From Alphaproteobacteria bacterium (lineage in GTDB: Bacteria; Pseudomonadota; Alphaproteobacteria; Bin95), in NCBI GenBank assembly GCA_963665325.3, contig OZ224045.1, positions 448,001 through 512,000 on the forward strand: a DNA stretch of 64,000 nt, written 5' to 3'. Shown piece by piece: positions 1-64,000 of this stretch. The stretch's first letter is position 1. Each line of letters opens with the position of its first letter. The position numbers and the translations under genes were made by a program. The notes beneath the pieces were generated by a model. That model ran no database searches and was not told the origin of the DNA. It was given only the letters and a program-made list of their open reading frames with translations.

Positions 1-1013
1 TCTTCATCAGAACCGGCCGGTTCGCGGGTCGCAACAACAGCCGATCAAAGATCGGGTTGTTCATTGAGTACCTGATCGACATGGGCATCGCCGCGCCGCG
101 CCCGACGCCGGCGTGCGAGGAACCGGGCCGCCATGTGGCGCGATTCCTAGTCTGGCTGCGACGCTATCGCGGCATCGGGGAGGGGACCATACAGAGCTAC
201 CACAAGGCCATGCGGGTGCTGCTTCCCCATCTTGGCGACGATCCCGATCGATACCGTGCGACGCTGATCAGGAACACGGTGCAGCACCGCCTTGAGACAG
301 CGTCGCGCGATCTTGTCCGACGCGAGACGTCGGCGCTTCGGTTGTATCTGCGCTTCCTCGTGCTGGACGGCCTTTGCCGGCCCGGGCTTGTCGGTGCGGT
401 GCCGACGGTTCCCCTGCAGAGGTTCTCGACATTGCCCCGTCATCTGCCGCGGGACGATATCGAACGCATCATCGCCTCGTGCGACCGGGCGACGCCCATG
501 GGACTGCGGGACCACGCCATCCTGCTGCTCCTCGCCCGGCTCGCCCTGCGTGCCGGCGACGTCGCCAATCTTCGCTTGAACGATATCGACTGGGACAATG
601 CGGTCGTTCGGGTCAGCGGCAAATCGCGACGCGCTGCGGTCTTGCCGTTACCGCAGGATGTAGGGGCCGCGGTCAAGGATTACATCCTCCATGCGCGGCC
701 TGTCGTGGAGGCCGAGAAGGTGTTCCTGCGCATGATGCCGCCGCGCCATCGGTCCCTGGCCAGCGGTGGTGTGTCGGCGGTCGCGCAGGCTGCAATCAAG
801 CGGTCCGGTGTCGAGGCCGAGGGACTGCCGGCGGGGCATGTCTTCCGGCATTCCGCGGCGACGAACATGCTGCGCGACAACACCCCGCTGGAGGTCATTG
901 GCACCCTGCTGCGTCATCAATCCACGCAGACAACGGCGATTTATGCGCGGGTCGATGTGCGAATGCTCCGGGAAGTGGCCCAGCCCTGGCCGGTCGCCGG
1001 AGACGAGAGATGA
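1..1013 (+). CDS. Tyrosine recombinase, RIT gene A (5' partial)
   Basis: Motifs RDHAILLLLARLALRAGDV, HVFRHS, LLRH and TTAIYA. The frame is open back to the window start. Confidence 0.92.
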   Translation, partial: FIRTGRFAGRNNSRSKIGLFIEYLIDMGIAAPRPTPACEEPGRHVARFLVWLRRYRGIGEGTIQSYHKAMRVLLPHLGDDPDRYRATLIRNTVQHRLETASRDLVRRETSALRLYLRFLVLDGLCRPGLVGAVPTVPLQRFSTLPRHLPRDDIERIIASCDRATPMGLRDHAILLLLARLALRAGDVANLRLNDIDWDNAVVRVSGKSRRAAVLPLPQDVGAAVKDYILHARPVVEAEKVFLRMMPPRHRSLASGGVSAVAQAAIKRSGVEAEGLPAGHVFRHSAATNMLRDNTPLEVIGTLLRHQSTQTTAIYARVDVRMLREVAQPWPVAGDER

Positions 1014-1936
1014 CGCTGGCCGAGCACGTGGAACGCTACGTCACCTTCCGCAGGGCCCTGGGTCATGCCTATGTGGAACCGGCGCGGTGCCTGCACGACT
1101 ACGCGGCCTATGCCGAGGCCCGTGGCGACAGCTTCGTGCGCACCAGCACGGTCTTCGATTGGGCGTCGACGACGCCATCTCCCCGACAGGCGCAAGTCAA
1201 ACTGCGCTACGTGTGCGACCTTGCCAGCGTCCTGCACGCCGACGACGAACGTCACGAGGTGCCGAACCGCGACGCCCTGGGCAAGGCAAGATCGCGGCGG
1301 CCAACGCCTCATCTGCTGTCCCTGACCGAGATCCGGCGGATCATGGATGCGGCGCTGGAGCTGCCGCCGGTCGGTTCGATCACGCCCCTGACGTTCCATT
1401 ACATCCTGGGGCTGATCGCCGCGACCGGCTTGCGGCGCTCGGAAGCGACCGGCCTGCTGCTGACGGACCTGACGGCGGATGGCTTGCTGATCAGGAAGGC
1501 GAAGTTCGGCAAGCGCCGCCTCGTCCCGCTGGAGGGCGGCGTCCATCGGGCCATGGAGGCGTATCTCCGGGAGAGGAAGCGCCGCGGCGGGCCCGACGAC
1601 CACCTGTTCGTGCTCTCGACGGGCCGGCCCATGCATCCGGTCTATCTCGCGACCGTCTTCGTCAAGCTGGCCCGGCGGGTCGGGCTTCGAGCCGGGCCAG
1701 GCGAGCCGGGCCCGCGGCTTCATGACCTTCGACATTCCTTCGCCGTTCGCGCGCTCGAAAACATGCTCTCGACCGAGCGACGGGATGTCGGCCGCCACAT
1801 GCTGACGCTATCGACCTATCTCGGCCATGCCACCACCGCCGACACGTACTGGTACCTCGAAGCGACGCCGGTGTTGCTCAGGCAGGTGTCGCGGGCCACC
1901 GAGAGGCTGCATGAGGGGAGCAGGAACGATGGCTGA
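1010..1936 (+). CDS. Tyrosine recombinase, RIT gene B
   Basis: ATG at 1010 overlaps the upstream TGA. Motifs TGLRRSEA, HDLRHSFA, YLGH and TYWYL. Confidence 0.92.
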   Translation: MTLAEHVERYVTFRRALGHAYVEPARCLHDYAAYAEARGDSFVRTSTVFDWASTTPSPRQAQVKLRYVCDLASVLHADDERHEVPNRDALGKARSRRPTPHLLSLTEIRRIMDAALELPPVGSITPLTFHYILGLIAATGLRRSEATGLLLTDLTADGLLIRKAKFGKRRLVPLEGGVHRAMEAYLRERKRRGGPDDHLFVLSTGRPMHPVYLATVFVKLARRVGLRAGPGEPGPRLHDLRHSFAVRALENMLSTERRDVGRHMLTLSTYLGHATTADTYWYLEATPVLLRQVSRATERLHEGSRNDG

Positions 1937-2921
1937 ACTCGCTCCTCCCCTGGCGATGTTCCTGCGGGAGTATCTTCCACGCGACAAGGGCACGAGCCGG
2001 CATACCGTTGAAAGCTATGCCCTGTGCTTCAAGCTGCTGGTTGTCTTCGCGGCGGACAAACATGGCATCCGGCCCTGCACGCTTGAGATCGGTCATCTCG
2101 ACATAGCGACCCTTCTCGAGTTCCTCGAACATCTCGAACGGGATCGGGGAAACGGAGTGCGCACACGCAATGCCCGGCTCGCGGCCATCAAGGCCTTCTT
2201 CCGCTTCCTCGAGTTCCGGCACCCGAGATATCTCGACCTCGCCGCGCAAGTGCGTCAGATCCCGGCGAAAAAGGGCGAGGTGCCCCTCATCGGCTCTCTC
2301 GACCGGGCCGAAACGCGGGCCCTGCTCGACGCGCCGGATCCGGACACGGTGGCGGGAATACGGGACCGCGCGATGCTGTGCCTCACCTACAACGCCGGCC
2401 TGCGGGTCTCGGAACTGGTCGGGCTTGCCCTCGACGATCTGAAGATGCCAGCCCTCGACGAGGTGCACATCATCGGCAAGGGCCGGCGCGAGCGCATCCT
2501 GCCGCTGTGGAAGGAAACCTGCAGGGCCCTACGGGACTGGTTGGCTCTCCGGCCGGAGAGTGCCGACCGCCATCTCTTCCTCAACGCCATGGGCACCGGC
2601 ATGACCCGGCGCGGCTTCGCCAAACGGCTTGTCCTCCATGCGCAAACCGCTGCGCGCAGCGTGCCGTCGATCACCAACAAGACCGTATCCCCCCACCTGC
2701 TGCGTCACGCTTGCGCGATCCACACGCTCGAGGCGACCGGTGACGTCAGGAAGGTCTCGCTCTGGCTCGGGCATGCAAGCCTTCAGACCACCGAGATGTA
2801 TCTGCAGGCCGATCCGACCGACAAGCTCGATACGCTCGATAAGTGGCGCCCTCCCAGCCTCAAGAAAGGAAAGTTCAAGGGCGTGAAGGACGAATTGCTC
2901 GCGATGCTCGCAGGCACCTGA
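1929..2921 (+). CDS. Tyrosine recombinase, RIT gene C
   Basis: Motifs TRNARLAAIKAFF, AGLRVSEL, GKGRRER, HLLRHAC, WLGHASLQTTEMY. Confidence 0.92.
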   Translation: MAELAPPLAMFLREYLPRDKGTSRHTVESYALCFKLLVVFAADKHGIRPCTLEIGHLDIATLLEFLEHLERDRGNGVRTRNARLAAIKAFFRFLEFRHPRYLDLAAQVRQIPAKKGEVPLIGSLDRAETRALLDAPDPDTVAGIRDRAMLCLTYNAGLRVSELVGLALDDLKMPALDEVHIIGKGRRERILPLWKETCRALRDWLALRPESADRHLFLNAMGTGMTRRGFAKRLVLHAQTAARSVPSITNKTVSPHLLRHACAIHTLEATGDVRKVSLWLGHASLQTTEMYLQADPTDKLDTLDKWRPPSLKKGKFKGVKDELLAMLAGT

Positions 2922-2932
2922 ACCCGCCATTC

Positions 2933-3057
2933 TTATGGGAACCTGAGTCGCGTCCAATCCCTTGATAATCAACGCCCGCAGCGGCTCAGGTTCCCAGAAT
3001 CATAAGGTTCCCATATCCGCTGTTATCGGAACCTTCCGATAACAGCGGGCTTATCGG
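2933..3057. repeat. RIT right-end recombinase binding sites and junction palindrome
   Basis: 12-bp IR TGGGAACCTGAG (2936-2947) / CTCAGGTTCCCA (2985-2996), a further GGTTCCCATA at 3006, and a perfect 15-bp hairpin at 3017-3031 / 3034-3048. Confidence 0.8.
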
Positions 3058-3765
3058 CGCCCCTTGCGGGGTTCCTTTCCGCTCCTTGCGCGCCCGGTTC
3101 GTGCGGCGCTTGCCGCCCTTGCCGTCGTCCTCCTCCACCGGCATTTCCAGCCATGCCTTGATGAGCTTGAGCATCCGCCCGTCGCTGATGCGTCGGGCGA
3201 AGCTCTTCAGAAGCTCGGCATGCGGGATTTCGCCGAAGTAGTTGGACAGGTCGCAATCGACCACCTCGTTGTGCCCTCCGTATAGGAGGCGAACGACGCG
3301 CTTCACCGCGTCGTGGGCGCTCCGCTCCGGCCTGTAGGCGTACTGCTCCGGTTGCAGGTCCGCTTCGAATATCGGCTCAAGAACAAGCAGAGCCGATGTC
3401 TGCGCCACCCGGTCCCGTATGCAGGGGATGCCCAAGGGCCGGAACTTGCCGGGCTGTTTCTTCGGGATGAGCACCTGTCGCACCGGCTTCGGTGTGTACG
3501 TCCCATCCCTCAGTTCCCGCGCCAGTTCCCCAAGCCAGCGCCCCACGCCATCCGACTCGATGTCCGCGAAGGTCTCTCCGTCCACCCCGGCGGCCCCGCC
3601 ATTTCGGCGAACTCGCTTCCAGGCTTCCGCGAGAAAGTCCTCGCGCCACACCTTGTCGATCAGCGCGTGGAAGCGCCGGTCGGGTTCTTCCTTAGCTTTC
3701 ACATGTAACACGGTCTGGAGTCGCCGGACCTTGTCTGACCCTGGTAGGCTTTCGCCAGTGGTCAT
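2986..3765 (-). pseudogene. ltrA: Group II intron reverse transcriptase/maturase, truncated after GTPQG
   Basis: GAAGVDG, RPLGIPCIRDRVAQ, YAYRPERSAHDA, DCDLSNYF and GTPQGAPISPLLS, then RIT-derived sequence. No YADD or X domain in the window. Confidence 0.9.
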
Positions 3766-4254
3766 GCCTTTCTCCCTTTCCGCATCGCTCTCGAACCAGG
3801 GCTCCTTCCCTCCACCGGCATTACCCGGCATCCACGGTAATACGAGCCCATCCGCCACCCTGCCGGCCCGGCCTGCCCCTCGCGGGGTTCCGGTTGGTGC
3901 GTGCCACACCACCGACAGGGCTTCCCGTGTTGCTCCCATCCCCCTCTTCCATGCGTGCCGCCGCCACTACCCCGGCGGAACTGCCCGGTGCGCATGTCGC
4001 TCGCTTCCCGGACGGTGGCAGCCTTCCCCAACCGTTAGACGGGTCGGCTTCCGCATCACCCTTTTCGAGGCCTGCTCGGCGTTCACTCGCGTTGCGGCCC
4101 GCATGGTCGCCTGAACCGCCCAAGGCGGTCCTTTGTCGGAGTGCTTCAGACGATGTCGTTACCTCCATCATCCGCTCCGATTGCTACCGGCTGGAGCGAC
4201 AGTTGCCGGGCGGGATTCGCACCCGCTGAGGGATGGTGCCTTTCCACGGCACAC
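3043..4254 (-). mobile_element. Group II intron, 5' half (interrupted by RIT)
   Basis: Minus strand starts GTGTGCCGTGG at 4254 (GUGYG 5' end), has ~490 nt of non-coding leader, then the RT ORF. The flanking sequence from 4255 matches the transposon end at 59335. Confidence 0.85.
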
Positions 4255-4435
4255 TAACGGTAACGGGTAACACGCCCGTCCCAATCCGCGTCAAGCTCTC
4301 GGCCCGTGGCCGGAAGCTTGCTTACAGCCATGGATGCACTTCGTCCGACACTCCCGCCCGGCTTTGCCGTGACCGGCAGTCGATCCCCATCAGATAACGC
4401 GAAACCCGCACCATCAAATACCGTGCGCACGCTCA
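4255..4435 (+). mobile_element. Right end of a diverged relative of the 55215-59597 transposon
   Basis: TAACGGTAACGGGTAACAC, GGCCCGTGGCCGGAAGCTTGCTTACRGCCATGGATGCACT and the terminal CCATCA.ATACCG.G.GCAC.CTCA all match 59335-59597. Ends in TCA at 4435. Confidence 0.8.
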
Positions 4436-4757
4436 GCGTCTCCTCATGCAGGACGCGGCGGCCCATGTCCCACGGCCCCGTCCGTGTCATCTGCGCCCTC
4501 TCACCCGGACCGGTCGTGCGTTGAGCGGCGACAATGACGGGGATCGCCATGCGGCGCCGGGGACGGACAGCGGCGCACTCGATGGCTTCCCTTCCGCCCG
4601 CGAGGTTGGTACAAGGCCAATGAAGGATATCGTGCGAGTTCCGGCGGCGCCGCGTTGCGGCATTGTCGGGTTCGCCTTTGACGAGGGTGATTTGGCAATG
4701 ATCGGAATCATGCAGAAGATCGTGGCGGCGCTTGCGTCGGCTGCCGGGAAAATCCGC

Positions 4758-4789
4758 TTGACAAGCCGGTTTGGCGTTCCCGGTATAAT
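4758..4789 (+). promoter_or_regulatory. Sigma70-like promoter with a long (20-bp) spacer upstream of the autotransporter
   Basis: Exact TTGACA (4758-4763) and TATAAT (4784-4789) in GC-rich DNA. Confidence 0.55.
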
Positions 4790-5050
4790 CGCCGGATCGC
4801 CGGATCGCCGGATCGCCGGATCGCCGGATCGCCGGATCGCCGGATCGCCGGATCGCCGGATCGCCGGATCGCCGGATCGCCGGATCGCCGGATCGCCGGA
4901 TCGCCGGATCGCCGGATCGCCGGATCGCCGGATCGCCGGATCGCCGGATCGCCGGATCGCCGGATCGCCGGATCGCCGGATCGCCGGATCGCCGGATCGC
5001 CGGATCGCCGGATCGCCGGATCGCCGGATCGCCGGATCGCCGGATCGCCG
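4788..5050 (+). repeat. Perfect 8-bp tandem repeat (ATCGCCGG) x32 plus 7 nt
   Basis: Read directly from the sequence. Contains 32 GATC sites and lies between the -10 box and the start codon. Confidence 0.98.
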
Positions 5051-5062
5051 ACCTGCGTCCGC

Positions 5063-5328
5063 GTGACGGCCATGAGCGCGTTCGCATGGCTGCGCCGGCG
5101 GGGCCGTCCGTCCTCACCGCCTGAGTCTCTCTCCTCCGCCGGACGGCATTCCGCTTCCCGCCGTCCCGCTCCTTCCTCCGACGGTTCCAGTCCCGCATCG
5201 GCGCAGCGCGTCCTTGCCGCGTGTGCGTCCGGCGCCGCCCGCCGCCTGCGGCGCGGCCTGCGCCCCGTCCTTGCCTCCGCGCTGCTTGCCCTTCCCCTGC
5301 TCGCCGGCCTGCCGACCGGGGCGCAGGC
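5063..5328 (+). pseudogene. Autotransporter adhesin, fragment 1 (extended signal peptide)
   Basis: Basic region plus hydrophobic VLASALLALPLLAGLP-TGAQA. Joins in frame to 50810 once the phage and one TSD copy are removed (AQA-QVACSTAN). Confidence 0.85.
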
Positions 5329-5440
5329 TGTAGCCGTCGAAAATGTTCTGACTCGGCGTGCAGAATGACTGACTCCTAGCGCGATTCGAACGAATCGGAG
5401 TCAAGGGATGTCTATTAACGTGCAGAATCTTCTGACTCCG
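5329..5440. repeat. Prophage left-in-window end: terminal IR and putative transposase binding sites
   Basis: 28-bp imperfect TIR TGTAG-N8-AATGWTCTGACTCGG shared with the other end, and repeated TGACTC/GAGTCA. Confidence 0.8.
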
Positions 5441-5484
5441 TTGAGCGGCGCTTAAACGGCCATTCAACGCGCGTTCACGCGCGG

Positions 5485-6495
5485 TCACTCCCGGGGCTCG
5501 GCGGTGACCCTGGTGGTGTAGCCGCGCCCCTTCGACAGGTTGTGATCGGCGCGCAGGATGGTCCACTGGCCGATGCCCGGTTCCGGCCAGTCCTCCAGCT
5601 CCAGCACGGCCTCCGACACCAGGCGCGGATCGCCTGGCACGGTCAGATCCAGTTCCTTGGTCTGGCGGGCGAACCGGCCCAGACGCGCAGCTGCGGCTGC
5701 CTCGGCTTGTGCGCGGTCGGGCAGCGGCTCGCGTATCTCGTAGACAGGCTCGCCCGCGCCGGCCTTCACGTGGACGAACGAGGCGCTGGCGACGTCCTGG
5801 TAGCCCGCGACCACGGCACCGAAGCGAGGGCGGCCCTTCACCGCGTAGCGGGCGGACAGGACGCTTCTTTCGCCGGCTCTGCGCGCTCCGGGCGCCAGCC
5901 GGACCGTAGGCATTGTCTGCCCCGACAGAGCGGTGCGCCCGCTGCCGCGCGGGGCGAAGACCAGAGAGCCGCCCACCGCCTTGAACGTGGCGTCATATTG
6001 CCGGGACAGGCGGCGCAGCAGGTGCAGATCGCTCTCCGCTGTCTGGTCGATGTGGGGAATGACGATCCCGGACAGGCTGGGCGGCACGGCACCCCTGTAA
6101 TCGTGCTCGGCGGCGATCGTGGCGACCAGATCGCCGAGCGAGACATTGTCCCAGGCGCGCCGCTTCGGCGCCTTGAGCGTCGACCGGCGGCGGAAGTCGG
6201 CGGCGGTGGCCCGCACGACCAGGCGCCGGGGCTCCAGGTCGATCTCGGACTCGTCGTGGTAATACACACCCATGCCGACCAGCCCGGCATCCTCGTAACC
6301 GATCGACACCCTCATCTCCCGCTCCGCCGCCGGCAGCGCCAGCTTGGCGTCGGCGTCCGATAGCTCGATCTCCAGCGTGTCGCTGGTCCGGTCAGAGGTG
6401 ATCGCAAGCCGGAGATTGAGCAGGCTGTCACGGACGAGCCGGGTGACATCGGCCCCGCCCGCAATCACCTCGAACGCCGGTGTTCTCACTCCCAT
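5485..6495 (-). CDS. Phage late control / baseplate hub protein (P2 gpD-like)
   Basis: SDTLEIELSD, HIDQTAESDLHLLRRL and GYTT C-terminus; last gene of the tail module. Confidence 0.85.
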   Translation of the reverse strand: MGVRTPAFEVIAGGADVTRLVRDSLLNLRLAITSDRTSDTLEIELSDADAKLALPAAEREMRVSIGYEDAGLVGMGVYYHDESEIDLEPRRLVVRATAADFRRRSTLKAPKRRAWDNVSLGDLVATIAAEHDYRGAVPPSLSGIVIPHIDQTAESDLHLLRRLSRQYDATFKAVGGSLVFAPRGSGRTALSGQTMPTVRLAPGARRAGERSVLSARYAVKGRPRFGAVVAGYQDVASASFVHVKAGAGEPVYEIREPLPDRAQAEAAAAARLGRFARQTKELDLTVPGDPRLVSEAVLELEDWPEPGIGQWTILRADHNLSKGRGYTTRVTAEPRE

Positions 6496-6836
6496 AGCTG
6501 GACAATCCGCGCCTCGTCGACCGGCGCCACCTCGATGTCAGGCAGCCGCACCTTCGTGCCGGCCGGCAGCCGCGGGCCGAGCGCCTGGAGTTCGGGGTTT
6601 GCGGCCTGGACGTGCCGCACGGCGGCAGTGGTGCCATACCGACGATAGGCGATCAGGTCGAGCGTATCGCCGCCGAGCGCGGTATAGACAAAATCGCCCT
6701 CCGGCGTCTCGAGCTCGAGCGTGCCCGCAGCACCCTCCAGGCGCGCGGCAGCGGCAAGCCCTGCAGCGTAGATTTCCGCCGGCGTGCGGTCCGGATCGGC
6801 CGTGATGGCGGCGAGGACTGCCGTGCGCCCCGCCAT
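6486..6836 (-). CDS. Tail protein X (P2 gpX, LysM-like)
   Basis: GDTLDLIAYRRYG...ANPEL..LGPRLPAGT.V.LP...VQLWE. Confidence 0.85.
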   Translation of the reverse strand: MAGRTAVLAAITADPDRTPAEIYAAGLAAAARLEGAAGTLELETPEGDFVYTALGGDTLDLIAYRRYGTTAAVRHVQAANPELQALGPRLPAGTKVRLPDIEVAPVDEARIVQLWE

Positions 6837-6838
6837 GG

Positions 6839-7365
6839 CTACGGCGCACCCCTGGCGGCGGCGATCACGCCGGCCGAGTTCTGGCCCGCGGCCACCGCAC
6901 CCCGCGTGGCGGCGAGCACCGCGTCGGCGTTGCCGACGGTGCCCGAGGACTGCCGCAGCTGCGCCGTCTCGCCGGCCGCGCATCGTCGTCGCGCATCAGC
7001 GACAGGGTAAATGCGATCTTGCGCGCCTGACCGTTGTCGAACAGCGCCGAGCGCTCATCGGTCAGCTGCGACATGATCCAGCGGCCGAAGACTTCGCCGG
7101 TTCCGCCGGTGAGCGGGTGCGCCTCGCCTTCGGCGCCGAGCGCGCGCAGGTCGTCGAGCACAGCCGGACGTCCGCGATAGGTGGGCATGATGACGCCCGA
7201 GAGCGTGATGCTGTCCTCGCCGGGGCCCGTGAACTGGTAGCCGGGACGGTCGCCGACCCTGTCGTGCGCCGGCACGCGGTACCGCGTCGAACGGCGGAGC
7301 GCCTGGTAGGCCGCCTGCGCCACCGAAAAGGAGACGCTTCCGTAGGTCAGCATCACTTCGCTCAC
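6839..7365 (-). CDS. Tail protein (P2 gpU-like), probable 1-nt frameshift near 6978
   Basis: QFTGPGEDSITLSGVI and GEVFGRW motifs. The alternative frame gives an Ala-rich tail ending at TAG 6839-6841, just before gpX. Confidence 0.8.
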
Positions 7366-7377
7366 GGCCGCCTCCGG

Positions 7378-9738
7378 TCAGAACACATCTTCATTCTCCG
7401 CCAGGCCCGCCTCGACACTGGCGCGGCGCATGACGCGCTCAAGGCGGCGGGTTAACTCGTCTTCGTCGTCCAACGCGGCCCCCTCGATGTGGATTGTCGT
7501 GTGAAAGACGATACTCGCGCCCCGTCCGGCCTCCGTCCGCGTGGAAACCGGCCCAGCGCCAGCGCGCCCCGCCGCCTCATCCTCGTCGCGGCCTGGCGGC
7601 GCGGGCGCTGCCGGCGCCCGCGTGGTCTCGAAATGCTCGGTCAGCGCCTGCACGTCGCCGCGCAGTGCCTTGAGGTCGATCTCGGCGACATCCTCGGGCG
7701 GCGTGGCGGCGCCGGCGCGCGCGTCCTCGAACGTCCTGCCTATCCGGGCCGCCTCCTCCTGCATGGCCGCGTAATCGGACGCGGGGGCCGTCGTCGTAGC
7801 CATATCGCCTGCTTGCGGCGCAGGCGCAGCTGCTACGGCGAGCGGGGCCGCCACGACGCCGGCGGCGAGCGTCCGGCCTACCGCGCCTCTTCCGCGCCTG
7901 CGGCGGCCCGGTCGCCCGGCTGCCGGCGGCGCGTCATCGGCAGTCTCATCCGCGCTGCCGTCGCCGAACCGCCTTCCGATCCATCGCCCGAGCGCCGAGC
8001 CCTTGATGGCGTCGCCGACCTTCTTGATCCATTCCCAGAGCTTCTTGATCTTCTCCCACACCCAGCCGACCGCGTCGCCGATCGGCTCCCAGAGCGCGTA
8101 GATGATCGCGCCGGCGGCGACAAATCCCGCCACGACCAGCCCGACAGGATTGGCCAGCATCGCGGCGTTCACGACCCAGATGCCGGCCGCCAGGGCCGTC
8201 GCGCCGACGGTGAGCAGCCCGAAGCCCAGCGCCAGCGCGCCGATGAGGCGCCCGGCCCAGGGATAGCGCTCGATCAGCTCGGAGACCCGGCCCGCCTGGC
8301 GGGCGAGCCACCCCGTGGTGGCGGTGATCTGCGGCAGCAGCGTGTTGGCGAATATCTCCCCGACCTGCCGCACGTTCTGGCCGAGCATCGTCCACTGCGC
8401 AGCGCCGCCCTTCAGGAACCGTTGATACTCCTCGTCGACCAGGTTGGACTTGCCGGCCTCGACCAGATCGCGTTTGGCGATCGCCATCTTGGAGATCGCC
8501 GGCAGCAGCAGGCTGAAGCCGCGCGACCCTTCCTCGCCGACCGCCTCCTGGATCATCTGCACCAGCGCGTCCTGCTCGCTGATACGGCCGTCGGACGCGT
8601 CCACGAGCTCTTCCAGGCGCATGCGCACGTCGTCGGAGTCGATCGAGTTCTTGAAGTTCTCCAGCGTCCCGACAAGGTCCATCGCGCCGTCTTTCGTGCG
8701 CACGATCCGAAACCCGAACTCTTCGCTCGCCTTGCCCATCGTGCGCAGCATCGCGCGGAAGGCTTCGCCCGCCACCGAGCCCTGCAAGCCTGCGGAGTTG
8801 AGCTGTCCGACCACCGCCGCCATGTCTTCGAGCGGCACCTTCGCGGCGACGGCGGACGCAGAAGCGTATTTCAGTCCCTCGCCGAGCTGGCCGAAATCCC
8901 GGATCTGGTACTGGAATTGCGTCTTGGCCAGCACGTTGCCGATGCGATTCATCTTCTGCTCGACCGTGCCGGCCATGCCCTCGGCCATATTGTTGAAGGT
9001 GATGGCGAATATCTCGCCCACCTGGCCGGCGGCGCCCTTGGTGACCTTCGCAAGCCTGTGCACGCGCTCCTCGGCCGCGTCGACCGCGCCCTCGTTGAAG
9101 CCGGCCGAGTGCAGCGCGTACTGGATGTTGAGCACCTCCTCGTCGCTCGCGAGCGACGTGCGCGAGTACTCGCGGGCGCGGCCCACGGCGCGGCCCACGG
9201 CGGCGTCGCGGTCCGGTCCGGTGACGACGGTGCGGAGATACTGCGCCTGCTCCTCGCGCTCCATCGCCCCGCCGACCATGCGGGCAACGCCGTATCCGGC
9301 GCCGGCGACGCCGAGCATGCGCGCGCGCATGGAACGCAGGACGCCGCCGGCGTGGTCCCGGCGATCCATGCGCCTTTTCTGGGTGGCGATCCGCGCCTCG
9401 GTGCGCCGGAGCTCGGCCTGGAGATCGCGCTGCCGGTCGATGACGTTCCCGACGTTGATGCCGTATTTCTGTGCCGCCTTGCTTGCGCCGGCATAGGCGG
9501 CCTTCGCCTCGGCCAGCATCTTGTCGGCGGAGGCGCCGACCTTTCTATGATGCTCCCGGACCTCGGCGAGCTTGCGCTGGTGCTTGATAAGCCCGCCGGC
9601 GACGCGGAACTCCTGGTCCGTCCGCTTGAAGGTGTCGCCGAGCTGGCGGAGCCGGCCCGTCGCGTCCCTGACGGAGCGGCGGTAGGCCGAGTCTACCCGC
9701 GCGCCGATCCGGAGGCCTACCTCGAGGTCGGCGGCCAT
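7378..9738 (-). CDS. Tail tape measure protein
   Basis: 786-aa helical protein with AGLQGSVAGEAFRAML and AMLANPVGLVV; follows the tail chaperones. Confidence 0.9.
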   Translation of the reverse strand: MAADLEVGLRIGARVDSAYRRSVRDATGRLRQLGDTFKRTDQEFRVAGGLIKHQRKLAEVREHHRKVGASADKMLAEAKAAYAGASKAAQKYGINVGNVIDRQRDLQAELRRTEARIATQKRRMDRRDHAGGVLRSMRARMLGVAGAGYGVARMVGGAMEREEQAQYLRTVVTGPDRDAAVGRAVGRAREYSRTSLASDEEVLNIQYALHSAGFNEGAVDAAEERVHRLAKVTKGAAGQVGEIFAITFNNMAEGMAGTVEQKMNRIGNVLAKTQFQYQIRDFGQLGEGLKYASASAVAAKVPLEDMAAVVGQLNSAGLQGSVAGEAFRAMLRTMGKASEEFGFRIVRTKDGAMDLVGTLENFKNSIDSDDVRMRLEELVDASDGRISEQDALVQMIQEAVGEEGSRGFSLLLPAISKMAIAKRDLVEAGKSNLVDEEYQRFLKGGAAQWTMLGQNVRQVGEIFANTLLPQITATTGWLARQAGRVSELIERYPWAGRLIGALALGFGLLTVGATALAAGIWVVNAAMLANPVGLVVAGFVAAGAIIYALWEPIGDAVGWVWEKIKKLWEWIKKVGDAIKGSALGRWIGRRFGDGSADETADDAPPAAGRPGRRRRGRGAVGRTLAAGVVAAPLAVAAAPAPQAGDMATTTAPASDYAAMQEEAARIGRTFEDARAGAATPPEDVAEIDLKALRGDVQALTEHFETTRAPAAPAPPGRDEDEAAGRAGAGPVSTRTEAGRGASIVFHTTIHIEGAALDDEDELTRRLERVMRRASVEAGLAENEDVF

Positions 9739-9741
9739 GCG

Positions 9742-10136
9742 CTAACGCCTCGGGTAGAGCGCCTTCGCCAGACGCCCCGCCTCATCCGTCCACAGCAGAA
9801 GCTCTTCCATGTCCATATCGTCGAGATCCCCGACCGGGATGTGCAGCATGTGCGCGACGAGCGCCATCGCGCGGCGCGTCTCGGAAGGGCTCAGGACAAA
9901 AAACGCTGATACACGTCCTGGAGCCGCACATAGTCGGCCATGTCGAGCTCCTCGATCACGTCCGGCGGGACCTCGCACAGGTTCGAGAACATCCGGAACT
10001 CGCTGTCGGCCGCGGAGCCGCCGCCGCGCTGCGCATCGCGCGAGTCCCGCGCCTTCGGGCGGCGCATGGACAGCTCGCTGTATTCCACGCCCTGATGCGT
10101 GACGGGACGCTGGAGCGTGACCGTTTCCTTCTCCAT
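9742..10136 (-). CDS. Tail assembly chaperone gpE / gpE+E' (programmed -1 frameshift)
   Basis: 81-aa ORF 9891-10136 ends CGT TTT TTG TCC TGA. The -1 frame continues ...LDDMDMEELLLW... to TAG at 9742. Slippery T6G at 9897-9903, as in P2. Confidence 0.85.
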
Positions 10137-10151
10137 GGGACTTCCTCCTCC

Positions 10152-10655
10152 CTAGATGCCGAGCGCGGCGCGCTGTTCGGCGAGCCGGTCCGTGCCGTTG
10201 ACCATGCGGATCATGTTGTCGACGTCGATCTCGATGAGCGCCTGGCCGTCATGCTCATACTTGTAATAGCGCACGGCCATGGAGCATTTGAGCGGGACCT
10301 TCTCGCCGGTCTTCCAGGTGCCGTAATCGACCTCCTTCAGCTGCCCGCGCAACTGCGCGACGACGGGCGTGACGGCGCCGTCCTCGCTCTCCAGCGCGCC
10401 CCGGACAGTGAGCGGCACCAGATTGCCCGGCGCCAGGCCCCAGGACCGCATCAGCTCGGCGTCGATGTTCGAGGTCGAGAAGTCGGCCTCGAGCTTCTCG
10501 AGGCCCATGTCGATCTCCGCCGGCGCGTCCATGCCGCCGTCCCGGTGCTCCTCCATCTTCACGGTGAGCTTGGGCAAGTTGACCTCCATCACCTGGCCGG
10601 CGTAGCCGCGCCCGTCGACGAACAGGTTCACGTTCTTCAGGACGTTGACGATCAT
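10152..10655 (-). CDS. Major tail tube protein (P2 FII-like)
   Basis: LKNVNLFVDGRGY, LPKLTVKMEEHR.GGMD, EIDVDNM...NGTDRLAEQRAALG. Confidence 0.92.
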   Translation of the reverse strand: MIVNVLKNVNLFVDGRGYAGQVMEVNLPKLTVKMEEHRDGGMDAPAEIDMGLEKLEADFSTSNIDAELMRSWGLAPGNLVPLTVRGALESEDGAVTPVVAQLRGQLKEVDYGTWKTGEKVPLKCSMAVRYYKYEHDGQALIEIDVDNMIRMVNGTDRLAEQRAALGI

Positions 10656-12334
10656 GCCGCTTCCTCCTCATCGGTGTCTTCATCCTCCTCGGCCGCGCCG
10701 AGGATGGTGTCAAGATAGTCGTTGGTGAGCCGCGAGCGGAACGTGACGCGCTCGGCAGGCGGCGGCGGGGTGAAGTCGATATCGAAATACACCCGGCCCG
10801 CCGCGAGCGTATCCGCCGTGTTGAGCTCGGGCGAGGGGATGCAGCTGCCGCCCAGCAGCGCGCCGAGGCCGACGAGCTCGCGGATATAGGCGTTCACGCC
10901 TTCCGCCACATCGTCGAAATAGGTCTTCGTGATGTTGCGGTCGACGGCCCAGAGATGCGAGCGCAGCAGGCTCTCGTTCAGGATGTCGGCAGTGCGCACA
11001 ACCGACAGGAACGCCCACTTGGCGTCGGACGAGCAGGTGCGGTTGCCCCAGAGCCGGTAGCCGCGCTCCCGGATGATGGTCGCGACCTCGCTCTCGTTGA
11101 GTAGGTTCGCGCGCGCGTTCGGATCGCCGAGCGCGAAGTCGATGGGCCTGGCCGTCCCGACGATGCCCCTGATCTGCCGGTTCGACGGGCTCCACCAGAA
11201 GCCCCGCTCGGCATCGCTGCGCGCGATGACGCCGGCGACATAGGCCGAGTTCGGCGCGGAGACCGGATCGCCGCCATCGGGGTCGGCGACCTGGACGTCG
11301 GGGTCAACGAGGTAGGCGCGACGGCTGCCGAACTCCCCGCGATAGCTTATCGCCTGCGAGTCCGTGACGCTGGGTCCCTCGATCGGCGTGACCGCGCGCA
11401 GCCGGTCCGCCGCCGCGATCAGCGCGGCAGCCACGCTCTCCGTGTCGGAGTAGCCGGGCGCGATCAGGATTTTCGGGGTCTGCCCCACGGCGCTCTGGGA
11501 GCCGAGCAACGCGCTCACGCCGGTGTAGGCGTCGGTGCCGGAGTCGACCCCGCCCACGATGTCCGGCGCCGTGATCGCTGCCGCGTCAGGCCGGTCGTAG
11601 GAGATGTTGAGCCACTCGTCGGAGTCGATATCGGCGCCGACTCGCGACAACACGCCGGTGTCGGCATTATACGCGTACTGGCCCGCCGCGCGGGTGACCT
11701 CATCGGCCTCCGGATCGGCGACGCCAGACGCCCAGACGCCGTAAACGACGATGCCGCCCGTGCGGTGCTGAACTTCGGCGTAGGAGTTGGCCCCCGGGGT
11801 GATCGCGACCTTCTCGCGATAGCGCGTGGCGCCGTTCGAGTATTCGACGACGGCGGCATCGGTGAGCGCCGTCCAGACCGTGCTGGCGCTCACCCTCGAA
11901 AGACGGCCCTCGTTGGTTGTGCCCGCGGCGGCGAGCGTATAGTCCGTCGTCTCTACCGCCGCGCCCGAGGCCGGCTCGGATTTCACGACGAGGCTTGCGG
12001 CGTATTTGTGCGCGAGCGTCACGCTGCCGTTCTGCAGCTCGTAGAGCCGCGCGGGTACTGCCGCCTTGTCGACGTCCGGGTCGAGCACGTTGACAACGAC
12101 CACCGCCGCGCCCGTCTGCGCGAAGATCGCCTCGAGCGCGTCCGGGATCGTGCCGACGCCGGCGCCGAAGACCTCGGTGCCCTTGGTGCGCGAGCCCGAG
12201 ATCAGCGTCGGCGTGTTGATCGGCCCCTTCGGCGCCGAGCCGACGAGGCCGATGACGGCGCTCTTGACGGTACGGATCGGGCGCAGGCCCGACTGGATTT
12301 CTACGACTTCAACGCCGTGGAGAAAGTCTGTCAT
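10652..12334 (-). CDS. Tail sheath protein (P2 FI-like)
   Basis: FLHGVEVVEI, GFWWSPSN, GYRLWGNRT and F..PPPAE motifs. Confidence 0.93.
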   Translation of the reverse strand: MTDFLHGVEVVEIQSGLRPIRTVKSAVIGLVGSAPKGPINTPTLISGSRTKGTEVFGAGVGTIPDALEAIFAQTGAAVVVVNVLDPDVDKAAVPARLYELQNGSVTLAHKYAASLVVKSEPASGAAVETTDYTLAAAGTTNEGRLSRVSASTVWTALTDAAVVEYSNGATRYREKVAITPGANSYAEVQHRTGGIVVYGVWASGVADPEADEVTRAAGQYAYNADTGVLSRVGADIDSDEWLNISYDRPDAAAITAPDIVGGVDSGTDAYTGVSALLGSQSAVGQTPKILIAPGYSDTESVAAALIAAADRLRAVTPIEGPSVTDSQAISYRGEFGSRRAYLVDPDVQVADPDGGDPVSAPNSAYVAGVIARSDAERGFWWSPSNRQIRGIVGTARPIDFALGDPNARANLLNESEVATIIRERGYRLWGNRTCSSDAKWAFLSVVRTADILNESLLRSHLWAVDRNITKTYFDDVAEGVNAYIRELVGLGALLGGSCIPSPELNTADTLAAGRVYFDIDFTPPPPAERVTFRSRLTNDYLDTILGAAEEDEDTDEEEAA

Positions 12335-12387
12335 TTGGTGCCTCCTTTGTTTGCCTTAAGCGGACGCCGCTGGTGGCCATCGAGTTC

Positions 12388-14319
12388 CTAGCCTAACGGG
12401 GCGGCCATCAGGTAAGAGCCCTTGCGCAGAGTCAGGGAAACTGGAGCGTTGATGGTTTCAACAGAGTATGTGACTTCCTCCAGCGTGTTCGGCTTGTCGA
12501 CCCAATCCTCGAAGTTTGAGGGGTAGGCACTTCCTTCCCCGAACAGAATGCCGGATGCCGGGTCAATCAGCGTTGTGGAGTTTCGTTTCAATCGGAGGCT
12601 GCCGCCGTGGCTTCCGGTAAACATTGCAAGTACATTCAACTTGATTGCCGAGTCCATTCTCGGCGGCGTGATGGATACCGACAAAACGGTTCCAATCGCG
12701 GTCACCGCCTCGTCGGCGGCCTTGATATCGGCCTTTACCGAGTCCGGCATAACAAACGCCGTTATCGACGAACCGGGGAGAATTTGCCGGTCATACCGTG
12801 CGTCCGTCTCCTTCGCCTGCATCTTGTAAGTCGGCGTTCCCGCGCCCGGCTTGTCCAGCAGCAGTTGGCGGCGCCAAGCAACCCCGTCCTCGTGATCCCA
12901 GCGGAATTCAGGGGCGATGTCTGTATTTCCCCGCCGGAAGCGAACCACCGCAGGATAAGGCGGCGCAGTGCGACGGCTGGCCCCAATACTCGTCAGCAAC
13001 CCCACGATTTGATCGGCCTTTACAGCGCCGGACATCTGGCCGCTGATTGCATCCGCCCATCCCAGCGTAAGGTTCAGGGCAGCGGTGCGGCTAAAAAAAG
13101 AAATGCTCCCTACCCCCCCTGCCGCGATGGCCGCTTTCATCCCCGCCGGCGTCACTGCCCTTTCGCTGTCGGTTCCGGTGATCACCTCGGCATTTGTCGC
13201 CAGCTCGACGATGCCGCGCACCGATGTCGACGCGTTCGGGACCCGCGCCGCCAGCCCGGCCGGCGTCACGGCGCGCTCGGTATCGGTGCCGGTCTTTGCC
13301 TCGGTAGTGGTGGCGAGCTCGACGAGCCCGCGTACCGACGCCGACGCGTTCGGGGTGCGCCCTGCCAGCCCCGCCGGCGTGACGGCCCGCGCGCTGTCGG
13401 TGCCGGTCTTTGCCTCGGTCGCGGTCGCCAACTCGACGACGCCCTTCCGGCTCGTGGTCGCCGTGCGCGAGGCGAGCCCGGCCGGCGTCACGGCCCGCTC
13501 GGTATCGGTGCCGGTCTGAACCTCCGTGTTGGTGGCAAGCTCCACCAGGCCGCGCCGCGTGGTCGTGGCATTGGGCGGGGCGGCAGAGGCGGGGATCTGG
13601 CCGATCCGCGCCTCCAGCCCGGCCGGCGTCACGGCGCGCTCGGTATCGGTGCCGGTCTGAACCTCCGTGTTGGTGGCAAGCTCCACCAGGCCGCGCCGCG
13701 TGGTCGTGGCATTGGGCGGGGCGGCAGAGGCGGGGATCTGGCCGATCCGCGCCTCCAGCCCGGCCGGCGTCACGGCGCGCTCGGTATCGGTGCCGGTACG
13801 CGCCTCGGTAGTGGTGGCGAGCTCGACTATGCCGCGCGCTTCCGTCGTCGCGTGATCCGTTTTCAGCACCACATTGTCCGGCACGCCGACGGAGATGTTG
13901 ACCGCCGGCGTGACGGTGATGGCGGCGCTCGAGGCCTCGATCGCGATGAGGCCGGCGACGATGAGCGCCGTGTCTGCAGCCGCGCTGGCGAGCGCGCCGT
14001 TCGCGTCCTCCGCGACCCAATAGGCCGCGAGGAACTCGGCGCCGGCGCCGATCCGCGCGAACAGGCCGGCCTCGGTAACGATGAAGTTCTCGGTCGGGCT
14101 GTAGTCGGCGCGGATGGCGATGCGCGTGTCTCCGCTCGCCTGGCCGGTGACGTCCGCGATCGCCTTCTGGTCGATCAGCGCGGTCCGCGCCGACTGGTCG
14201 CCCGTTCCGGTGCCGGCGCCGACGGCGAGCTTCGTGAACCGGACCGCCGACGTGCCGATATTGGAGGCGTCCGCGATCGCGGCGAGGCCGGCGGCCGTCA
14301 TGGCGAGATGCATGGTCAT
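12388..14319 (-). CDS. Tail fibre protein with six fibre repeats and a lower-GC variable C-terminus
   Basis: gpH-like N-terminus; six A...RG.VELAT..E..TGTD..RAVTPAG repeats. Confidence 0.85.
   Translation of the reverse strand: MTMHLAMTAAGLAAIADASNIGTSAVRFTKLAVGAGTGTGDQSARTALIDQKAIADVTGQASGDTRIAIRADYSPTENFIVTEAGLFARIGAGAEFLAAYWVAEDANGALASAAADTALIVAGLIAIEASSAAITVTPAVNISVGVPDNVVLKTDHATTEARGIVELATTTEARTGTDTERAVTPAGLEARIGQIPASAAPPNATTTRRGLVELATNTEVQTGTDTERAVTPAGLEARIGQIPASAAPPNATTTRRGLVELATNTEVQTGTDTERAVTPAGLASRTATTSRKGVVELATATEAKTGTDSARAVTPAGLAGRTPNASASVRGLVELATTTEAKTGTDTERAVTPAGLAARVPNASTSVRGIVELATNAEVITGTDSERAVTPAGMKAAIAAGGVGSISFFSRTAALNLTLGWADAISGQMSGAVKADQIVGLLTSIGASRRTAPPYPAVVRFRRGNTDIAPEFRWDHEDGVAWRRQLLLDKPGAGTPTYKMQAKETDARYDRQILPGSSITAFVMPDSVKADIKAADEAVTAIGTVLSVSITPPRMDSAIKLNVLAMFTGSHGGSLRLKRNSTTLIDPASGILFGEGSAYPSNFEDWVDKPNTLEEVTYSVETINAPVSLTLRKGSYLMAAPLG
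13501..13797. repeat. Exact 141-bp (47-aa) tandem duplication in the tail fibre
   Basis: GGTATCGGTGCCGGT recurs at 13501, 13642 and 13783 with identical intervening sequence. Confidence 0.9.
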
Positions 14320-14864
14320 GCTGCACCCTCGTTGATCGTGAGCGCGATGTCGGCGACCTGGACGCCCGCGGAAGCCACTCCGACGCCGATGACCGTAGTG
14401 CCGAGCGAGGAAGCCACGGACAGCAGGTAGTGCGTCGAGAACCGCTTGGCGTCGTCGATATATTCCTTGATGGCGGCGGTGTCGGTCGTGCCGAGCAGCG
14501 TGTTGGAGTTCAGTATCGAGACGGCGATCGTGTGCGCGGCCCCTTCCGGGCGCTCGCTCAGATCGTAGACCGCACCGATATCGTCGAGCGCGCGGCGAAC
14601 CGCAGCGAGCGTGCCGCGCCGGCGGTGCGTTTCGAGCGCCCGGCGCACCACGCCGCGCTGCACCGCTTCGGGCCATGTCGGGTCCCAGCGTTTCACGCCG
14701 AGCCCCCAGGCCAGCCAGGGCAGCGCTTGGACAGGGCACTCACCGGGCCGCCATAGCTTGTCGACCGGCACCTCGCGTTCATCGACGTCGCCGTACCGCG
14801 CCATCGACTGCTCAAGCGCGCCCTCGATCGGCGAGGCATTGGGCGGAAGGAGCGCTACCGCCAT
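14316..14864 (-). CDS. Tail protein I (P2 gpI-like)
   Basis: LLPPNAS..E, CP..ALPWLAW..V..W...WPE, HRRRGT.AAVRRAL. Confidence 0.9.
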   Translation of the reverse strand: MAVALLPPNASPIEGALEQSMARYGDVDEREVPVDKLWRPGECPVQALPWLAWGLGVKRWDPTWPEAVQRGVVRRALETHRRRGTLAAVRRALDDIGAVYDLSERPEGAAHTIAVSILNSNTLLGTTDTAAIKEYIDDAKRFSTHYLLSVASSLGTTVIGVGVASAGVQVADIALTINEGAA

Positions 14865-14865
14865 G

Positions 14866-15840
14866 TCAGCCCACCGTCACGGCAAGGCCGTCCGCCGGCG
14901 CGGTGGCCGGGTTCCGGTAGCCGTGCATTCCGCCCGAGAGATCCTCCGCGCCGGCGCCGCCCGCTATCGAGTCGACCTGCGCCGGCCAGAGCGCCGCCAC
15001 GTTCCGCCAGGCCGTCGGCGCCGCCGCGATCTCGGTCGGGCCGAGCTTGTCGTGCGCCAGCTTCGTCGATCCCCAGTAGAAGTCGGCAGTCGCGCTTATC
15101 ACGCCGGGGACATGGGCGGCGCCCAGGACGGCGCTCTTGTAGATCGTGGCGCCGACCCGGTGCCGGTCGAGCAGGTAGGCGAGGATGGCGCGCTCGGCGG
15201 CGGCCTGGACCAGCGTCCTGTCCGGGCCGTCGCCAACGGTGAGCGCGACCTGCAGCTGGTAGACGATGTTCCGCGCCGCGAGCACCGTCACCGCATCGGT
15301 GAGCGGGCGGACGCTGGCGCTGGAAAGCGCGGCAAGGACCCTGGCGACCAGCGCCGCGCCCGGAAGCCCGTCGGCATTGTCGCCGCCGATCAGGACGAGC
15401 TGGACCGTGCCGGCCGTGTCGGAGGTGATATCGACGCTCTTGACGCGCGGATCGGCCGAGAGCGCGTGGAACTCGTAGCCGCCCCTCGGCCCGGCGACGG
15501 AGAGCGCCTCGAGCGACAGCCGGAAGCGCTGCAACAGGCGCTCGTCGCTCTCTGCCGCCTGGCGCACCACGCCATTCAGCGCGACCAGATGCTCGAGGTC
15601 CGCGCCGCGGGCGAAGGCGAGAATGTTCGCCTTGGCCGCCTCGTTGATGCGGTTGCGCAGCAGCAGCTCGCGGTAGGCGGCGACCTCCAGCAGCTTCAGC
15701 GCCGGGTCGCTCTCGACCCAGGCCGTATAGTCCGTGTAGCGGCCCCGGAAGTCCGCCACGATCTCCGCCAGGATCGTCTCGAAATCCAGCGGCTCGACGA
15801 CGGTCGGCGCGGGCAGCTGCGAGAGGTCGATCTCGGGCAT
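14866..15840 (-). CDS. Baseplate assembly protein J
   Basis: IDLSQLPAPTVVEPLDFE, ESDP..KLLE..AYRE, SVAGPRGGYEFHA, VRPLTD.V.V. Confidence 0.93.
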   Translation of the reverse strand: MPEIDLSQLPAPTVVEPLDFETILAEIVADFRGRYTDYTAWVESDPALKLLEVAAYRELLLRNRINEAAKANILAFARGADLEHLVALNGVVRQAAESDERLLQRFRLSLEALSVAGPRGGYEFHALSADPRVKSVDITSDTAGTVQLVLIGGDNADGLPGAALVARVLAALSSASVRPLTDAVTVLAARNIVYQLQVALTVGDGPDRTLVQAAAERAILAYLLDRHRVGATIYKSAVLGAAHVPGVISATADFYWGSTKLAHDKLGPTEIAAAPTAWRNVAALWPAQVDSIAGGAGAEDLSGGMHGYRNPATAPADGLAVTVG

Positions 15841-16178
15841 CAGACGGTGACTCCATCGACGGTGACCGGGGTGCCCTCCGGCAGGCGCTCGCCGTCGAGG
15901 TCGAGCGAGACCTGCCCGCCGGCAGTGGCGGCGGCGACCCGGACCCGGAGCAGGCGGAACCGCGGCTCCCAGCGGTCGAGCGCCTCCGCCGAGGCCGCCA
16001 CGATCGCGGCGATCGTTTCGGCGTTCAGCGGCGCGTCGACGAGCTCGAACAGGCGCGAGCCGTAGGTGCGGCGCATCACCCGCGAGCCGAGCGGCGTGGT
16101 GAGGACGTCGCGCACGGACTGGCGCAGATGCGCCTCGCCGCTCGTCCTCAGCCCCGTCTGTGCGTCGATGCCCCGCAT
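15840..16178 (-). CDS. Baseplate wedge protein (gpW/gp25)
   Basis: HLRQSVRDVLTTPLGSRVMRRTYGS, WEPR. Confidence 0.93.
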   Translation of the reverse strand: MRGIDAQTGLRTSGEAHLRQSVRDVLTTPLGSRVMRRTYGSRLFELVDAPLNAETIAAIVAASAEALDRWEPRFRLLRVRVAAATAGGQVSLDLDGERLPEGTPVTVDGVTV

Positions 16179-16184
16179 GGCGCG

Positions 16185-16367
16185 TTATCCCTTCTTCCGC
16201 CGCGTGCGCGCAGGCGGGGCTTCTTCGGTTTCCTCGCGCCCGATCCAGCCCCGGATGAGCGGGTATTTCGCGGCCCGCGCGCTGAGCGTCAGCCGGTCGC
16301 CCTCGCGCAAGGGGCGCGGGTGGCCGGTGATCACACAGTCTTTAAGCACGATGTAATCATTCTTCAT
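16185..16367 (-). CDS. Small hypothetical phage protein (60 aa)
   Basis: Fills the gap between the PAAR gene and gpW on the coding strand. Confidence 0.55.
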   Translation of the reverse strand: MKNDYIVLKDCVITGHPRPLREGDRLTLSARAAKYPLIRGWIGREETEEAPPARTRRKKG

Positions 16368-16380
16368 AAACGGGTTCCTT

Positions 16381-17337
16381 TCAGCCGCGGGTGAAGGTGA
16401 ATGTGGCCGCGACGTTGCGGCGCGAGGAGATGGCGTTGAAGAATGTCTGCAGCGCCGCCGAGTTGTCCGGGACCCACGAATAAGGCTCCGAGGTATCGGC
16501 GCCGCCGATGCCGGACACGGTGACGCTGCCGAACTCGGTGGCGATGGTGAGCGAGATCTCGCCGCGCACGTCGGCGAGGAGGTCGTTCCGCCCTCTGCCG
16601 ATGTCGATCTGCAGCGCCCCGCCGAGCACGGCCGCATCGATCCGCACACTGAGCAGGCGCAGGTCGGCCCCAGGGGCGCCCCACGCGGGCGGGAGCGCGC
16701 CGAATGTGCCATTCCACGACACCAGGAACCCCGGCGCGGCGACGTAGGCTGAGCCGGGCGCGGTGAGGATGGCCTCGTCGGCCCGCGGCGTGCCCGTCAC
16801 GGCCGCCGACGGCGCCCCGTCGCCGGCGGTTGCCCGGGTGGCGATCACGCGCACCGTGTATTCGGTGCCGATGACCAGGTCCGGGATCGTCCAGGACGTC
16901 CCGGTCACCACGGCCTGACGGGCCGCATCCCAGTCCTGGTCGCCGGACTTCCACTGCACCTTGTAGCTGTCGGCGAGCTGCACGGCGTCCCACGACACCG
17001 CGAGCGCGCCCGTCACGGGCGTCACCGTTGGCGCGGACACCCGGCCCGGAGGCACATCCGGGTCGACCGGCGTAACGGTGATGGTGACGCCGGTACTCGA
17101 TACCGCTCCGTGCCCGCAGGTGGCGGAATCGCCCTGGATGACGATCGGCACGCCGTTGATATTCGTGCTCGGCGACGCGGTCATGCTTGCGGAGCAGTGC
17201 ACGGGCACGCGGGGGCAGGGCGGGTGCGATGCGACGGCGTCGCCGCGCAGCGCCACCGGGACGCCGCCGATCGTCGTCGCCGCGCTTGCCATGATCGCGC
17301 CGCCCGCGACATCGCCCCTGACGCATACCTGGCTCAC
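16381..17337 (-). CDS. PAAR spike-tip protein fused to a fibronectin type III domain and an unknown C-terminal domain
   Basis: GTG overlaps the gpV stop. PVALRGD..H..C...H and INGVPIV.QGD.ATCGH (PAAR), then VSWDAV..ADSYKVQWKS...L..GTEYTVRVIA (FN3). Confidence 0.8.
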   Translation of the reverse strand: MSQVCVRGDVAGGAIMASAATTIGGVPVALRGDAVASHPPCPRVPVHCSASMTASPSTNINGVPIVIQGDSATCGHGAVSSTGVTITVTPVDPDVPPGRVSAPTVTPVTGALAVSWDAVQLADSYKVQWKSGDQDWDAARQAVVTGTSWTIPDLVIGTEYTVRVIATRATAGDGAPSAAVTGTPRADEAILTAPGSAYVAAPGFLVSWNGTFGALPPAWGAPGADLRLLSVRIDAAVLGGALQIDIGRGRNDLLADVRGEISLTIATEFGSVTVSGIGGADTSEPYSWVPDNSAALQTFFNAISSRRNVAATFTFTRG

Positions 17338-17816
17338 GGGATCGTCACCGTCTCGGACGCACCGGAGAGCACGATGGTCCCGGCGGAGATCCGCACGGCG
17401 CTGCCGGCGGGCAGCGCGATCCTGTAGACATGGTTCTCCCGGTCGTACTCGAACAGCGCGCCGTCGGCGTGCCTGGTCACTCGCTTGTCCGGGTCGCTCG
17501 CGGGCGCGGCGTGCGCGTCGCTGTAGAGCGCCGGCAGCGCGAGCGCCTGGTTGAGCTCGCCGGACGGCGCCAGCAGCACGACCTGCTCGCCGATGTCGGG
17601 CGCCCACCAGTTCCGGTCGTCGCCGGCGCGGGCGACCACCCACGGAATCGGGGCGGTGAGGACGGGCGCCCCCGCCTCGTCGACGTCGTAGCAAACGCGT
17701 ATCCGGTAGCCCTCGGCGTCGAGCTCGGCGACGGTGCCGCTCCGGACCACGTTGGCCAGCCGCCGCGCCAGCTCCACCAGGTCGAAGCCCTCCTCGGTGC
17801 GGCGGCGGTCATACAT
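17334..17816 (-). CDS. Baseplate assembly protein V (spike)
   Basis: RRLANVVRSGTV, PW..ARAG..R.WWAP.IGEQV.LLAPSG, DGA.FEYD. Confidence 0.92.
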   Translation of the reverse strand: MYDRRRTEEGFDLVELARRLANVVRSGTVAELDAEGYRIRVCYDVDEAGAPVLTAPIPWVVARAGDDRNWWAPDIGEQVVLLAPSGELNQALALPALYSDAHAAPASDPDKRVTRHADGALFEYDRENHVYRIALPAGSAVRISAGTIVLSGASETVTIP

Positions 17817-18472
17817 CAGCCGGCCCTCCGCAGCGGCAACGGCCCCTCGTCGTTGACATCGACGCAGAGCACGTCGGGCGTCTCCGCCGGGCACGGCTCG
17901 GGCTCGACGCCCCGCACCAGGCGGCCGGTCCGGTATTCGTCCTGCCACCAGGCCCGTCCGGAGCCGTCGTCGATCGCGACCATGCGCCCGCGTGCGAGCA
18001 CCAGCGGCCGCCACCGCGCGGCATCGGTGGCGCGCTCGTCCGGACCCGGCCCCAGCAGCCGTATCGTCGTGGCGTCGGCGCGCACCAGCGTGCGGCCGAC
18101 ATTCTCGCCCTCGGGCGACCAGCCGAGCAGCGCGCCGCGCACATCGCCGATCAGCTGCTGCAGCAAATCAAGGGTCTCGCCGCTGCGGTCACCCTTGCGC
18201 CCGCCCGGATCGTTCACCGCGTCGACGCCGCAGGCCACCGCGACGGTCGTGGCGTGGCGCTGCACCACCCGCTCGTCATCGTCCGTATCGAGCGGCGCCT
18301 CGAACTCGTCGGCCAGCACCAGCACGCCGACGGCCGGCCCGCGCGGCATGGTCCGCCGCGCGCCGGACAGATCCAGTATGCTGTAAACGCAGCGCAGGCC
18401 GAGCGGCGGCGCGGCAAGGCGCGCCCGGACAAGATTGGCCAGGCCCAGCGAGGATCGCGGCGCGGTCGTCAC
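17816..18472 (-). CDS. Putative tail terminator (gp37-like)
   Basis: Lies after gp36; VRGALLGWSP and WWQDEY motifs. Confidence 0.6.
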   Translation of the reverse strand: MTTAPRSSLGLANLVRARLAAPPLGLRCVYSILDLSGARRTMPRGPAVGVLVLADEFEAPLDTDDDERVVQRHATTVAVACGVDAVNDPGGRKGDRSGETLDLLQQLIGDVRGALLGWSPEGENVGRTLVRADATTIRLLGPGPDERATDAARWRPLVLARGRMVAIDDGSGRAWWQDEYRTGRLVRGVEPEPCPAETPDVLCVDVNDEGPLPLRRAG

Positions 18473-18473
18473 G

Positions 18474-18914
18474 TCAGAATCCCTCCAGCTCTCTGTCGCC
18501 GAATAGGCGCGTCGGGCTGACAACGCTGCCGAGCGCGCGCCTTTGCACGACGTCGCCGGCGGAACTCACCAGAACGCGATTTCCTCCGGCTATGGCGTCC
18601 AGCCTTTCGAGCGCCATCTTCGTGCGCTTGGCGACCGCATCCGACTCGTCATCGTCCCAAAGGCGGGCACGCGCCAGGTCGACGACTATTGCGGTCAGCG
18701 CCGGGAAGGTTCCGGACAGCGGCAGGTCAAAGGTGAATGCGAGGCAGCTGTCGATCATCGCCGAGACGTCCTCCAGCGCCGTCGCGACGCCCGGATAGTC
18801 CTCGGCAACCGGGGGTTCGGCGTCCGGCATCGGCTCGACATACGAATGGTCGAGCCTCTGCATCTCGCTGGCGCCGAAGCGGTCGACCATGTCCTGCCAG
18901 ACCGCATAGGCCAT
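18474..18914 (-). CDS. Mu gp36-like head-tail connector (DUF1320)
   Basis: MAYA...DM..RFG..E, AL.D.SA.ID..L...F.LPL, L.AIA.G. Confidence 0.85.
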   Translation of the reverse strand: MAYAVWQDMVDRFGASEMQRLDHSYVEPMPDAEPPVAEDYPGVATALEDVSAMIDSCLAFTFDLPLSGTFPALTAIVVDLARARLWDDDESDAVAKRTKMALERLDAIAGGNRVLVSSAGDVVQRRALGSVVSPTRLFGDRELEGF

Positions 18915-18997
18915 CTACAGCGCCCCCCGGTTCGCCCAGCCGCACAGGCCGCCGGCCACCGCCAGCGTGAGCAGGATTATGACGGCCCACTGCAGCA

Positions 18998-20026
18998 TCA
19001 GATGATAGTCACCACGACCGGATCGACAGGGCCGCCGTCGGCCGGGACCCAGTGAGTGCCGGCAACCGGCTGCCACTCGACGGTCAGCTGCCGGTTCAAA
19101 GGCGCCCGTTTCTCCCATTCGACCACGACATTGCCATCCTCGATCGAGACGCTCAGTCCGGCGAACCGGCCCCGGTCGAGGGCCTTGTGCCCGCCGGCGA
19201 TCTGCACCTTGCCCTTGCCGGCCCACGTCTCGGGCCGCAGGAACTCGACCTGCCCGTCTTCGACCGCGCCCTTGAGCACGAGCTCGCCCTTCTCGGGGTC
19301 ATCCGCCGTCGTCTGCCGCACTGGCGCTGCGCCAGCATCCGGCTCCCCGTAGGGCCATTGGAACCTGCTGCCGCCGCCGGAGCCGTGGTCGTCCCGCCAG
19401 CGCACCCAGAAGACCAGGCCGGGAGCCGGCTCGATGCCGTGATCGCGGAGGTCGAGCGTTCCCTTGCCGCCATCGACGGAAATGAACTTGACGATCCCCT
19501 GCCGGTATGTGTCCAGCCAGCCGTCAACGCTCCGGTCGAACCAGTTGCAGACGACAATCGTAAAGCGCGTGTAGAGGCAGTCGAGGAACGGGTGGTGCGT
19601 CTCCCAGGAGACGATCGGGCCGTCGGCAGAGATCGTCCCTTCCGTGCGTATCCACGCGATCATGGGGTTGTATTTCGACCGGGGCCTCCGCTGCCCCAGC
19701 CCGTCGCAAAGGTCCATGACCCTGCCCCGCAGAGGCTCCGGCAGTCCCCTGATCTGCGAACGGACATGCGCCCAGCCCGACGGCCGGGTCATGCTGTTGT
19801 AGGCCCCGCGCAGGCAGATACCGCCCTTGCCTGCCTTCTGGAAGATGGAGGTGATCCCGCCGTCGTAGCCGCCGCCAGAGCCTTCGCCGCTCATGCGCAT
19901 GTCCGCGACCTGGTAGTGGAACGCCTCCCAGCAGGTCTCTTCGAGCTGGATTTGCCAGGGATCGGCCAGCCCGTCGATATAGGCGCGCCAGTCGGCGACG
20001 GGCTGCATGTGCATCAGGTCGATCAT
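18998..20026 (-). CDS. Hypothetical phage protein (342 aa)
   Basis: ATGA overlap with the upstream gene; coding-like composition; no family recognised. Confidence 0.7.
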
Positions 20027-20652
20027 TCCACTTCCTCCATCGCGAAGGACGACTTGGCCGCGCCGCAATCGGGGCACTTCCAGTCGTCCGGCACGTCCTT
20101 CCAGCGGGTGAACGGCGGGATGCCCTCGTCCGGCCAGCCCCTGGTCTCGTCGTATACGAGGCCGCAGGCCGCGCACTTCCAGCGCTTGAAGACGATCTCG
20201 CCGCCCGTCAGTTCAGGCGTCCGGTGCACGAAGTTGGCCAGCCCGGCGATGTTGCCGTTCTGGTCGACCTGGAATGCGACCTCCATCGGGAGATCGGAAT
20301 CGCTCCCGAGGTAGAACCAGCGGCGGTTCTTCGCCTCGACCGGGACCAGCAGCGGGATCGTCGTGCCGGGCTCCGGTCCGATCTGCATGTCGAGGACGTG
20401 GCGGGCCACGTCGTCCCTGTCGAGTACGACCAGGACCGGCTGTTGCTCGTGCAGCGCCCGGATCAGTGACACGTCGCCCCGCTTGAACTGCGCCAGGAAC
20501 GCCTCGGCCTGGACATGCGACCGGATGGCTCCGGCCGCCGTGTTCGCGGGCTCGCCGAGCGCCTTGCGGCACTTATCGGCAGTGTCCGTGCCGACGTGGG
20601 CGACGCCTTGCAGCTTGGGCAGGTCTTGATCGGTGAGGTTGAGGATGCGCAT
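20023..20652 (-). CDS. Unknown N-terminal domain fused to a C-terminal rubredoxin
   Basis: [43 protein letters not shown] is a canonical rubredoxin sequence. Confidence 0.85.
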
Positions 20653-20683
20653 TCCGTCTCCTATCGAGCGCTGTAAACCGTCA

Positions 20684-23272
20684 TTATGGATTGACCACTC
20701 GTTGCACCAGTGCGCCGAACGCATTGCGCCGGCGCGAGAAAGCCATCGCATACGACTGAATGCCGGGGTGGAAGAAGTTGTCGGTTGCAGGAACGTTTAC
20801 TGCCGGGCTGCTGTTCAGCCGATCGAACCGAGCATCTGTCGCGTTCCAACGATACAAGTGACCGTCGGTGCCAAGGCCGAGCAGGACATTCCAGACGCCG
20901 GACCAGGCGAGCCTGTAAATCGGCGCGCCTGCGTTGGCTGTCAATTCGCTGACGCTGTCGTCTGCAAGATCGATTTCAAACAACTGGCCGCCCTGCGCGA
21001 CGGCCCAAAGTCGCTCCGAAGAGGCGGCAAGACCAGAAATCCAATCCGTGTCGGTGTAGGAGCGGTCCAGCACCAGCCGCCCGATCGCTCCGGTTTCCAG
21101 ATTGAGTTCGTGGATGGTGTTATTGCTTGCTATGGACGACAGGTAAGCCGCCGAGCCGTCGTTGGCGATGGTGAAACTTTCCGGCGTAAGGTTGCCCCAT
21201 CCCGCGCCGACGCGCTCCGCCACTCCTGTGTCGCTGTCGAACCTGAACAGGCCGCTCAGCGCCCCCGGAGTGGTTCTTGCGGCAGCGACAATATAAGCCT
21301 GCCCCGTGATCGGGTGCCAGGCCAGCCCGGTGATGTAGACGTTCGCCTGGAGCACAAAGGAGTCGTTGCGATACGGCAACCGCCGCAGTTCGTTATTGCC
21401 GTTGAAATCCCGGTAACGGAACCCCTTTATTCGACGGTTCCAGAACCCGAACTCGGCCCCTGCCAGGTGCAGCGCCTCGCTCAACTCCGTCTCGGCCAGG
21501 TCAAGCGTGTCTTCCCGGTCTTCGCGGGAATCGAAGTCGAACGGAACTGTGGTCTCCGGCTCCTCGGGCAGTTGCGTGCCGTCTGTGCCAGGGATGAGGC
21601 TGAGAGTGACCAAAGCGGTCGACGCCGAGACCAGGTGGTTCAGGGTGTGGAAGTCCGCGAAGGCGACTTCGATTTCCTTCGTGACGTCATCCAGTGTGAC
21701 GGTGACGTGCTCTACCGTGCCCCCGGCGAAGTCCGTCCTGACCGCCGCTCCGACCGTTGCGCCGATGGCATTGGTCGGCAGAATGTCATTCTCGTTGCCC
21801 GTCAGCGTCACATGGCCGGCAAAGGGCCGCTCTCCATTGTGGTCCCATGCCTCAATCACCGCCGCGATACTGGCGAGCGGGTCCGCTGCAATCACCGTGA
21901 GCGAGAACGTGTTCGTTGCCGGATCGTAACCGAACGACAGCGGTTCCCGCGCGCTGGTCGTTGCCGCCGAACCGCCGCTGAAAGCGTAGTTGCCGTGGCG
22001 CAACCAGCCGATGGCTTCATTTCCGCTTGAGTTCCACCGTCTCGCGGTGATCAGCTGGTTGCCGTTATGCCGCGCACGGTTAATTGCGGCGACGAGGTTG
22101 TCCACGGTGTAGTTCAGCGACGTGGTCAGGGTCGCGGAAAAGCCGCTCGTGTAGGTCAGCGCTGGAGGTGTATCGCGCTCTACGGTCTGGACGTCTATCC
22201 GAAAGGCATTCCCAGGCTCGCCTGCGGAGTCCACGCCTATTTCGATACCCGCACCCTGACCGCTCGCCTGAATACGCACGCTCGCATTTTGCGCGGCACG
22301 GCTGGTCGCCGGGTTTCCTCGGACTACAGCCAGATCGTAGATGTTCGGGTCGATCCCGTGGCCGGCGAAGGCTGGCGGAAGAGTGAGCCGCAGCCTATTG
22401 GCCGCGTTCCTGCCTGCCAGCGTGACGGTGGAGGGAGTGTAGCTGGGGAGCGATTTTGTCAGCAGCTTCCAGGCGTGATCCGCTTGCCCGGAATGGACAC
22501 GGACGCCGCGATTTACGTTCTCGCGGGAACGGATGTATGCCACTCCTCCGCGTGACAGTTCGGACTGAATCCGTTCGGAGAACCTGCCGTCGAATTCACC
22601 GCGAAAGACCGACTGCCCGATGTGCACGGCGGATGAGGTGAGCTGCAACAGCAGCAGGGTCACATCTCCGAGCGTGTCAGGGTCCCAGTAATAGTCCCAC
22701 ACCTCATCCACGCTGGCGCCCAGATATTGGAAATTCGTCAGCAGGTCGTAGTAGGACTGTCCGGGCGCGCCCTGGATGTCGACGCGCGCCTGCCTGGGGT
22801 CCACACCGGCCCGGACCCGCACGGCGATCCGTCCATCCAGGCCGGAATCCAGGCTGACCGCATACGAGGCGGCTCGGGCCTGTGCCAGGTTCCAGTTGCC
22901 GGTCCGAAGCGCAATCCCACCCTCGGAACCGTCGACGAGCGCATCCGTCCAGCCCGTTGCCGGCGGGGGCGCGTGCAGGTCGGAGGTGCGGTTCTGGAGG
23001 CTGGAAATCTGCTTTTCAACGGCCTCCGCGTCCCCGCTGTAGGGCAGGTCTCTGGCCTCGTAGCCATCGCCATCCGCATTGCCGACGAGCGGCTTGCCCG
23101 CGTTCCGGGTTGTCGGTTGAGGTATTTCCTGGCGCAGCACGTCCGCACGGTCGAGCGTGTTCCGCACGCCCCCGTCGAGCTGGGTCTTCGCAAGTTCCCC
23201 GTCAATCGCGGGCGCGTCGATCAGCTTGCCGTCTGCACGGGTCGATCTGATCTTGTCGGGAAAGTCCGTCAT
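20684..23272 (-). CDS. Large virion-associated / fibre-like protein with a probable C-terminal beta-propeller (862 aa)
   Basis: ATGA overlap with the upstream gene; beta-rich; repeated GLAW / LFRFD..TG blade-like segments at the C-terminus. Confidence 0.6.
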
Positions 23273-25521
23273 GACGCGGCCCCGTAGGTGATCGTGTAGA
23301 CGTAGGAGCCGGTGCCGACGATGGCGGCGTTCTGCGCGGCGTTGGAGCGGTAGACGTAGTGCGAGACGCCGTTGAAGTTCCGGTCGTTGAGCCTGGTGAA
23401 GGCGTCCAGCACGTTCGTCGGGTTGCCCGGCACGGTCAGGCCGGTCGGCAGGCCCTGATTCTTGGGCACAGCCCACCAAACCCAGCCGTTATCCGACTCC
23501 GCCGGCACGGTGAGCGTGTCGTCGGTCTGGGGCTGTGCCGCGTTGAACTCCGCATTTGTCGGCTGTGCGGCGGCCGACCAGCCGATGTAGCGATTGTGCG
23601 TGGCCGGAGCGCGCGCCGGCGAGCCGACGCCGTGGTCGATCTGGTAGCTCCTCGTTTGGACGTTGTCCCAGGACAGGCTCTGGAGGGTCCAGGGATCGAA
23701 GTTGCCGCGATTGTCGCGGCCCCTGATCTTGATCTTGTAGGTGATGGCGACCGGGCCGAGCAGGTCGGCCTCCGTAATCTCCACGTCGTCGGAGCCGTCG
23801 GCGTTCCCGCCGGGCGGGCGGTAGGTGCCGACGGAAATGCCGGAGACCGAGCTGAAGCCGCCGAGGGAGAACGTCGTGTCGACGTTTTTCGTCCACGGGG
23901 TCGGGACCATCCGCGTATGCACGATCTCCTTCCCGTTGAAGGTATGCGTCGTCTCCAGCTCAACCAGCATGATGTGGATCGCGTTCGTCCCCGAGCCCGA
24001 CCAGTTTCCGTTGATGATGAAATTCCCGAACCACTCGGTCGCGAAATCCACCCCGCTCCAGACGCGCCCGGCGATGCTCGTCGAGTCCATCAGCGTGAAC
24101 TCGATGCCCGCAGCGGTCACCGCCTGGTCGGCCGAGATCGTGGCCGGCGTCGTCAAGGCCGGGCGCGCGTAGAAGAGATAGCCGCCGGTCGGCAGATTGA
24201 AGTTCCGGGGGCCGATCTTGAGGCGGTTGAGCAGCCCGCCGTCGGCGCCGTCCGGGTTCGCCTCGACCGGCGTGCCGCCGGCGACCGGCCGGTAAGCCTC
24301 GACCCACCCGTCGGACCCGGCGTGGTCGGGCCCGGCGATCAGCAGCTCGCCCGACGCCGTCTTCTGGACGCTTACCTTGCCGGCCGTGGTCGCGAAGTCG
24401 CGCGCCCAGCGCGTGCCGCTTACCGCGTCGCCGACGCTCGCTTCCGTCAGCCCGTTGTACTCCGCTCCGCGCATCGCGAAGTAGTGCGGAGCGTCGTCAT
24501 CGCCCGGGATCGCGATGCGCAGATAGATCACGTCGTCGGCCTGCATCGCCGGCGGGGTGATACCGGTGGCTTTCAGCGTCGCCGCGAACGTGACGTCGCC
24601 GCGTGCCCCGATCTGGCGGAGCTGGAACGAACCGCCGATCCCGGCGACCGGGATGTCGACCGGGTCGGTTCCGCTCCGCCGCGTGAAGGTGAGCTCGCCG
24701 CCTTCCGCCGAAACGCCGACCACCGCGTCGCCGTCCCGGTTGGCGAGGATGGTCTGGATGACGCGCTCCAGCGTCCAGACGCGCCGCTGCCGCGCCGTGG
24801 GGGCGTCGATAGCCGCCTCGGCCTCGGGCTGGGTTACGGTCGGCAGGAACCGCGCCGCGATCGCCGCGAACGCCTCCACATCGTCGACCAGCCAGACCTT
24901 CACCTCGCGAGAGGTGTTGTCGGGCTGCCTGATGAGCAGATGGCGGCTCGCGTTCGAGTAGATCGTCACGCCGTCGAGCGTGTGCCCGTCCGCCTCCCGC
25001 AGCGCCGATATATCGTCGCCGGAGAAGAACTCCAGGCCCGCCGCCACAGTAATGAGATAGACGACGTTGCCGTCGTTGAGCAGCGTGAAATCGCCGATCC
25101 GCTGCTCGGTCGATACCGCAGACGACACGCCGTCGTGCAGCAGCTCCATCAGGCTATCGCGGATATCGGACGCCGCCGCCGCGCCGATGGCGGCGCGAAC
25201 CGCTGCCTCCTGCCGCCCGGTAAGCGTGCCGGGCGGGTTCACGAACGCCTCTTCGCCCCTTTCCGCTGCCGTGCCGGGGATGTTGCCGAGCTTCGTCTTT
25301 TCAGCCGCCGTGAATGGCCTGGTGAACAGGCCGACCAGGGCCAGGATGCGCGCCGCCGCCCAGCCCAGAACTGTCGTGCCGCCGACGTCGCCCGCCTGGC
25401 CCGCCGTCGCCGCGCGCACGCCGCCGAGCCTCGTCTGTGTGGCTTGCGGGAGCGTATAGTCGGAGGTGCCGCCGGGCGCCGTTCCGGTGCCGGCTCCGCC
25501 GCCACGACGCCTGGCCGGCAT
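23269..25521 (-). CDS. Fibre-like structural protein (750 aa)
   Basis: YTLPQATQTRLGGV and FTAAEKTKLGNI fibre-type motifs near the N-terminus. Confidence 0.6.
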   Translation of the reverse strand: MPARRRGGGAGTGTAPGGTSDYTLPQATQTRLGGVRAATAGQAGDVGGTTVLGWAAARILALVGLFTRPFTAAEKTKLGNIPGTAAERGEEAFVNPPGTLTGRQEAAVRAAIGAAAASDIRDSLMELLHDGVSSAVSTEQRIGDFTLLNDGNVVYLITVAAGLEFFSGDDISALREADGHTLDGVTIYSNASRHLLIRQPDNTSREVKVWLVDDVEAFAAIAARFLPTVTQPEAEAAIDAPTARQRRVWTLERVIQTILANRDGDAVVGVSAEGGELTFTRRSGTDPVDIPVAGIGGSFQLRQIGARGDVTFAATLKATGITPPAMQADDVIYLRIAIPGDDDAPHYFAMRGAEYNGLTEASVGDAVSGTRWARDFATTAGKVSVQKTASGELLIAGPDHAGSDGWVEAYRPVAGGTPVEANPDGADGGLLNRLKIGPRNFNLPTGGYLFYARPALTTPATISADQAVTAAGIEFTLMDSTSIAGRVWSGVDFATEWFGNFIINGNWSGSGTNAIHIMLVELETTHTFNGKEIVHTRMVPTPWTKNVDTTFSLGGFSSVSGISVGTYRPPGGNADGSDDVEITEADLLGPVAITYKIKIRGRDNRGNFDPWTLQSLSWDNVQTRSYQIDHGVGSPARAPATHNRYIGWSAAAQPTNAEFNAAQPQTDDTLTVPAESDNGWVWWAVPKNQGLPTGLTVPGNPTNVLDAFTRLNDRNFNGVSHYVYRSNAAQNAAIVGTGSYVYTITYGAAS

Positions 25522-25522
25522 G

Positions 25523-25837
25523 TCAGGCCCCGATCTTGGCGGCGACGAGGCGCGAGGCGCCGCCGTCGGTCTTCAGCCACCAGGTCCAGCCTGAGCGCGC
25601 CTCGAACTCCAGCGGCTCCTGGACACGGGGGTTCTCGTCGCGGTTGTAGTGGACCAGAGCGTCCTCGTCCGAAGTCGGCGGCCCGGCGCCTTCGACGTCG
25701 AGGGCGCGGACGATGGTCGAGACCGGCCCGTGGAACTCCACGACGTAGCTCTCGCCGTCGGCCATCGAGAGGCCAGCCTTGGCCTCCTGCCACTCGCCGG
25801 TGAGGTTCATGCCCGGCATCGTCAGAAACGCCCGCAC
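25523..25837 (-). CDS. Hypothetical phage protein
   Basis: In operon directly upstream of the 750-aa gene. Confidence 0.55.
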   Translation of the reverse strand: MRAFLTMPGMNLTGEWQEAKAGLSMADGESYVVEFHGPVSTIVRALDVEGAGPPTSDEDALVHYNRDENPRVQEPLEFEARSGWTWWLKTDGGASRLVAAKIGA

Positions 25838-25951
25838 AGCGCCGTCAGGGGTCCCGCCGGCGTTCCGGGTCGCGGAAGGCTTGTGACCTGTTTAAATTCG
25901 CAGGAAACCCCGTTTAAACTCGAAATCACGGGCAGAGCCTCCTCCGGGATA

Positions 25952-26293
25952 TCAGGCGCGGTCGGGAAACGTCGCCGCGACGCCGTTCACGGCGAACATC
26001 TTGCCGCTCTCGATCTGCGTCAGCGCGGTCGCGAAGTTGCGCATCGCGTCCTGATGACGCTCGACCTGCCCGGCGTCCGGGTTCTCCATCTGGCCGTAGC
26101 GAAACTACTCGATACCGCGCGCGTTGATCACGGCCTGCATGGCGCTGGCCGCGAACGCCTTCACGCAAGCGATCGCGGGATCGCCCGCCGGGTTGAAGTC
26201 GAGCCCGGCGCGACGGCCGGCCTCGCCGTCATGCGCGGCGGAGACCGAGTGGTGGTTGCCGTCGCCGGCGTTGAACGATGCTGAGAAACTCAA
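25952..26293 (-). pseudogene. Acb2/Tad1-like small helical protein with an in-frame TAG at 26105-26107
   Basis: TTG overlaps the upstream TGA. GRRAGLDFNPAGDPAIACVKAFAA...*...RNFATALTQIESGKMFAVNG resembles the FNPS..V..IK / R..A.A.T..E.A.MWAVKA pattern. Confidence 0.55.
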
Positions 26294-26988
26294 GAGCCTT
26301 CTCCCTGTTGTGCCGCACAGGCGGCGTTGCGCTGGTCGGCGGATACGTCGAAGCCGACAGCGGCCTCGATCGCCGCGACCGTCGGAATCCCGGCGGCCGT
26401 CCAGGACGCCGGGTCCTTGCCGATCTTCAGCACCGCGACGGCGCCGGCGATCGCGTCCTCGGCCTTCGCCTCGAAACCGAGCGCCCGGTAGAACGCTCCG
26501 GCCTCTTCCGGCGTTGCCCGCTTGACCGCTTCGATCGCCGTGTCGAGCGCGGCCTTGACCGTCGACGGCGTGGCGAGCGCCGGGCCGATGATCGAGTGCG
26601 AGCGCAGCCGCCCGATAAACGCGGTCCGCTCCTCCGGAGTGCCGCGCGCCCAGGCGTTCCACGCCGCGTCCAGCTGTTCCTGGCACGTCGGCGTCGAAGG
26701 CGGCGCCAGGGCCGCGTCGAGCTCCTCGGGCGTCAGCTCGCGCAGACGCGCGATCTGCGCGCTCGTGAGCGTCGGCGGATCGAGCTCGTCGACGGCCTCG
26801 TCGCCCTGGACGATGACGACGAGCTGCGGGTCGGCGCGGAGCCGCTCCAGCTGCGCCTCCGGCCAGTGGCCGGGCGGCCAGTCCACCGGCGTCGGCGTGT
26901 GCTCGACGCCGCACCGCCAGCGGGAGTCCTGGAGCGCGGAGATCGTGACGGCGGGAGTGGTCATGACGGTCCTCGTTACGCAAGCCAC
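26290..26988 (-). CDS. HI1506-like Mu head-region protein
   Basis: RWRCGVEH...W...QLERLRADPQLVV; follows the major capsid gene. Confidence 0.7.
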   Translation of the reverse strand: MACVTRTVMTTPAVTISALQDSRWRCGVEHTPTPVDWPPGHWPEAQLERLRADPQLVVIVQGDEAVDELDPPTLTSAQIARLRELTPEELDAALAPPSTPTCQEQLDAAWNAWARGTPEERTAFIGRLRSHSIIGPALATPSTVKAALDTAIEAVKRATPEEAGAFYRALGFEAKAEDAIAGAVAVLKIGKDPASWTAAGIPTVAAIEAAVGFDVSADQRNAACAAQQGEGS

Positions 26989-27899
26989 CGCGAGACCCGG
27001 AGTTCGGCCGTCCCGCGATAGACGTTGGTCGCGCCGGCGGCGTTGCGCTCGGCATTCAGGATTTCGAGCCCGTCCCGCTCCAGCGACGGCGGCACGACAA
27101 GGTGCGTCGGCTTGAGGCCGAGCGGGCGCCCGTAGTCGCCCTTCATCTCCAGCAGGGCCACGCGCGCCTTCTCATAGTTGTCCGCGTTGAGCGGCGCGTT
27201 GGAGCCGTATGCGCCCTGCCACAGCCCGAACCCGACATTGTCGCGGCAGTCGACGCCGTAGATGAACTCCTTGCGCATGAAGACGTTGTCGTCCTCTTCG
27301 CGGTCGAGGCGGATGAGATTGGAGGGCCGCTTGCGGATCTGCAGCACGACCGGCTTCATCATCTGGCCGAGGTCGAGCAGGAACCACGGCACGCCGCCCG
27401 TTGCGCCGGAGCGGGCGGCGTCATAGTCGGCGTTGGAGATCGTGGTCCCGCCGCCGGCCTTGTCGAGCACCGGGTGGTCGGTGTCGAAGAAGAACTGCCC
27501 GTCGTAGCAGGCCGTCGAGAACCCGGCCTTGAGCAGCGGCCAGACCAGCTCGTCATAGTGCTTCATCGCCGCGATGCCCATCGCGCGCATGAACGGCGAA
27601 TAGACGCCGTACTGGTCGTCCTCGATGGTGTTCCTCGGCACCCCGATCGTCTGCTCCCAGTCGCGGTTGCGGATCGTGAAATCGTGCTGGCGCAGATTCT
27701 CGACCACGCGCTCGCCGAGCCACTCCTTCATGCCCGGCAGCTGGCCGAGCCAGGGATAGACCTCCTGCGAGGTCATGGAGTTGGTGATCATGGCGACGAG
27801 CGCATATTCGCTCATCGCTTCCTGATCGATGATCCCCTGGCGGAACGAGGCGTTGTAAGCCTTGAACAGCGTGTCGAGATTGGTGCGGTTGATAATCAT
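26976..27899 (-). CDS. Mu-like major head subunit gpT
   Basis: YPWLGQLPGMKEWLGER, IEDDQYGVY, CYDGQFFFDTDHPV, GFGLWQ.AY, PTHLVVPPSLE. Confidence 0.95.
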   Translation of the reverse strand: MIINRTNLDTLFKAYNASFRQGIIDQEAMSEYALVAMITNSMTSQEVYPWLGQLPGMKEWLGERVVENLRQHDFTIRNRDWEQTIGVPRNTIEDDQYGVYSPFMRAMGIAAMKHYDELVWPLLKAGFSTACYDGQFFFDTDHPVLDKAGGGTTISNADYDAARSGATGGVPWFLLDLGQMMKPVVLQIRKRPSNLIRLDREEDDNVFMRKEFIYGVDCRDNVGFGLWQGAYGSNAPLNADNYEKARVALLEMKGDYGRPLGLKPTHLVVPPSLERDGLEILNAERNAAGATNVYRGTAELRVSRWLA

Positions 27900-27913
27900 C
27901 GCTGCAGCTCTCC

Positions 27914-28324
27914 TCAGCCGAACAGGTGGCCGGTCGCGACCCAGGCGCCCTCGTCGTCGACATCGACGACGCGGCCGACGATGACGCCACTCGAATTCGA
28001 GTCCGTGCGAACCGTCTCGTCGTCCTCGACATAGGCGGGATCGCCGATCTGGGCGCGGGCGAATGCCTTGCCGGACACGTCATTGTTCCAGCGGAAGATG
28101 CCCATGCGGACCCGGATGAAGGTGTCGCCGGTGGCGCCGGCGGTCGCCGACTCCTCGGCGCGGCCCACCGAAACATGGTTCGCGGCCTTGGTGCCCTCGA
28201 CCGCCAGGCCGCTGGCGTCGAGAAGCACCATCTTGCCGGCCTCGATCGTCGTGGACGCCTTCACCTTGTAGGCGCCCATATACTCGAAGCCGCCCGTGCG
28301 GCGCGGGGTGTTGCGTTCCGCCAT
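27914..28324 (-). CDS. Head decoration / capsid cement-like protein
   Basis: Lies between the protease and gpT; AYVEDDETV...GRVVDVDDEGAWV. Confidence 0.7.
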   Translation of the reverse strand: MAERNTPRRTGGFEYMGAYKVKASTTIEAGKMVLLDASGLAVEGTKAANHVSVGRAEESATAGATGDTFIRVRMGIFRWNNDVSGKAFARAQIGDPAYVEDDETVRTDSNSSGVIVGRVVDVDDEGAWVATGHLFG

Positions 28325-28327
28325 GGC

Positions 28328-29464
28328 TCAGTCCTCCGCCTCGCCCGCGGCAGCGAGCTCTTTCCTCGACTTGATGAAGTCTTCCTCGGAAACGCCCGTG
28401 GCGCGGCAGACCGCCTTCTCCTCGACCGTCAGCACGTCGCTGTCCGGGGCGGCCGTCGCCGGCGCGACGCGCCCGTTCGGCAGGATCGCCGGCGCGTCCT
28501 TCACGAACTCGGCGAAGCCCGCCGGGTCCTTCGAGGCATAGCCGAGCGCCCAGTCGCGCGAGGCCGGCGCGACCTTGCCGGCCTCGATCGCCTTGTCGAC
28601 CGCCGTCGAGGCCGTCGCCTTCGCGCCGTTGGCCTGCAGCGTCGCCAGGTCCGTCTTGACCCGGTCGAACTCGGCCCTCGGCACAAACTCGCCGGGGTTC
28701 CCGGCGCCCGCCGTCGCGGTCTTCACCGCCGTCGCGATCTGGGCGAGCGTCGCCCCGTCCTCGAGCCCGGCGGCCGTGCGGATCGCGCCGAGGCCGGCCT
28801 GCTGCGCGGTGAGCGCCGCCGTGGCCGTCTCGCCGGTCACCTCGCCGTCGAGGCCGAGCGCCTTGCCGACCGCAGCCAGGCCCGCCGCGCCCGCAGCCGC
28901 AAGCTCGGCGGCGGCGAGAATCTCCGCCTCGGTGGCGGTTGCGGCCAGGCCGAGGGCCTTCCGCAGCTTCGCAAGGTCCATTTCGACCTCCTCGTCTTCG
29001 GGTTGCGCGCCGGCTATGGCGCTCATGTAAAGGGCCGGGTCGTTCACCAGGGCCGCGCCCGTGATGCGCATGACCTGCCGGTTGTCCCGGCGATACTGGA
29101 AGGTGGCGCTCGTGAAGCGGTACTCGCGGGCGCGGATCATCGCCGCCGCCCGCTCGTTCCACTCGACCGCGCCCCAGATCGCGCCGTCCCGCGCGAATAC
29201 CCGCCTGATCCACCCCGCCGCCGGCGCGGGCTGGCCGTTTACCTTCGCGCGCTCCGCCTGGTGCTCATAGTCGACCGGCAGGTCCAGGCGCATGTCGCGC
29301 GTCGCGGCAACCACCGCGTCCGCATCCGGGTTCTGCCAGGGCAGGCGGCCGTCATGCGGCCGGGTCCGCACCTCGCCGGCGGGCAGCAGCAGGATTTCGG
29401 CCGGGGGCTCATTGCCACCCGGAAGCTCCGCCGCCGTCGCCGCATGGAGATATCGAACCGTCAT
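28328..29464 (-). CDS. Mu-like prohead protease/scaffold gpI
   Basis: LLPAG...DGR, PVDYEHQ, PAPAAGWI, VEWN..A...I...EYR, GAALVNDP. Confidence 0.93.
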   Translation of the reverse strand: MTVRYLHAATAAELPGGNEPPAEILLLPAGEVRTRPHDGRLPWQNPDADAVVAATRDMRLDLPVDYEHQAERAKVNGQPAPAAGWIRRVFARDGAIWGAVEWNERAAAMIRAREYRFTSATFQYRRDNRQVMRITGAALVNDPALYMSAIAGAQPEDEEVEMDLAKLRKALGLAATATEAEILAAAELAAAGAAGLAAVGKALGLDGEVTGETATAALTAQQAGLGAIRTAAGLEDGATLAQIATAVKTATAGAGNPGEFVPRAEFDRVKTDLATLQANGAKATASTAVDKAIEAGKVAPASRDWALGYASKDPAGFAEFVKDAPAILPNGRVAPATAAPDSDVLTVEEKAVCRATGVSEEDFIKSRKELAAAGEAED

Positions 29465-29471
29465 GGCGTGG

Positions 29472-29520
29472 ATTATGGGGAGCGCCGATATCAGTGTTCA
29501 GGGGAACATGTTCCCCTGAA
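29472..29520 (-). promoter_or_regulatory. Late promoter with palindromic activator box (head operon)
   Basis: 24-bp palindrome TTCAGGGGAACATGTTCCCCTGAA (29497-29520); TGAACA-17 bp-CATAAT on the minus strand. Confidence 0.75.
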
Positions 29521-29624
29521 CGGGCGGCCCGACATGCGCTCGAATCCGCCCCGGTCGCTGCCGGTAATGGCCGGCGGGGGCCGCACTGCGACAACAGTGC
29601 GAACCGGGAGATAGCGCTCCCACG

Positions 29625-30512
29625 ATGCAAGCTGGCCTGGCCGGCACCGTCCCGCCACCCCGCACGGGGCAGGGCGGATTATCGTGGGAGCGCCTCTCTT
29701 TGTCGAATCACGCCCTCGAACCCGTCGACCCCGCGCTGCCGATCGCGCCCTGGTTCGGCGGCAAGAAATACCTGGCCGCCCGCATCGCAGAGCGGATCGA
29801 GGCTGTCCCGCACCGCTGCTATGCCGAGCCGTTCTGCGGCATGGCCGGCGTGTTCTTCCGCCGGACAAGCAGGCCGAAGAGCGAGGCGCTGAACGACATC
29901 AATGGCGAGATCGTCAACCTCTACCGCATCGTCCGCGAGCATCCCGAAGAGCTCCTCCGGCAGTTTGACTGGGCGCTGACCGCGCGGGCCGAGTTCATAC
30001 GCCTCGTCGAGACGCCGCCGGATATCCTGACCGACGTCCAGCGCGCCGCCCGCTTCGCCTATTGCCAGACGCTGATGTTCGGCGGCAAGCCCGCCACCCT
30101 CGGCAGCCGGGGCACGATATCGACCGGCCCTTACCACCCGGCGAAGATCACGACAGAGCGCCTGCAGCGCTTGGTCGGCGGCGCTCACGCCCGGCTCCAG
30201 GGCGTCCATGTCGAGAGCCTCGACTGGCGCGTCTTCATCTCCCGCTACGACAAGCCGTTCACGCTGTTCTACATCGACCCGCCCTACTGGGGCCACGAGG
30301 CGGACTACGGCAAGGGGATCTTCGCGCGGGAGGATTTCGCCGCCATGGCGGACCTGCTGCGCGGCCTCAAGGGCCGGTTCATCTTGAGCCTCAACGACCG
30401 GCCCGAGGTCCGGGAGACCTTCGCCGGGTTCGAGTTCGAGGAGGTAACGACCCGCTACTCGGCCAACGCGAAGAGCACCAGGCGCGCGGCGGAGCTGCTG
30501 ATCTCGAATTAG
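29625..30512 (+). CDS. DNA adenine methyltransferase (Dam/D12 class)
   Basis: PWFGGK, YAEPFCGMAGVFF, E.LNDINGE, FYIDPPY; start uncertain. Confidence 0.92.
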   Translation: MQAGLAGTVPPPRTGQGGLSWERLSLSNHALEPVDPALPIAPWFGGKKYLAARIAERIEAVPHRCYAEPFCGMAGVFFRRTSRPKSEALNDINGEIVNLYRIVREHPEELLRQFDWALTARAEFIRLVETPPDILTDVQRAARFAYCQTLMFGGKPATLGSRGTISTGPYHPAKITTERLQRLVGGAHARLQGVHVESLDWRVFISRYDKPFTLFYIDPPYWGHEADYGKGIFAREDFAAMADLLRGLKGRFILSLNDRPEVRETFAGFEFEEVTTRYSANAKSTRRAAELLISN

Positions 30513-30994
30513 AGCTTCGACAGCAGGTAGTCCGCGACGAGGTCCTCGATCTCGCCGGCGTCGGCGTCCGACAGGCCGAGGAACTCGCGCGCCGGGATGT
30601 CGCCCCACGGAATCGGCGACCCCTTCGACGTCGTGCCGAACGAGCCCTTTTCCGCCCCGAACTGGTGCGTGCCGGCATAGACGAGCGGGCTCCCGACCAG
30701 AACCTCCGCCGGCCCCGCCTGAAACGGGATTTGACCGCCGAGGAATCCGTCGCGTGTCAGGATGCGGCTCTTGTTCCGGCGCTTGCGCTTCCGGGTCGCC
30801 TCGGAAAGCGGCTGCCATGGCGTGCCGTCCGGGCCCCGCTCGTCGGCAAACCGGTCCTTCGTGACGCGGACCAGGTATTCGCCGATGTCGCGCATGACGG
30901 GCGTCAGGTCTTGCCCCGCGGCGGCCAGCGCGCCGAGCCGCTTCGTGGCCGTGTCGATACCGACGACGTCGATTGAAATGCGGGCGCCGGCCAT
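30509..30994 (-). CDS. Virion morphogenesis protein (Mu gpG-like)
   Basis: RF..ERGPDGTPWQPLS, YAGTHQFG, IPAREFLGLS. Confidence 0.9.
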   Translation of the reverse strand: MAGARISIDVVGIDTATKRLGALAAAGQDLTPVMRDIGEYLVRVTKDRFADERGPDGTPWQPLSEATRKRKRRNKSRILTRDGFLGGQIPFQAGPAEVLVGSPLVYAGTHQFGAEKGSFGTTSKGSPIPWGDIPAREFLGLSDADAGEIEDLVADYLLSKL

Positions 30995-30996
30995 GG

Positions 30997-31203
30997 CTAC
31001 TCGTCGGTGTGTCCGGCGCAGATGTTCTGTCGGATTGTCGCCGCCCTTGCGGAAGCGGTGCATGCGAGCTTCTCGAACAGCTCGGCCTGCTCCGTCGCGG
31101 TCGTCAGGCTCTCGACCGTCCCCTCGACAGCGATCCGCAGCGCCCATCCCGTATCGGTCTTGCGGCCCGTGACCGCGCAGATCTGTGAAAAGTCACCGCT
31201 CAT
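30997..31203 (-). CDS. Small hypothetical protein (68 aa)
   Basis: Overlaps the upstream ORF and sits in operon. Confidence 0.5.
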   Translation of the reverse strand: MSGDFSQICAVTGRKTDTGWALRIAVEGTVESLTTATEQAELFEKLACTASARAATIRQNICAGHTDE

Positions 31204-31591
31204 GTCGCTCCCCCTGCTCGCGGGCCTTCCGCGCCTCATAGTCCGCCGCCGCGCCCTCGTCGTCATATTCCTGCGGGACCAGGCCGTCGAGCGGGATCGA
31301 CTTGTCGTCGTCCCAGCTCGGCAGGTCGAAGATCGACGCGACGCCGGCGCGGGCCGCAGCAGCGTTCACGCCGTGCTCGGCCTGCATCCTGTTGGCAAGC
31401 ATCTGCTCGCCTTCGGTCATCTCGGACTCCGGCGTGATGGGCGCGTTAAGGGTTCCCCACCGGTCCTCGGCCAGCTTGCGGCCTTCTTCTTCGCCATGGC
31501 GCGCGATGCACTCGGCAAATATCCGCTCGCGGGCTTCCTCGGCCGTTTCTTCGGTCCAGGTGCCGTCGGCATTCAATCGCTCATATGCCAT
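31193..31591 (-). CDS. Acidic hypothetical protein, candidate immunity protein for the MuF toxin
   Basis: ATG overlaps the 3' end of the MuF-ART gene; 132 aa, D/E-rich. Function inferred from position. Confidence 0.55.
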   Translation of the reverse strand: MAYERLNADGTWTEETAEEARERIFAECIARHGEEEGRKLAEDRWGTLNAPITPESEMTEGEQMLANRMQAEHGVNAAAARAGVASIFDLPSWDDDKSIPLDGLVPQEYDDEGAAADYEARKAREQGERHER

Positions 31592-33995
31592 CGTCAACTT
31601 CCTCGACTTCGATCTCGACCACCCCGCGAGAGACCCTGCTTGGAGTGCCCACCACCCGCATCCTGGTTCCGGCCTTGAACAGCACCTCATCCTCGGTCGC
31701 ATATTGCGAGTAAGGCTTGATGTCCTTTCCATGCCGGCCCTTGATGACGAACCGCGTGTTGCCCCGGAACGCCTTCTCCTTCTTGCGCGACGAGCTGGAG
31801 AACGCCGCCCAAGTATGGGTGCTCCCCGGTATATAGGAAGCCTGCTCCTGCGCCGAAAGGGTCACGCCACGCCAGAACGTGCCGGCCTGGTCGGGTATGC
31901 GGTCGAGCGCGTCGTTCAGGGTGAGCATGTAGTCCTCGATCCGCTGCGCCGGCGCGCGGCCCTCGGCGAACGAATCCCGCAGCTCGTCGTTCAGCCGGCG
32001 GTAGTGATGCCAGCCGCTCTTCTCCGTCGTGTAGGAGTAGGTCGAAACCAGCTCCGGATCGGTCATCCCGTAACGCGGCGCCCCTTGCGATATCTTCCGT
32101 CTCCCGCTGCCGAGCGCATCACTATACCACGAACCCAGCGCGGCCTTCGTGCGGTCCTCATAGGCAAGCGGATTGCGGGCGGCGCGCATGGCGGCGCGCA
32201 CGCGCGGCTGGATTTCGCTCTTCAGCAGCGCGGCCCGTTCAGCCAGTAGCGTGCGGATCGCGGCGATGTCCGCCTCGGCGACGCCCGCGACCTCGGGCGC
32301 CAGGCGGGCGAAGTTGTCCGTGCGCTTGCCGAGCGCGGCGATCTCGTCGATCTGCCGGAGCGCCTGGCGCCCGAGCGCGTCGGGGCCGTCGACGCCGGCG
32401 GCGCGGAACACCCGCGTGTAGGCCGGGTTGCGGCCCGTGTCGGCGAACCCGTCCCACTCACTGATCTGGCGAAGCCGCTCCAGCGGCTTGCGCCCGGCGC
32501 GGGCCCGCATCAGCAGCGCGCCGCCCTGGTCGATCCGCGCGACCGAGTTCCAGGCCGCGCGCGTGGCGACGACATTGTCGAGCTCGAGGCCGACCGCGTC
32601 CCAGTTGGCCATCCAGACGTCGGCGGAGAAGCCCCGCAGCACCTCCTTCGACCGGCCCTTGGGCAGGCGCTTCAGCGCGCCGAGCGTGCCGGAGTGGTCG
32701 ACGATCTCGCTGGCGATGCCGACGATCCTGTCGCCGTCGCGCAGCAGCTCGGAAACCGGCGCGTCGATGCCGAGCTCCCGGTAGGCGCGGTTCGCCACCG
32801 CTTCGCCGTAAGCCTGCGCCGCGTCGTCGTAGAATTTGACATAGCGCCTCACGCCGTCGGCGCCCTCGAAAAGCCCGCCCGGATTGCTGCCGGCCTGGCG
32901 CCCGACCTGGCGGGCGGTGGCGTCGGCGCGGGAGAGCTCGCCGATGGCCCAGGGATCGGACGGCGCCGTGGCAGCCGACTGTCCCGGCGCATAGCCCCAG
33001 CCAGGATCGATTCCCTCCGGGACCTCGACGATGCGCGGGCTCGGGCCGTTCTGGCCGACGGTCACCATGCGCATGTTCAGCGGCGGCGCGGTGTCCGGCC
33101 CGGTCTTGCCGAGGCGCTGCAGGTCGCGGTCGTTCAGCGCCTCGACATAGCACTTGCAGCCCCAGCCGTTCGGCCCGTAATGCGTGTCCCACCACGGATC
33201 GTCATGGCGCAGCACCATGCCGTCCCAGGCGAGATGCTCGGCGCGCGGCTGCTCCGATGCGTGGCTGTGCCGGTAGCGCCAGTATGGCCGGCGGTCGGAG
33301 ATCGCCTTCATCTGCCGGTAGCGGCCCGCCGCATAGGACGTGCGCATGTTGGTGCCGTAGATGACCTGAGTGCGCCAGTTGCGCCCGCCCTTGTAGCTCC
33401 AGCCGTGCTTGGCGACGGTCGCGTCGAAGTCGCGGCGGAACTTCGCCAGCGTCGTGCCGTCCGCGATCGCGCTGTCGACCGCCTGGCGCAGGTCGCCCAC
33501 CAGGTCGGCATGGGCGGCGCCGGCGACGACGAAGGCGCGGTCGTGCTCGTCGTGCCAGATATCGGTCCAGGCTTCGGTCGGCAGGTTCAGCTTCGAGCGG
33601 AAGAAATCGATCTGCTCGGAGAACGACAGGCGGCTGTGCTCGGCGGCGGCCGAGGCGAGCGCGACCGGGACCTCCTCGACGTCGTAGCGCCCGGCGAGAT
33701 GCGCGGCGGCCAGCGCCGGGCCGAGCACCGCCACGGCATCCTCGACATCGGGCGTCGGCGCCCGCGGCGAGGCCAGCCAGGCGTTTGCCTCGTCGAGGCG
33801 GTCTCGGAATGCCTCCAGCGAGGCGTCCAGATCGGTGCGGAGGCCCTCCCACCAGGCGTCGATGAGCGGGCCAAGCTCGCGCGCGACGCGCGCTGTCAGC
33901 TCCGGGACCGGGCTGTCTTCTTCCTCGTCCTCGGCCAGTGCGCTCCCGTTACCGCCGCCGGCGTCACGCGCCCCGCCGGCGGCCGGCGAGGGGGG
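31581..33995 (-). CDS. Portal C-terminus + MuF (gp30) + kinase-like domain + ADP-ribosyltransferase
   Basis: MuF motifs RAFVVAGA, IYGTNMRTSY.AGR and PNGWGCKC; kinase-like YVK..E..A and D.W.ANWD..G...DN...RIDQG; ART motifs WRG, FSSSS, EDEVLF. The frame is open upstream of 33734 to ~34030. Confidence 0.85.
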   Translation of the reverse strand, partial: PPSPAAGGARDAGGGNGSALAEDEEEDSPVPELTARVARELGPLIDAWWEGLRTDLDASLEAFRDRLDEANAWLASPRAPTPDVEDAVAVLGPALAAAHLAGRYDVEEVPVALASAAAEHSRLSFSEQIDFFRSKLNLPTEAWTDIWHDEHDRAFVVAGAAHADLVGDLRQAVDSAIADGTTLAKFRRDFDATVAKHGWSYKGGRNWRTQVIYGTNMRTSYAAGRYRQMKAISDRRPYWRYRHSHASEQPRAEHLAWDGMVLRHDDPWWDTHYGPNGWGCKCYVEALNDRDLQRLGKTGPDTAPPLNMRMVTVGQNGPSPRIVEVPEGIDPGWGYAPGQSAATAPSDPWAIGELSRADATARQVGRQAGSNPGGLFEGADGVRRYVKFYDDAAQAYGEAVANRAYRELGIDAPVSELLRDGDRIVGIASEIVDHSGTLGALKRLPKGRSKEVLRGFSADVWMANWDAVGLELDNVVATRAAWNSVARIDQGGALLMRARAGRKPLERLRQISEWDGFADTGRNPAYTRVFRAAGVDGPDALGRQALRQIDEIAALGKRTDNFARLAPEVAGVAEADIAAIRTLLAERAALLKSEIQPRVRAAMRAARNPLAYEDRTKAALGSWYSDALGSGRRKISQGAPRYGMTDPELVSTYSYTTEKSGWHHYRRLNDELRDSFAEGRAPAQRIEDYMLTLNDALDRIPDQAGTFWRGVTLSAQEQASYIPGSTHTWAAFSSSSRKKEKAFRGNTRFVIKGRHGKDIKPYSQYATEDEVLFKAGTRMRVVGTPSRVSRGVVEIEVEEVDDGI

Positions 33996-35329
33996 CCGGT
34001 GGATCTCCGCCTTCCGGCGCTCGCGTCTTCAGGGTCGTCGGGGTCGTCGGGCGGGTCATCTTCCTCGCCCGGGTCCGCCATCACCCGCGGTTCGAGTATG
34101 TCATCGCCTTCCTCGGGCGCGTCCATGCCCAGCATTTCGAGCACCTGCGAGCTCCTCACCCTGAGGCCCAGCGGCACGAGCTTGGCCAGCGCGTCGGACA
34201 CGCGCGCAACGTCCAGCGTCTCCTCGCGCCCGATGACGATGCGGGGATAGCGTTTGCGTTCGCCCCGGTTAAGCGCCACCAGCGGGCGCGCGATGTCGCG
34301 CGACAGCGTCTGCGAGAGTGCAAAGGCGTCGGAGCGCTCGATATCGCGCCGGACCTCGTCATGGACGGTGCCCAACGCGCGCGAGCCGCTGTCGCCGACT
34401 TCCGTGGTGAGCGTCTGGCCGAGCACGGCCTTCGAGATCAGCGCGTCGATATAGGCCACAAGGTCCTGGTGCACCCCCGCCCGGCCGGTTCCGCCGCCGC
34501 CCTCGATCTTGGCGAACTCCAGCATCATCGATTCCGGGATCATCGCGGCCGCGTCCGAGCCGAGATTGGTCAGGGCCCGGAGCAGGAGCGCCCTGTCCTC
34601 CTCGCCCGCACCCGGAGGGAACTTGCCGATCCGGAACGGCTGGCCGTACGTCTCGATGAACTGGACCCAGTCCTTCGTGGCAAAGTTGGAATACAGGTAC
34701 CACCAGGCCACCATGCGCGCGAACCCGCCCCGGATCGGCAGACCGGACTTCGCCTTGAAGCGGTGGACCACGAACTTGAACGGCGCCAGCGGCTCGCGCC
34801 AGTTATCCAGGCCGCGCACGTGCAGCGTGCGCCCGTCGATATCGTCGAACTCGAACCAGCGCGGGTCGCGGTATTCGAGGCGCATCGGCCACCATCGCTC
34901 GGTTCCACGGTCCCACATGATCTCAGTGACCGAGAAGCCCTTGCCGAGCGCATCCATCATATCGACGAGTTCGTCTTCGAGCGGCTCACCGTCGACCCAC
35001 TCCTGAACCAGTTCCGCGTCGGCCTTCGCTTCGGCGTCGTCGCCGGCCGGGACCACGTTTACGTCGAGTTGCGCCGCCTGGCGTTTCCGGGTGCCGAGCA
35101 CAGCCAGATAGTGGAGGTTCTTCTCCTCCATCTCCTCGGCGAGCTCCAGGTAGCGGACCGCGTCGCCGGTCTCGGCCTCGCGCAGCAGCGCGCCCAGACG
35201 GCCGGGCGTAAGCCCCTGCGCCGGGTGCTCGGACAGGATCGAGCGCACGCCCGAGATCGTCGGGCCGGCCAGCTCGCGCTTCAGCTTCGAGGTTTCGACG
35301 ACATTGCCGAACTGGTCGTAAAGCGGCAT
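33896..35329 (-). CDS. Mu gp29-like portal protein (DUF935), C-terminus frameshifted
   Basis: LTPGRL..LLREA, KGFSV.EI.W, DWVQFIETYGQPFRIGK, ISKAVLGQTLT, HDEVR.D. Confidence 0.92.
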   Translation of the reverse strand: MPLYDQFGNVVETSKLKRELAGPTISGVRSILSEHPAQGLTPGRLGALLREAETGDAVRYLELAEEMEEKNLHYLAVLGTRKRQAAQLDVNVVPAGDDAEAKADAELVQEWVDGEPLEDELVDMMDALGKGFSVTEIMWDRGTERWWPMRLEYRDPRWFEFDDIDGRTLHVRGLDNWREPLAPFKFVVHRFKAKSGLPIRGGFARMVAWWYLYSNFATKDWVQFIETYGQPFRIGKFPPGAGEEDRALLLRALTNLGSDAAAMIPESMMLEFAKIEGGGGTGRAGVHQDLVAYIDALISKAVLGQTLTTEVGDSGSRALGTVHDEVRRDIERSDAFALSQTLSRDIARPLVALNRGERKRYPRIVIGREETLDVARVSDALAKLVPLGLRVRSSQVLEMLGMDAPEEGDDILEPRVMADPGEEDDPPDDPDDPEDASAGRRRSTGPPRRPPAGRVTPAAVTGAHWPRTRKKTARSRS

Positions 35330-36715
35330 CTACCAGGCCTCCGCTCGGGACGGGCCGCGCTTCCAGTCGCCGCTATGGTCCGGGCGCCAGAACCCGCGCG
35401 ACCCGGCCGGGCCGTCCGCCGTGCGCGGCGAGCGGGCGCGCGGCGCGGCCGTGTAGCCAAACTCGACCGGGCCGGTTGCGGCAGCCGACGCCATCAGCGC
35501 CGCCGCCCAGAAGCGGTCCGCGTGGCCGTCGTCGCTGTCGTCGGCCAGCAACCGGACCTGGCCGGTCGGCCCGACGACCTTTTGCACGGAATGCAGGTCC
35601 GCCCGAATCTTGGCGTCGCCCTGCGGGATGCGGATCTTCCTGTCCTCAAACCGTTCCTTCAGGCAGGTCGCCATGTGCAGTTTCGACGCCGCGCTGAATA
35701 TCACGCCCTCGACCGTGTTCCGTCCGTAGCGGCGCTGCGCGTCCTCGACCGGCTTCTCTCCCATGCCCGTCTGGTCCATGGCGAGCCGCACCGGACGGTA
35801 GCGCTCCATCATCTCGTCGAGCGTCGTGTCCTGTTCCATGAAGGTCTTGCCGCCAAGGATGCGGACCTCGCGTGTCCATGCCACGTCTCCGATCATCTCG
35901 GCCGCCCAGGCACACCAGAGGTGGCGCCGGCGTCCGATATCGTTCCCGACGAAGCACTGCCCGCCCGTGTAATGTTCCGGATAGCCGGCGAGCGGGTTCT
36001 CGCAACTGTCGATCAGCTCGTATGGCAGCCAGGCCGACGCCTCGTCCAGCCACTCGCAGAGATACTCCTGGCGCCACAGTTCTTCGTCGGCCAGGCCGGC
36101 CCGAAGCTCCTCCGGGTCGACCGGGAAGCCGTCATCGACCGCCCGGTGGATGTTCACCATATGGCGCGACCACTGGCTGTCGTCGCCCGTCATCAGCTCG
36201 TAGAACTTTCCGGACTTCCCGTGCGGCGTCGAGGTGATGCGGATCTTCCAGCCCTTGGTGATCACCGGGAACAGCGCGCCCCAGATCTCGCGGCTGCTCT
36301 TGTGGATGGCGAACTCGTCCAGGAACACATTGCGGGAATAGCCGCGGGCGGTGTCGGGGTTGGCCGGCAACGCCGTCACGATGTTGCCGCCGCCGGCGTC
36401 CCACTCGTTGGCGCGGTATTTCTGGCCGTCGATGTCCAGATCGTATTCCGTTTCCTTCAGGACGAGCCCGTAAGCCTTCGCGTGCAGCTGGATGCCGGCG
36501 CGCATCGCCTCACGCGCCTGGCGGTCGCCGCGCGACAGGATCACCCAGGGAGACGCCCGCCCCTGCGAACGGGCCGTGTAAATGTCGTCGACGATCTCCA
36601 GCGTCGTGGTGAAGGTCTTGCCGACCTGCCGCGACCAGAGCCCGATCTTGAACCGGCTCCGGTCGAGGAACCACTTCTGCTGATAGTCATAGATCGGGAC
36701 GGCCGGCTCACTCAT
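35330..36715 (-). CDS. Terminase large subunit
   Basis: YQQKW..DRSRFKI..WSRQVGKT, ALPANPDTARG, FLDEFA, STPHGK, HADRFWA. Confidence 0.94.
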   Translation of the reverse strand: MSEPAVPIYDYQQKWFLDRSRFKIGLWSRQVGKTFTTTLEIVDDIYTARSQGRASPWVILSRGDRQAREAMRAGIQLHAKAYGLVLKETEYDLDIDGQKYRANEWDAGGGNIVTALPANPDTARGYSRNVFLDEFAIHKSSREIWGALFPVITKGWKIRITSTPHGKSGKFYELMTGDDSQWSRHMVNIHRAVDDGFPVDPEELRAGLADEELWRQEYLCEWLDEASAWLPYELIDSCENPLAGYPEHYTGGQCFVGNDIGRRRHLWCAWAAEMIGDVAWTREVRILGGKTFMEQDTTLDEMMERYRPVRLAMDQTGMGEKPVEDAQRRYGRNTVEGVIFSAASKLHMATCLKERFEDRKIRIPQGDAKIRADLHSVQKVVGPTGQVRLLADDSDDGHADRFWAAALMASAAATGPVEFGYTAAPRARSPRTADGPAGSRGFWRPDHSGDWKRGPSRAEAW

Positions 36716-37277
36716 CGAGAATCCCGTAGACCTCGCGGCGGACGCGGCGGACAGCGTCCATCGGATCGCCGCCCTTTGCGGCCTCGCCTTTGGCCTCTTC
36801 CGGCTTTTGGCTCACCGCGCGGACCGCCGTTGTGCCAGGCGCCGCACTCTCCTGCAGCGTGCGCTCGCGCGCGGCCCGGAGCCGCGTCAACCTCTGGCTC
36901 TGGCTCAGCTTCTGGAAGTCGGCCAGATCGGCGATCGCTATCTCGCCCTGCGCCAGCGCCTTGCGAACGCCCTCGAACTCCGCGACCTGCAGCATGTGCT
37001 CGGCGGCGAGGCTGTAATCCTCGCCGGCGTCCCTGGCGAGCGCGGCATGCAACTTCGCCGTTATCGAGGAGACCGATATCGCCGTGAGCATCGCCTGGGA
37101 CTCGTTTCGGACCTCCCGGAAATACCGCCAGACTGCCGAGTAGCTGATGTCGTGGCCCCGATCCTTCAGCCAGGCCGCGTGGTTCTCATAACCGGAGAAG
37201 CCGCTGTGGATGACGCGCAGATGCAATTCCTGAAGCACGTCCGCCGGCAGCTGCGCGATCTTCGAGCGCGCGGGCAT
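36708..37277 (-). CDS. Mu gp27-like small terminase (DUF3486)
   Basis: RSKIAQLP, WL...GHDIS.SAV.RY; overlaps terL. Confidence 0.8.
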   Translation of the reverse strand: MPARSKIAQLPADVLQELHLRVIHSGFSGYENHAAWLKDRGHDISYSAVWRYFREVRNESQAMLTAISVSSITAKLHAALARDAGEDYSLAAEHMLQVAEFEGVRKALAQGEIAIADLADFQKLSQSQRLTRLRAARERTLQESAAPGTTAVRAVSQKPEEAKGEAAKGGDPMDAVRRVRREVYGILDE

Positions 37278-37594
37278 CAGGCATGCCGGTCGAGGAAGGG
37301 CGGGCGGTCGATGCCGGGCGCGACATCGATCTCGTAATCGACAACGTCCCGGCCGTGGCGCGTCAGCTTCGCCCGCCAGGCGCGAAGCTCCGACTTCTCG
37401 ATCTCGACGAGCTTCCGCTCCGCCAGGTAATCGAGCTCGGTGCGCACGCGTTCGATGGTGACGCCGAGATATTCCGCGCGGGCGACGTCGAGGCACATCT
37501 GGTCGGTCGCCCCGATGTGGCCGCCGACCATCAGCGTGCGCAGGATCGTCCACCTGAGCCCGGCGATGTGGATTTGCGTCATCCCATCCTTCAT
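37277..37594 (-). CDS. Mu gp26-like winged-helix protein
   Basis: LRW.IL, VR.ELDYL.ER.LV, LTRHG.DVVDY....PGI.RP. Confidence 0.75.
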   Translation of the reverse strand: MKDGMTQIHIAGLRWTILRTLMVGGHIGATDQMCLDVARAEYLGVTIERVRTELDYLAERKLVEIEKSELRAWRAKLTRHGRDVVDYEIDVAPGIDRPPFLDRHA

Positions 37595-37923
37595 TTGATC
37601 GCTCCTATGCGCTCCTCAAGGCGGGCCAACGTCGCGCTGTGCGTCTCCAGAAGGCCGATAACCCGGCTCTGGTTGGTGATGTAATCGTCGCGGCGGACGA
37701 AGTTCTCGGCGATATGCAGCTTGAGCGCATCCAGCTCGCGCTCCAGGGTATGCACCCGCTGGATCACGCCCTGCTCCACCGACCCGCAGTCGGCGGCGGG
37801 CGCGGGCGCGGGCGGAGCGGAGTTCATGATGCCGAGGCGTTTCAGCGCCAGGACACCGCCGCCCAGGAATATCAGGACGCCGACGACGCTGGCGAAAGCC
37901 TGCCACGCATCGGGGCCGGGCAT
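37591..37923 (-). CDS. Membrane protein with coiled coil (Mu gp25-like)
   Basis: N-terminal TM helix; ENFVRRDDY motif. Confidence 0.65.
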   Translation of the reverse strand: MPGPDAWQAFASVVGVLIFLGGGVLALKRLGIMNSAPPAPAPAADCGSVEQGVIQRVHTLERELDALKLHIAENFVRRDDYITNQSRVIGLLETHSATLARLEERIGAIK

Positions 37924-38369
37924 CAGGCAATCCCCTCGAACAGCGCGCGCTCGGCGGCGCGGCGGCGGACAAGGCCCGCCAGGACCCGGCCGTTGCTGAA
38001 GCGCCAGCGCGGGAACTCGGCGGCGCCGCCGGCATAGTCGCCGCGATTGAGCCGCTGGCGGAGCGTCGAAGCGGCGAGCGCTCCGGTGCCGATGTTGAAG
38101 GTGAAGCTCGCCAGCGCCGCGCGCTGATGCTCCGCCAGCGGCACGACGATCAGGCGGCTCACCGCCCGGTCGACGTAATCGCAGTCATGGGACAGCAGTT
38201 CGCCGGCACGGTCTTCCGAGATCGGAGCGTCATCCATTGTCACCCGCGAGCCGTCCTCCCAGCGCGTCGCGCCGTAACCGATCGTCGGAACGCCCGCCGG
38301 ACAGCGGTAGGGGGCGGACCGGAATGTCTCGAACTCCACGATCAGCTCCAGCGCGGCGGCGGGGATCAT
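37923..38369 (-). CDS. Endolysin (GH24 lysozyme)
   Basis: FE.F...PY.CPAGVPTIGYG, ALASFTFNIG.G, GLVRRRAAERALF. Confidence 0.95.
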   Translation of the reverse strand: MIPAAALELIVEFETFRSAPYRCPAGVPTIGYGATRWEDGSRVTMDDAPISEDRAGELLSHDCDYVDRAVSRLIVVPLAEHQRAALASFTFNIGTGALAASTLRQRLNRGDYAGGAAEFPRWRFSNGRVLAGLVRRRAAERALFEGIA

Positions 38370-38869
38370 TTTCCGAAAGCGTGCTTGCGGGTCCGGTCGC
38401 CATACCAGTAGCTGACGATGGTCGCCAGCAACGCCGTGGTCGGCTCGTCCCAGATCTTGCCCAGCGCCTTCGACAGATGGTCCGCACCCGCCAGATAGCC
38501 CTCGACGAACCCGCCGGCCTTATCCGCGATCTCGTAGATCAGCCATGCCTCCAGCACCGCGACCGCCAGAAGCGACGCCTTGGTCGCAATGAACAGCAGC
38601 CAGAGCGAGTGACTCGACCAGGGCCGGAAGCTCGCCGAGAAGGCCGCCATGAACCAGCCGGCCTTGACCGTGATCTGCGCATCGTGCCGATAGCGCGCCT
38701 GGGTGGCGAGCGCCTCGGCCTGCACCTCGGAGATCTCGAGCCTGTTCTGGTGCGACTGCTCCAGCATCGCGAGCTCGTGCTTCTTGTCCTGCCGGTCCTG
38801 GAAGAAGTCCATGACCTTCGGCAGGAACGAAGTGCCGAAGCCCAGCAGCGAACCGAGAAGTGTCAGCAT
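38366..38869 (-). CDS. Putative holin / membrane protein
   Basis: MLTLLGSLLGF, DKKHELAML, FRP, TM segments, YWYGDR; adjacent to the endolysin. Confidence 0.65.
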   Translation of the reverse strand: MLTLLGSLLGFGTSFLPKVMDFFQDRQDKKHELAMLEQSHQNRLEISEVQAEALATQARYRHDAQITVKAGWFMAAFSASFRPWSSHSLWLLFIATKASLLAVAVLEAWLIYEIADKAGGFVEGYLAGADHLSKALGKIWDEPTTALLATIVSYWYGDRTRKHAFGK

Positions 38870-38963
38870 GTCATCGCCTCCGAATTAGCGGTTGTCCCGC
38901 CAGGGCGGCCGCTCACGTGCGCAGCGTGGCCACCCTGGCGGGACGCACCGGACGGGCGCCTTG

Positions 38964-39446
38964 TCAGCGCCCGCCCGGATCGGGCAATGCGATAATGCAG
39001 TCCTTCAGCGCCTCCGCGACGCTCTTGTAATTGGCGCCCCAGCGCTCGCCCGCCCGGACGAGCTCGATGCGCGGGCCGGCGCAGATCGCATGATCGGTGA
39101 GACGCCAGGTCTTGCCGTCGTCCTTCACGCACGGCCCGCCGCGCTCGGAGCTGTTTGCCTCGTGCCAGTGGCGCTCGCCCGCGGCCTTGTGCTTGTGGCA
39201 GTTGTCCTTCGGCGAAAGCTGGCCGGAATGGGCGAGCTGCACATAGGGCGCCTTGTCGCCATGCAGCGCGTCGGAGGCAGCGTCGGCCTCCTGGAACGCC
39301 GTGTCGAAGTCCGCCTCGAACAGGACGGCCTCCGCTTCGGGATTGCCCCAGGGAAGCGCCTGGGGCGCCGCCAGGGCCGGCGCGGCGGCGAAAGCGAGCA
39401 TCGCCGCAGCGGCTGCGGCGACAAGCGGGAAACGGGAACCGATCAT
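38964..39446 (-). CDS. Secreted His/Cys-rich protein (YHYH-like motif)
   Basis: Signal peptide ending ALA; AHSGQL..KDNCHKH...GERHWH. Confidence 0.6.
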   Translation of the reverse strand: MIGSRFPLVAAAAAAMLAFAAAPALAAPQALPWGNPEAEAVLFEADFDTAFQEADAASDALHGDKAPYVQLAHSGQLSPKDNCHKHKAAGERHWHEANSSERGGPCVKDDGKTWRLTDHAICAGPRIELVRAGERWGANYKSVAEALKDCIIALPDPGGR

Positions 39447-39493
39447 GGGGTGTCTCCGGGTGTCGGGTTTCGGGTTTCGTGAATGACCCGGAG

Positions 39494-39538
39494 AGAATGA
39501 AGCGGCGCGTGGCCGATGTTCAGGGGAACATGTTCCCC
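39494..39538 (-). promoter_or_regulatory. Late promoter with palindromic activator box (lysis operon)
   Basis: 22 bp identical to 29495-29516; TGAACA-17 bp-CATTCT. Confidence 0.75.
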
Positions 39539-39879
39539 CGAAGCCTGGCGCGATTCTGGCGAATTGCGCGGTTGGAAACGCCCAGACGCGTGGCGATCTC
39601 CTGCGTGGACAATCCCTGCCTGTCCATTTCGCACGTCAGGGCCAACCGCGCCTTCGGGAAAGTGACGCTCTCACCCTCAAAGCGGGCGGCGATGGCACCC
39701 GCGGCCTCGGCGCCGACCGCCTCCGTCAGCGGATGGTTCGAGCCGACATGCTTCGGCTTCGGAATGTGCAACGGCCGGCCGCCAAGGTTCAGCGCAATCG
39801 CCAGCGCCGCCTCGCGCCCGGCGATCTGCTCGATCTCGGCCAGGACGCCGGGAAGCGGCGGAGCGGCGGGTCTGGTCAT
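39520..39879 (-). CDS. Mor/C-family late transcription activator
   Basis: LPGVLAEI....G.EAAL.IA...GG....IP plus a C-terminal HTH; follows gemA. Confidence 0.8.
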   Translation of the reverse strand: MTRPAAPPLPGVLAEIEQIAGREAALAIALNLGGRPLHIPKPKHVGSNHPLTEAVGAEAAGAIAARFEGESVTFPKARLALTCEMDRQGLSTQEIATRLGVSNRAIRQNRARLRGNMFP

Positions 39880-40142
39880 CTCGCCAGCTCGTAGATCAGC
39901 AGGACGGCCATGAAGACCAGCGCCAGGAACACGAACCCAATAAGCGCCGCCAGGGCGCACCCGTTTTCGCTGCCCCAGAAGGCATATCTGATCTTCATCC
40001 GCTCGATTGTCGCGCCAGCCCGTTCTGCCGGGCTTTCCTGACGCGGCACGCCGAAGAAATAGTCGTACAGGACCCACAGAATCCCGAGTGACGCTACACC
40101 GACCCAGATCCAGCCGGACGAAATCGAGGTGAAGGCCTCCAT
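39876..40142 (-). CDS. Small two-TM membrane protein
   Basis: Two hydrophobic segments; ATGA overlap with the mor-like gene. Confidence 0.55.
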   Translation of the reverse strand: MEAFTSISSGWIWVGVASLGILWVLYDYFFGVPRQESPAERAGATIERMKIRYAFWGSENGCALAALIGFVFLALVFMAVLLIYELAR

Positions 40143-40213
40143 CGCTCCGCCTATTCCGATATCGATAGCGACGAACTGAATGTGACGGCGAAAGTCCATC
40201 CGCGCATCATCGC

Positions 40214-40900
40214 TCAAACCCCGCCCTGCCGCAGCCATCCCCCGAGCTCGCGGATGAGCTGGTTGAGCGTCGAGGCGTTCAGCGCCGAATAGGGCTCCTG
40301 CGCGCGCCGGAACCCGACGACCCAGCTGTGCAGCGCGCCATGGTCGGCGATCTTGACCTTGCCCACATCGGCAAGTTTGCGCCAGAGCGCCTCCAGGATG
40401 CGCGCGCCGGGGTTGGGCGCCGGGCGCTTGCCGGAGCGCGCGTAGGGGCTCCAGTCCACGCCGCCGTCCCTGGCCATCCAGTCCTTCAGCGCCTCGATGC
40501 AGGCCGAGGTCTGCGCCGGCGTCGCCCAGCGCGCGGCGTCCATGCCCGTCTGGCGGCACATCCAGGCGGCGAGCGCCGTGTCCCGGTTGTCAGTGACCAC
40601 ACCGAGCCAGTATGCCGATATCCAGAGCGCCCGCAGCTTCGAGGTGTGCGGGCCGGCGGGGAGGACCGACGGACGGGAGGCAACCTTGGCCCGCCCGCCG
40701 GCCCGAACCGGCCGCCCTGTTTGTCGGCCGGCCAGGGCGGCCAGGACCCGGCGCATTTCGGCCTCGTTCATCTCCTTCAGCGATTCCTTTCCCGTGACGC
40801 GAACCTGCACCGCATGGCGCGCGTCCTCGTCGAGGCCGCGCCGGCGGCACTCGCCGAAGATCGCCCGGCGAAGGCGAGACAGGTCGGGCGCGGCAGTCAT
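40214..40900 (-). CDS. gemA: GemA / gp16 family protein (DUF1018)
   Basis: GLDEDAR.....VTGKESL.EM, KLRALWIS...LG.V, IEALK.W..R. Confidence 0.85.
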   Translation of the reverse strand: MTAAPDLSRLRRAIFGECRRRGLDEDARHAVQVRVTGKESLKEMNEAEMRRVLAALAGRQTGRPVRAGGRAKVASRPSVLPAGPHTSKLRALWISAYWLGVVTDNRDTALAAWMCRQTGMDAARWATPAQTSACIEALKDWMARDGGVDWSPYARSGKRPAPNPGARILEALWRKLADVGKVKIADHGALHSWVVGFRRAQEPYSALNASTLNQLIRELGGWLRQGGV

Positions 40901-41931
40901 TCCGCCTCCTCCTCCTTGCCCCACAGCGCCGGATCGTTGCCCCAGACGGTCCAGCCGGGGCGGGGCTTGCGCCCGAACAGTTCCAGATAAGGGCCCGCGA
41001 CCAAGCTCTCGACGCTCTCATAGACTTCTTGCGGCTTCTCGCTGTGCTTACCGCGGGGCGCGAAGATTCTCTCATCGACGCCGGCGTCGATCCGAGACGG
41101 GCTGCCGCGCGTGCCCAGCAGACAGATTTCCACGCCCTTGCGCGTCCAGTAGCCCTTTGCCGGGGCGCCGCCCTTTATCCAGACAAGCCCCGTGGTCGAA
41201 TACTTGAACCCCCACCGCTTCAGCACGTCGAGCGCGTTCTCCAGCTGGTCGCTGGTCGTCCACATGAGCAGCACGGCGTCATCGGCGGCGCAGGCCTTGA
41301 CCTGCGGACCGAGCGCCTTGATGTCGTCGAGGGCCATCGTCGGGTAATGGTTCTCCGCCGAGCGATCCTTTCCCGCGTCGCTCCAGCTCTCGAACCGCCA
41401 GGGCGGGTCCGCCAGGATGACGGGCCACTTACCGACCGGGAACTCCCGAGTGTCGCCGCCACCGGTGTCATGCCGCCGCTCGATCAGGCGGCGCTTCACG
41501 GCGCCGCGTTTCATTTCGGGATGGATAACGCCGTGGTCGACCAGTTCGTCGAATGCCTCGGGTTCCAGGCCGGCGATCTCGTCGAGGATCAGCTGGTCGT
41601 TTGGGAGGGGGGTGTTAACGATGTTAACGCCGTCCAGATAACGACCGATGTTCGGGTCGAGGCCGATCCGCATAAGTCGTGCCGCCGTCTGCCGCGAAAT
41701 CGGCAGCGTCTGTGCGAGCCAGCCACCCCATTGGCCGTCGCCGGCCCGCTTCCGATAAGCGGCGAGCGCACGGCCGACGATGACGAATCCGACGACGCCC
41801 ATCCGCCAGCCGAGCTGCGCATGGTTCGTGCAGAGACGCTCGAAATCGGGCCAATGCAGCCTGTCATCGTCAAGCGGCGCAAGCAGTTCGCCGAGGCCCG
41901 CGCCTGCCGGCGGCAACACTTCCCCCGTCAT
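40897..41931 (-). CDS. MT-A70 family adenine methyltransferase with a DUF3102-like N-terminus
   Basis: VILADPPW, HYPTM, WGF.Y, E.CL.GTRG.P, HSEKP, YLELF.R...GW.VWGN. Confidence 0.9.
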   Translation of the reverse strand: MTGEVLPPAGAGLGELLAPLDDDRLHWPDFERLCTNHAQLGWRMGVVGFVIVGRALAAYRKRAGDGQWGGWLAQTLPISRQTAARLMRIGLDPNIGRYLDGVNIVNTPLPNDQLILDEIAGLEPEAFDELVDHGVIHPEMKRGAVKRRLIERRHDTGGGDTREFPVGKWPVILADPPWRFESWSDAGKDRSAENHYPTMALDDIKALGPQVKACAADDAVLLMWTTSDQLENALDVLKRWGFKYSTTGLVWIKGGAPAKGYWTRKGVEICLLGTRGSPSRIDAGVDERIFAPRGKHSEKPQEVYESVESLVAGPYLELFGRKPRPGWTVWGNDPALWGKEEEAE

Positions 41932-42085
41932 TCCACACATCCCTCCCGGTGATGCCGTTCGAGCGTCACCACCAGTTTCGTTCCGTCCTGCGCCTCCAGC
42001 GTCATCGCCGGCATTTCCTCGCGCCTGCGGTCGCCTTCACGGCCCTTGAGATTGTGCGCCAGCACCTCGATCAGCTCGTCGGCGC

Positions 42086-42535
42086 TCATAGCCCCAGCTC
42101 CTCAAGCTCGCGCCGCATGGCCGGCGGCATGTCGTCGGCTTCGACCGGCGCAGCGTCCGCCAGATCGGGCGGCGCGTCGGCGTCGGCGAGATAGCGCCAG
42201 CCGCGCACCATGCCGACGGCGCGCTGCTCGACCCGGATGAGCTCGGGCCGCATCAGGATCGCCCAAGCGCCGCCGTAGTCTTCGAGCCCAATGAAGGGCA
42301 TCCGGAACAGGGTATGGCGGCGCTTCGGACCGCCGACGAAGAAGACCGATCCGCCTTCGAGCTCGGCCGCCCGCGCCGGGCGCCGCATGGTAACGGTGGA
42401 GAACTCGTCGAAGCCCCGATCCGCGATGTAACGGACCCATCCCTCGGCCTCGTCTATGGTCTTGATTTGGCCGCAGCCGGGGCGGCCGTCGTTCCACTGG
42501 ACGAAGCCGCGCAGCAGGTGAAGCGGGGCAGTCAT
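42086..42535 (-). CDS. DUF1489-like protein
   Basis: P.RAAEL.GGSVF, GWRYL..ADAPPDL, MPPAMRREL.ELGL. Confidence 0.75.
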   Translation of the reverse strand: MTAPLHLLRGFVQWNDGRPGCGQIKTIDEAEGWVRYIADRGFDEFSTVTMRRPARAAELEGGSVFFVGGPKRRHTLFRMPFIGLEDYGGAWAILMRPELIRVEQRAVGMVRGWRYLADADAPPDLADAAPVEADDMPPAMRRELEELGL

Positions 42536-42747
42536 CGCGCCGCCGCCGGAATGGCGATGTGGCGCGCATCAAGGTCGCGCCCGAACAGGCCGTCGCCGGC
42601 CCATACCGCGTTCCATTCCGTCACGGTCTGCCGGGCCTCGGGCAGCGTTGCCCGGATCGAGGCGACGAATACGGTCCGCGCCCGCCGGCCCTTGAGAGGC
42701 CGCTCGCGCCGCCAGATCAGCCACATGCGCTTACCCCCCCCCACGGC

Positions 42748-43014
42748 TCATCTCAGCACCTCGTCGACCGGCTTCACGCCCTGGTATTCGTCCTCGCGCT
42801 CCCCGCCGTCGAGGCGGGATTCGACATCCTCCAGCCACTGGCGCTGGCGCGGGCTGATGAAGGTCTGCCCGCCGTAGCTGTCGAGGGCGCGATCCATGTC
42901 CATCAGGAACCGGACCTCGTTGTCGCTCGACCCGATGTCGGACTGCCAGGCCCGCGCGATCACGCCGCGCGCCCACTCGGCGTCCTCGCCGATGGCTTTG
43001 GACGCTTCCCTCAT
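42748..43014 (-). CDS. Hypothetical phage protein
   Basis: In the early operon; E..FL.DM...L..YG....ISPRQ..WL. Confidence 0.55.
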   Translation of the reverse strand: MREASKAIGEDAEWARGVIARAWQSDIGSSDNEVRFLMDMDRALDSYGGQTFISPRQRQWLEDVESRLDGGEREDEYQGVKPVDEVLR

Positions 43015-43237
43015 TCCGCTTCCCCCGCCTTGGCGGTTTCGTAGGCGTCAAGGAACTCGCTCAAGGGCACGATGGTGCCGACGGCGACGGTCCCGTCGTC
43101 GTTCTTGAACTCCATCTTCGCGAAGGCGTCATAGTCTTCCGCCTCCAGCTGCCCGAGAATCTTCTGGTATTCGGCCTCGCTGACAGTCGCGTAGATGCGC
43201 TTGTCGTCTGCGCCCACGAAGGCAGTGGCGACCATCC

Positions 43238-43759
43238 TCATTGCGCTTCCTCCGCCTCGCCGCCTTCCTCCAGGAGGGCGTCGACGAGCTTGTCGATATC
43301 GGTGGACGGCACGGTGATCGCGACCTCGTCGACCGGGTCGGCGATGAACAGGCCGATCTTCGCGAGGTCGGTCGCCGGCAGCTTGCGCAGCGCCGTCTTG
43401 TCCACCGTCGTCTTCACCCGGACGAGCGCGGCCTCGCGGGTGGGCAGCTTCTTCCGGATGAGCGCCACGACCGCGTCCTCGTCCGCGATCTCGATGCTGC
43501 CCTGCTGCTTGCGCCAGCCGAACTTGACGCCGTCCACGGTCTGGGTCCGGGGCCGGGCGAACAGCTCCGGCTCGGCCTCGACGGCGGCGCGAAGCGCATC
43601 CTTCGCGGCGGCCGTTTCGGCCACGCGGTTGCGCAGCGCGCGCAGGCGCGAGCGCACCGCCTGGCGGCGGCGCTCGCGGATATCGTCCAGGACCTCCTCC
43701 ATGGCGTCGCGCGACGCGGCATAAGCCCGGGCAAGGTCCATGATGTCGTCGATCGTCAT
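43238..43759 (-). CDS. Host-nuclease inhibitor Gam-like protein
   Basis: Coiled coil, then LF.RPRT...DGVKFGWRKQ.G; position after MuB. Confidence 0.8.
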   Translation of the reverse strand: MTIDDIMDLARAYAASRDAMEEVLDDIRERRRQAVRSRLRALRNRVAETAAAKDALRAAVEAEPELFARPRTQTVDGVKFGWRKQQGSIEIADEDAVVALIRKKLPTREAALVRVKTTVDKTALRKLPATDLAKIGLFIADPVDEVAITVPSTDIDKLVDALLEEGGEAEEAQ

Positions 43760-44061
43760 GCCGCCTGCTCCTTTCGTGCTGCGGCCAGCGCGGCCAGGCA
43801 CCGCCGCTCCAGCTCGTTGAACCGGGCAAGCTCGCCCGTGTCGTCGTCGAGCCGCCGCCGCGCCGCCTTCAGGGCGTGATGCGCGAACCACCCGCGCCCG
43901 AACTCGTGGTCTATCTGCTTCGGCACGAGGCCGAGCAGCCGCTCCATCAGCAGCGCGGCCGTGTAGCGCGCCGGCGCGGAGGCCTGGCGGCGGCTGAGCA
44001 TGTCGTTCAGCCCCAGGCCGTATTCCGCCGCGACGACGCTCATGACGATCCGGGCGCTCAT
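43756..44061 (-). CDS. DnaA C-terminal-domain-like HTH protein
   Basis: I...VA.EYGL...DMLS.R...PAR..A..L.......I...FGR. Confidence 0.6.
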   Translation of the reverse strand: MSARIVMSVVAAEYGLGLNDMLSRRQASAPARYTAALLMERLLGLVPKQIDHEFGRGWFAHHALKAARRRLDDDTGELARFNELERRCLAALAAARKEQAA

Positions 44062-44716
44062 CCCGGCCGCCTCCGGAACCGCAGGACGTTGCCCGGCGCC
44101 GCGCCGTCCGGCAGGCGCGCGAGCGGCGCGACCACCGCCGCGCCCTGCCACTCGACGGCGTCGGCTTCGAGCAGCTCCAGGCGATTGCAGACGCCTTCGG
44201 CGACCGTGCGCAGGTCGTCTGCATTTCGGCTGTCCAGCGCCACGCGCAGGCACATCCGCGCCGCCGCGATCTCGTCGCTAAGCATGTGTCCACGTCCACG
44301 CATCAAGATGGTCGACCAGGTCCGCCGCCAGCTCCTCGTCGGTCAAGGTTTCGGCGAGGACGCCCGGCAGATTGTTGAGCCAGCTGACCGCGGCAGTTAT
44401 CCGCTGCTCGGGTGGCAGGTCGACGGCGAAAGGCATGCGCGCCATCGCGCGGCCTCCTCTTGCTGTTGCGGGATTTCGGGCGGCTCCTCCATCGGCTCGA
44501 TGCGCAGCCAGACGCTGCTGTGCGCAAGGCCGGTCTCGGTGAATGGAACGGGGCGCGCCGTGCGGATGTGGAGCAGCGTCTCCAGGCCGGCGCAGGCCCG
44601 CTCGGAGACCTTCTCGATCATGGTGAGCGGGCTGCCGGTGTAGACGGACTGGCAGTGGATCGGCGAGCCGTCCGCCTCATGCATAAGGAAGGTGTGCAGG
44701 TGGCCGGGGTGGAACT

Positions 44717-45685
44717 TCATGCCGCTTCCTCTGCCGCCGCTGCCACGTCCAGGCTCGCCGCCTCGAGGTCGGCGCTGTCGATCCGCTCCCGCCCTTGCGT
44801 GCGGGCGATCATCCAGGCGCGCGCCAGCGTGCGGCGGAGCGCATGCAGGCCGCCCGGCCCGCGCGCGGCGCCCATGGCGGCCTTCATGTCGCGCTTCGTC
44901 GGCGCACGGCCCAGCACGCCGGCCAGCAGCGCCTCGACGTCGATATCGGACGGCGCGCGCCGCTCGATGCGCCCGCCGATCCGCCCGACGATCTGCGGAC
45001 AGCGCGCCAGCGTCATCCGGACCGAGCTGTCGCCGATCAGCGCCAGCCCGCAATGCGCGATGTCCCGGATGCGCCGGAGCTCGTCGAGGCACCGCGCCGA
45101 AAGGTGGTGCGCCTCGTCGACACAGAGCAGCGCGCCCCGGTCCCGGAGCGTATCGATCACCGCCGTCTCCGCGTCGAGCGCCGAGCCGTGCCGGCCTCCG
45201 GCGCCGACCGCCGCGCCGACCCTGCCGAGCAAGCCCGACAGCGTCCTGACCGCGCAGGTCATTTCCGCGTAGAACGCCGTGGAGTGCGTCCGGCAGTAAT
45301 GCTCGACCGACCAGCTCTTGCCGACGCCGGACACCCCGTGCACCAGCACGATGTCGCCGACCGCCTGGGCGTGTCCGAGCAGCGAGGAGATTTCGTCCGC
45401 CACATCGAGATTGCGGTGGATGTCGAGCCCGGCCGCCTCGAGGCTGTGGCGCCGCGTCTGGCGCTGGGTGTGCAGCCAGCGTCCGATCTTCGCTTCAACG
45501 GCGTTGTTGTCGCCCTTGTAATTGCCATTCAACCAGGCGCTTATCGCCCCTGGAGACAGTCCGGGGATCAGGCGCGAAGCCGCGTTCTGGCTTATCTTCA
45601 GCCGCGCGAGCTCGGCCAGGAACTCCTCTCTCGTCGCCAGGCCGGGAGCTTCCGCGGCCGCCAGCCGGTGGACATTCTCAGTCAT
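44717..45685 (-). CDS. MuB-like transposition ATPase
   Basis: N-terminal HTH, Walker A GVSGVGKS, Walker B LCVDEAHHL, LR.I.D....GLALIG. Confidence 0.92.
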   Translation of the reverse strand: MTENVHRLAAAEAPGLATREEFLAELARLKISQNAASRLIPGLSPGAISAWLNGNYKGDNNAVEAKIGRWLHTQRQTRRHSLEAAGLDIHRNLDVADEISSLLGHAQAVGDIVLVHGVSGVGKSWSVEHYCRTHSTAFYAEMTCAVRTLSGLLGRVGAAVGAGGRHGSALDAETAVIDTLRDRGALLCVDEAHHLSARCLDELRRIRDIAHCGLALIGDSSVRMTLARCPQIVGRIGGRIERRAPSDIDVEALLAGVLGRAPTKRDMKAAMGAARGPGGLHALRRTLARAWMIARTQGRERIDSADLEAASLDVAAAAEEAA

Positions 45686-47645
45686 CGAGTGCCTCCAGTT
45701 CTTGGAATTTCCGGAACAGCGCGCCATGGGACATGCCGACCGCCGCGCGGTCCGGCTTGTCGAGCGCGTCCAGTTTGTCGCGTTCGGCGGCGGCGGCCTC
45801 CGCCGCGATCGTGTCATCGGTGCGATGAACCTCGCCGGCCGCCGGGAACGGCACGACCCGCGCGCTGTCTTCGGCCGCATGCGCCAGAACGCGGCTCATC
45901 GCCGCCTCCGGCTCGACCACCTTCGCCAGCTCGCGCGCGTGCTTGCGCGCCGCGCGGTCCAGGCCGCGGGCAAGCGCCCTCGCCTCTCGCGCGACTTCCT
46001 TCGGATCGATGCCGGTGCGCAGCGGGTCTTCGGCGACGCATATGAACCGACCCGTGGCGTCGAACGCGAACACGCGCCCGAAATCGGCCGGGTCGAGCCG
46101 GACCTGCACCCGCTCCTTGACGTGCAGTCCGAGCCGGCCCGCGATGTAGAGGCCGCCCGCGACCGACAGGCCATCCTTCTGCACCGTCCGCCAGCCGCCA
46201 CCCTTGGCCGGCTCGGCAAGCAGGATGTCGAGCCCGCGCTCGTCGACCCGCCGGCGCTCACCGGTCCAGGACGCGGCCTTCTCGAACGGCGTCATGTCGC
46301 CGCCCAGGCCGGAATGCGTTTCGCGTCCGTAGACGTTCTCGCACCAGCCGTCGATCTGCTCCTGCAGCTGCTCGGGCGTCAGGTCGCAGGCGAAGGTGAT
46401 CGTCTTGTTCTGACCCCGGCGCCCGGCGAAGGACCAGCGGCTCCGGATCGCCTCGCGGTCGGCGACATTGTGCCCGACAAAGCCCGGCAGCATGACGAAC
46501 AGGTCGTGCCCGATCGTCCTCATGAAACGCTCGATATGCGGCTTTTGATCGGGGCTGTAAGGGGGCAGGATGTCATGGAGGACATCGAGCCGGTCGAAGA
46601 TGGCGCAGAGGTGATTCGAGACATAGTCCGCGCCCTCGTCCGTCCGGACGATCTTCGGCACCCCCCAGTCCAGCAGACAGCGGCGCAGCAGGAGCGCGAC
46701 GGAAACCGACCGCGAAGTCGGCGCGACAATCGCCTTCGCGCGGCGCGACCAGACGTCGATTCCCGCGACCAGCGTGTAGCGCCTGCCGTCCGCGCACATC
46801 ACGTCGATCTTGGTCGAGTCCAGCTCCCATAGCTGGTTCAGCTCGTCGATGTCCGCGTCGGCCTTGCCCATGGCCGGCATCCAGCCGGACTTGTGCTTGT
46901 CCGGATCGGTCACCGCCGAAAGGGACCGGCGGTTCTCGCGCCGCCAGCGGCGCACCCAATACCGGATCGCAGCGATGCTCGGCGTCGGGCGGTCCCGGAA
47001 ATCGGCCGCCAGCACACGCCGGATCTGCTTCGCGGTGATATGGGGGTCTCTCTCGAACAGGAGGGACGCGCAGACGGCGCGCATCGCGGGGTCCGCGTCG
47101 ATGATCGAGGTCCGTCCGCCGGCGCCGGGCAGCAGCGCCATGGCGCCGGAGCGCTGTTCATCCCAAATCCAGCCGCGCACGGTGCTCCAGCCGACGGACG
47201 GGATCGCGGCGCGCGTCTCGTCGGAAACGCTCGCGCCGCTCTTCTTGTATATGGCGCACCATTCCCGGAGCGCCTTGTCCCGCGCCGTCTTGCCGCTCTC
47301 CGCCCACCAGCGCCGGAACGCCGTGAGGATCTCGACCCTGGCATCAAACCTCGCCACCGGGCCATCGTCGCCGCAAGGGATGGACGGCCCCGCCAGTGCG
47401 GGAGCAGGACCGTCCGCCGGCGGGCAGGGAGTAGAACCCGCCAGCATCTCTTCGCCGCGCGCCTGGCGCAGCGCCGCCTGGGTGATCTCGGGGAGGGAGG
47501 ATTCCAACCATTCCAGGACCGTCCGCCGGCCCCATGACACCTCGCGGCATACCCAGCCGCGGGAGGCTCCGCTGGCCTGAATCGGGCGCGCGACCGCCGG
47601 CATGCCGGGCAGGCCGACAAGGTCCTTCGTGCGGTGCCAGATCAT
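45678..47645 (-). CDS. MuA-like DDE transposase
   Basis: Mu DNA-binding N-terminus (DLVGLPGMP), WELDST, IDVWSRR, RTDEGADY, KPHIERF, C-terminal DP.D.G. Confidence 0.94.
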   Translation of the reverse strand: MIWHRTKDLVGLPGMPAVARPIQASGASRGWVCREVSWGRRTVLEWLESSLPEITQAALRQARGEEMLAGSTPCPPADGPAPALAGPSIPCGDDGPVARFDARVEILTAFRRWWAESGKTARDKALREWCAIYKKSGASVSDETRAAIPSVGWSTVRGWIWDEQRSGAMALLPGAGGRTSIIDADPAMRAVCASLLFERDPHITAKQIRRVLAADFRDRPTPSIAAIRYWVRRWRRENRRSLSAVTDPDKHKSGWMPAMGKADADIDELNQLWELDSTKIDVMCADGRRYTLVAGIDVWSRRAKAIVAPTSRSVSVALLLRRCLLDWGVPKIVRTDEGADYVSNHLCAIFDRLDVLHDILPPYSPDQKPHIERFMRTIGHDLFVMLPGFVGHNVADREAIRSRWSFAGRRGQNKTITFACDLTPEQLQEQIDGWCENVYGRETHSGLGGDMTPFEKAASWTGERRRVDERGLDILLAEPAKGGGWRTVQKDGLSVAGGLYIAGRLGLHVKERVQVRLDPADFGRVFAFDATGRFICVAEDPLRTGIDPKEVAREARALARGLDRAARKHARELAKVVEPEAAMSRVLAHAAEDSARVVPFPAAGEVHRTDDTIAAEAAAAERDKLDALDKPDRAAVGMSHGALFRKFQELEALDD

Positions 47646-47848
47646 GCCACCGCCTCGCTCTCGCGGCGGTAGACGATGCTCTCCGGCAAGCGGGCAAAGG
47701 CCTCGCCGATCTCGACCTTCCAGGTCCGGCCCCGCGCCGTTCGCACGGTAACCACCGTGCCTGGCGCGAGCTCGTCCGTGCCGGCGATCTCGACGCCCCA
47801 TTCCTGGCGGCGCAGCGATATCAACCGGGGCTTCCCAATGACAGTCAT
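47642..47848 (-). CDS. Small hypothetical protein
   Basis: ATGA overlaps on both sides. Confidence 0.55.
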   Translation of the reverse strand: MTVIGKPRLISLRRQEWGVEIAGTDELAPGTVVTVRTARGRTWKVEIGEAFARLPESIVYRRESEAVA

Positions 47849-48087
47849 GACGCCCGCCCCGCGAAGGGCATGCGGTAGCGGTAGACCCGCCGCCCGGTCC
47901 GCCTGTCCTTGTCCCAGCGGCCCTCGATGTAGAAGCCGTTCTCGCGCAGCTCCGCGATGATGCTGTTCACGGCCGCGACCTGCGCGCCGGCGATGATCTC
48001 GTAGGTGGAATGCTCGGCCCCGTCCGACAGGAGCGCGTGGACGCGCTGCAACCGTTCGGAAAACTCGATCCGGGCCGCATGCATCAT
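47845..48087 (-). CDS. Winged HTH protein
   Basis: RLQRV..LL.DG.EHST.EI....V.AVNS.IAELR.NG. Confidence 0.7.
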   Translation of the reverse strand: MMHAARIEFSERLQRVHALLSDGAEHSTYEIIAGAQVAAVNSIIAELRENGFYIEGRWDKDRRTGRRVYRYRMPFAGRAS

Positions 48088-48324
48088 GCGCTCACCCGGT
48101 CAAGGCCGAGGGGGGGGTAAACGGACCGGCCCGGCGGAACCGAAGTCCCGCCGGGCCGGACGCGGTCTCTCCCGCCGTCACGCCCACACAGTTGACGTTC
48201 CGGTCCCATGTCCCGGCCATGGGCAGCCCTACTCCCGGCGCTCCCACCGGCCGGCCTGTTTCCGCCAGCGCCAGCACGGTGGTCATCGCATCCGGTTTCG
48301 CTTGGGATTCTGGCATGGCGCCGG

Positions 48325-48819
48325 TCAGGCCGCCTCGGCGGCCAACAGCGGGTCGGCGAGCGCGTCCTCGATCAGCTCCTCGACCTTGAGCGGGATGTTT
48401 TCGCTGTCGATATCGTCGAGCCGCAACACCGTGACGCCATCCGCGGCGAACGCGTCGAAGTCGTCGAGGATGACCTTCGGAAGGCCCTTGCCATTCCGGT
48501 GGACCCGCATCGTGCGGATCATCACGATCACCTTGACGTCCTCGTCGTCGAGCCGGGCGTCGATCTGGAAGCGGAGCCTTTGGGCCCGGTTCGGCTGACC
48601 CCACTCGAGCTCGTTCAGGGCGTCGGCGAAGGCCAGCTCTATCCCCATGACGTCGAAACCGGACCTCGGCGTGACGCCATCGGTCTCGAACGCGCCGGCA
48701 TCGTGGACGACGATGCGATCAAGGCCGTTCTTGGTCTGGAAGTGCTCCAGGGTGCGGAGCTCGATGAGCACGTCCGTCGGGACGTCTTTCACCATGTAGG
48801 TATGCAGCAGTTTGAGCAT
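48325..48819 (-). CDS. Hypothetical phage early protein
   Basis: RBS GAGGA upstream; coding-like composition. Confidence 0.65.
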   Translation of the reverse strand: MLKLLHTYMVKDVPTDVLIELRTLEHFQTKNGLDRIVVHDAGAFETDGVTPRSGFDVMGIELAFADALNELEWGQPNRAQRLRFQIDARLDDEDVKVIVMIRTMRVHRNGKGLPKVILDDFDAFAADGVTVLRLDDIDSENIPLKVEELIEDALADPLLAAEAA

Positions 48820-48822
48820 GGG

Positions 48823-49140
48823 CTATCCTCTTGCTCGTTGGCGCCGGGGATCGAAGCCGGCCCCAGCTTCCGGCATGCGATTGCCAGAACCGCCGGGGTT
48901 CGCGCCCCGGCGGTTCGCTTCTTTCAGGCGCCAGACGCGCGTCATGCGCCCGGCATGGATGCCAAGCACCGACCAGACCCGGTCCTGCCGCTCCAGGCGG
49001 CGGAGCAGGTCGTAAGCGGCGAAGCGCGTTACCCCGGCACCGTCCGCCAATGCCGCCGTCGTCGCCGGCGCGGGCACGAGCTCGTAAGCCCGCAACGCCT
49101 CGAGCAGACGCTCGCTGCGGCGCTCGGCGAGGGCGCTCAT
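48823..49140 (-). CDS. Winged HTH protein
   Basis: TTAALA..AGV....AY..LRRLE....V. Confidence 0.55.
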   Translation of the reverse strand: MSALAERRSERLLEALRAYELVPAPATTAALADGAGVTRFAAYDLLRRLERQDRVWSVLGIHAGRMTRVWRLKEANRRGANPGGSGNRMPEAGAGFDPRRQRARG

Positions 49141-49385
49141 GCGGCGTCCTTTCGCTGCGGCGGGCGGGGGATGTCCGCCGGCCACTCGAGGTCCTCGGGC
49201 CAGTTCGCCCAGAAGTACCGCATTGCACGTTCATAGGTTTGGAGCGTGCAGCCACGCCGGCGACCATCTTTCAGGTCCCGGAAGAATTTCGCTGACCCAA
49301 CCGCCCGGAGGCCCAGTTGCCAATGCGACCCGAGGCCGTTTGCCGCCGCCGCTGCCGCCAGTATCAGGAGGTGATCCACCATCAT
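49137..49385 (-). CDS. Cro/Ner-like regulator
   Basis: Divergent from the repressor; KFF..L..G...TL.TYERAM.YF..NWP.DLEWP.DIPRP. Confidence 0.75.
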   Translation of the reverse strand: MMVDHLLILAAAAAANGLGSHWQLGLRAVGSAKFFRDLKDGRRRGCTLQTYERAMRYFWANWPEDLEWPADIPRPPQRKDAA

Positions 49386-49387
49386 TT

Positions 49388-49491
49388 TTGGATATTGCCA
49401 AAGTTTTCCGGGCGCAGTCAAACATATTTTGGCATTTTCCAAGATGCGAATTGAAGGCTTGTGCTTTTCATTCCAAATTGGCAAATTCCAA
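49388..49491. promoter_or_regulatory. Three repressor operators TTGG-N6-CCAA
   Basis: 49388-49401, 49429-49442 and 49478-49491, in the AT-rich cro/cI intergenic region. Confidence 0.75.
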
Positions 49492-49493
49492 GA

Positions 49494-50114
49494 ATGGAGA
49501 CAGACGAGCTCCTTGAACTGATAGAGGTTCGTCGACGGGCGCTGGGCCTATCGGAGAACGAGCTTTCGCTCGCGGTGACGACCCACGGCTCTTTGGTGGC
49601 GGACATCAGGCGCGGCAGGAGCCCCAGCGCCGAGCGATTAGCTAAACTCTGCCGTGTGCTGGAGTTAGAGTTCTACGTGGGGCCGCCGCGTCCGAAGGAG
49701 TCGCCTCCTAGCCAGCCTCGGACGCCGGCCATCCTGGCCTATCCGGTGGAGGCGGCGGAGATCGCGGGCGCGGCGACGCCGAGCGGCTGCATGCTGTTCA
49801 CTGCGACCTTCCTGCGCGAGTTCGGGTTAGACCCAACCCAGTTGCTCGCCATCGAGATCGAGAACGACGAAATGAAGCCGCTTCTCATCACCGGCGGATG
49901 CGCGGTCGTCGATGTCCGCCTGACCGAGCCGGTCGAGGGCCACATCTACGCCATCGAATCGGATGAAGGCCAGCCGCTGCTGCGCCGCGTCACCAAGGCC
50001 CGCGATGGCAGTTGGCAAAGGGTGCGTGATATCCCGGTCCGCGAGCCTCAGCCCTGGCCCGGTAAAGACAAGTGCCTCGGCAGGGTCGTCTGGGCCTCGC
50101 GGATGGCGTTTTAG
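49494..50114 (+). CDS. Phage repressor (HTH + S24-like C-terminal domain)
   Basis: N-terminal HTH (I.RG..PS.ERL..LC.VL.L); C-terminal IENDEMKP.L..G and C.GRVVW. Confidence 0.8.
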   Translation: METDELLELIEVRRRALGLSENELSLAVTTHGSLVADIRRGRSPSAERLAKLCRVLELEFYVGPPRPKESPPSQPRTPAILAYPVEAAEIAGAATPSGCMLFTATFLREFGLDPTQLLAIEIENDEMKPLLITGGCAVVDVRLTEPVEGHIYAIESDEGQPLLRRVTKARDGSWQRVRDIPVREPQPWPGKDKCLGRVVWASRMAF

Positions 50115-50138
50115 CACGGCGATAGAGGGGGTGAGCAG

Positions 50139-50531
50139 ATGAAGCGAGCCCTAATCGCGGTGGCTGTTGTCTTGTCGGCGGTAGTGGTACTCGCTTTGCT
50201 CGGTTCGCTTGTGCCCGAGACGGACGAGGAACGGGCAGCCCGTGCTGCCGAGAAAGCCGAGGAGCGTCGAAAGGGGTTTCACTGTTTGAGCAAATGGGAC
50301 GGCGCGCACTCGGAGCTGGAATATGCGATACGGCAGAGAATGCGAGATCCCGACAGCTTCGAGCATATCGAAACGCTGATCACGCCCGTGTCTCCGCAAG
50401 GCACCCATTCGTTGATCATGCGCTTTCGGGCGCGGAACGGCTTCGGCGGAATGAGTATTGGGGAGGTGACTGCCGAGGTCGAGACCGAGGGGTGTGGTTA
50501 CACCGTTCTCACAATCGACGACGGCGCCTAA
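50139..50531 (+). CDS. Membrane-anchored hypothetical protein co-transcribed with the repressor
   Basis: N-terminal TM; C...WDG.H, RDPDSFEHIET, FRARNGFGGM. Confidence 0.7.
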   Translation: MKRALIAVAVVLSAVVVLALLGSLVPETDEERAARAAEKAEERRKGFHCLSKWDGAHSELEYAIRQRMRDPDSFEHIETLITPVSPQGTHSLIMRFRARNGFGGMSIGEVTAEVETEGCGYTVLTIDDGA

Positions 50532-50556
50532 CCGTCTTTGCGACGCTAGACGTGTA

Positions 50557-50804
50557 GATTCCGCACTCGATGTGGCGACTCTGGCGCTCAGGAGAGTCGC
50601 CACATCGAGAGTCGCCAGATTGAGTCGCCACCTGACGACTCGGAGTCACCCGTTTCGCATTTCTGGCGACTCTCGCGATTTTGGTCGTTTCCGCCTTGCG
50701 CGCCCCCTCCGCCCTTATTTCACTTGCCCTTCAGCCCCTCACGCCTCTTTTCACTTCTTCACGTCACCTGGCGACTCCGAGTCAGATCATTCCCTACTCC
50801 TACA
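50557..50804. repeat. Prophage repressor-proximal end: TGGCGACTC/GAGTCGCCA repeats and TIR
   Basis: Six copies at 50573, 50594, 50609, 50622, 50664 and 50769; terminal CTACA. Confidence 0.85.
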
Positions 50805-53800
50805 CAGGCGCAGGTCGCGTGCAGCACGGCCAATGCCGACGGCTCCTATGACGTTCCCTTCGACTGGGCGCTGAAGCCCTCCGGCCTCGCCGCCGGCACC
50901 AAGTTCCGCCTGCTGTTCGCCACCTCGACGAGGCGCAACGCCTCAGCGACCGACATCGGGACCTACAACACCTTCGTGCAGACCCGCGCCAAGGCGGGCC
51001 ACAGCGCGATCTCCGACAGCTGCGGCAACCTCTTCAAGGTGGTGGGCTCGACCTCCGCGATCGACGCCCGCGTCAACACCGACACCGAATCGACCGACAC
51101 GGCGGCGCTGATCTACTGGCTGAACGGCGCCAAGGTCGCCGACAGCTACGCCGACTTCTACGACGGAAGCTGGGACAGCCGTGCGCACAGGACCGAATCG
51201 GGAGGGACCAGCAGTTATACGTTCGTATTTACAGGCAGCAATCAGGACGGCACCAAGAGCTCCTCCATTGCATTTGGTGCAGCGGCGGTTAGCACAGCCA
51301 ATCTGAACAGCGGCGGTCCACTTGCTGGCTCCGGTTCTACTGTTAACACCGCTACCCACCGCTTCCTCGCCCTCTCCCCGATCTTCACGGTAGGCACGAA
51401 GCCGCACGTGACCATTTCCGCGGGCACTTCGCCGGTGACGGAGGGCACGGCGGCGAGCTTCACCCTGAGCGTCAGCCCGGTCCCGTCGGCGCCCCTGGAT
51501 GTCGATGTGCTCGTCAGCGACAACTCCGACTTCGTCGATGCGGCCAACCTGGGCTTCAAGACGGTCACGGTCCCGGCCGGCGCCGCCACGCACGCCTACA
51601 CCGTCCCCACGGTCGACGACACCGCGGACGACGCCAGCGGTGAGGTGGCTATGGCTATCTTCCCCGGAACGGACTACACAAGGGACGCTGTTGTCGCCCG
51701 TGTCGACGTCACCGACAACGACGCCACGCTTGTGAGCCTTGTGGCGACGTCGGACGTGACCTTCACGGAGGAGACCCCGACGGACACGGCGGCGGTGACG
51801 GTGCGCCTGGCGCGGCGGCTCTACGCGGGCGAGAACCTGGCGGTGCCGTTCGAAGTCTTTGGAAGCGGGGTTGCACTCCAGGACCAGTTAAATCGAAGCT
51901 ACACCCTGTCCGTTTCGGGCACCGGAGTGACTGCAACGGACCTGACAGGCAGCACCGCCTATGTACGCTTCACCGGCCACGACACCGACATCGTGCAGGA
52001 GGCCACGGTCACCGTGACGCCGACGAGCAACGACGACGGCAACACGGCGGCCGGTTCCCTCACGATGGAACTTTCGACTCTCTCGTCCGGCGACTGGACC
52101 CACAGCTTCACCACCGTCGGCGGCGGGGGCGCGCCCCACGGCACGGACGACGAGGTGAGGCTGGTCTATGCCGACAACGACGTAATGTTCGACACCCTGA
52201 CCCTGCTCGACCTCGGCGGGCCGCGGATCCACCTGGACATCGGGACCTCGCCGGGAGTGACCGGGAGCGGGCGCGACTGGACCCTCGAGGAGGGGACCGA
52301 CATCGTGCTGCGCTTCAGCAACCTCACGAGGACCCTGCACAGCCAGGACCTCGTGGTGAACTACGCCGTGGCGGGCGCCAAACACCATGTCCCCGACGGC
52401 CACCGGGGGACCCGGTCGGTGACGCTTCCGGCGAACACGCGCTCGGTCCAGGTGACCCTTCCGACCGAGGCCACCACCGACGACGAGACCGACGCGGAGC
52501 TGTCGGTGATGCTCCTGGCCGCGACCCCCCCGATGGGGGAGACCAACACCCTGGGGACCTACACGACCAACTTCAGGCCGCTGAACTTCACGGTCACGGA
52601 CGGATCGGACGGGCACACGAACAGAATCCGTCCGCTCGTCACGGTCGAGACGTGGTACGCGAACCCCTCCAACGACCCGGACGAGCCGGACAAGGAGGAC
52701 CCGCGGATCGAGGGGGAGGACCTCCAGTTCGACGTCCGGTTGGCCCCGGCGGCGCAGGTGCCGTTCACGGTCTGGCTGAAGGTCGAGGAGACCGTCGGGA
52801 CCGGTTACGGCGACTGCGTCGCGGCCGGGCAGGAGCGGGTGCGCACGGTCCGGTTCGCGCCCGGGGTGAGCTGGCGGACGCTCCGCGTGCCGACGGTGGA
52901 CGACGACGTGGACGAACATGACTGCGAGGTGACGGTGTCGCTGGCGTCGGATGCCGCGGGCACGGTGCCCGCGCCGGCGCAGGTATTTGTCAACGTGGAT
53001 AGCGGGCCGGGCCGCGGCGGCTACGGTATCGCCGTGGGCTCCGGTTTCGACGTGAGCGGGAAGGCCGTGGCGACGCGGCTGGTCCGCGACAACGAGACCG
53101 GCCCGAAGGGGAGCGGTTCGGATGACGGGATCGGTCCCGTGACCCCGGGCGCGGGTCCGGCGGTGACGATCGCGGCGGACCGGACGCAGGTCGACGAGGG
53201 CGGCGACGTGACCTTCACGGTCACGGCGGACCCGGCGCCGGCGCGCGACCTGGAAGTGACCGTGTCGGCCGACGAGGAGATGGGCTCGGGCGACGACCGC
53301 ACCGGCGGCGGGCATTTCGGGACGGTGACGGTCCGGGCGGGCCAGACGACGGCGACGTGGACGCTGACGACGATATCGGACCAGGTCGCCCTGGCCGACG
53401 GCACGGTGACGGGGCGCATCGAGGCGGGCGACGGCTATACGGTCGGCAAGCCGTTCGAGGTGACGGTGGCGCTGCTGGACGACGACGGGGTCGTGACGCA
53501 GAGCGTGACCGATCCCGTGACCCCGGGCGTGGACGCTGCGCTGGTGGCCGAGGTGACGGCGCTGGCGGACGGACATTCCAACCCGGATGCGGCGGCGCGG
53601 CTGCGGCGCGTCGTCAAGGGCATGACCGGGGAGGACGGCGGCTACACGGCGGAGGAGTGCCGGGAGGCCGCGACCCGGCACGGCGTGCTGTCCACATGGA
53701 AGCCCTGGTGCGACGAGATTGCGCGCCGCGAGGCGCACACGCCGCCCGTGCCGCAACAGCAGCAGGTCATGACCCTGCCGGCGGTGAGCGTCTCGGCGGG

Positions 53801-55214
53801 TGCGGGCGTGACCGAGGGCGGGGATGCGGTGTTCACGGTGACGGCGAGCCCGGCGCCCGCGGCGGAGCTGTCGGTGACGGTGACCGTCGCGGCGACGGGC
53901 GACTTCGGCATCACCGCGGGCAACCGATCGGTGACGATCCCGACGACGGGCAGCGCCACGCTGACGCTGGCGACGGCGAACGACAAGGCGGACGAGCCGG
54001 ACGGCTCGGTAAGCGTGACGGTGGCGGCCGGCAACGGCTACACGGTGGGTTCCCCCGCGTCGGGCAGCGTGTCCATAGCGGACGACGACCTGCCGCCGCC
54101 GGCGGTGTCGATCGCGGCGAAGGCGGCCTCGGTGACGGAAGGCGGCGCGGCCGCCTTCACGCTGACGGCCGACCGCGCGCCGGATGCCGACCTGACGGTG
54201 ACGCTTTCGGTCGCGGAGACCGGGGGCGGCGACCATGTGGCGGCGGCGGACGAGGGTCCGGCCACGGCGGTCATCGCGAAGGGCGCAACGGAGGCGGTCT
54301 TCTCCGTCGCCACGGTGGACGACGACGTGGACGAGCCGGACGGCTCGGTCACGGTGACGCTGAAGGACGGCGGGGGCTACACGGTCTCGCCGTCGCAGGG
54401 CGCGGCCGCGGTGACGGTCTCCGACAACGACGCGGCGGCGCTCCCGTCGCTGTCGGTGGCCGACGTGACGATCGAGGAGGACGCGTGGATGGAGTTCACG
54501 GTGCGCCTTTCGGCGCCTTCGGCAGGGGGCGTTTCGGTGAAGGTGTCGACGCGCGATTCGACCCCGGTCTCGGCGACGGCGCGGAAGGACTACTGGCCGC
54601 TGTCCGGACGGACGGTGAGCTTCCGCGCGGGCGAGACCGAGCGGTCCGTCGGGGTCATCGTCTTCGACGACAGCCATGACGAGGAGGCGGAGACGTTCGA
54701 GGTTGTGCTGTCGGATGCCAGGGGCGCGGCGATCGCCGACGGGGTCGCGGTCGGGACGATCGTGAACGACGACCCGATGCCGGCGGCGTGGCTGGCGCGG
54801 TTCGGGCGCACGGTGGCGGAGCAGGCGCTGGACGGGATCGCGGGCCGCATGGCGGCGGACCGCACGGCCGGCATGCAGGGCTCGATCGCCGGGCAGGCGC
54901 TCTCGTTCGATCCGGCCGCCAACGACAATGCGACCCCGGGCCATGCCGCCTCCGGGTCTCCGGCCTCCGGAGGGACCGGCGCGCTGGCGCTGGCCGATGT
55001 CGCGCGGGCGTTCGGCGGCCAGTCCGGCCATTCCGGCCCGGCCGGCTTCGGTCATGACGCGGCCGGGTTCGGCAGCGGCTTCGACGGAATGCAGCCGCAA
55101 TCGCGGACCATGACGATGCAAGACGTCCTGCTGGGCAGCAGTTTCTCGCTGACCGGCGCGACGGACGGCTCGGGCGGCAGCATGGCGTTCTGGGGCCGTG
55201 CGGCGCAGGGCGGC
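50805..55214 (+). pseudogene. Autotransporter adhesin, fragment 2 (N-terminal domain + multiple Calx-beta-like repeats)
   Basis: Repeated V.EG..A.FT...T.DD..DE.DG.V.V....GYTV units; stops at a TGA created by the transposon end. Confidence 0.88.
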
Positions 55215-55361
55215 TGAGCGGGCGCAGGCTTTCAGCGGCGATCAGGGGCTGATCGGCTCGGATTAATCGAGGTTTTGGATTGGGTGCCCCCCGGCGATCT
55301 TGCAAGAAGGCCGCCGGAGGGCTTGTCTCGGTGACAGTGACATCAACCTGAGACGGCCCCA

Positions 55362-55976
55362 ATGTCGCACAAGCTGTTCCGGCACTCCAATCTCTCCAAC
55401 GCCCGGGTTTGGGATTTTCTGAAGCAGGTCGACGCGGCCGAGGCGGAGGCGTGCCGGGCGGCGGGTTGCCCGCGCTGCGGCGGCGCGCTTCACAGCGCGA
55501 GCTACCCGCGCAAGCCGCACGGTCTGGCGGCGAATCTTCGGAACGACGTTCGGCGCTTCAGCCTGTGCTGTTCGGTGTGCCGACGCCGCGTGAAGCCGCC
55601 GTCGGTGCGTTTCTTCGGCAGGCGCTTTTACGTCGGGGCGCTGTTCCTTGTGGTGAGTGCGCTGGCTGTGGCCGGCGGCGCGCGGTTGCAGACGATCGCG
55701 CGGCGGTGCGGGGTTCCGGCCTCGACGCTGAAGCGCTGGCGGCGCTGGTGGCTGGAAGCCTTCCCGCTGACCCGGGAGTGGCAGGCGAGACGGGGCGAGC
55801 TGGCGGCGCCGCCCGAAGAGGCGCCGCTGCGCCGGCTGCTGCGCATCATGCGGGGCCGTGGCTTCCGCTCGCGGCTGCTGCGGAGCCTGGTCTGGCTGAT
55901 GCCGTGGACCGGCTTTTGCGCGCTCGGCGCAGGTCCGGCTTCGCCCGCAGAAAGCGTTTCTATGATGCACGGATAG
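55362..55976 (+). CDS. Zn-ribbon/HTH accessory protein of the transposon
   Basis: CPRCGG...CSVCRRR and STLKRWRRWW motifs. Confidence 0.7.
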   Translation: MSHKLFRHSNLSNARVWDFLKQVDAAEAEACRAAGCPRCGGALHSASYPRKPHGLAANLRNDVRRFSLCCSVCRRRVKPPSVRFFGRRFYVGALFLVVSALAVAGGARLQTIARRCGVPASTLKRWRRWWLEAFPLTREWQARRGELAAPPEEAPLRRLLRIMRGRGFRSRLLRSLVWLMPWTGFCALGAGPASPAESVSMMHG

Positions 55977-56024
55977 GGCACCGCATCATCGGCACCTCCA
56001 CGAAGCAGCGAGGGGGATGCCGGA

Positions 56025-57499
56025 ATGAACAGCAACGACGGGAGCGAGCGTCGCGACCGGTGGGCGCGGTTGCGCTTCGCGGTGGTCGGGCCGCTTCTGG
56101 CCTCGCCGCCGCCGGCGGGGCGGCTGCACGCCGAGCTTGAGCGGCTTGCCGAACGCGAGTGGGATCACCCGTCCGGCAAGGGCCGGGTGCGCTTCGCGGT
56201 GTCCACGATCGAGCGCTGGTACTACCAGGCGCGGGCGGCGGACAACGATCCGGTGGGGGCGCTCAAGCGGCGCCCGCGCGCCGATGCCGGGCGCCCGCGC
56301 GCGATGTCGCCGACGCTGATCGAGGCGCTGCACGAGCAGTACCGGGCGCATCCGTCGTGGTCGGCGCAGCTTCATCACGAGAATCTGGCCGCGCGGGTCG
56401 AGGCCGATCCCGAGCTCGGCCCGATACCGTCCTACGCGACGCTGACCCGGGCGATGCGGGCTCGCGGGCTGGTACGCAAGCGCCGGCGCAAGTGGCATGA
56501 GAGCGAGGCCAGGCCGGCGGTCGAAGCCCGCGAGGTATTGAGCTACGAGGTCTCGCGCTCTCACGCCCTGTGGCACGCCGACATGCACAGCGCCAAGCGT
56601 CGCGTGCTGACCGCCTCGGGCGAGTGGAAGACGCCGATCCTGCTCGGCTTCCTCGACGACCACTCGCGCCTCGGCTGCCACCTTCAGTGGTACCTCGCCG
56701 AGACCGCCGAGGTGTTCGTCCACGGCCTTTGCCAGGCCTTCATGAAGCGCGGTCTGCCGAGGTCCCTGCTGACCGACAACGGCGCGGCGATGACCGCGGG
56801 CGAGGTCGAGGAGGGGTTGCACCGGCTCGGCATCGCGGGGGTCACGACGCTCGCTTACAGCCCCCATCAGAACGGCAAGATCGAGTCGTTCTGGGGCACG
56901 GTCGAATCGCGCCTGATGGCTCAGCTCGAAGGCGTCGACGCGCTTACCTTGAAGATGCTCAACGACGCCACCATCGCCTGGCTGGAGCAGGACTATCACC
57001 GCCGCAAGCACCGCGAGCTCGGCATGACGCCGCATCAACGCCTGGCCGGGAGCGTCGACGCGTCGAGATCCTGCCCCGGCTCGGCCGAGCTCAAGGCGGC
57101 CTTCCGCATCACCAGGAAGCGCACGCTCAGGCGCTCGGACGGCACCGTCTCGGTCGAGGGCATCCGCTACCAGGTGCCACAGCCGTGGCGCCACCTGCGC
57201 GAGGCCTGGATCCGTTACGCGCGCTGGAACCTCGCCAGCGTCGATCTGATCGACGGTCGAGGCGGCGAGCGCCTGTGCACGCTGTACCCCTCGACAAGCG
57301 CGGCAACGCCGATGGCGTGCGCCGTCCCGCCGGCCCCGGCGGCAACGATGGCAATGGCGGCGCGGGGACGGGGGAACTTCCGCCGCTGCTCAAGGGCATG
57401 CTCGACGCCCAGGCCGCAACCGGCCTGCCGCCGGCCTGGCTGCCCCATGACAAGACGCCCGGTCCGGGCGAGGACGAAGATCGGGGAGATGCGCCATGA
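56025..57499 (+). CDS. DDE transposase (rve core, Mu-like C-terminus); 1-nt frameshift at CCCC 57287-57290
   Basis: WHADMH, FLDDHSR, TDNGAA, NGKIESF. The natural C-terminus PLDKRGNA...LPPAWLP is in the -1 frame and ends overlapping the next ATG. Confidence 0.88.
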
Positions 57500-58329
57500 A
57501 CCGGGAACTGCTCACCTTCTACGGGCTCAAGTGGAACCCCTTCGCCACCGACCTGCCGGTCGACAGTCTCATGGCGACGCCTGCCGTCGACAGCTTCTGC
57601 CTCAGGATCGAGCGCCACCTGGTGCGCCAGGGCGGCTTCGCCTTGATCGCCGGCGAGCCCGGCGCCGGAAAGAGTGTGGCGTTGCGCCTGCTCGCCGACC
57701 GTCTCGGCCGCTGCGAGGGGCTCAGCATCGCCGCCATCACCCATCCCTCCTCCCGGCTGTCCGACTTCTACCGCGAGATCGGCGAGATGTTCGGCGTCGA
57801 CCTGATGTACAACAACCGCTGGGCCAGCTTCAAAAGCCTGCGCGAGCGCTGGCTCGCCCATGTCGACGATACCCGCATGCGCCCCGTCGTGCTCGTCGAC
57901 GAGGCCCAGGAGCTGCTGCCCTCGGTGTTCTCCGAGATCCGCCTGCTGGCTTCGACCGACTTCGACTCGCGCGCCATCCTCTCGGTCGTCCTCGCCGGCG
58001 ACACGCGCCTGCTCGACAAGCTCCGCCAGCCCGATCTGCAGCCCATCGCCTCGCGCATCCGCCAGCGCCTGGTCATGACCAAGGCCGAGGCCGGCGACCT
58101 CGCGGCCCTGCTCGACCATCTGATCGAGCAGGCCGGCAATCCCGGCCTCATGACCGCGGGCCTCAAGGACACCCTGGTCGCCCATGCCGACGGCAACCCG
58201 CGGGCGCTCACCGTCATGGCCGACGCCCTGCTCGCCGCCGCCGCCGAGAAGGAGCGCGAGGTCCTCGACGAGAAGCTCTTCATCGAGACCCTGGGCGAAC
58301 CCGCCAAGCCGAGGAGGGCGCGGCGGTGA
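57496..58329 (+). CDS. ExeA-like AAA ATPase (transposition helper)
   Basis: YGLKWNPF, GEPGAGKS, VLVDEAQ, SRI, GNPR. Confidence 0.9.
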   Translation: MNRELLTFYGLKWNPFATDLPVDSLMATPAVDSFCLRIERHLVRQGGFALIAGEPGAGKSVALRLLADRLGRCEGLSIAAITHPSSRLSDFYREIGEMFGVDLMYNNRWASFKSLRERWLAHVDDTRMRPVVLVDEAQELLPSVFSEIRLLASTDFDSRAILSVVLAGDTRLLDKLRQPDLQPIASRIRQRLVMTKAEAGDLAALLDHLIEQAGNPGLMTAGLKDTLVAHADGNPRALTVMADALLAAAAEKEREVLDEKLFIETLGEPAKPRRARR

Positions 58330-59324
58330 AGGGCTTCCCGACACGGGCGCCGGCGGAGCTCGAAGAGCGCCCCCAGGCGCGCCGCTGGATGGTCGAGGCG
58401 TTGTGGTCCGAGCAGGGCGTCGGCATCGTCGGCGGCGAGCCCAAGTGCGGCAAATCCTTCCTCGCACTCGACATCGCCGTCGCGGTCGCCGCCGGCGTCC
58501 CCTGCCTGCGCCACTTCCGTCCCGCCGCAAGCGGCCCCGTGCTGCTGTTCGCCGCCGAGGACGCCGGCCATATCGTGCGCGCACGCCTCCAGGGCATCGC
58601 AAAGGCGGCAGGCACCGCGTTCGAGACCCTCGACATCGCCGTCATCGACGTGCCCACGCTGCGTCTCGACCATCGCGCCGATCGCCAGCGCCTGGTCGAG
58701 ACGGTGGAGCGCGTCTCACCCCGCCTCGTCGTCCTCGACCCCCTCGTGCGCCTGCACGGCGTCGACGAAAATACCGTCGCCGAGGTCGCCCCCATGCTGG
58801 GCTTCCTGCGCGACATACAGCGCCGCTTCGAAACCGCCGTCCTCCTCGTCCATCACGCACGAAAGAGCGGCGGCTCCCGGCCCGGGCAGGCGCTGCGCGG
58901 CAGCAGCGAACTTCACGCCTGGGGCGATTCGAATCTGTACCTGCGCCGGCGAGACCGCCAGATCCTCATGACCGTCGAGCATCGCGACGCCCCTGGCCTC
59001 GAAGACCTCGAGATCGAACTCGCCGACGACGACGAGCGCCCCGCCCTGCGGTTGCGCGAGACGCCGGAAGACCAGGCGCCGGAGCCGGATACCCCCGAAC
59101 GGCGCATCCTGCAGGCCCTCGCCGACGCCGACGCGCCGCTCTCCCAGCGCCGGATCCGCGAGCGCGCGGCAACCCGGCCCGCAACCGTCGCCGAGGCGCT
59201 GCACAGGCTCGTCCGCGAAGGACGCGTCGAGCGCGCATCCGAAGGCGGATACCGCCTCGCCGCCCTCAACGGCAACGACCGCAGGGACACGTTACCGAAA
59301 ACCGTTACCGCCTCGAACCCCTAG
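58326..59324 (+). CDS. RecA/RepA-like (AAA_25) helicase-type ATPase with a C-terminal winged helix
   Basis: GTG overlaps the upstream TGA; WMVE.LW, GEPKCGKSF, AED, VVLDP, LVHHARK, LRGSS.L.AW.D. Confidence 0.85.
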   Translation: MKGFPTRAPAELEERPQARRWMVEALWSEQGVGIVGGEPKCGKSFLALDIAVAVAAGVPCLRHFRPAASGPVLLFAAEDAGHIVRARLQGIAKAAGTAFETLDIAVIDVPTLRLDHRADRQRLVETVERVSPRLVVLDPLVRLHGVDENTVAEVAPMLGFLRDIQRRFETAVLLVHHARKSGGSRPGQALRGSSELHAWGDSNLYLRRRDRQILMTVEHRDAPGLEDLEIELADDDERPALRLRETPEDQAPEPDTPERRILQALADADAPLSQRRIRERAATRPATVAEALHRLVREGRVERASEGGYRLAALNGNDRRDTLPKTVTASNP

Positions 59325-59351
59325 GGAGAGAGGGTAACGGTAACGGGTAAC
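59291..59351. repeat. Inverted iteron-like array: GTTACC x2 then GGTAAC x3
   Basis: 59291 and 59304; 59333, 59339 and 59346; straddles the helicase stop codon. Confidence 0.75.
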
Positions 59352-59597
59352 ACCGCTCCCATTGTCACACTGCGTAAAGCGGCCGGCCCGTGGCCGGAAG
59401 CTTGCTTACGGCCATGGATGCACTCCGTCGGAGGGACGGCGGCGGGTCACCCGAAGGGCCGGAGCGCAGCGCAGGAGCCGCGAAGCGGCTTGACGCGCCG
59501 ACGGCCGTCCGACACCCCCGCCGTCACGCCCGGCCCGACGCCTGAAAACCATCGAACAACGTGACCATCCCGCCATCAGATACCGAGAGCACACTCA

Positions 59598-60761
59598 GGC
59601 GGCTTCGACGGCCGCGAGGGGACGTTCTCGCTCGACGGCACGGTCACCACGGGCATGCTCGGCGCGGACTATGCCCGCGGCAAGTGGCTGGTCGGCCTTG
59701 CGCTCGCGCAAAGCGAGGGCGAGGGCGACTACCGCGACAGCGATGTCGCTCCCCGCTCCAACAGCCAGACCTGCCCCTCCGATGCGGAGGGCGCGGACGC
59801 CGAACTGTGCCGGAACGCGGTGCGGGCGGGCGACGGCAAGGTGGAGGCGTCGCTGACGGCGGCGATCCCCTATGCGGCGTTGCAGGTCTCGGAGCGCCTG
59901 AAGCTCTGGGGCGCGGCGGGCTACGGTTCGGGCGAGGTAACGCTGAAGACCGCGCTCGGCGGGAGCTACAAGGCGGACACCAGCTGGAGCATGGCGGCGG
60001 CCGGGCTTCGGGGCGACCTGCTGGCTGCCCCGGCGGAGGGTTCCGGCCCGGCGCTGGCGGTGACCTCGGACGCGCTGTGGACGCGGAGCTCTTCTGAGAA
60101 GACCCGCGACCTCGCGGCGTCGGAGTCCGACGCGACCCGGCTGAGGCTCGGCCTGGAGGGCAGCTACCGCATGGCCCTTGAGGGCGGCGGTCATCTGACG
60201 CCGAAGCTGGAGGTCGGCGCGCGCCATGACGGCGGCGACGCGGAGACCGGCTTCGGGGTCGAGATCGGCGGCGGGATCGCGTGGAGCGACCCGGCGCTAG
60301 GTCTGTCGCTGGACGTCTCGGGGCGCACGCTGATCGCGCACGGCAACGACGACCTGAAGGACCGGGGCTATGCGGCCGCGCTCGCCTTCGATCCGGACCC
60401 GGCGACCGGGCGGGGTCCGTCGCTGAGCCTGCGCCAGGAGTTCGGCGGGCAGGCCAATGGCGGTCTCGACGCGCTGTTCCAGCCGGCGACGCTGGAGGAC
60501 CGCACGGGCAGCGAGGCCGCGTCCCGCTGGGCGATGGAGGCGGCCTACGGCTTCCCGGCCTTCGGCGGGCGCTGGACCGGCAGCCCGCATATGGGTCTGG
60601 GGCTCGCTACGGCTACGCGCGACTACAGCCTCGGCTGGCGCCTGACGCCGGAAGCCGCGAACGCGCCCGCCCTGTCGTTCGGTCTCAGGGCGACACGGCG
60701 GGAGAGCGACACGGCGCAGGCGGAGCACACGGTCGGGGTCGAGATTACCGCCCGCTGGTGA
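59598..60761 (+). pseudogene. Autotransporter adhesin, fragment 3 (beta-barrel)
   Basis: TGMLGADY, RLRLGLEGS, GARHDGGDAETGFG and amphipathic strands ending in W. Confidence 0.9.
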
Positions 60762-60877
60762 GCCATGGCATGGGCCGATGACTGCGCCCCGGATCGGAGA
60801 CCGGCCGACACGGCCTCCGGTCCGGCGGTGGCGCCCTGCGGCAGCCTGTCCCGGACCCGATCCGGGAGCGGCTGACC

Positions 60878-61584
60878 GTGGCGCGGCGGGTCAGCGGATG
60901 GGACGCGGTGCGCGCCTGGCGCTTCATCGGCGCGAGCAAGGCGTATCGCAACGCGTGGAAGCGGCGCCGGCCGCAGCCCGGCCTGCCGGAACGCGCACCG
61001 TTCCCGGTGCGGCTCCAGACCTCGGTCGACCTCGCCGCCATGGCCTGGGGCATGGCGGCCTGGGAGGACCCCCATTCGGCGCGGCCGCTGGCGCCGTTCT
61101 GGGCCCGGGCCGGCGTCATCGAGGGACGGGTGACGCGGGATACGCCGCCGCTGGTGCGGCTTGCAGCCGAGGGAGACGCCGCGCTCTCCGGTCTGCGTCT
61201 CGCCGACGGCGCGCTGCTGGTGAGGATCGAGCGGCCGGGCGTGTCGGTCCCGGTCCGTCTGCCGGCCGGTACGGTGTTTCCCGAGGACGGCGGGCTGCGT
61301 CTCGTGCTGGAGCGTGAGGTGGCGCGCATCGAGGACGTCTGGTCGGGGTTCCCGGCCCCTCGACCGGGGCGGGCACGGGGGACGGGGACGGTGAGCTTCT
61401 GCTGGCGCTGGAGATGGAGGCCGAAGGGCTCACGCAGCGCGACTACGCGCTGCGCTTCTGGAAGGCGAAGAAGGTCGAGGAAGACTACTACACCGGCAGC
61501 TGGATGCATGAGCGCGTCAAGCGCCGGTTCGCCTCGGCAAGGCGCATCCTGAAGCGGTACCGCGACATGGCCGCCGGGGCGTAG
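60878..61584 (+). CDS. DUF2285/FseA-like transcriptional activator, frameshifted near 61356-61381
   Basis: N-terminal W.F...YR.AW...WG....EDP. The -1 frame gives LLALE...G.TQRDYA..FW....V...Y...S....RVKRR...A..IL..YR. Confidence 0.6.
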
Positions 61585-62100
61585 TCCGCGGGCCGCGCCA
61601 TCGCCCTTCCGGTGGCGACGGTGCGGCGGTGCGGCGGCGTGCAAGGTCGGGTTTTCGTCTGCCTTTGAGACGGAAATGGCGGGCCGGCATCCTCGGCCGC
61701 AAGTGAAAGTGAAGCGGACCCAAGCCCGCCTGTCCGTCTTTCCACGTTCGGCATTCGGGCCCGTCGGACACCACCGTGACGCATCGCGGTCCCCGCCGGA
61801 CGTTCACCGCGTCCGCACGCCGTCCCGGTGCCGGGGCGGCGGGGTCCGTCGCCGCGGCACCGGGTGCCGATTCTCAATGTAGCCGACAGCGGTGTCCCGA
61901 TCGACGCCGACGCCGGGTGTCGCACAGTCGCCGCCCGGGCCGAATCGCCCCTTCCGATATTCCCCGCGCCGGACCGCCCGGCGCCTTCCCGAAGGGGCGT
62001 TTCGGTCCCGGACTATCGGGTCGGCCCGATCGCGCACGGACGCGAATTCGCATGCCAGTCGCCGGCCGGCGGCGCGTGGCGACGTCTGGCGGCCAAACTG

Positions 62101-62133
62101 AGGGGCGGTTTTCGACGCCCGAAAAACGCCCCT
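62101..62133. promoter_or_regulatory. Inverted repeat upstream of the excisionase-tra operon
   Basis: AGGGGCGGTTTTCG-N5-CGAAAAACGCCCCT. Confidence 0.45.
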
Positions 62134-62224
62134 ATCCGAAATTCCCCTTCCTTGTTCCGATGCCCGCGCATGCGCCCGGATCGACCGGGGCCGGCTGTGA
62201 ATTCGGGAGAAGGAGGAGAAGCGA

Positions 62225-62488
62225 ATGACGCAGAGGGGGACGATCTATCTGACGACGCGCGAGGCGGCGGCCCATCTGGGCCTGTCGACGCGCACGCTGG
62301 ACCGCTATCGGGTGTCGGGCGAGGGGCCGGTGTTCCTGCGCTTCGGCGGGCGGGTGCGCTATCTGCGCGAGGACCTCGACGCCTGGGCCAGGACGCGCCG
62401 GCGCAAGTCGACCTCGGATGACGGCACCGGCGAACGCCCGGCGCTGCCGGCCCCGGATAGCGATCCGGCGCCGGGGGCGGCCCGATGA
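62225..62488 (+). CDS. RdfS-like excisionase / HTH_17 regulator
   Basis: YLTTREAA.HLGLS.RTL.RYR..G.GP.F...GGRV.Y...DLDAW.....KSTSD; RBS AGGAG. Confidence 0.85.
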   Translation: MTQRGTIYLTTREAAAHLGLSTRTLDRYRVSGEGPVFLRFGGRVRYLREDLDAWARTRRRKSTSDDGTGERPALPAPDSDPAPGAAR

Positions 62489-62811
62489 GCGCGGCGACCA
62501 GGAGAATGCCGGTCGTCGGCATGGCCCGTGCGGGCGCCGTGATGGCGATTGCTGCGGCGACCGTGCTGGTCGCCCCGGAGATCGCGCTGGCGACCACGGA
62601 CACAACCTTCGATGCCCCGCTCGACACGGTGCAGGACATCGTGGGCGGCAGCGGCGGGCAGCTCGCGGCGGCGCTCGCCGTCGGCGCGGCCCTGGTCGGC
62701 TCGGTGCTGCGCTTCAACGCGATGCAGCTGATGGGCGCGGTCGGGGTCGGCATAGCGGCCGGCGCCGGCACCGGCATCGTGACCGGCCTGGTCGGCACGG
62801 CGATCGTCTGA
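62485..62811 (+). CDS. traA: Putative F-type conjugative pilin
   Basis: Signal peptide plus two hydrophobic helices, directly upstream of traL. Confidence 0.65.
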   Translation: MSAATRRMPVVGMARAGAVMAIAAATVLVAPEIALATTDTTFDAPLDTVQDIVGGSGGQLAAALAVGAALVGSVLRFNAMQLMGAVGVGIAAGAGTGIVTGLVGTAIV

Positions 62812-63104
62812 TGAACGACACCGCGCGCCACACCATCCCGCGCCGTCTCGACGACCCGGAGCGCTGGCTGTTCTGGACCGTCGACGAGGCGGCGGCGCTG
62901 ATGGGCCCGGCGCTCCTCGGGCTTGCCGCCAACCAGTTCGTGCCGGGGCTGGTGGCCGGCGTCGGCGGCTGGCTGCTGCTCAGGCGCGTGAAGCGCGGCG
63001 GCGGGGCCAACATCGCGCGCTACGCGCTCTACTGGTTCCTGCCGGACTTCGTGCTGCGTCTGAAGGCGACGCCGCCGAGCCATCTCCGGCGCTTCGCGGG
63101 CTGA
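62811..63104 (+). CDS. traL: Conjugal transfer protein TraL
   Basis: IPRRLDDPER.LFWT.DE, LYWFLP, TPPSH.R.F.G. Confidence 0.9.
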   Translation: MNDTARHTIPRRLDDPERWLFWTVDEAAALMGPALLGLAANQFVPGLVAGVGGWLLLRRVKRGGGANIARYALYWFLPDFVLRLKATPPSHLRRFAG

Positions 63105-63114
63105 GGCGGGAAGG

Positions 63115-63681
63115 ATGCGGCGTCCGGACCTCGACCTTGCCGTCCGCCGGGTGCGGGACATCCGCCTGGCGCTGGCCGGGCTGCTGGTGCTCTCGATGAC
63201 GGCCAACCTCGCGCTCACGGTGGGCTTCGCCGGACGCGAGACCGTGACCGTGCTGCTGCCGGCAACGGCGGGTCCGGCATGGGAGCTCGGCAGCGGGGGC
63301 GCGGGGGAAGGCCGGGCCGGCGCCCGGTATCTGGAGGACATGGCGCGCACCGTCGCGGTGACCTTGCTCACGCTGACGCCGGAGAACGCGGCCCATGTGC
63401 GGCTGGCGGCGGCGCGCATGAGCCACCCCTCGGCCCGGGGCGCGATCGGCGCCTGGGTCGAGACCGAGGCCGCCCGCATGGCCGGGCGCGATCTCGCCAG
63501 CGCGTTCTATCCCGACGGCATCGAGGCCGATCCCGAGCGGCTCACGGTGGAGATATCGGGCGAGCTGGTGACCTGGATCGGGCGCGAGGAGGCCTCGCGC
63601 GAGGACCGGCGCTACCGGCTCGCCTTCCGCATCGAGGCCGGGCGCATCGGCCTGCTGCGCTTCGAACAGATGGAGGACTGA
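63115..63681 (+). CDS. traE: Conjugal transfer protein TraE
   Basis: TM, YLEDMA.....LL.LTPEN, S.FYP, G.L.TWIG. Confidence 0.85.
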   Translation: MRRPDLDLAVRRVRDIRLALAGLLVLSMTANLALTVGFAGRETVTVLLPATAGPAWELGSGGAGEGRAGARYLEDMARTVAVTLLTLTPENAAHVRLAAARMSHPSARGAIGAWVETEAARMAGRDLASAFYPDGIEADPERLTVEISGELVTWIGREEASREDRRYRLAFRIEAGRIGLLRFEQMED

Positions 63682-63683
63682 TC

Positions 63684-64000
63684 GTGAAACGGATACATCG
63701 GTGGGCGCTCGCCATTGCATGCGCCATGTTCATGGGCGCGGTGCTGGCGCCCGTCCCGGCGCTGGCGATGCAGATCCTGGAGGCGGTCGACCACGCCGAG
63801 CTCGCGGCGGAGGTCTCGGCGAAGGAGGTCAACCGCATCGCGCTCATCGGCGACCGGATCGCGCGGGCGGTGCGCGCGCCGGACGGCTTCGCGGTCGAGC
63901 ATGACGCGGCGTCGGGCGACCTCTATCTGAGGTCCGCCGTCGCGGGGTCTCCGGAGACGGGGACCGGACAGGCGGTCCGATACGACCCGGTCACGCTGTT
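63684..64000 (+). CDS. traK: Conjugal transfer secretin TraK (3' partial)
   Basis: GTG start, signal peptide, S...VNRIAL.GDRI, D..SGDLYL, P.TL; follows traE. Confidence 0.8.
   Translation, partial: MKRIHRWALAIACAMFMGAVLAPVPALAMQILEAVDHAELAAEVSAKEVNRIALIGDRIARAVRAPDGFAVEHDAASGDLYLRSAVAGSPETGTGQAVRYDPVTL

Follow-up and report, generated by a model that had tools for sequence, protein, structure and literature searches.

The portal gene of the Mu-like prophage analysed here ends early, and what resembles the remainder of the portal protein lies in an overlapping -1 frame that runs on into a minor head protein domain and two enzyme-like domains. The question that this locus raises is how the second frame is reached by ribosomes, and what protein would result. 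The stretch of DNA analysed (the window) is 64,000 nt long; all coordinates below are positions in the window, and the locus, with every feature described, lies on the minus strand. The original prediction was that a single -1 shift joins the two frames into a portal-MuF-kinase-ADP-ribosyltransferase (ART) fusion of about 1250 aa. On the sequence evidence set out below we think it reasonably likely that programmed -1 recoding generates both a short portal and such a fusion, the cargo of which would be loaded, cleaved and injected.

Frames and domains of the locus

The zero-frame gene (33896..35329) encodes a portal protein of the Mu gp29 type, 477 aa long. Pfam Portal_Mu matches residues 62-401 with E 9.3e-97, the PF06074 score being 324.8 bits against a gathering score of 23.9 and covering profile positions 2-335 of 336, and PHROG 113, a portal family, matches with E 9.7e-125. 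The final 30 residues, which lie past the candidate slip site and are encoded by the overlap of the two frames, are not portal-like.

The -1-frame ORF (31581..34028) comprises 815 codons and a stop. It runs without interruption from 34028 to its stop codon at 31583-31581, and a -1-frame stop codon at 34029-34031 sets the upstream bound for entry into it, while its earliest ATG, GTG or TTG is a GTG at 33734. The encoded order is a linker, a portal C-terminal segment, MuF, a kinase-like domain, a helical linker and an ART. A -1 slip at the C6 run would join 447 and 802 residues into 1249 aa, in agreement with the predicted length, and because homologues exist that carry Portal_Mu, MuF and ART in a single frame (1141-1248 aa, 58-64% identity), the joined protein and the predicted fusion can be taken as a real architecture.

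The MuF domain (33144..33491), of the Mu gp30 and SPP1 gp7 family of minor head proteins, lies directly downstream of the portal body. Phage_Mu_F (PF04233) matches residues 180-295 of the 815 with E 7.8e-14 and 52.8 bits (cut-off 29.6), and PHROG 220, 'minor head protein and DNA pilot', matches residues 104-375 with E 4.1e-94.

The middle domain (32184..32960) was assigned from an AlphaFold model (pLDDT 91.7) and structure alignment. It carries a Gly loop GSNPGG (32874-32891), a Lys in RYVKFY (32829-32846), a Glu in YGEAVAN (32790-32810), DVWMANWD (32598-32621), LDN (32568-32582) and RIDQGG (32520-32540). Residues G26, G30, G31, K44, E55, D116, W118, N121, W122, D123, D130, N131 and R144 are invariant in 42 sequences and map to matching secondary-structure elements in the model, as a two-lobed kinase fold with Gly-rich loop, beta-3 Lys, alpha-C Glu, catalytic D..N and metal-binding Asp requires. 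In VIA-align the closest match is CtkA (3akj; Z 17.1, rmsd 3.3, 217 aligned), followed by MavQ (Z 13.9), HipA (13.3) and PI4KIIalpha (12.8), these matches spanning 204-236 aligned residues. The kinase matches that Foldseek gave for the domain alone were weak (E 4.7e-5 to 1.4e-3, TM 0.35-0.46), and the Atlas leads were HipA_2 (0.92), PI3_PI4_kinase (0.91) and LepB_N (0.91). No Pfam family matched at E up to 10, HipA_C, HipA_2 and PI3_PI4_kinase included. As modelled, the domain therefore has a protein-kinase-like fold nearest to CtkA, MavQ, HipA and PI4KII, which bears out the predicted PI3/4-kinase/HipA-like assignment.

The C-terminal domain, with N-terminal helices (31593..32171), is an arginine-type (cholera-toxin-like) R-S-E ART by Pfam, profile search and predicted fold, as had been proposed. 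Two Pfam families exceed their cut-offs, ART with 28.6 bits (cut-off 22.3) and ADPrib_exo_Tox with 24.8 (cut-off 23.4); the profile search of the PDB returned Tre1 (6drh) with E 7.7e-32, Foldseek gave a TM (target) of 0.87 to Tre1, and VIA-align a Z of 21.9 (rmsd 2.2, 179 aligned). All three motifs are present, namely the R in TFWRG (31866-31880), the SSS in AFSSSS (31788-31805) and the ExE in TEDEVLF (31677-31697), and in the alignment FWRG, FSSSS and EDE correspond to YRG, STS and EAE of Tre1. The domain is closest to Tre1, and ADP-ribosyltransferase activity is predicted from fold and motifs; catalysis by the kinase-like domain, and any targets of the two enzymes, would likewise be presumptive.

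Overlapping the end of the long ORF is an acidic 132-aa ORF (31193..31591), a candidate immunity protein. It lies directly downstream in all six kinase-ART relatives of the same layout (L001-L005, L007; 48-62% identity), and tblastn gave no match to it in L020, L021 or L006, all of which are without the kinase-ART, nor in L115, L100 or L101, which have the kinase-ART in another layout. Pfam gave nothing for it at E up to 10, and it belongs to no PHROG or PADLOC family. A DraG-like hydrolase of the Tri1 type was considered and rejected, as there is no Pfam match and the ORF is not long enough to hold an ARH domain. It is probably an immunity gene.

A start-less portal segment under selection

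The stretch at 33678..33914 (SPVPELT...LAGRYDV), identified by alignment and here called the B segment, ends in ALAAAHLAGRYDV at 33678-33698 in the -1 frame. Its resemblance to a portal C-terminus, noted in the original prediction, is upheld by 36 of 48 alignment rows in which it shares the frame of the portal body and by phage phiSHP3, where it falls under the annotated portal gene. Three quarters of the segment lie upstream of GTG 33734, its first canonical start codon. Despite this the segment evolves as coding sequence of the -1 frame: pN/pS is 0.22-0.60 in that frame and 1.05-4.46 in the other two (8/8 pairs), and dN/dS is 0.16-0.42 in nine of ten pairs, the window-L020 pair giving 1.02. 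These ratios indicate purifying selection on the start-less segment in the -1 frame.

The -1 relation is conserved in relatives, a point that the original prediction had left to be checked. The layout, defined as a portal body in frame 0 and a C-terminal segment plus MuF in frame -1 with no stop between segment and MuF, recurs in nine distinct loci (the window, L001-L005, L007, L020 and L021), which are not independent, six coming from two MAGs and two from one metagenome. The nine span three lineages and have two types of portal body, 27% identical to each other; L020 and L021 lack the kinase-ART. The first -1-frame ATG, GTG or TTG lies 120-459 nt downstream of the conserved segment start in six of the nine, while a TTG stands 24 nt ahead of the conserved segment in L001 and L002, and in L020 the -1 frame continues open for a long way upstream, a GTG lying 774 nt before the segment. 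A conserved shift is thus found in nine loci and a start-less downstream frame in six of them, both as expected of a programmed -1 frameshift. The kinase-ART occurs in two kinds of MuF/portal layout, as relatives G008/L115 and L100 have the other one, a complete portal with a separate MuF-kinase-ART gene.

The candidate slip site

The candidate slippery heptamer is C CCC CCT (33989..33995), in phase with the portal codons GGC CCC CCT; the G6 run of the plus strand at 33990-33995 is this heptamer minus one base. It is the sole in-phase X XXY YYZ within the 130-nt overlap of both frames, and the window has two such sites in the 478-codon portal ORF and none in the 816-codon long ORF. An in-phase X XXY YYZ occurs in the overlap of seven of the nine loci, the window among them, compared with 2.3 expected from shuffles; no canonical heptamer is present in the overlap of L003 (G CCT TTT) or L007 (G CAT TTT). 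C CCC CCT occurs at the identical aligned position in L020, L021 and L006. To our knowledge a C-only heptamer falls outside the classical efficient bacterial slip sites, which counts against -1 recoding.

Between slip site and C-terminal segment the -1 frame encodes ARDAGG and D(D/E)PVPxL, both of which match the in-frame fusions P0012, P0017, P0018 and P0022, and frame entry must therefore lie upstream of 33971. A predicted hairpin, CCGCCGGCG-N10-CGCCGGCGG (33955..33982), begins 6 nt past the heptamer, a stimulatory RNA structure being expected at 5-9 nt, and has a minimum free energy of -28 to -29.6 kcal/mol. A GC hairpin of 9-13 bp at this 6-nt spacing is predicted in the window, L020, L021 and L006, the stem letters of the window recurring in the other three. 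Heptamer and hairpin form an island of 80-83% three-way nucleotide identity, the adjoining upstream 120 nt having 23-43%. Against recoding, hairpin stability is no greater than that of dinucleotide shuffles (z = -0.07 in the window, 0.52 in L020, -0.36 in L021 and 0.23 in L006), and the six TTT-class loci show no convincing common RNA structure (covariation term 0.06). The in-frame fusion L006 retains the island; a 1-nt indel in the hairpin loop gives the frame difference, and its -1 frame hits a stop at once.

The original prediction had singled out the length of the run, G6 or G7, as a point to be verified. Logan contigs from four public runs (two studies, one run possibly being the window's own sample) cover 33990-33995 and read G6 with zero differing letters and zero indels, although such contigs lose rare variants and may hide C-run length variants. 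The run is C6 in L020 and C7 in L021, and the -1 relation is kept in both. Since the four runs agree and both run lengths keep the relation, the shift is very unlikely to be an assembly error.

Alternative explanations

The locus could instead hold two separately translated genes only, a C-terminally shortened portal and a 717-aa MuF-kinase-ART begun at GTG 33734, with some 100 open codons upstream of it left as an untranslated relic of an earlier fusion. A GAGGA lies 5 nt upstream of this GTG, the corresponding gene call is present in the protein collection as P0001 (715 aa), the relatives P0002, P0003, P0008 and P0010 are called from later starts, and G008 and L100 do have the MuF-kinase-ART as a separate gene. 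A relic would, however, have decayed over the 24-43% by which the B segment proteins of TTT-class loci diverge, whereas the start-less stretch is open in 9/9 loci and under purifying selection in its own frame, and the internal start varies in position, 120-459 nt into the segment. We regard two genes alone as unlikely; because of the GAGGA, a separate product from GTG 33734 may coexist with the fusion.

Both forms might also be made by RNA polymerase slippage, or by phase variation of the homopolymer in the DNA, instead of by ribosome slippage. A homopolymer or near-homopolymer (C6, C7, C5T4, T9 or T4) is present at the site in 9/9 loci, and T9, in L005, has the length of known transcriptional slip sites, but for polymerase slip or phase variation C6 is a short run, and so is the T4 of L003 and L007. 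The run is moreover in phase as X XXY YYZ in seven of nine loci, and the contigs of four runs hold zero length variants, rare ones being hidden in contigs. This explanation seems to us quite improbable. A gene broken by the loss of one base from an in-frame portal-MuF-kinase-ART fusion, or an assembly error to that effect, would fit the in-frame relative L006, one base different in the hairpin loop, and the origin of several loci in MAGs of unstated sequencing platform. Against this stand the same letters in four runs of two studies, the direction and place of the shift shared by nine sequence-diverged loci, the intact 815-codon frame under selection and the intact remainder of the prophage, and we hold it to be very improbable indeed.

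Proposed mechanism

The Mu-like transposable prophage looks intact from its sequence, with a gene run from MuA and MuB through to tail genes that includes a Mu protease I/scaffold homologue (28331..29464; Pfam Mu-like_Pro E 5.6e-73). Under programmed recoding, ordinary decoding would yield the 477-aa portal, its end close to the point at which the Mu portal is trimmed as the head matures. A minor fraction of ribosomes would step back one base at C CCC CCT (33995-33989) and translate the cleavable portal C-terminal segment, MuF, the CtkA/HipA-like kinase and the Tre1-like ART. Because this fusion contains the portal body it could co-assemble in the portal ring, and each procapsid would therefore receive a few cargo copies. 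Within the head the cargo would probably be cleaved loose by the Mu protease I homologue and would then pass to the next host cell together with the DNA; the product of the 132-aa ORF would shield the lysogen from the toxin. If this is true, a few portal subunits per virus particle bear injectable enzymes.

Comparison with known systems

The nearest parallel in expression is the programmed -1 frameshift of the tail assembly chaperones G/GT in lambda and most long-tailed phages (Xu, Hendrix and Duda 2004, via PMC3483164 and PMC2628397). There, as is proposed here, a conserved -1 slip at X XXY YYZ within a structural gene of the phage lets one start yield two products, one short and one long, at a set ratio in G/GT. 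Here the gene differs, being the portal, and the predicted long product contains another head protein and two enzymes. We found no published portal-to-MuF frameshift in the literature. Mu portal gp29 is present in the virion minus its C-terminal 124 residues, a loss attributed to protease I (PMC11915804); the slip site here is some 105 residues short of the end of the corresponding segment, which in Mu, as described there, is simply in frame, with F (gp30) a separate gene.

As for cargo, ARTs make up 14% of 191 MuF polymorphic toxins (Jamet et al. 2017, PMC5576092), and the present locus has the features used to recognise such toxins: a MuF N-terminus, a variable toxin, a downstream small ORF (here the inferred immunity gene) and a temperate phage. 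MuF lies beside the portal, the toxin is C-terminal, the setting is a prophage and delivery with the DNA has been proposed; unlike the toxins as described in that paper, MuF would here be reached from the portal gene and is followed by two enzyme domains. The words 'frameshift' and 'kinase' do not occur in the text of PMC5576092. The original prediction held that MuF toxins usually carry a single toxin domain and an immunity gene. The small downstream ORF agrees with the latter, but the former needs amending, as 'polyvalent proteins', effectors with at least two enzyme domains on MuF or portal, have already been described (Iyer et al. 2017, PMC5512222). In-frame portal-MuF fusions are known as well, from Microbacterium phages that also have MuF-VIP2 ART fusions (PMC7302621). 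These phages share with the fusion proposed for our locus the union of portal and MuF in one gene and an ART on MuF, and differ, in the fusions reported there, in being actinophages whose fusions are in frame and kinase-free. Like polyvalent proteins, the fusion would place several effector domains, kinase and ART among the known components, on one virion-packaged polypeptide; recoding is absent from the description of polyvalent proteins in PMC5512222.

The closest solved relative of the ART is Tre1 of Serratia proteamaculans (6drh/6dre), with which it shares R-S-ExE. As in Tre1/Tri1, the ART has an adjacent small gene presumed to confer immunity (PMC8120803); immunity in such pairs comes from a DraG-like ADP-ribosylhydrolase domain, which Tri1 has, or from an occluding N-terminal extension, whereas the 132-aa ORF matches no family. 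Tre1 travels on a PAAR protein through a type VI system (PMC8120803), a route other than the one proposed for the ART here. The kinase group of polyvalent proteins is without a C-terminal subdomain, has a conserved His and is found in Verrucomicrobia and Bacteroidetes (PMC5512222), and by that description the kinase-like domain here, with its D..N / DQG pattern, would differ from it. The best folds for this domain are Helicobacter pylori CtkA, HipA and PI3/4-type lipid kinases (3akj, 4pu3, 7m7a, 4pla), to which it is just 10-16% identical, and equivalents of their Gly loop, Lys, Glu, D..N and D-x-G are conserved.

Reading frames at the portal–MuF junction

The window (69% G+C) carries on its minus strand a Mu-like transposable prophage that is apparently complete. 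It includes the genes for the MuA transposase (45681–47801), MuB (44720–45880), GemA, lysozyme and the large terminase (35333–36715), followed by the stretch encoding the portal and its cargo, which is flanked by the terminase gene and gene G. After this stretch come virion morphogenesis protein G (30512–31147), protease I/scaffold (28331–29464) and the major head protein T (26979–27899); genes for Gp36, the tail terminator, baseplate, sheath and tape-measure proteins are also present.

The portal ORF (33896–35329, minus strand) encodes 477 amino acids and matches Portal_Mu with an E-value of 9.3e-97. In the −1 frame, a second ORF of 815 open codons extends on the same strand from 34028 to a stop at 31581–31583, and its first ATG, GTG or TTG is found only at 33734. 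The domains of this long ORF are, in order, a short ARDAGG linker, the B segment (SPVPELT...LAGRYDV, 33914–33678, minus strand, in the −1 frame), Phage_Mu_F, an unassigned stretch of approximately 260 residues and an ADP-ribosyltransferase (ART).

The original prediction was that a single −1 slip at a C6 run joins portal to MuF in a product of about 1250 residues, and the sequence fits this: the G6 run at 33990–33995 is present, its coding-strand reading C CCC CCT keeps the phase of the portal frame (codons GGC CCC CCT), and a slip there would give 447 + 802 = 1249 residues. Logan contigs from four public runs (two studies) showed no difference and no indel at the run, although such contigs conceal rare variants and one of the four runs may be from the source sample itself. 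No RNA run was listed among those containing this stretch. A +1 slip on CCC-C was rejected, as the frames demand −1, and reinitiation at the CTGA stop was rejected because homology to in-frame fusions starts upstream of that stop, at ARDAGG.

Portal and MuF layouts in relatives

The segment ahead of MuF had been likened to the C-terminus of Mu gp29 portals, and its homologues bear this out. Among 48 fetched loci matching the B segment (rows not de-duplicated), the segment continues a long upstream ORF in 36; 33 of these have 422–825 open codons upstream, the other three are cut by a contig end, and the ORF terminates 45–198 codons past the point where the segment begins. Here the layout is the ordinary one: the B segment forms the portal C-terminus, and MuF is encoded by its own gene. 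The annotations of two cultured phages, phiSHP3 and JBD25, show this arrangement. One locus (L006) encodes an in-frame portal–B–MuF fusion. In the remaining 11 rows, which represent nine distinct loci, the portal body lies in frame 0 and B–MuF in frame −1, and this −1 relation is conserved in homologues; the loci are the window, L001–L005, L007, L020 (= L121) and L021 (= L120).

Protein searches returned in-frame Portal_Mu–MuF–ART proteins of 1141–1248 amino acids at 58–64% identity, together with many portal–MuF fusions. The closest relatives (67–88% identity) have been called as proteins of 700–810 amino acids with varying starts, in or before the B segment. No further −1 layouts were detected in the family or order (the same 37 genomes, including that of the window) or in the class (401 genomes), where only standard or portal–stop–MuF layouts occur, and a scan of metagenome contigs gave 14 loci (L100 and L107 among them), none with a −1 layout. 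Same-frame portal and MuF split by a single TGA, TAG or TAA stop were seen at L115 (genome G008), L100, L018 (phiSHP3), L289, L290 and L295/L300; these could be due to chance (1 in 3) or to stop-codon readthrough as another fusion route.

Evidence on a probable programmed frameshift

Recoding of the −1 type at the portal–MuF junction is probable, and of the possible mechanisms slippage by the ribosome is the likeliest. The B segment evolves as a −1-frame coding sequence: in 8/8 pairs its pN/pS is 0.22–0.60 in the −1 frame versus 1.05–4.46 in the other two frames, and its dN/dS is 0.16–0.42 in nine of ten pairs, the exception being window–L020 at 1.02. In six of the nine loci there is no canonical start ahead of the conserved segment, the first being located 120–459 nt within it. 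A TTG occurs 24 nt before the segment in L001 and L002 but lacks a Shine–Dalgarno-like sequence. In L020 the −1 frame is open far upstream (approximately 800 nt) and sets no bound on the site of the frame change. In all loci except L020 the frame has to change within a short interval (49–136 nt). For the window this interval is confined to the region from 34028 to a point before ARDAGG (33971), because ARDAGG and D-P-V-P-x-L match the in-frame fusions.

Within this interval, seven of the nine loci contain one in-phase X XXY YYZ heptamer, compared with an expectation of 2.3 from shuffling. The heptamer is C CCC CCT in the window, L020 and L021, C CCT TTT in L001, L002 and L004, and T TTT TTT in L005. 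The background of in-phase heptamers in the window is 2/478 portal codons and 0/816 codons of the long ORF. The window, L020 and L021 have in common an island of 80–83% three-way identity, made up of the heptamer (33989–33995, minus strand) and a hairpin predicted 6 nt 3′ of it (33955–33982), versus 23–43% in the 120 nt that precede the island. Between the window and L020/L021 the portal bodies share only 27% identity, therefore the junction module is common to very different portals. MuF is approximately 80% identical between the same loci, which have the junction cassette and the B–MuF module in common, and the sequence comparison suggests recombination at the boundary between portal and cargo. 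The in-frame fusion L006, the only one viewed at the DNA level (P0012, P0015, P0017, P0019, P0020 and P0022 were seen as proteins), retains both the in-phase C CCC CCT and the GC hairpin at 4970–5031, with one base different in the loop. Its −1 frame meets an immediate TGA, so a slip there would yield a short portal instead.

Several observations count against a programmed shift. GAGGA precedes the GTG at 33734, as might be expected for a separately initiated MuF gene, and the canonical heptamer is missing from L003 (G CCT TTT) and L007 (G CAT TTT). The energy of the hairpin is no better than that of shuffled sequence of like composition (z −0.36 to 0.52), and RNAalifold gave no shared structure and no covariation support across the six loci of the TTT class (L001–L005 and L007). 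The nine −1-layout loci are also drawn from few sources. Searching viral contigs for the hairpin alone (CCGCCGGCG-N8-12-CGCCGGCGG) gave at least 121 matches, with none of 80 fetched loci in a portal/MuF context, so the hairpin motif by itself is common in GC-rich DNA and uninformative. Combining the heptamer with the 5′ arm gave 18 matches, among which the only portal junctions were L317 and L318 (the contigs of L020 and L021), with no new examples.

Kinase-like domain, ART and the small downstream ORF

An AlphaFold model of residues 355–815 of the long ORF has a pLDDT of 91.7. In its C-terminal part the match is to Tre1, a type VI effector of Serratia (VIA-align Z 21.9, rmsd 2.2, 179 aligned; Foldseek target TM 0.87; PDB-sequence profile search E 7.7e-32), with the Arg, Ser-x-Ser and Glu-x-Glu motifs all present, in agreement with the original prediction of an R-S-E ART. 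According to a review, the bacterial proteins that Tre1 ADP-ribosylates include FtsZ (PMC8120803).

The middle domain, earlier proposed to be PI3/4-kinase or HipA-like, has a protein-kinase-like fold (model residues 3–261). CtkA is the top match (Z 17.1, rmsd 3.3, 217 aligned), followed by MavQ (13.9), HipA (13.3) and PI4KIIalpha (12.8), with CotH, actin-fragmin kinase, Fam20 and Rio lower. Thirteen residues are invariant in 42 homologues (G26, G30, G31, K44, E55, D116, W118, N121, W122, D123, D130, N131 and R144) and D146 is nearly so (at least 90%); in the model the conserved residues map to the Gly-rich loop, strand 3, helix C, the catalytic loop and the DFG equivalent. Predicted catalytic residues include the Lys of RYVKFY and the Asp of LDN in the kinase-like domain, and the Glu-x-Glu of TEDEVLF in the ART. 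Foldseek with the kinase domain alone returned only weak kinase matches, and the list for the whole model is dominated by ARTs. Neither Pfam (E up to 10) nor PADLOC assigned a family to the kinase domain or the small downstream ORF. At E up to 0.001, the kinase-like family comprises 3530 clusters among 1.84 billion representatives, most members lying within proteins of 250–3700 amino acids. The analysis defines a large kinase-like family that lacks a Pfam model and travels with phage effectors. The kinase–ART pair also occurs on another MuF behind a complete portal in L115 (same genus) and L100 (a metagenome contig), and therefore behaves as a movable cassette. Proteins hosting the domain of the window (32184–32960, minus strand) are mostly very long among P0121–P0266, reaching 3673 amino acids, and L107 provides an example in an ORF of more than 1521 amino acids.

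The small ORF (31193–31591, minus strand), which overlaps the 3′ end of the long ORF, has a counterpart directly downstream in 6/6 relatives with the kinase–ART layout of the window, at 48–62% identity and with a conserved core, PESE(L/M)TE...MQ(A/S)E. L020, L021 and L006, which have no kinase–ART cargo, lack this ORF, and it was not found in L115 or L100 either. Its position and conservation fit a candidate immunity or chaperone protein.

A possible role for the predicted frameshift

That phages use programmed frameshifts in genes for virion structure is textbook knowledge in the case of tail chaperones and certain capsid proteins. In the accessible parts of the literature searched, closest papers included, we found no description of a conserved frameshift within portal genes or of one joining portal to MuF; these sources already describe MuF toxins (PMC5576092), polyvalent effectors (PMC5512222), and in-frame portal–MuF and MuF–ART fusions (PMC7302621). 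The window is a Mu-type case, in which the putative slip precedes the cleavable C-terminus of the portal and the cargo has two enzymes.

In the cryo-EM study of Mu, the virion form of the portal gp29 ends 124 residues short, a loss attributed to protease I (PMC11915804). The slip site lies approximately 105 residues ahead of the end of the equivalent segment. The zero-frame product therefore looks like a portal that has already been trimmed, while in the trans-frame product the cleavable piece is followed by the cargo. A few fusion subunits would co-assemble into the portal ring, the protease I homologue would free B–MuF–kinase–ART, and the freed cargo would exit together with the DNA, as proposed for MuF toxins (PMC5576092) and known for T4 Alt (PMC8120803).

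A broader reading is tentative and, taken as a whole, rather unlikely: the cassette at the protease boundary of the portal would act generally as a switch that sets the stoichiometry of cargo tethered to the portal. Out-of-frame genes and in-frame fusions such as L006 would both give short and cargo-bearing portals, in opposite proportions, and the prohead protease would release MuF–kinase–ART, a “polyvalent” effector injected along with the DNA. Kinase and Tre1-like ART might then jointly target division or translation proteins of the host, steering lysogeny or killing non-immune neighbours. 

A conserved programmed frameshift inside portal genes would by itself explain how a bulky 800-residue cargo is carried on a 12-subunit portal ring in few copies only, as well as the capsid targeting of MuF toxins. 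Annotation would need to change, because gene callers now truncate such genes at arbitrary internal starts.

Other genes in the window

Two DNA methyltransferases are encoded in the prophage: a D12-class Dam (29625–30509), inserted in the opposite orientation (plus strand) between gene G and protease I, and an MT-A70 enzyme (40900–41940, minus strand) adjoining GemA. The tail/baseplate module contains an ORF with a PAAR motif and fibronectin-III (16384–17694, minus strand), and an ORF ending in a rubredoxin domain (20026–20751, minus strand) lies amid the structural genes. Outside the prophage, a 1497-amino acid ORF (50724–55214, plus strand) with Calx-beta and LapA domains is adhesin-like.

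Follow-up and report, generated by a model that had tools for sequence, protein, structure and literature searches.

A multicopy Tn6049-type transposon carrying an exchangeable cassette with a RepA-like helicase, hexamer repeats and a structured motif: a candidate replication module

The DNA analysed here, a stretch of 64,000 nucleotides (the window), contains a 4.38-kb transposon of the Tn6049 family that appears to have acquired a 1.2-kb cassette between its ATPase gene and its right end. A plasmid-type helicase, its likely binding repeats and a folded motif make up the cassette, and this combination suggests that the element helps to copy itself. We give the reading of the cassette as a replication-initiation module serving the transposon in cis a probability of roughly one half. 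The host element is an active jumping gene with 24 copies, of a type (Tn6049) that is named but unstudied.

Element boundaries, copies and mobility

The element occupied 55215-59597, with TGA (55215-55217) as its first bases and TCA (59595-59597) as its last, and it interrupted one long autotransporter-like ORF (50724-55217 and 59655-60761). The earlier note had claimed these boundaries together with a 6-bp target-site duplication, and both were confirmed: GGCGGC was found on either side, and the empty site, in which 55208 is joined to 59598, was present in contigs of the DNA runs X1 (n = 2) and X8 (n = 3). BLAST detected 24 copies in the window's own genome, on 5 of 5 contigs and all alike at their ends; 21 of the 24 were identical, at 4384 bp each, so the four genes do travel as one unit, as had been proposed. 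Direct flank matches over the 24 copies measured 4 bp in eight, 5 bp in ten and 6 bp in two, with none in the remaining four. By these counts 4-5 bp is the rule, and the 6-bp duplication of the window copy is on the long side of it. The anatomy, the 24 copies and the empty site show that the element is mobile and generates 4-5 bp duplications on insertion.

Relatives of type A also kept the end motif of the window element. One such relative near the left edge of the window (4255-4435) had been taken as an argument that the repeats and end motifs are functional core. The relative is real and keeps both, yet amounts to no more than a broken right end that is silent on function. All features are collected in Table 1.

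Table 1. Features of the element and its surroundings, in window coordinates
Feature	Position	Strand	Basis
Right-end remnant left by a type A relative	4255..4435	+	TAACGGTAACGGGTAAC hexamer repeats, partial motif (~80 nt deleted), terminal repeats to TCA
Target-site duplication GGCGGC, left copy	55209..55214		Flank comparison; empty-site contigs joining 55208 to 59598
Left end: TGAGCGGGC at the terminus, forming an imperfect inverted repeat with the right end, and subterminal repeats, presumed transposase binding sites	55215..55361	+	Ends identical in 24/24 copies
orf1, 204 aa, counterpart of the Tn6049-type DUF6431 gene	55362..55976	+	Cys-rich N-terminal part CxxC...CCxxC, then HTH_23 (27.1 bits)
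tnpA, rve-type DDE transposase: HTH_32, rve, C-terminal barrel	56025..57499	+	Pfam; 491 aa in other copies
ExeA/GspA-like AAA_22 ATPase, 277 aa	57496..58329	+	AAA_22 72.6 bits; start overlaps transposase stop (ATGA)
Exchangeable cassette: helicase gene, palindrome and motif, 1.2 kb	58316..59519	+	Sole DNA similarity (78%) to type B element L078
AAA_25 ATPase with C-terminal winged helix, 332 aa	58326..59324	+	AAA_25 124.7 bits; GTG start overlaps previous gene's stop
Palindromic array: GTTACC-like hexamers left, 3 x GGTAAC right, centre CCCCTAGGG containing the stop codon	59291..59351		Sequence and relatives
Structured motif, ~125 nt	59388..59514	+	Alignments A1 and A5; pair counts
Right end: subterminal repeats CATCGAACAACGTG, CATCAGATACCGAG and terminal ...CACACTCA	59520..59597	+	Copy and type A comparison
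Target-site duplication GGCGGC, right copy	59598..59603		Flank comparison

Backbone genes and family assignment

The Cys-rich/HTH protein, the DDE transposase and the ExeA-like ATPase are the products of the three genes that perform transposition. The rve-type transposase would act on the TG...CA ends and the subterminal repeats, and the AAA_22 ATPase may be, by analogy, a partner of the MuB/IstB/TniB type; its match with MuB (8xvb) was weak (E 0.056). Tn6049 of Cupriavidus metallidurans CH34 shares these three leading genes and their order, with identities of 40% (orf1), 51% (transposase) and 52% (ATPase). PGAP labels the genes of this backbone as DUF6431 protein, 'IS481 family transposase' and AAA ATPase. 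A language-model search gave DUF6431 as a lead for orf1, and its equivalents in pBB2 and pGeo12a carry the PGAP label 'DUF6431 domain-containing protein'; the predicted structure of orf1 had a pLDDT of 48.8, too low for a judgement of its fold. On these protein comparisons the backbone is a member of the Tn6049 family, which PGAP already annotates, and not a new transposon class; the earlier note's 'poorly described transposon class' was given up.

The transposase matched HTH_32, rve and rve_3 of Pfam, each slightly below the Pfam cut-off. Its reading as a DDE enzyme stands, with rve-type identity, but the gene is broken in the window copy, where one C is lost from the run at 57288-57291 and the frame is shifted. 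The other copies encode an intact 491-aa transposase with its stop at 57499, and all four runs compared with the window copy (4/4) showed an extra C at 57286. Without a functional transposase of its own, the window copy could be mobilised in trans by other copies.

The RepA-like helicase

The fourth protein had a single significant sequence match in the PDB, RSF1010 RepA (1g8y, E 2.4e-8). Its AlphaFold2 model reached a pLDDT of 90.8, and Foldseek ranked RepA (1nlf/1g8y) best, with a TM of 0.69-0.75 on target, followed by DnaB and RadA. The Walker A, Walker B and HHxRK/RGSS motifs were invariant or nearly so in sets of 26 and 64 homologues. The RecA-type core, Walker A/B motifs, conserved basic residues and RepA/DnaB-like fold are those of SF4 (DnaB/RepA-type) helicases. 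Sequence and predicted structure thus support an SF4 helicase fold resembling RepA (RSF1010), with a winged helix fused to it, in agreement with the RepA-like reading of the AAA_25 match in the earlier note, which had also proposed the structural check of 58326-59324.

The 120 top homologues were 72-99% identical and came from several phyla. AAA_25 relatives in two genomes were found directly behind the tyrosine integrases of integrated phage-like elements, and a position behind a tyrosine integrase is the usual location of replication genes. Recombination helicases such as RadA, third in the Foldseek ranking, are RecA-fold AAA_25 proteins as well, a counterpoint to a role in replication.

Hexamer palindrome at the helicase stop codon

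Two arms of 24 nt (59291-59314 and 59328-59351), 75% complementary and 13 nt apart, stood astride the TAG stop codon of the helicase gene, which bears out the GGTAAC inverted repeats described there earlier. The sequence GGTAACGG occurred 8 times in the window, compared with 0.85 expected; three of the eight lay in the palindrome and one in the remnant. All unique cassettes seen had a hexamer palindrome, either overlapping the stop codon or wholly behind it. The relatives showed symmetric variants of the hexamer (GGAAAC, GGGAAC and GGAACC), in which both arms change together. The repeats were conserved and co-varied across relatives, with hexamer types accompanying versions of the recognition helix: its start read TRPATV with GGTAAC, TRATTV or IRAATV with GGAAAC, ARNA[ST]V with GGGAAC and TRHKTV with GGAACC, a match of four groups only, which are also four lineages. 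The palindrome likely represents the binding repeats of the helicase. Co-changing arms would suit a hairpin equally, a counterpoint to a protein site. The hexamers recur every 6-7 bp, unlike classical iterons, which measure ~20 bp; this spacing is a counterpoint to replication.

Structured 3' motif

The motif began with a 5' hairpin (59392-59413), followed by a closing helix of 59427-59445 with 59494-59514 that encloses an invariant core GUCACCCGAAGGGCCGnAGCGnAGCGnAGGA, a hairpin and UUGAC. Pairing was observed in 90.6% of cells, compared with 34-39% when the alignment was slid, and the covariation score was 0.522 against 0.07-0.10. An Rfam covariance-model search of window positions 55000-59900 at E up to 1 returned 0 matches. 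Most instances of the motif (74 of the 85 found) lay away from any helicase, in either orientation to the neighbouring genes, so it may have a role independent of the helicase. Elements of ISL3 and IS21 also carried it, as did intergenic DNA from several phyla. Of the 'structured 3' region' proposed before, the structure stands, with strong covariation; its attachment to this element does not, as the motif is independent and also found in ISL3, IS21 and ordinary intergenic DNA.

The exchangeable cassette

DNA similarity between type A and type B elements was confined to element positions 3102-4305. The cassette was 74-82% identical in protein (~78%) across backbones whose transposases and ATPases are ~28% identical, and a third backbone, G283, also carried it. 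All 22 representative loci (22/22) had the helicase gene downstream of the ExeA-like gene, directly so except in L075 (~2.2-kb insertion between them), and no free-standing copy of the helicase subfamily was seen. Cassette carriers were highly multicopy: the window element had 24 copies in its genome, and one MAG contained dozens of loci.

The DNA 3' of the helicase varied among relatives and held the motif, a Toprim gene, or a NikA-like ORF with Toprim. A DUF3991+Toprim_2 gene replaced the motif right behind the palindrome at 8 loci (8 distinct full-length sequences), and L092 had a split copy. This primase-like gene in the relatives fits a replication module. The window element has neither a primase gene nor an obvious AT-rich unwinding region, which is a counterpoint to that reading.

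Judged from these alignments, the helicase, repeats and motif are an add-on exchanged between distant backbones and not the transposition core, and the earlier idea of a functional core did not survive the finding that the cassette is swapped between them. Described and annotated relatives lack the helicase, with a close homologue in 0 of 21 full-length transposase relatives in PLSDB, which speaks in part against the original proposal. The cassette is not needed for transposition, because cassette-free Tn6049 is reported in 12 copies in CH34 (PMC2864759).

Proposed role of the cassette and alternative readings

In the mechanism that we propose, a RepA-like ring helicase would be tethered by its winged helix to the palindrome of 3+3 hexamers, as an initiator-helicase, and would unwind the element starting from there. 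In some relatives priming could be provided by the element-encoded DUF3991/Toprim protein; in the window element its place is taken by the structured motif, at which priming could occur and which might act as an RNA or as a signal for single-strand priming. A replicative step of transposition would probably benefit, be it the copying of the element out of the donor or the amplification of an excised circle, and the copy number would rise.

The cassette might instead be a selfish hitchhiker that recombines into Tn6049-type transposons, or cargo for regulation, defence or counter-defence, with no gain for transposition. We consider this possible, though rather unlikely. Cassette-free relatives are active and multicopy, as far as they have been described; the sharp cassette borders, common to backbones that are ~28% identical, are expected of a self-moving module; what follows the helicase gene varies (motif, Toprim gene, or NikA-like ORF with Toprim), and the motif travels alone in other insertion sequences. 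A hitchhiker sits less well with a helicase that keeps the same transposon position in all of the representative loci and was not seen free-standing, with the pairing of helicase and primase, which indicates DNA synthesis, or with the purifying selection that, by the homologue comparison, holds across several phyla in elements staying near 4.4 kb.

We regard it as unlikely that the helicase is a RadA-like motor for branch migration or remodelling on a strand-transfer or figure-eight intermediate, or for donor-site repair, with the palindrome as a loading or regulatory site. The structural matches with RadA and DnaB nearly equal that with RepA, and IEE is reported to raise the excision of insertion sequences (preprint 10.1101/2023.06.07.543989). 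No resolvase and no TnsA-like second nuclease was found among the four genes, and some replicative processing by other factors would therefore be expected. However, backbones whose transposases and ATPases are 28% identical use a ~78%-identical helicase, which argues against specific contacts between helicase and transposition machinery, and a fused DNA-binding domain with matching repeats resembles an initiator with its site. Very unlikely, in our judgement, is that the palindrome and motif are transcript signals (a terminator, a 3'-end stabiliser or a small RNA gene) and the winged helix an operon autoregulator. Both close the operon on its 3' side and are on the coding strand, for which the motif has 106 G-U pairs against 23 for the opposite strand, and its GNRA-type and GAA loops are typical of RNA. 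The motif region also appeared in contigs of two RNA libraries, a weak point, as these may derive from DNA and other elements carry the motif too. Against transcript signals, no U tract follows the palindrome or the motif, a hairpin does not require three tandem hexamers per arm, and the motif is antisense to genes in IS21-type elements.

Comparison with known systems

Tn6049 is the closest known system. Its published descriptions give ends starting with TG, short imperfect terminal inverted repeats and 4-bp direct repeats (PMC4739549) and place it also on the Pseudomonas aeruginosa plasmid pHS87a (PMC2864759, PMC4739549); the TG-start ends, short direct repeats and many copies are, on these descriptions, shared with the window element. 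Tn6049 measures 3.5 kb, lacks the AAA_25 gene, hexamer palindrome and motif, and has behind its ATPase a hypothetical gene of 71 aa with no relation to the helicase. In place of this small gene, the 4384-bp window element has the 332-aa AAA_25 gene and 270 bp of structured DNA.

In IS481/IS3 and IS21, too, the DDE transposase is of rve type and carries an N-terminal HTH, the ends are TG...CA and the duplications are short; IS21 also pairs its transposase with an ATPase. These families have one or two genes, compared with four genes and 4.4 kb here. IS481 was the best NCBIfam match of the transposase (NF033577), and membership was rejected at 124.3 bits against a cut-off of 224 for a four-gene element that is not a single-gene IS. 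The IS3 score was 62 bits (cut-off 160). IS21 was rejected with 45.6 bits against 160 for IstA (NF033546) and no IstB_IS21 match (PF01695) at E <= 0.01. Mu, Tn7, Tn5053/Tn402 and Tn552 share the Mu-type C-terminal barrel (Pfam Mu-transpos_C matches a type B relative), several subterminal binding repeats and an ATPase partner; the window element is much smaller. A Tn7/Tn5053-type element was rejected, with no TniB, TniQ, TnsA or resolvase Pfam match in the four proteins (E <= 0.01). We know of no RepA-type helicase in Mu, Tn7, Tn5053/Tn402 or Tn552.

RepA of RSF1010 (IncQ) is the best match of the fourth protein in sequence and fold, though at only ~20% identity. The RSF1010 replicon pairs a helicase with initiator-bound DNA repeats and primes through a dedicated primase or at single-strand priming sites, a logic that the cassette may share. 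In IncQ replicons RepC binds ~20-bp iterons, the RepB primase works with ssi sites, and replication is that of an autonomous plasmid. RSF1010 thus has a separate RepC initiator. Here a winged helix is fused to the helicase and a separate RepC-like initiator is absent, hexamers of 6-7 bp form a palindrome, the relatives have DUF3991/Toprim as their primase, and no plasmid form is known. An IncQ-type replicon was rejected, as the element encodes neither a RepC-like nor a RepB-like protein and its repeats are hexamers.

Phage satellites carry their own Rep/ori replication module. SCCmec is likewise described as a non-plasmid mobile element with its own Cch helicase and primase, presumably for replication after excision (PMC7581432). 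SCCmec and phage satellites use site-specific recombinases, measure 15-60 kb and have other helicase families, whereas the window element is an IS-sized DDE transposon. The trans-acting PrimPol-helicase IEE, reported to raise the excision of copy-out-paste-in insertion sequences, is likewise a primase/helicase-type protein promoting a step of IS transposition. As reported, IEE is a PrimPol-based host or island gene acting in trans; here the gene lies inside the element, with its own putative cis site.

Boundaries, Copies, and Mobility of the Element

The features of the element are collected in the table below. The earlier note had described a single mobile unit with exact TGA...TCA ends and a 6-bp target-site duplication, and both points held: the same hexanucleotide flanks the window copy on both sides, and 24 copies with the same ends were found on all five contigs of the window's own genome (5.58 Mb, 67% G+C). 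Twenty-one of these copies are identical, each 4384 bp long, while the window copy has 4383 bp. A further one has lost a single base pair in its non-coding left end, and another (G000 C1:2290596-2297053) is split by a 2.07-kb insertion sequence at CTAG, the palindrome centre, with duplication of CTAG. This insertion sequence has at least 12 further copies in the same genome.

Features of the element and their positions in the window
Feature	Position	Description
Element	55215-59597	starts TGA, ends TCA; GGCGGC on either side
orf1	55362-55976	CxxC...CCxxC, then HTH_23
Transposase	from 56025	HTH_32, rve, and rve_3, each just under Pfam cut-offs
AAA_22 ATPase	57496-58329	72.6 bits; TIGR03015 95.8 bits, below its cut-off
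AAA_25 helicase	58326-59324	124.7 bits; winged helix
Hexamer palindrome	arms 59291-59314 and 59328-59351	around CCCCTAGGG; hexamers 6-7 bp apart in each arm
Structured motif	59388-59514	~125 nt; more conserved than coding sequence

The flanking duplications were 4 bp in eight copies, 5 bp in ten, and 6 bp in two, and were absent in four. Two of the four copies without a duplication (C2:25283-29666 and C4:930514-934897) have reciprocally matching flanks (CGACC, ACGG), which points either to an exchange by recombination across two replicons or to a join made in assembly. A ~350-kb part of contig C1 (1.98-2.34 Mb) holds ten of the 24 copies, perhaps because the element hops locally or because the region tolerates insertions.

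The window copy interrupts a long autotransporter-like ORF (frame parts 50724-55217 and 59655-60761). The split gene is very large, with a repeat-rich passenger before the insertion and the C-terminal barrel part after it. Contigs from two DNA runs (X1, X8) join position 55208 straight to 59598 and represent uninterrupted autotransporter alleles. The shared ends of the 24 copies, the duplications, and the empty-site contigs together indicate that the element is real, was recently active, and moves as one unit. A joint of right end to left end was not listed in the contigs of four runs, and contigs cannot show rare junctions.

Other mobile sequences were observed in the window. Window 57-3939 contains three tyrosine-recombinase genes in tandem (at 57-1013, within 374-1936, and at 1827-2921) and, on the minus strand, a reverse-transcriptase fragment (2986-3939). 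They sit between pieces of an old transposon remnant; the remnant's helicase tail and left end are found shortly before the window begins (C1:446362-446548). This looks like a recombinase-in-trio element and an intron relic inserted into a dead transposon copy. A minus-strand ORF at 5485-6495 carries a Phage_GPD (baseplate hub/VgrG-like) domain.

Genes of the Element

The stop and start codons of adjacent genes overlap (ATGA, GTGA) in an operon-like manner. The AlphaFold2 model of orf1 had a pLDDT of 48.8, too low to use for the fold. The best NCBIfam match of the transposase was IS481, with 124 bits against a cut-off of 224. In the window copy, one C is missing from a five-C run at 57288-57291, which shifts the transposase frame; in the other copies the transposase has 491 aa and ends at 57499. 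The extra C is present in 23 of the 24 copies, the window copy being the sole exception, and in the reads or contigs of all four sequencing runs examined, so a programmed frameshift was ruled out. The window copy is thus non-autonomous, and a 1099-aa ORF in the window is an artefact of the frameshifted transposase in GC-rich DNA.

The Backbone and Its Relatives without the Helicase

A tblastn comparison of the transposase with PLSDB gave 330 records, 21 of them covering at least 80% of the query. The best matches were 50-52% identical, came from Cupriavidus, Paraburkholderia, and the P. aeruginosa plasmid pHS87a, and were annotated as "IS481 family transposase". In pMOL30, the neighbours of the transposase gene encode a 181-aa "transposase" on one side and a 277-aa AAA ATPase on the other, and a 71-aa hypothetical gene comes behind the ATPase. 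The window proteins were 40% (first gene), 51% (transposase), and 52% (ATPase) identical to these Tn6049 proteins. On this protein comparison, the backbone is that of Tn6049 and is already known, and the earlier proposal of a poorly described transposon class does not stand. Tn6049 is reported as a 3.5-kb transposon with 12 copies in CH34 and a "gspA" ATPase gene in all of them (PMC2864759), and its termini as 12-bp imperfect inverted repeats with 4-bp direct repeats (PMC4739549). The small Tn6049 ORF was considered as a relative of the winged helix and ruled out, since the sequences were unrelated by eye and gave no match.

PLSDB held no close helicase relative (four records, none above 31% identity or 61% query coverage), and near-identical DNA to the element was not found there. 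Among 400 other genomes of the same class, three (G089, G138, G240) encoded a transposase 49-56% identical, and none of the three was among the sampled genomes with a helicase match. G240 is unpublished, so the public count of same-class transposase carriers is two. Neither the transposase nor the helicase gene was found in one same-genus and one same-family genome. The plasmids pBB2 and pGeo12a, relatives of the second backbone described below (type B), carry genes for DUF6431, transposase, and ATPase in order, without the helicase.

Helicase and Hexamer Palindrome

The only significant PDB sequence match of the helicase was RepA of RSF1010 (1g8y, E 2.4e-8, residues 35-196). An AlphaFold2 model built from 64 sequences reached a mean pLDDT of 90.8, and its top Foldseek matches were RepA (1nlf and 1g8y, TM 0.69-0.75 on target), DnaB, and RadA. 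A three-helix winged helix makes up the C-terminal 80 residues, and the RepA-like ATPase with a winged helix that the earlier note read from the sequence is supported by the model. Two distant AAA_25 relatives (sampled genomes G191 and G059) lie directly behind tyrosine integrases of integrated phage-like elements; a locus search with one distant homologue (P0148) found no locus in genome contigs.

The inverted GGTAAC repeats seen earlier at the helicase stop codon correspond to the two palindrome arms, and relatives have symmetric hexamers. Protein tail and DNA together gave 26 unique combinations, in which the right-arm hexamer was GGTAAC, GGAAAC, GGGAAC, or GGAACC, with the matching complement in the left arm. 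The recognition helix started with TRPATV for GGTAAC, TRATTV or IRAATV for GGAAAC, ARNA[ST]V for GGGAAC, and TRHKTV for GGAACC. This pairing is compatible with binding of the array by the winged helix, and is also expected from shared descent, as there are only four groups. The array lies over the last helicase codons in some elements and wholly downstream in others, which makes it a DNA or RNA signal and not a coding constraint.

Structured Motif

The element had no Rfam match. The structured 3' region of the earlier note was upheld by covariation. The motif begins with a variable 5' hairpin, followed by a 16-19 bp closing helix of free sequence that encloses the invariant core GUCACCCGAAGGGCCGnAGCGnAGCGnAGGA, a co-varying hairpin, and UUGAC. 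The consensus fold of 47 distinct sequences contains 29 pairs, and double compensatory changes occur in 20 of these. Paired cells amounted to 90.6% against 34-39% with the partners slid, and the covariation score was 0.522 against 0.07-0.10; the observed values were reached in none of 500 shuffles. On the coding strand, G-U pairs outnumbered A-C pairs (106 vs. 23), which indicates that the functional strand is the one shown, as RNA or as single-stranded DNA. In RNA-library contigs (X17, X19), the motif bin was deeper than its neighbours, a difference that was set aside because depth is per contig and the motif is common to other elements.

An exact search with 21 core positions in GTDB species genomes gave at least 92 stretches, with 80 loci and 85 instances among the matches listed; 11 of these 85 instances adjoin transposon or helicase genes and 74 do not. 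In the window's own genome, the motif is confined to the 24 transposon copies. In a Vicinamibacterales MAG (L107:3527-5269), it is part of an ISL3 element of 1.75 kb that is present in multiple copies; it stands ~190 bp from one end, ahead of the transposase gene and pointing away from it. In IS21-type elements (IstA/IstB; L104, L155, L148, L158, L140), it lies ~120 bp behind istB on the opposite strand. Elsewhere it adjoins, on the other strand, the 3' end of a group II intron reverse-transcriptase gene (L177:3280-3449), or stands beside IS110-type genes (L108, L123, L127), and such elements may prefer the motif hairpin as a target. Other neighbours were plasmid RepA_C, relaxase/ParA, and Toprim_3 genes, and the motif also occurs, in either orientation, in ordinary intergenic DNA by groEL/mnmG, priA, trmD, glmS, or acs. 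It is a well-supported structured element without a family name, present in several phyla and several IS families. Its role, as priming site, RNA, or other, would be useful to know in its own right.

Exchange of the Cassette between Backbones

The helicase subfamily is abundant in metagenomes, with at least 7823 proteins at E ≤ 0.001 among 8000 candidates scored; the best 120 were 72-99% identical, and the homologues formed 489 clusters at 50% identity (E ≤ 1e-30). In GTDB species genomes, 140 stretches encode a helicase relative. Eighty were kept; their MAGs belong to the Alphaproteobacteria, Chloroflexota, Acidimicrobiales, and Acidobacteriota, and a single genome often holds many copies. 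Of the 80, 22 representatives were examined, and all 22 have an ExeA-like gene ahead of the helicase gene. The earlier note would be refuted by homologues that mostly lack the helicase; this holds in part, in that Tn6049 and the annotated plasmid relatives are without it.

Thirteen of the 22 had the window element's backbone (type A), with backbone proteins 63-91% identical to those of the window and ends TGAG...CTCA. In the other nine (type B), the transposase and ATPase were only ~28% identical, the first gene was particular to the type, and the ends were TGTTGT...ACAACA; despite this, their helicase was 74-79% identical to the window helicase. Between the window element and the type B locus L078, DNA similarity was found only at element positions 3102-4305 (window 58316-59519), a stretch that opens ten bases ahead of the helicase start and closes shortly after the structured motif. 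A third backbone, on a 3.4-kb contig (L202, G283:C198), encodes a DUF6431 protein with a Pfam match and an rve transposase of 483 aa, which shares 27% identity with type A and 36% with type B; the contig ends within the gene behind it, which encodes a close homologue of the helicase. One further locus (L162), with a helicase 56% identical and the motif, has IS630- and IS110-type genes on its flanks; it looks like a fragment and was set aside.

The confined similarity and the carriage by distant backbones indicate that helicase, palindrome, and motif form a discrete cassette that has passed between remote members of a single broad transposon family. The element is shown to belong to the Tn6049 family and to carry a foreign helicase cassette that is under selection. 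The same module on at least three backbones amounts to a natural swap experiment.

A Primase-Like Gene in Place of the Motif

The window's 3' region was matched in 66 of the 80 loci. Among the 14 unmatched loci, seven (L043, L054, L055, L062, L075, L083, L092) carry a DUF3991+Toprim_2 gene, as does L060; two (L047, L066) run off the contig, and L063 has neither motif nor primase. The remaining three (L077, L087, L089) do not appear in the list of DUF3991+Toprim_2 proteins, where identical proteins are shown once, and the DNA behind the palindrome in L077 is identical to that of L075. Two loci with short partial 3' matches only (L046, L050) likewise have the gene. It encodes ~289 aa and starts ~100 bp behind the helicase stop, giving in L060/L062 a five-gene element of 5.19 kb with type A ends. 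One Chloroflexota variant has an extra ORF ahead of the Toprim gene with a weak NikA-like match (E 0.005). Modelling of the helicase with the L060 Toprim protein as a complex scored 0.00, which is not evidence either way.

Proposed Mechanism and Alternatives

We consider it about an even chance (roughly 0.5) that the cassette is a replication-initiation module serving the transposon. The helicase would be fused to a site-specific DNA-binding domain and encoded next to its probable site, the palindrome. Its partner would be the primase-like gene in relatives and, at the same position in the window element, the structured signal. With or without primase, the helicase could drive a replicative transposition step or amplify an excised circle. 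Neither a resolvase nor a second-strand nuclease was found among the element's genes, so some replicative step is expected; it might be copy-out, the mechanism of the related IS3/IS481 group, or a Mu-like pathway. Several findings speak against the replication reading: Tn6049 multiplies without the cassette, the window element has no primase, the hexamer spacing is unlike classical iterons, and most motif instances listed lie outside helicase contexts.

The first and last of these would suit a cassette that is a hitchhiker or otherwise accessory, as would its exchange between backbones; its constant place behind an ExeA-like gene in the 22 representatives and the pairing with a primase-like gene in relatives speak against this reading, which we regard as rather unlikely. 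RadA among the structural matches would fit a RadA-like processing motor within the transposition reaction; the presence of a similar helicase on backbones whose transposases and ATPases are only ~28% identical speaks against such a role, which seems improbable. Palindrome and motif could also be purely transcript-level signals, in keeping with the G-U excess. In IS21-type elements the motif is antisense to the genes, and no U tract comes after either structure; we hold this explanation to be very unlikely.

The replication-initiation reading may extend further, possibly, though we lean against it: widespread IS-sized DDE transposons would carry a portable minimal replication-initiation cassette (initiator-helicase, own hexamer origin, and primase or ~125-nt single-strand priming signal), allowing self-copying from the donor or circle amplification without host initiation, and ISL3- and IS21-type elements with replicative or circular intermediates would have gained the same priming motif independently. 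As a whole, the observation of the earlier note was borne out; its interpretation received partial support, the backbone being already known.

Comparison with Known Systems

In the literature searched, no account was found of a DDE transposon that carries a RepA-like/AAA_25 or DUF3991 module; an earlier one in IS/transposon registries is possible. Nothing relevant was found on DUF6431, and the motif core searched as text gave no match. If shown to work, a helicase with its own site (and a primase in relatives) in a 4.4-kb transposon would be a new self-amplification route, and it could be part of the reason why copy numbers are so high in some symbiont and environmental genomes. As far as is known, bacterial DDE transposons depend on the host for DNA synthesis, and elements that synthesise their own DNA, among them casposons and Polintons, are rare exceptions. 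The conceptual neighbours are the helicase-primase pair of SCCmec, as outlined in PMC7581432, and the excision enhancer IEE, as outlined in 10.1101/2023.06.07.543989.
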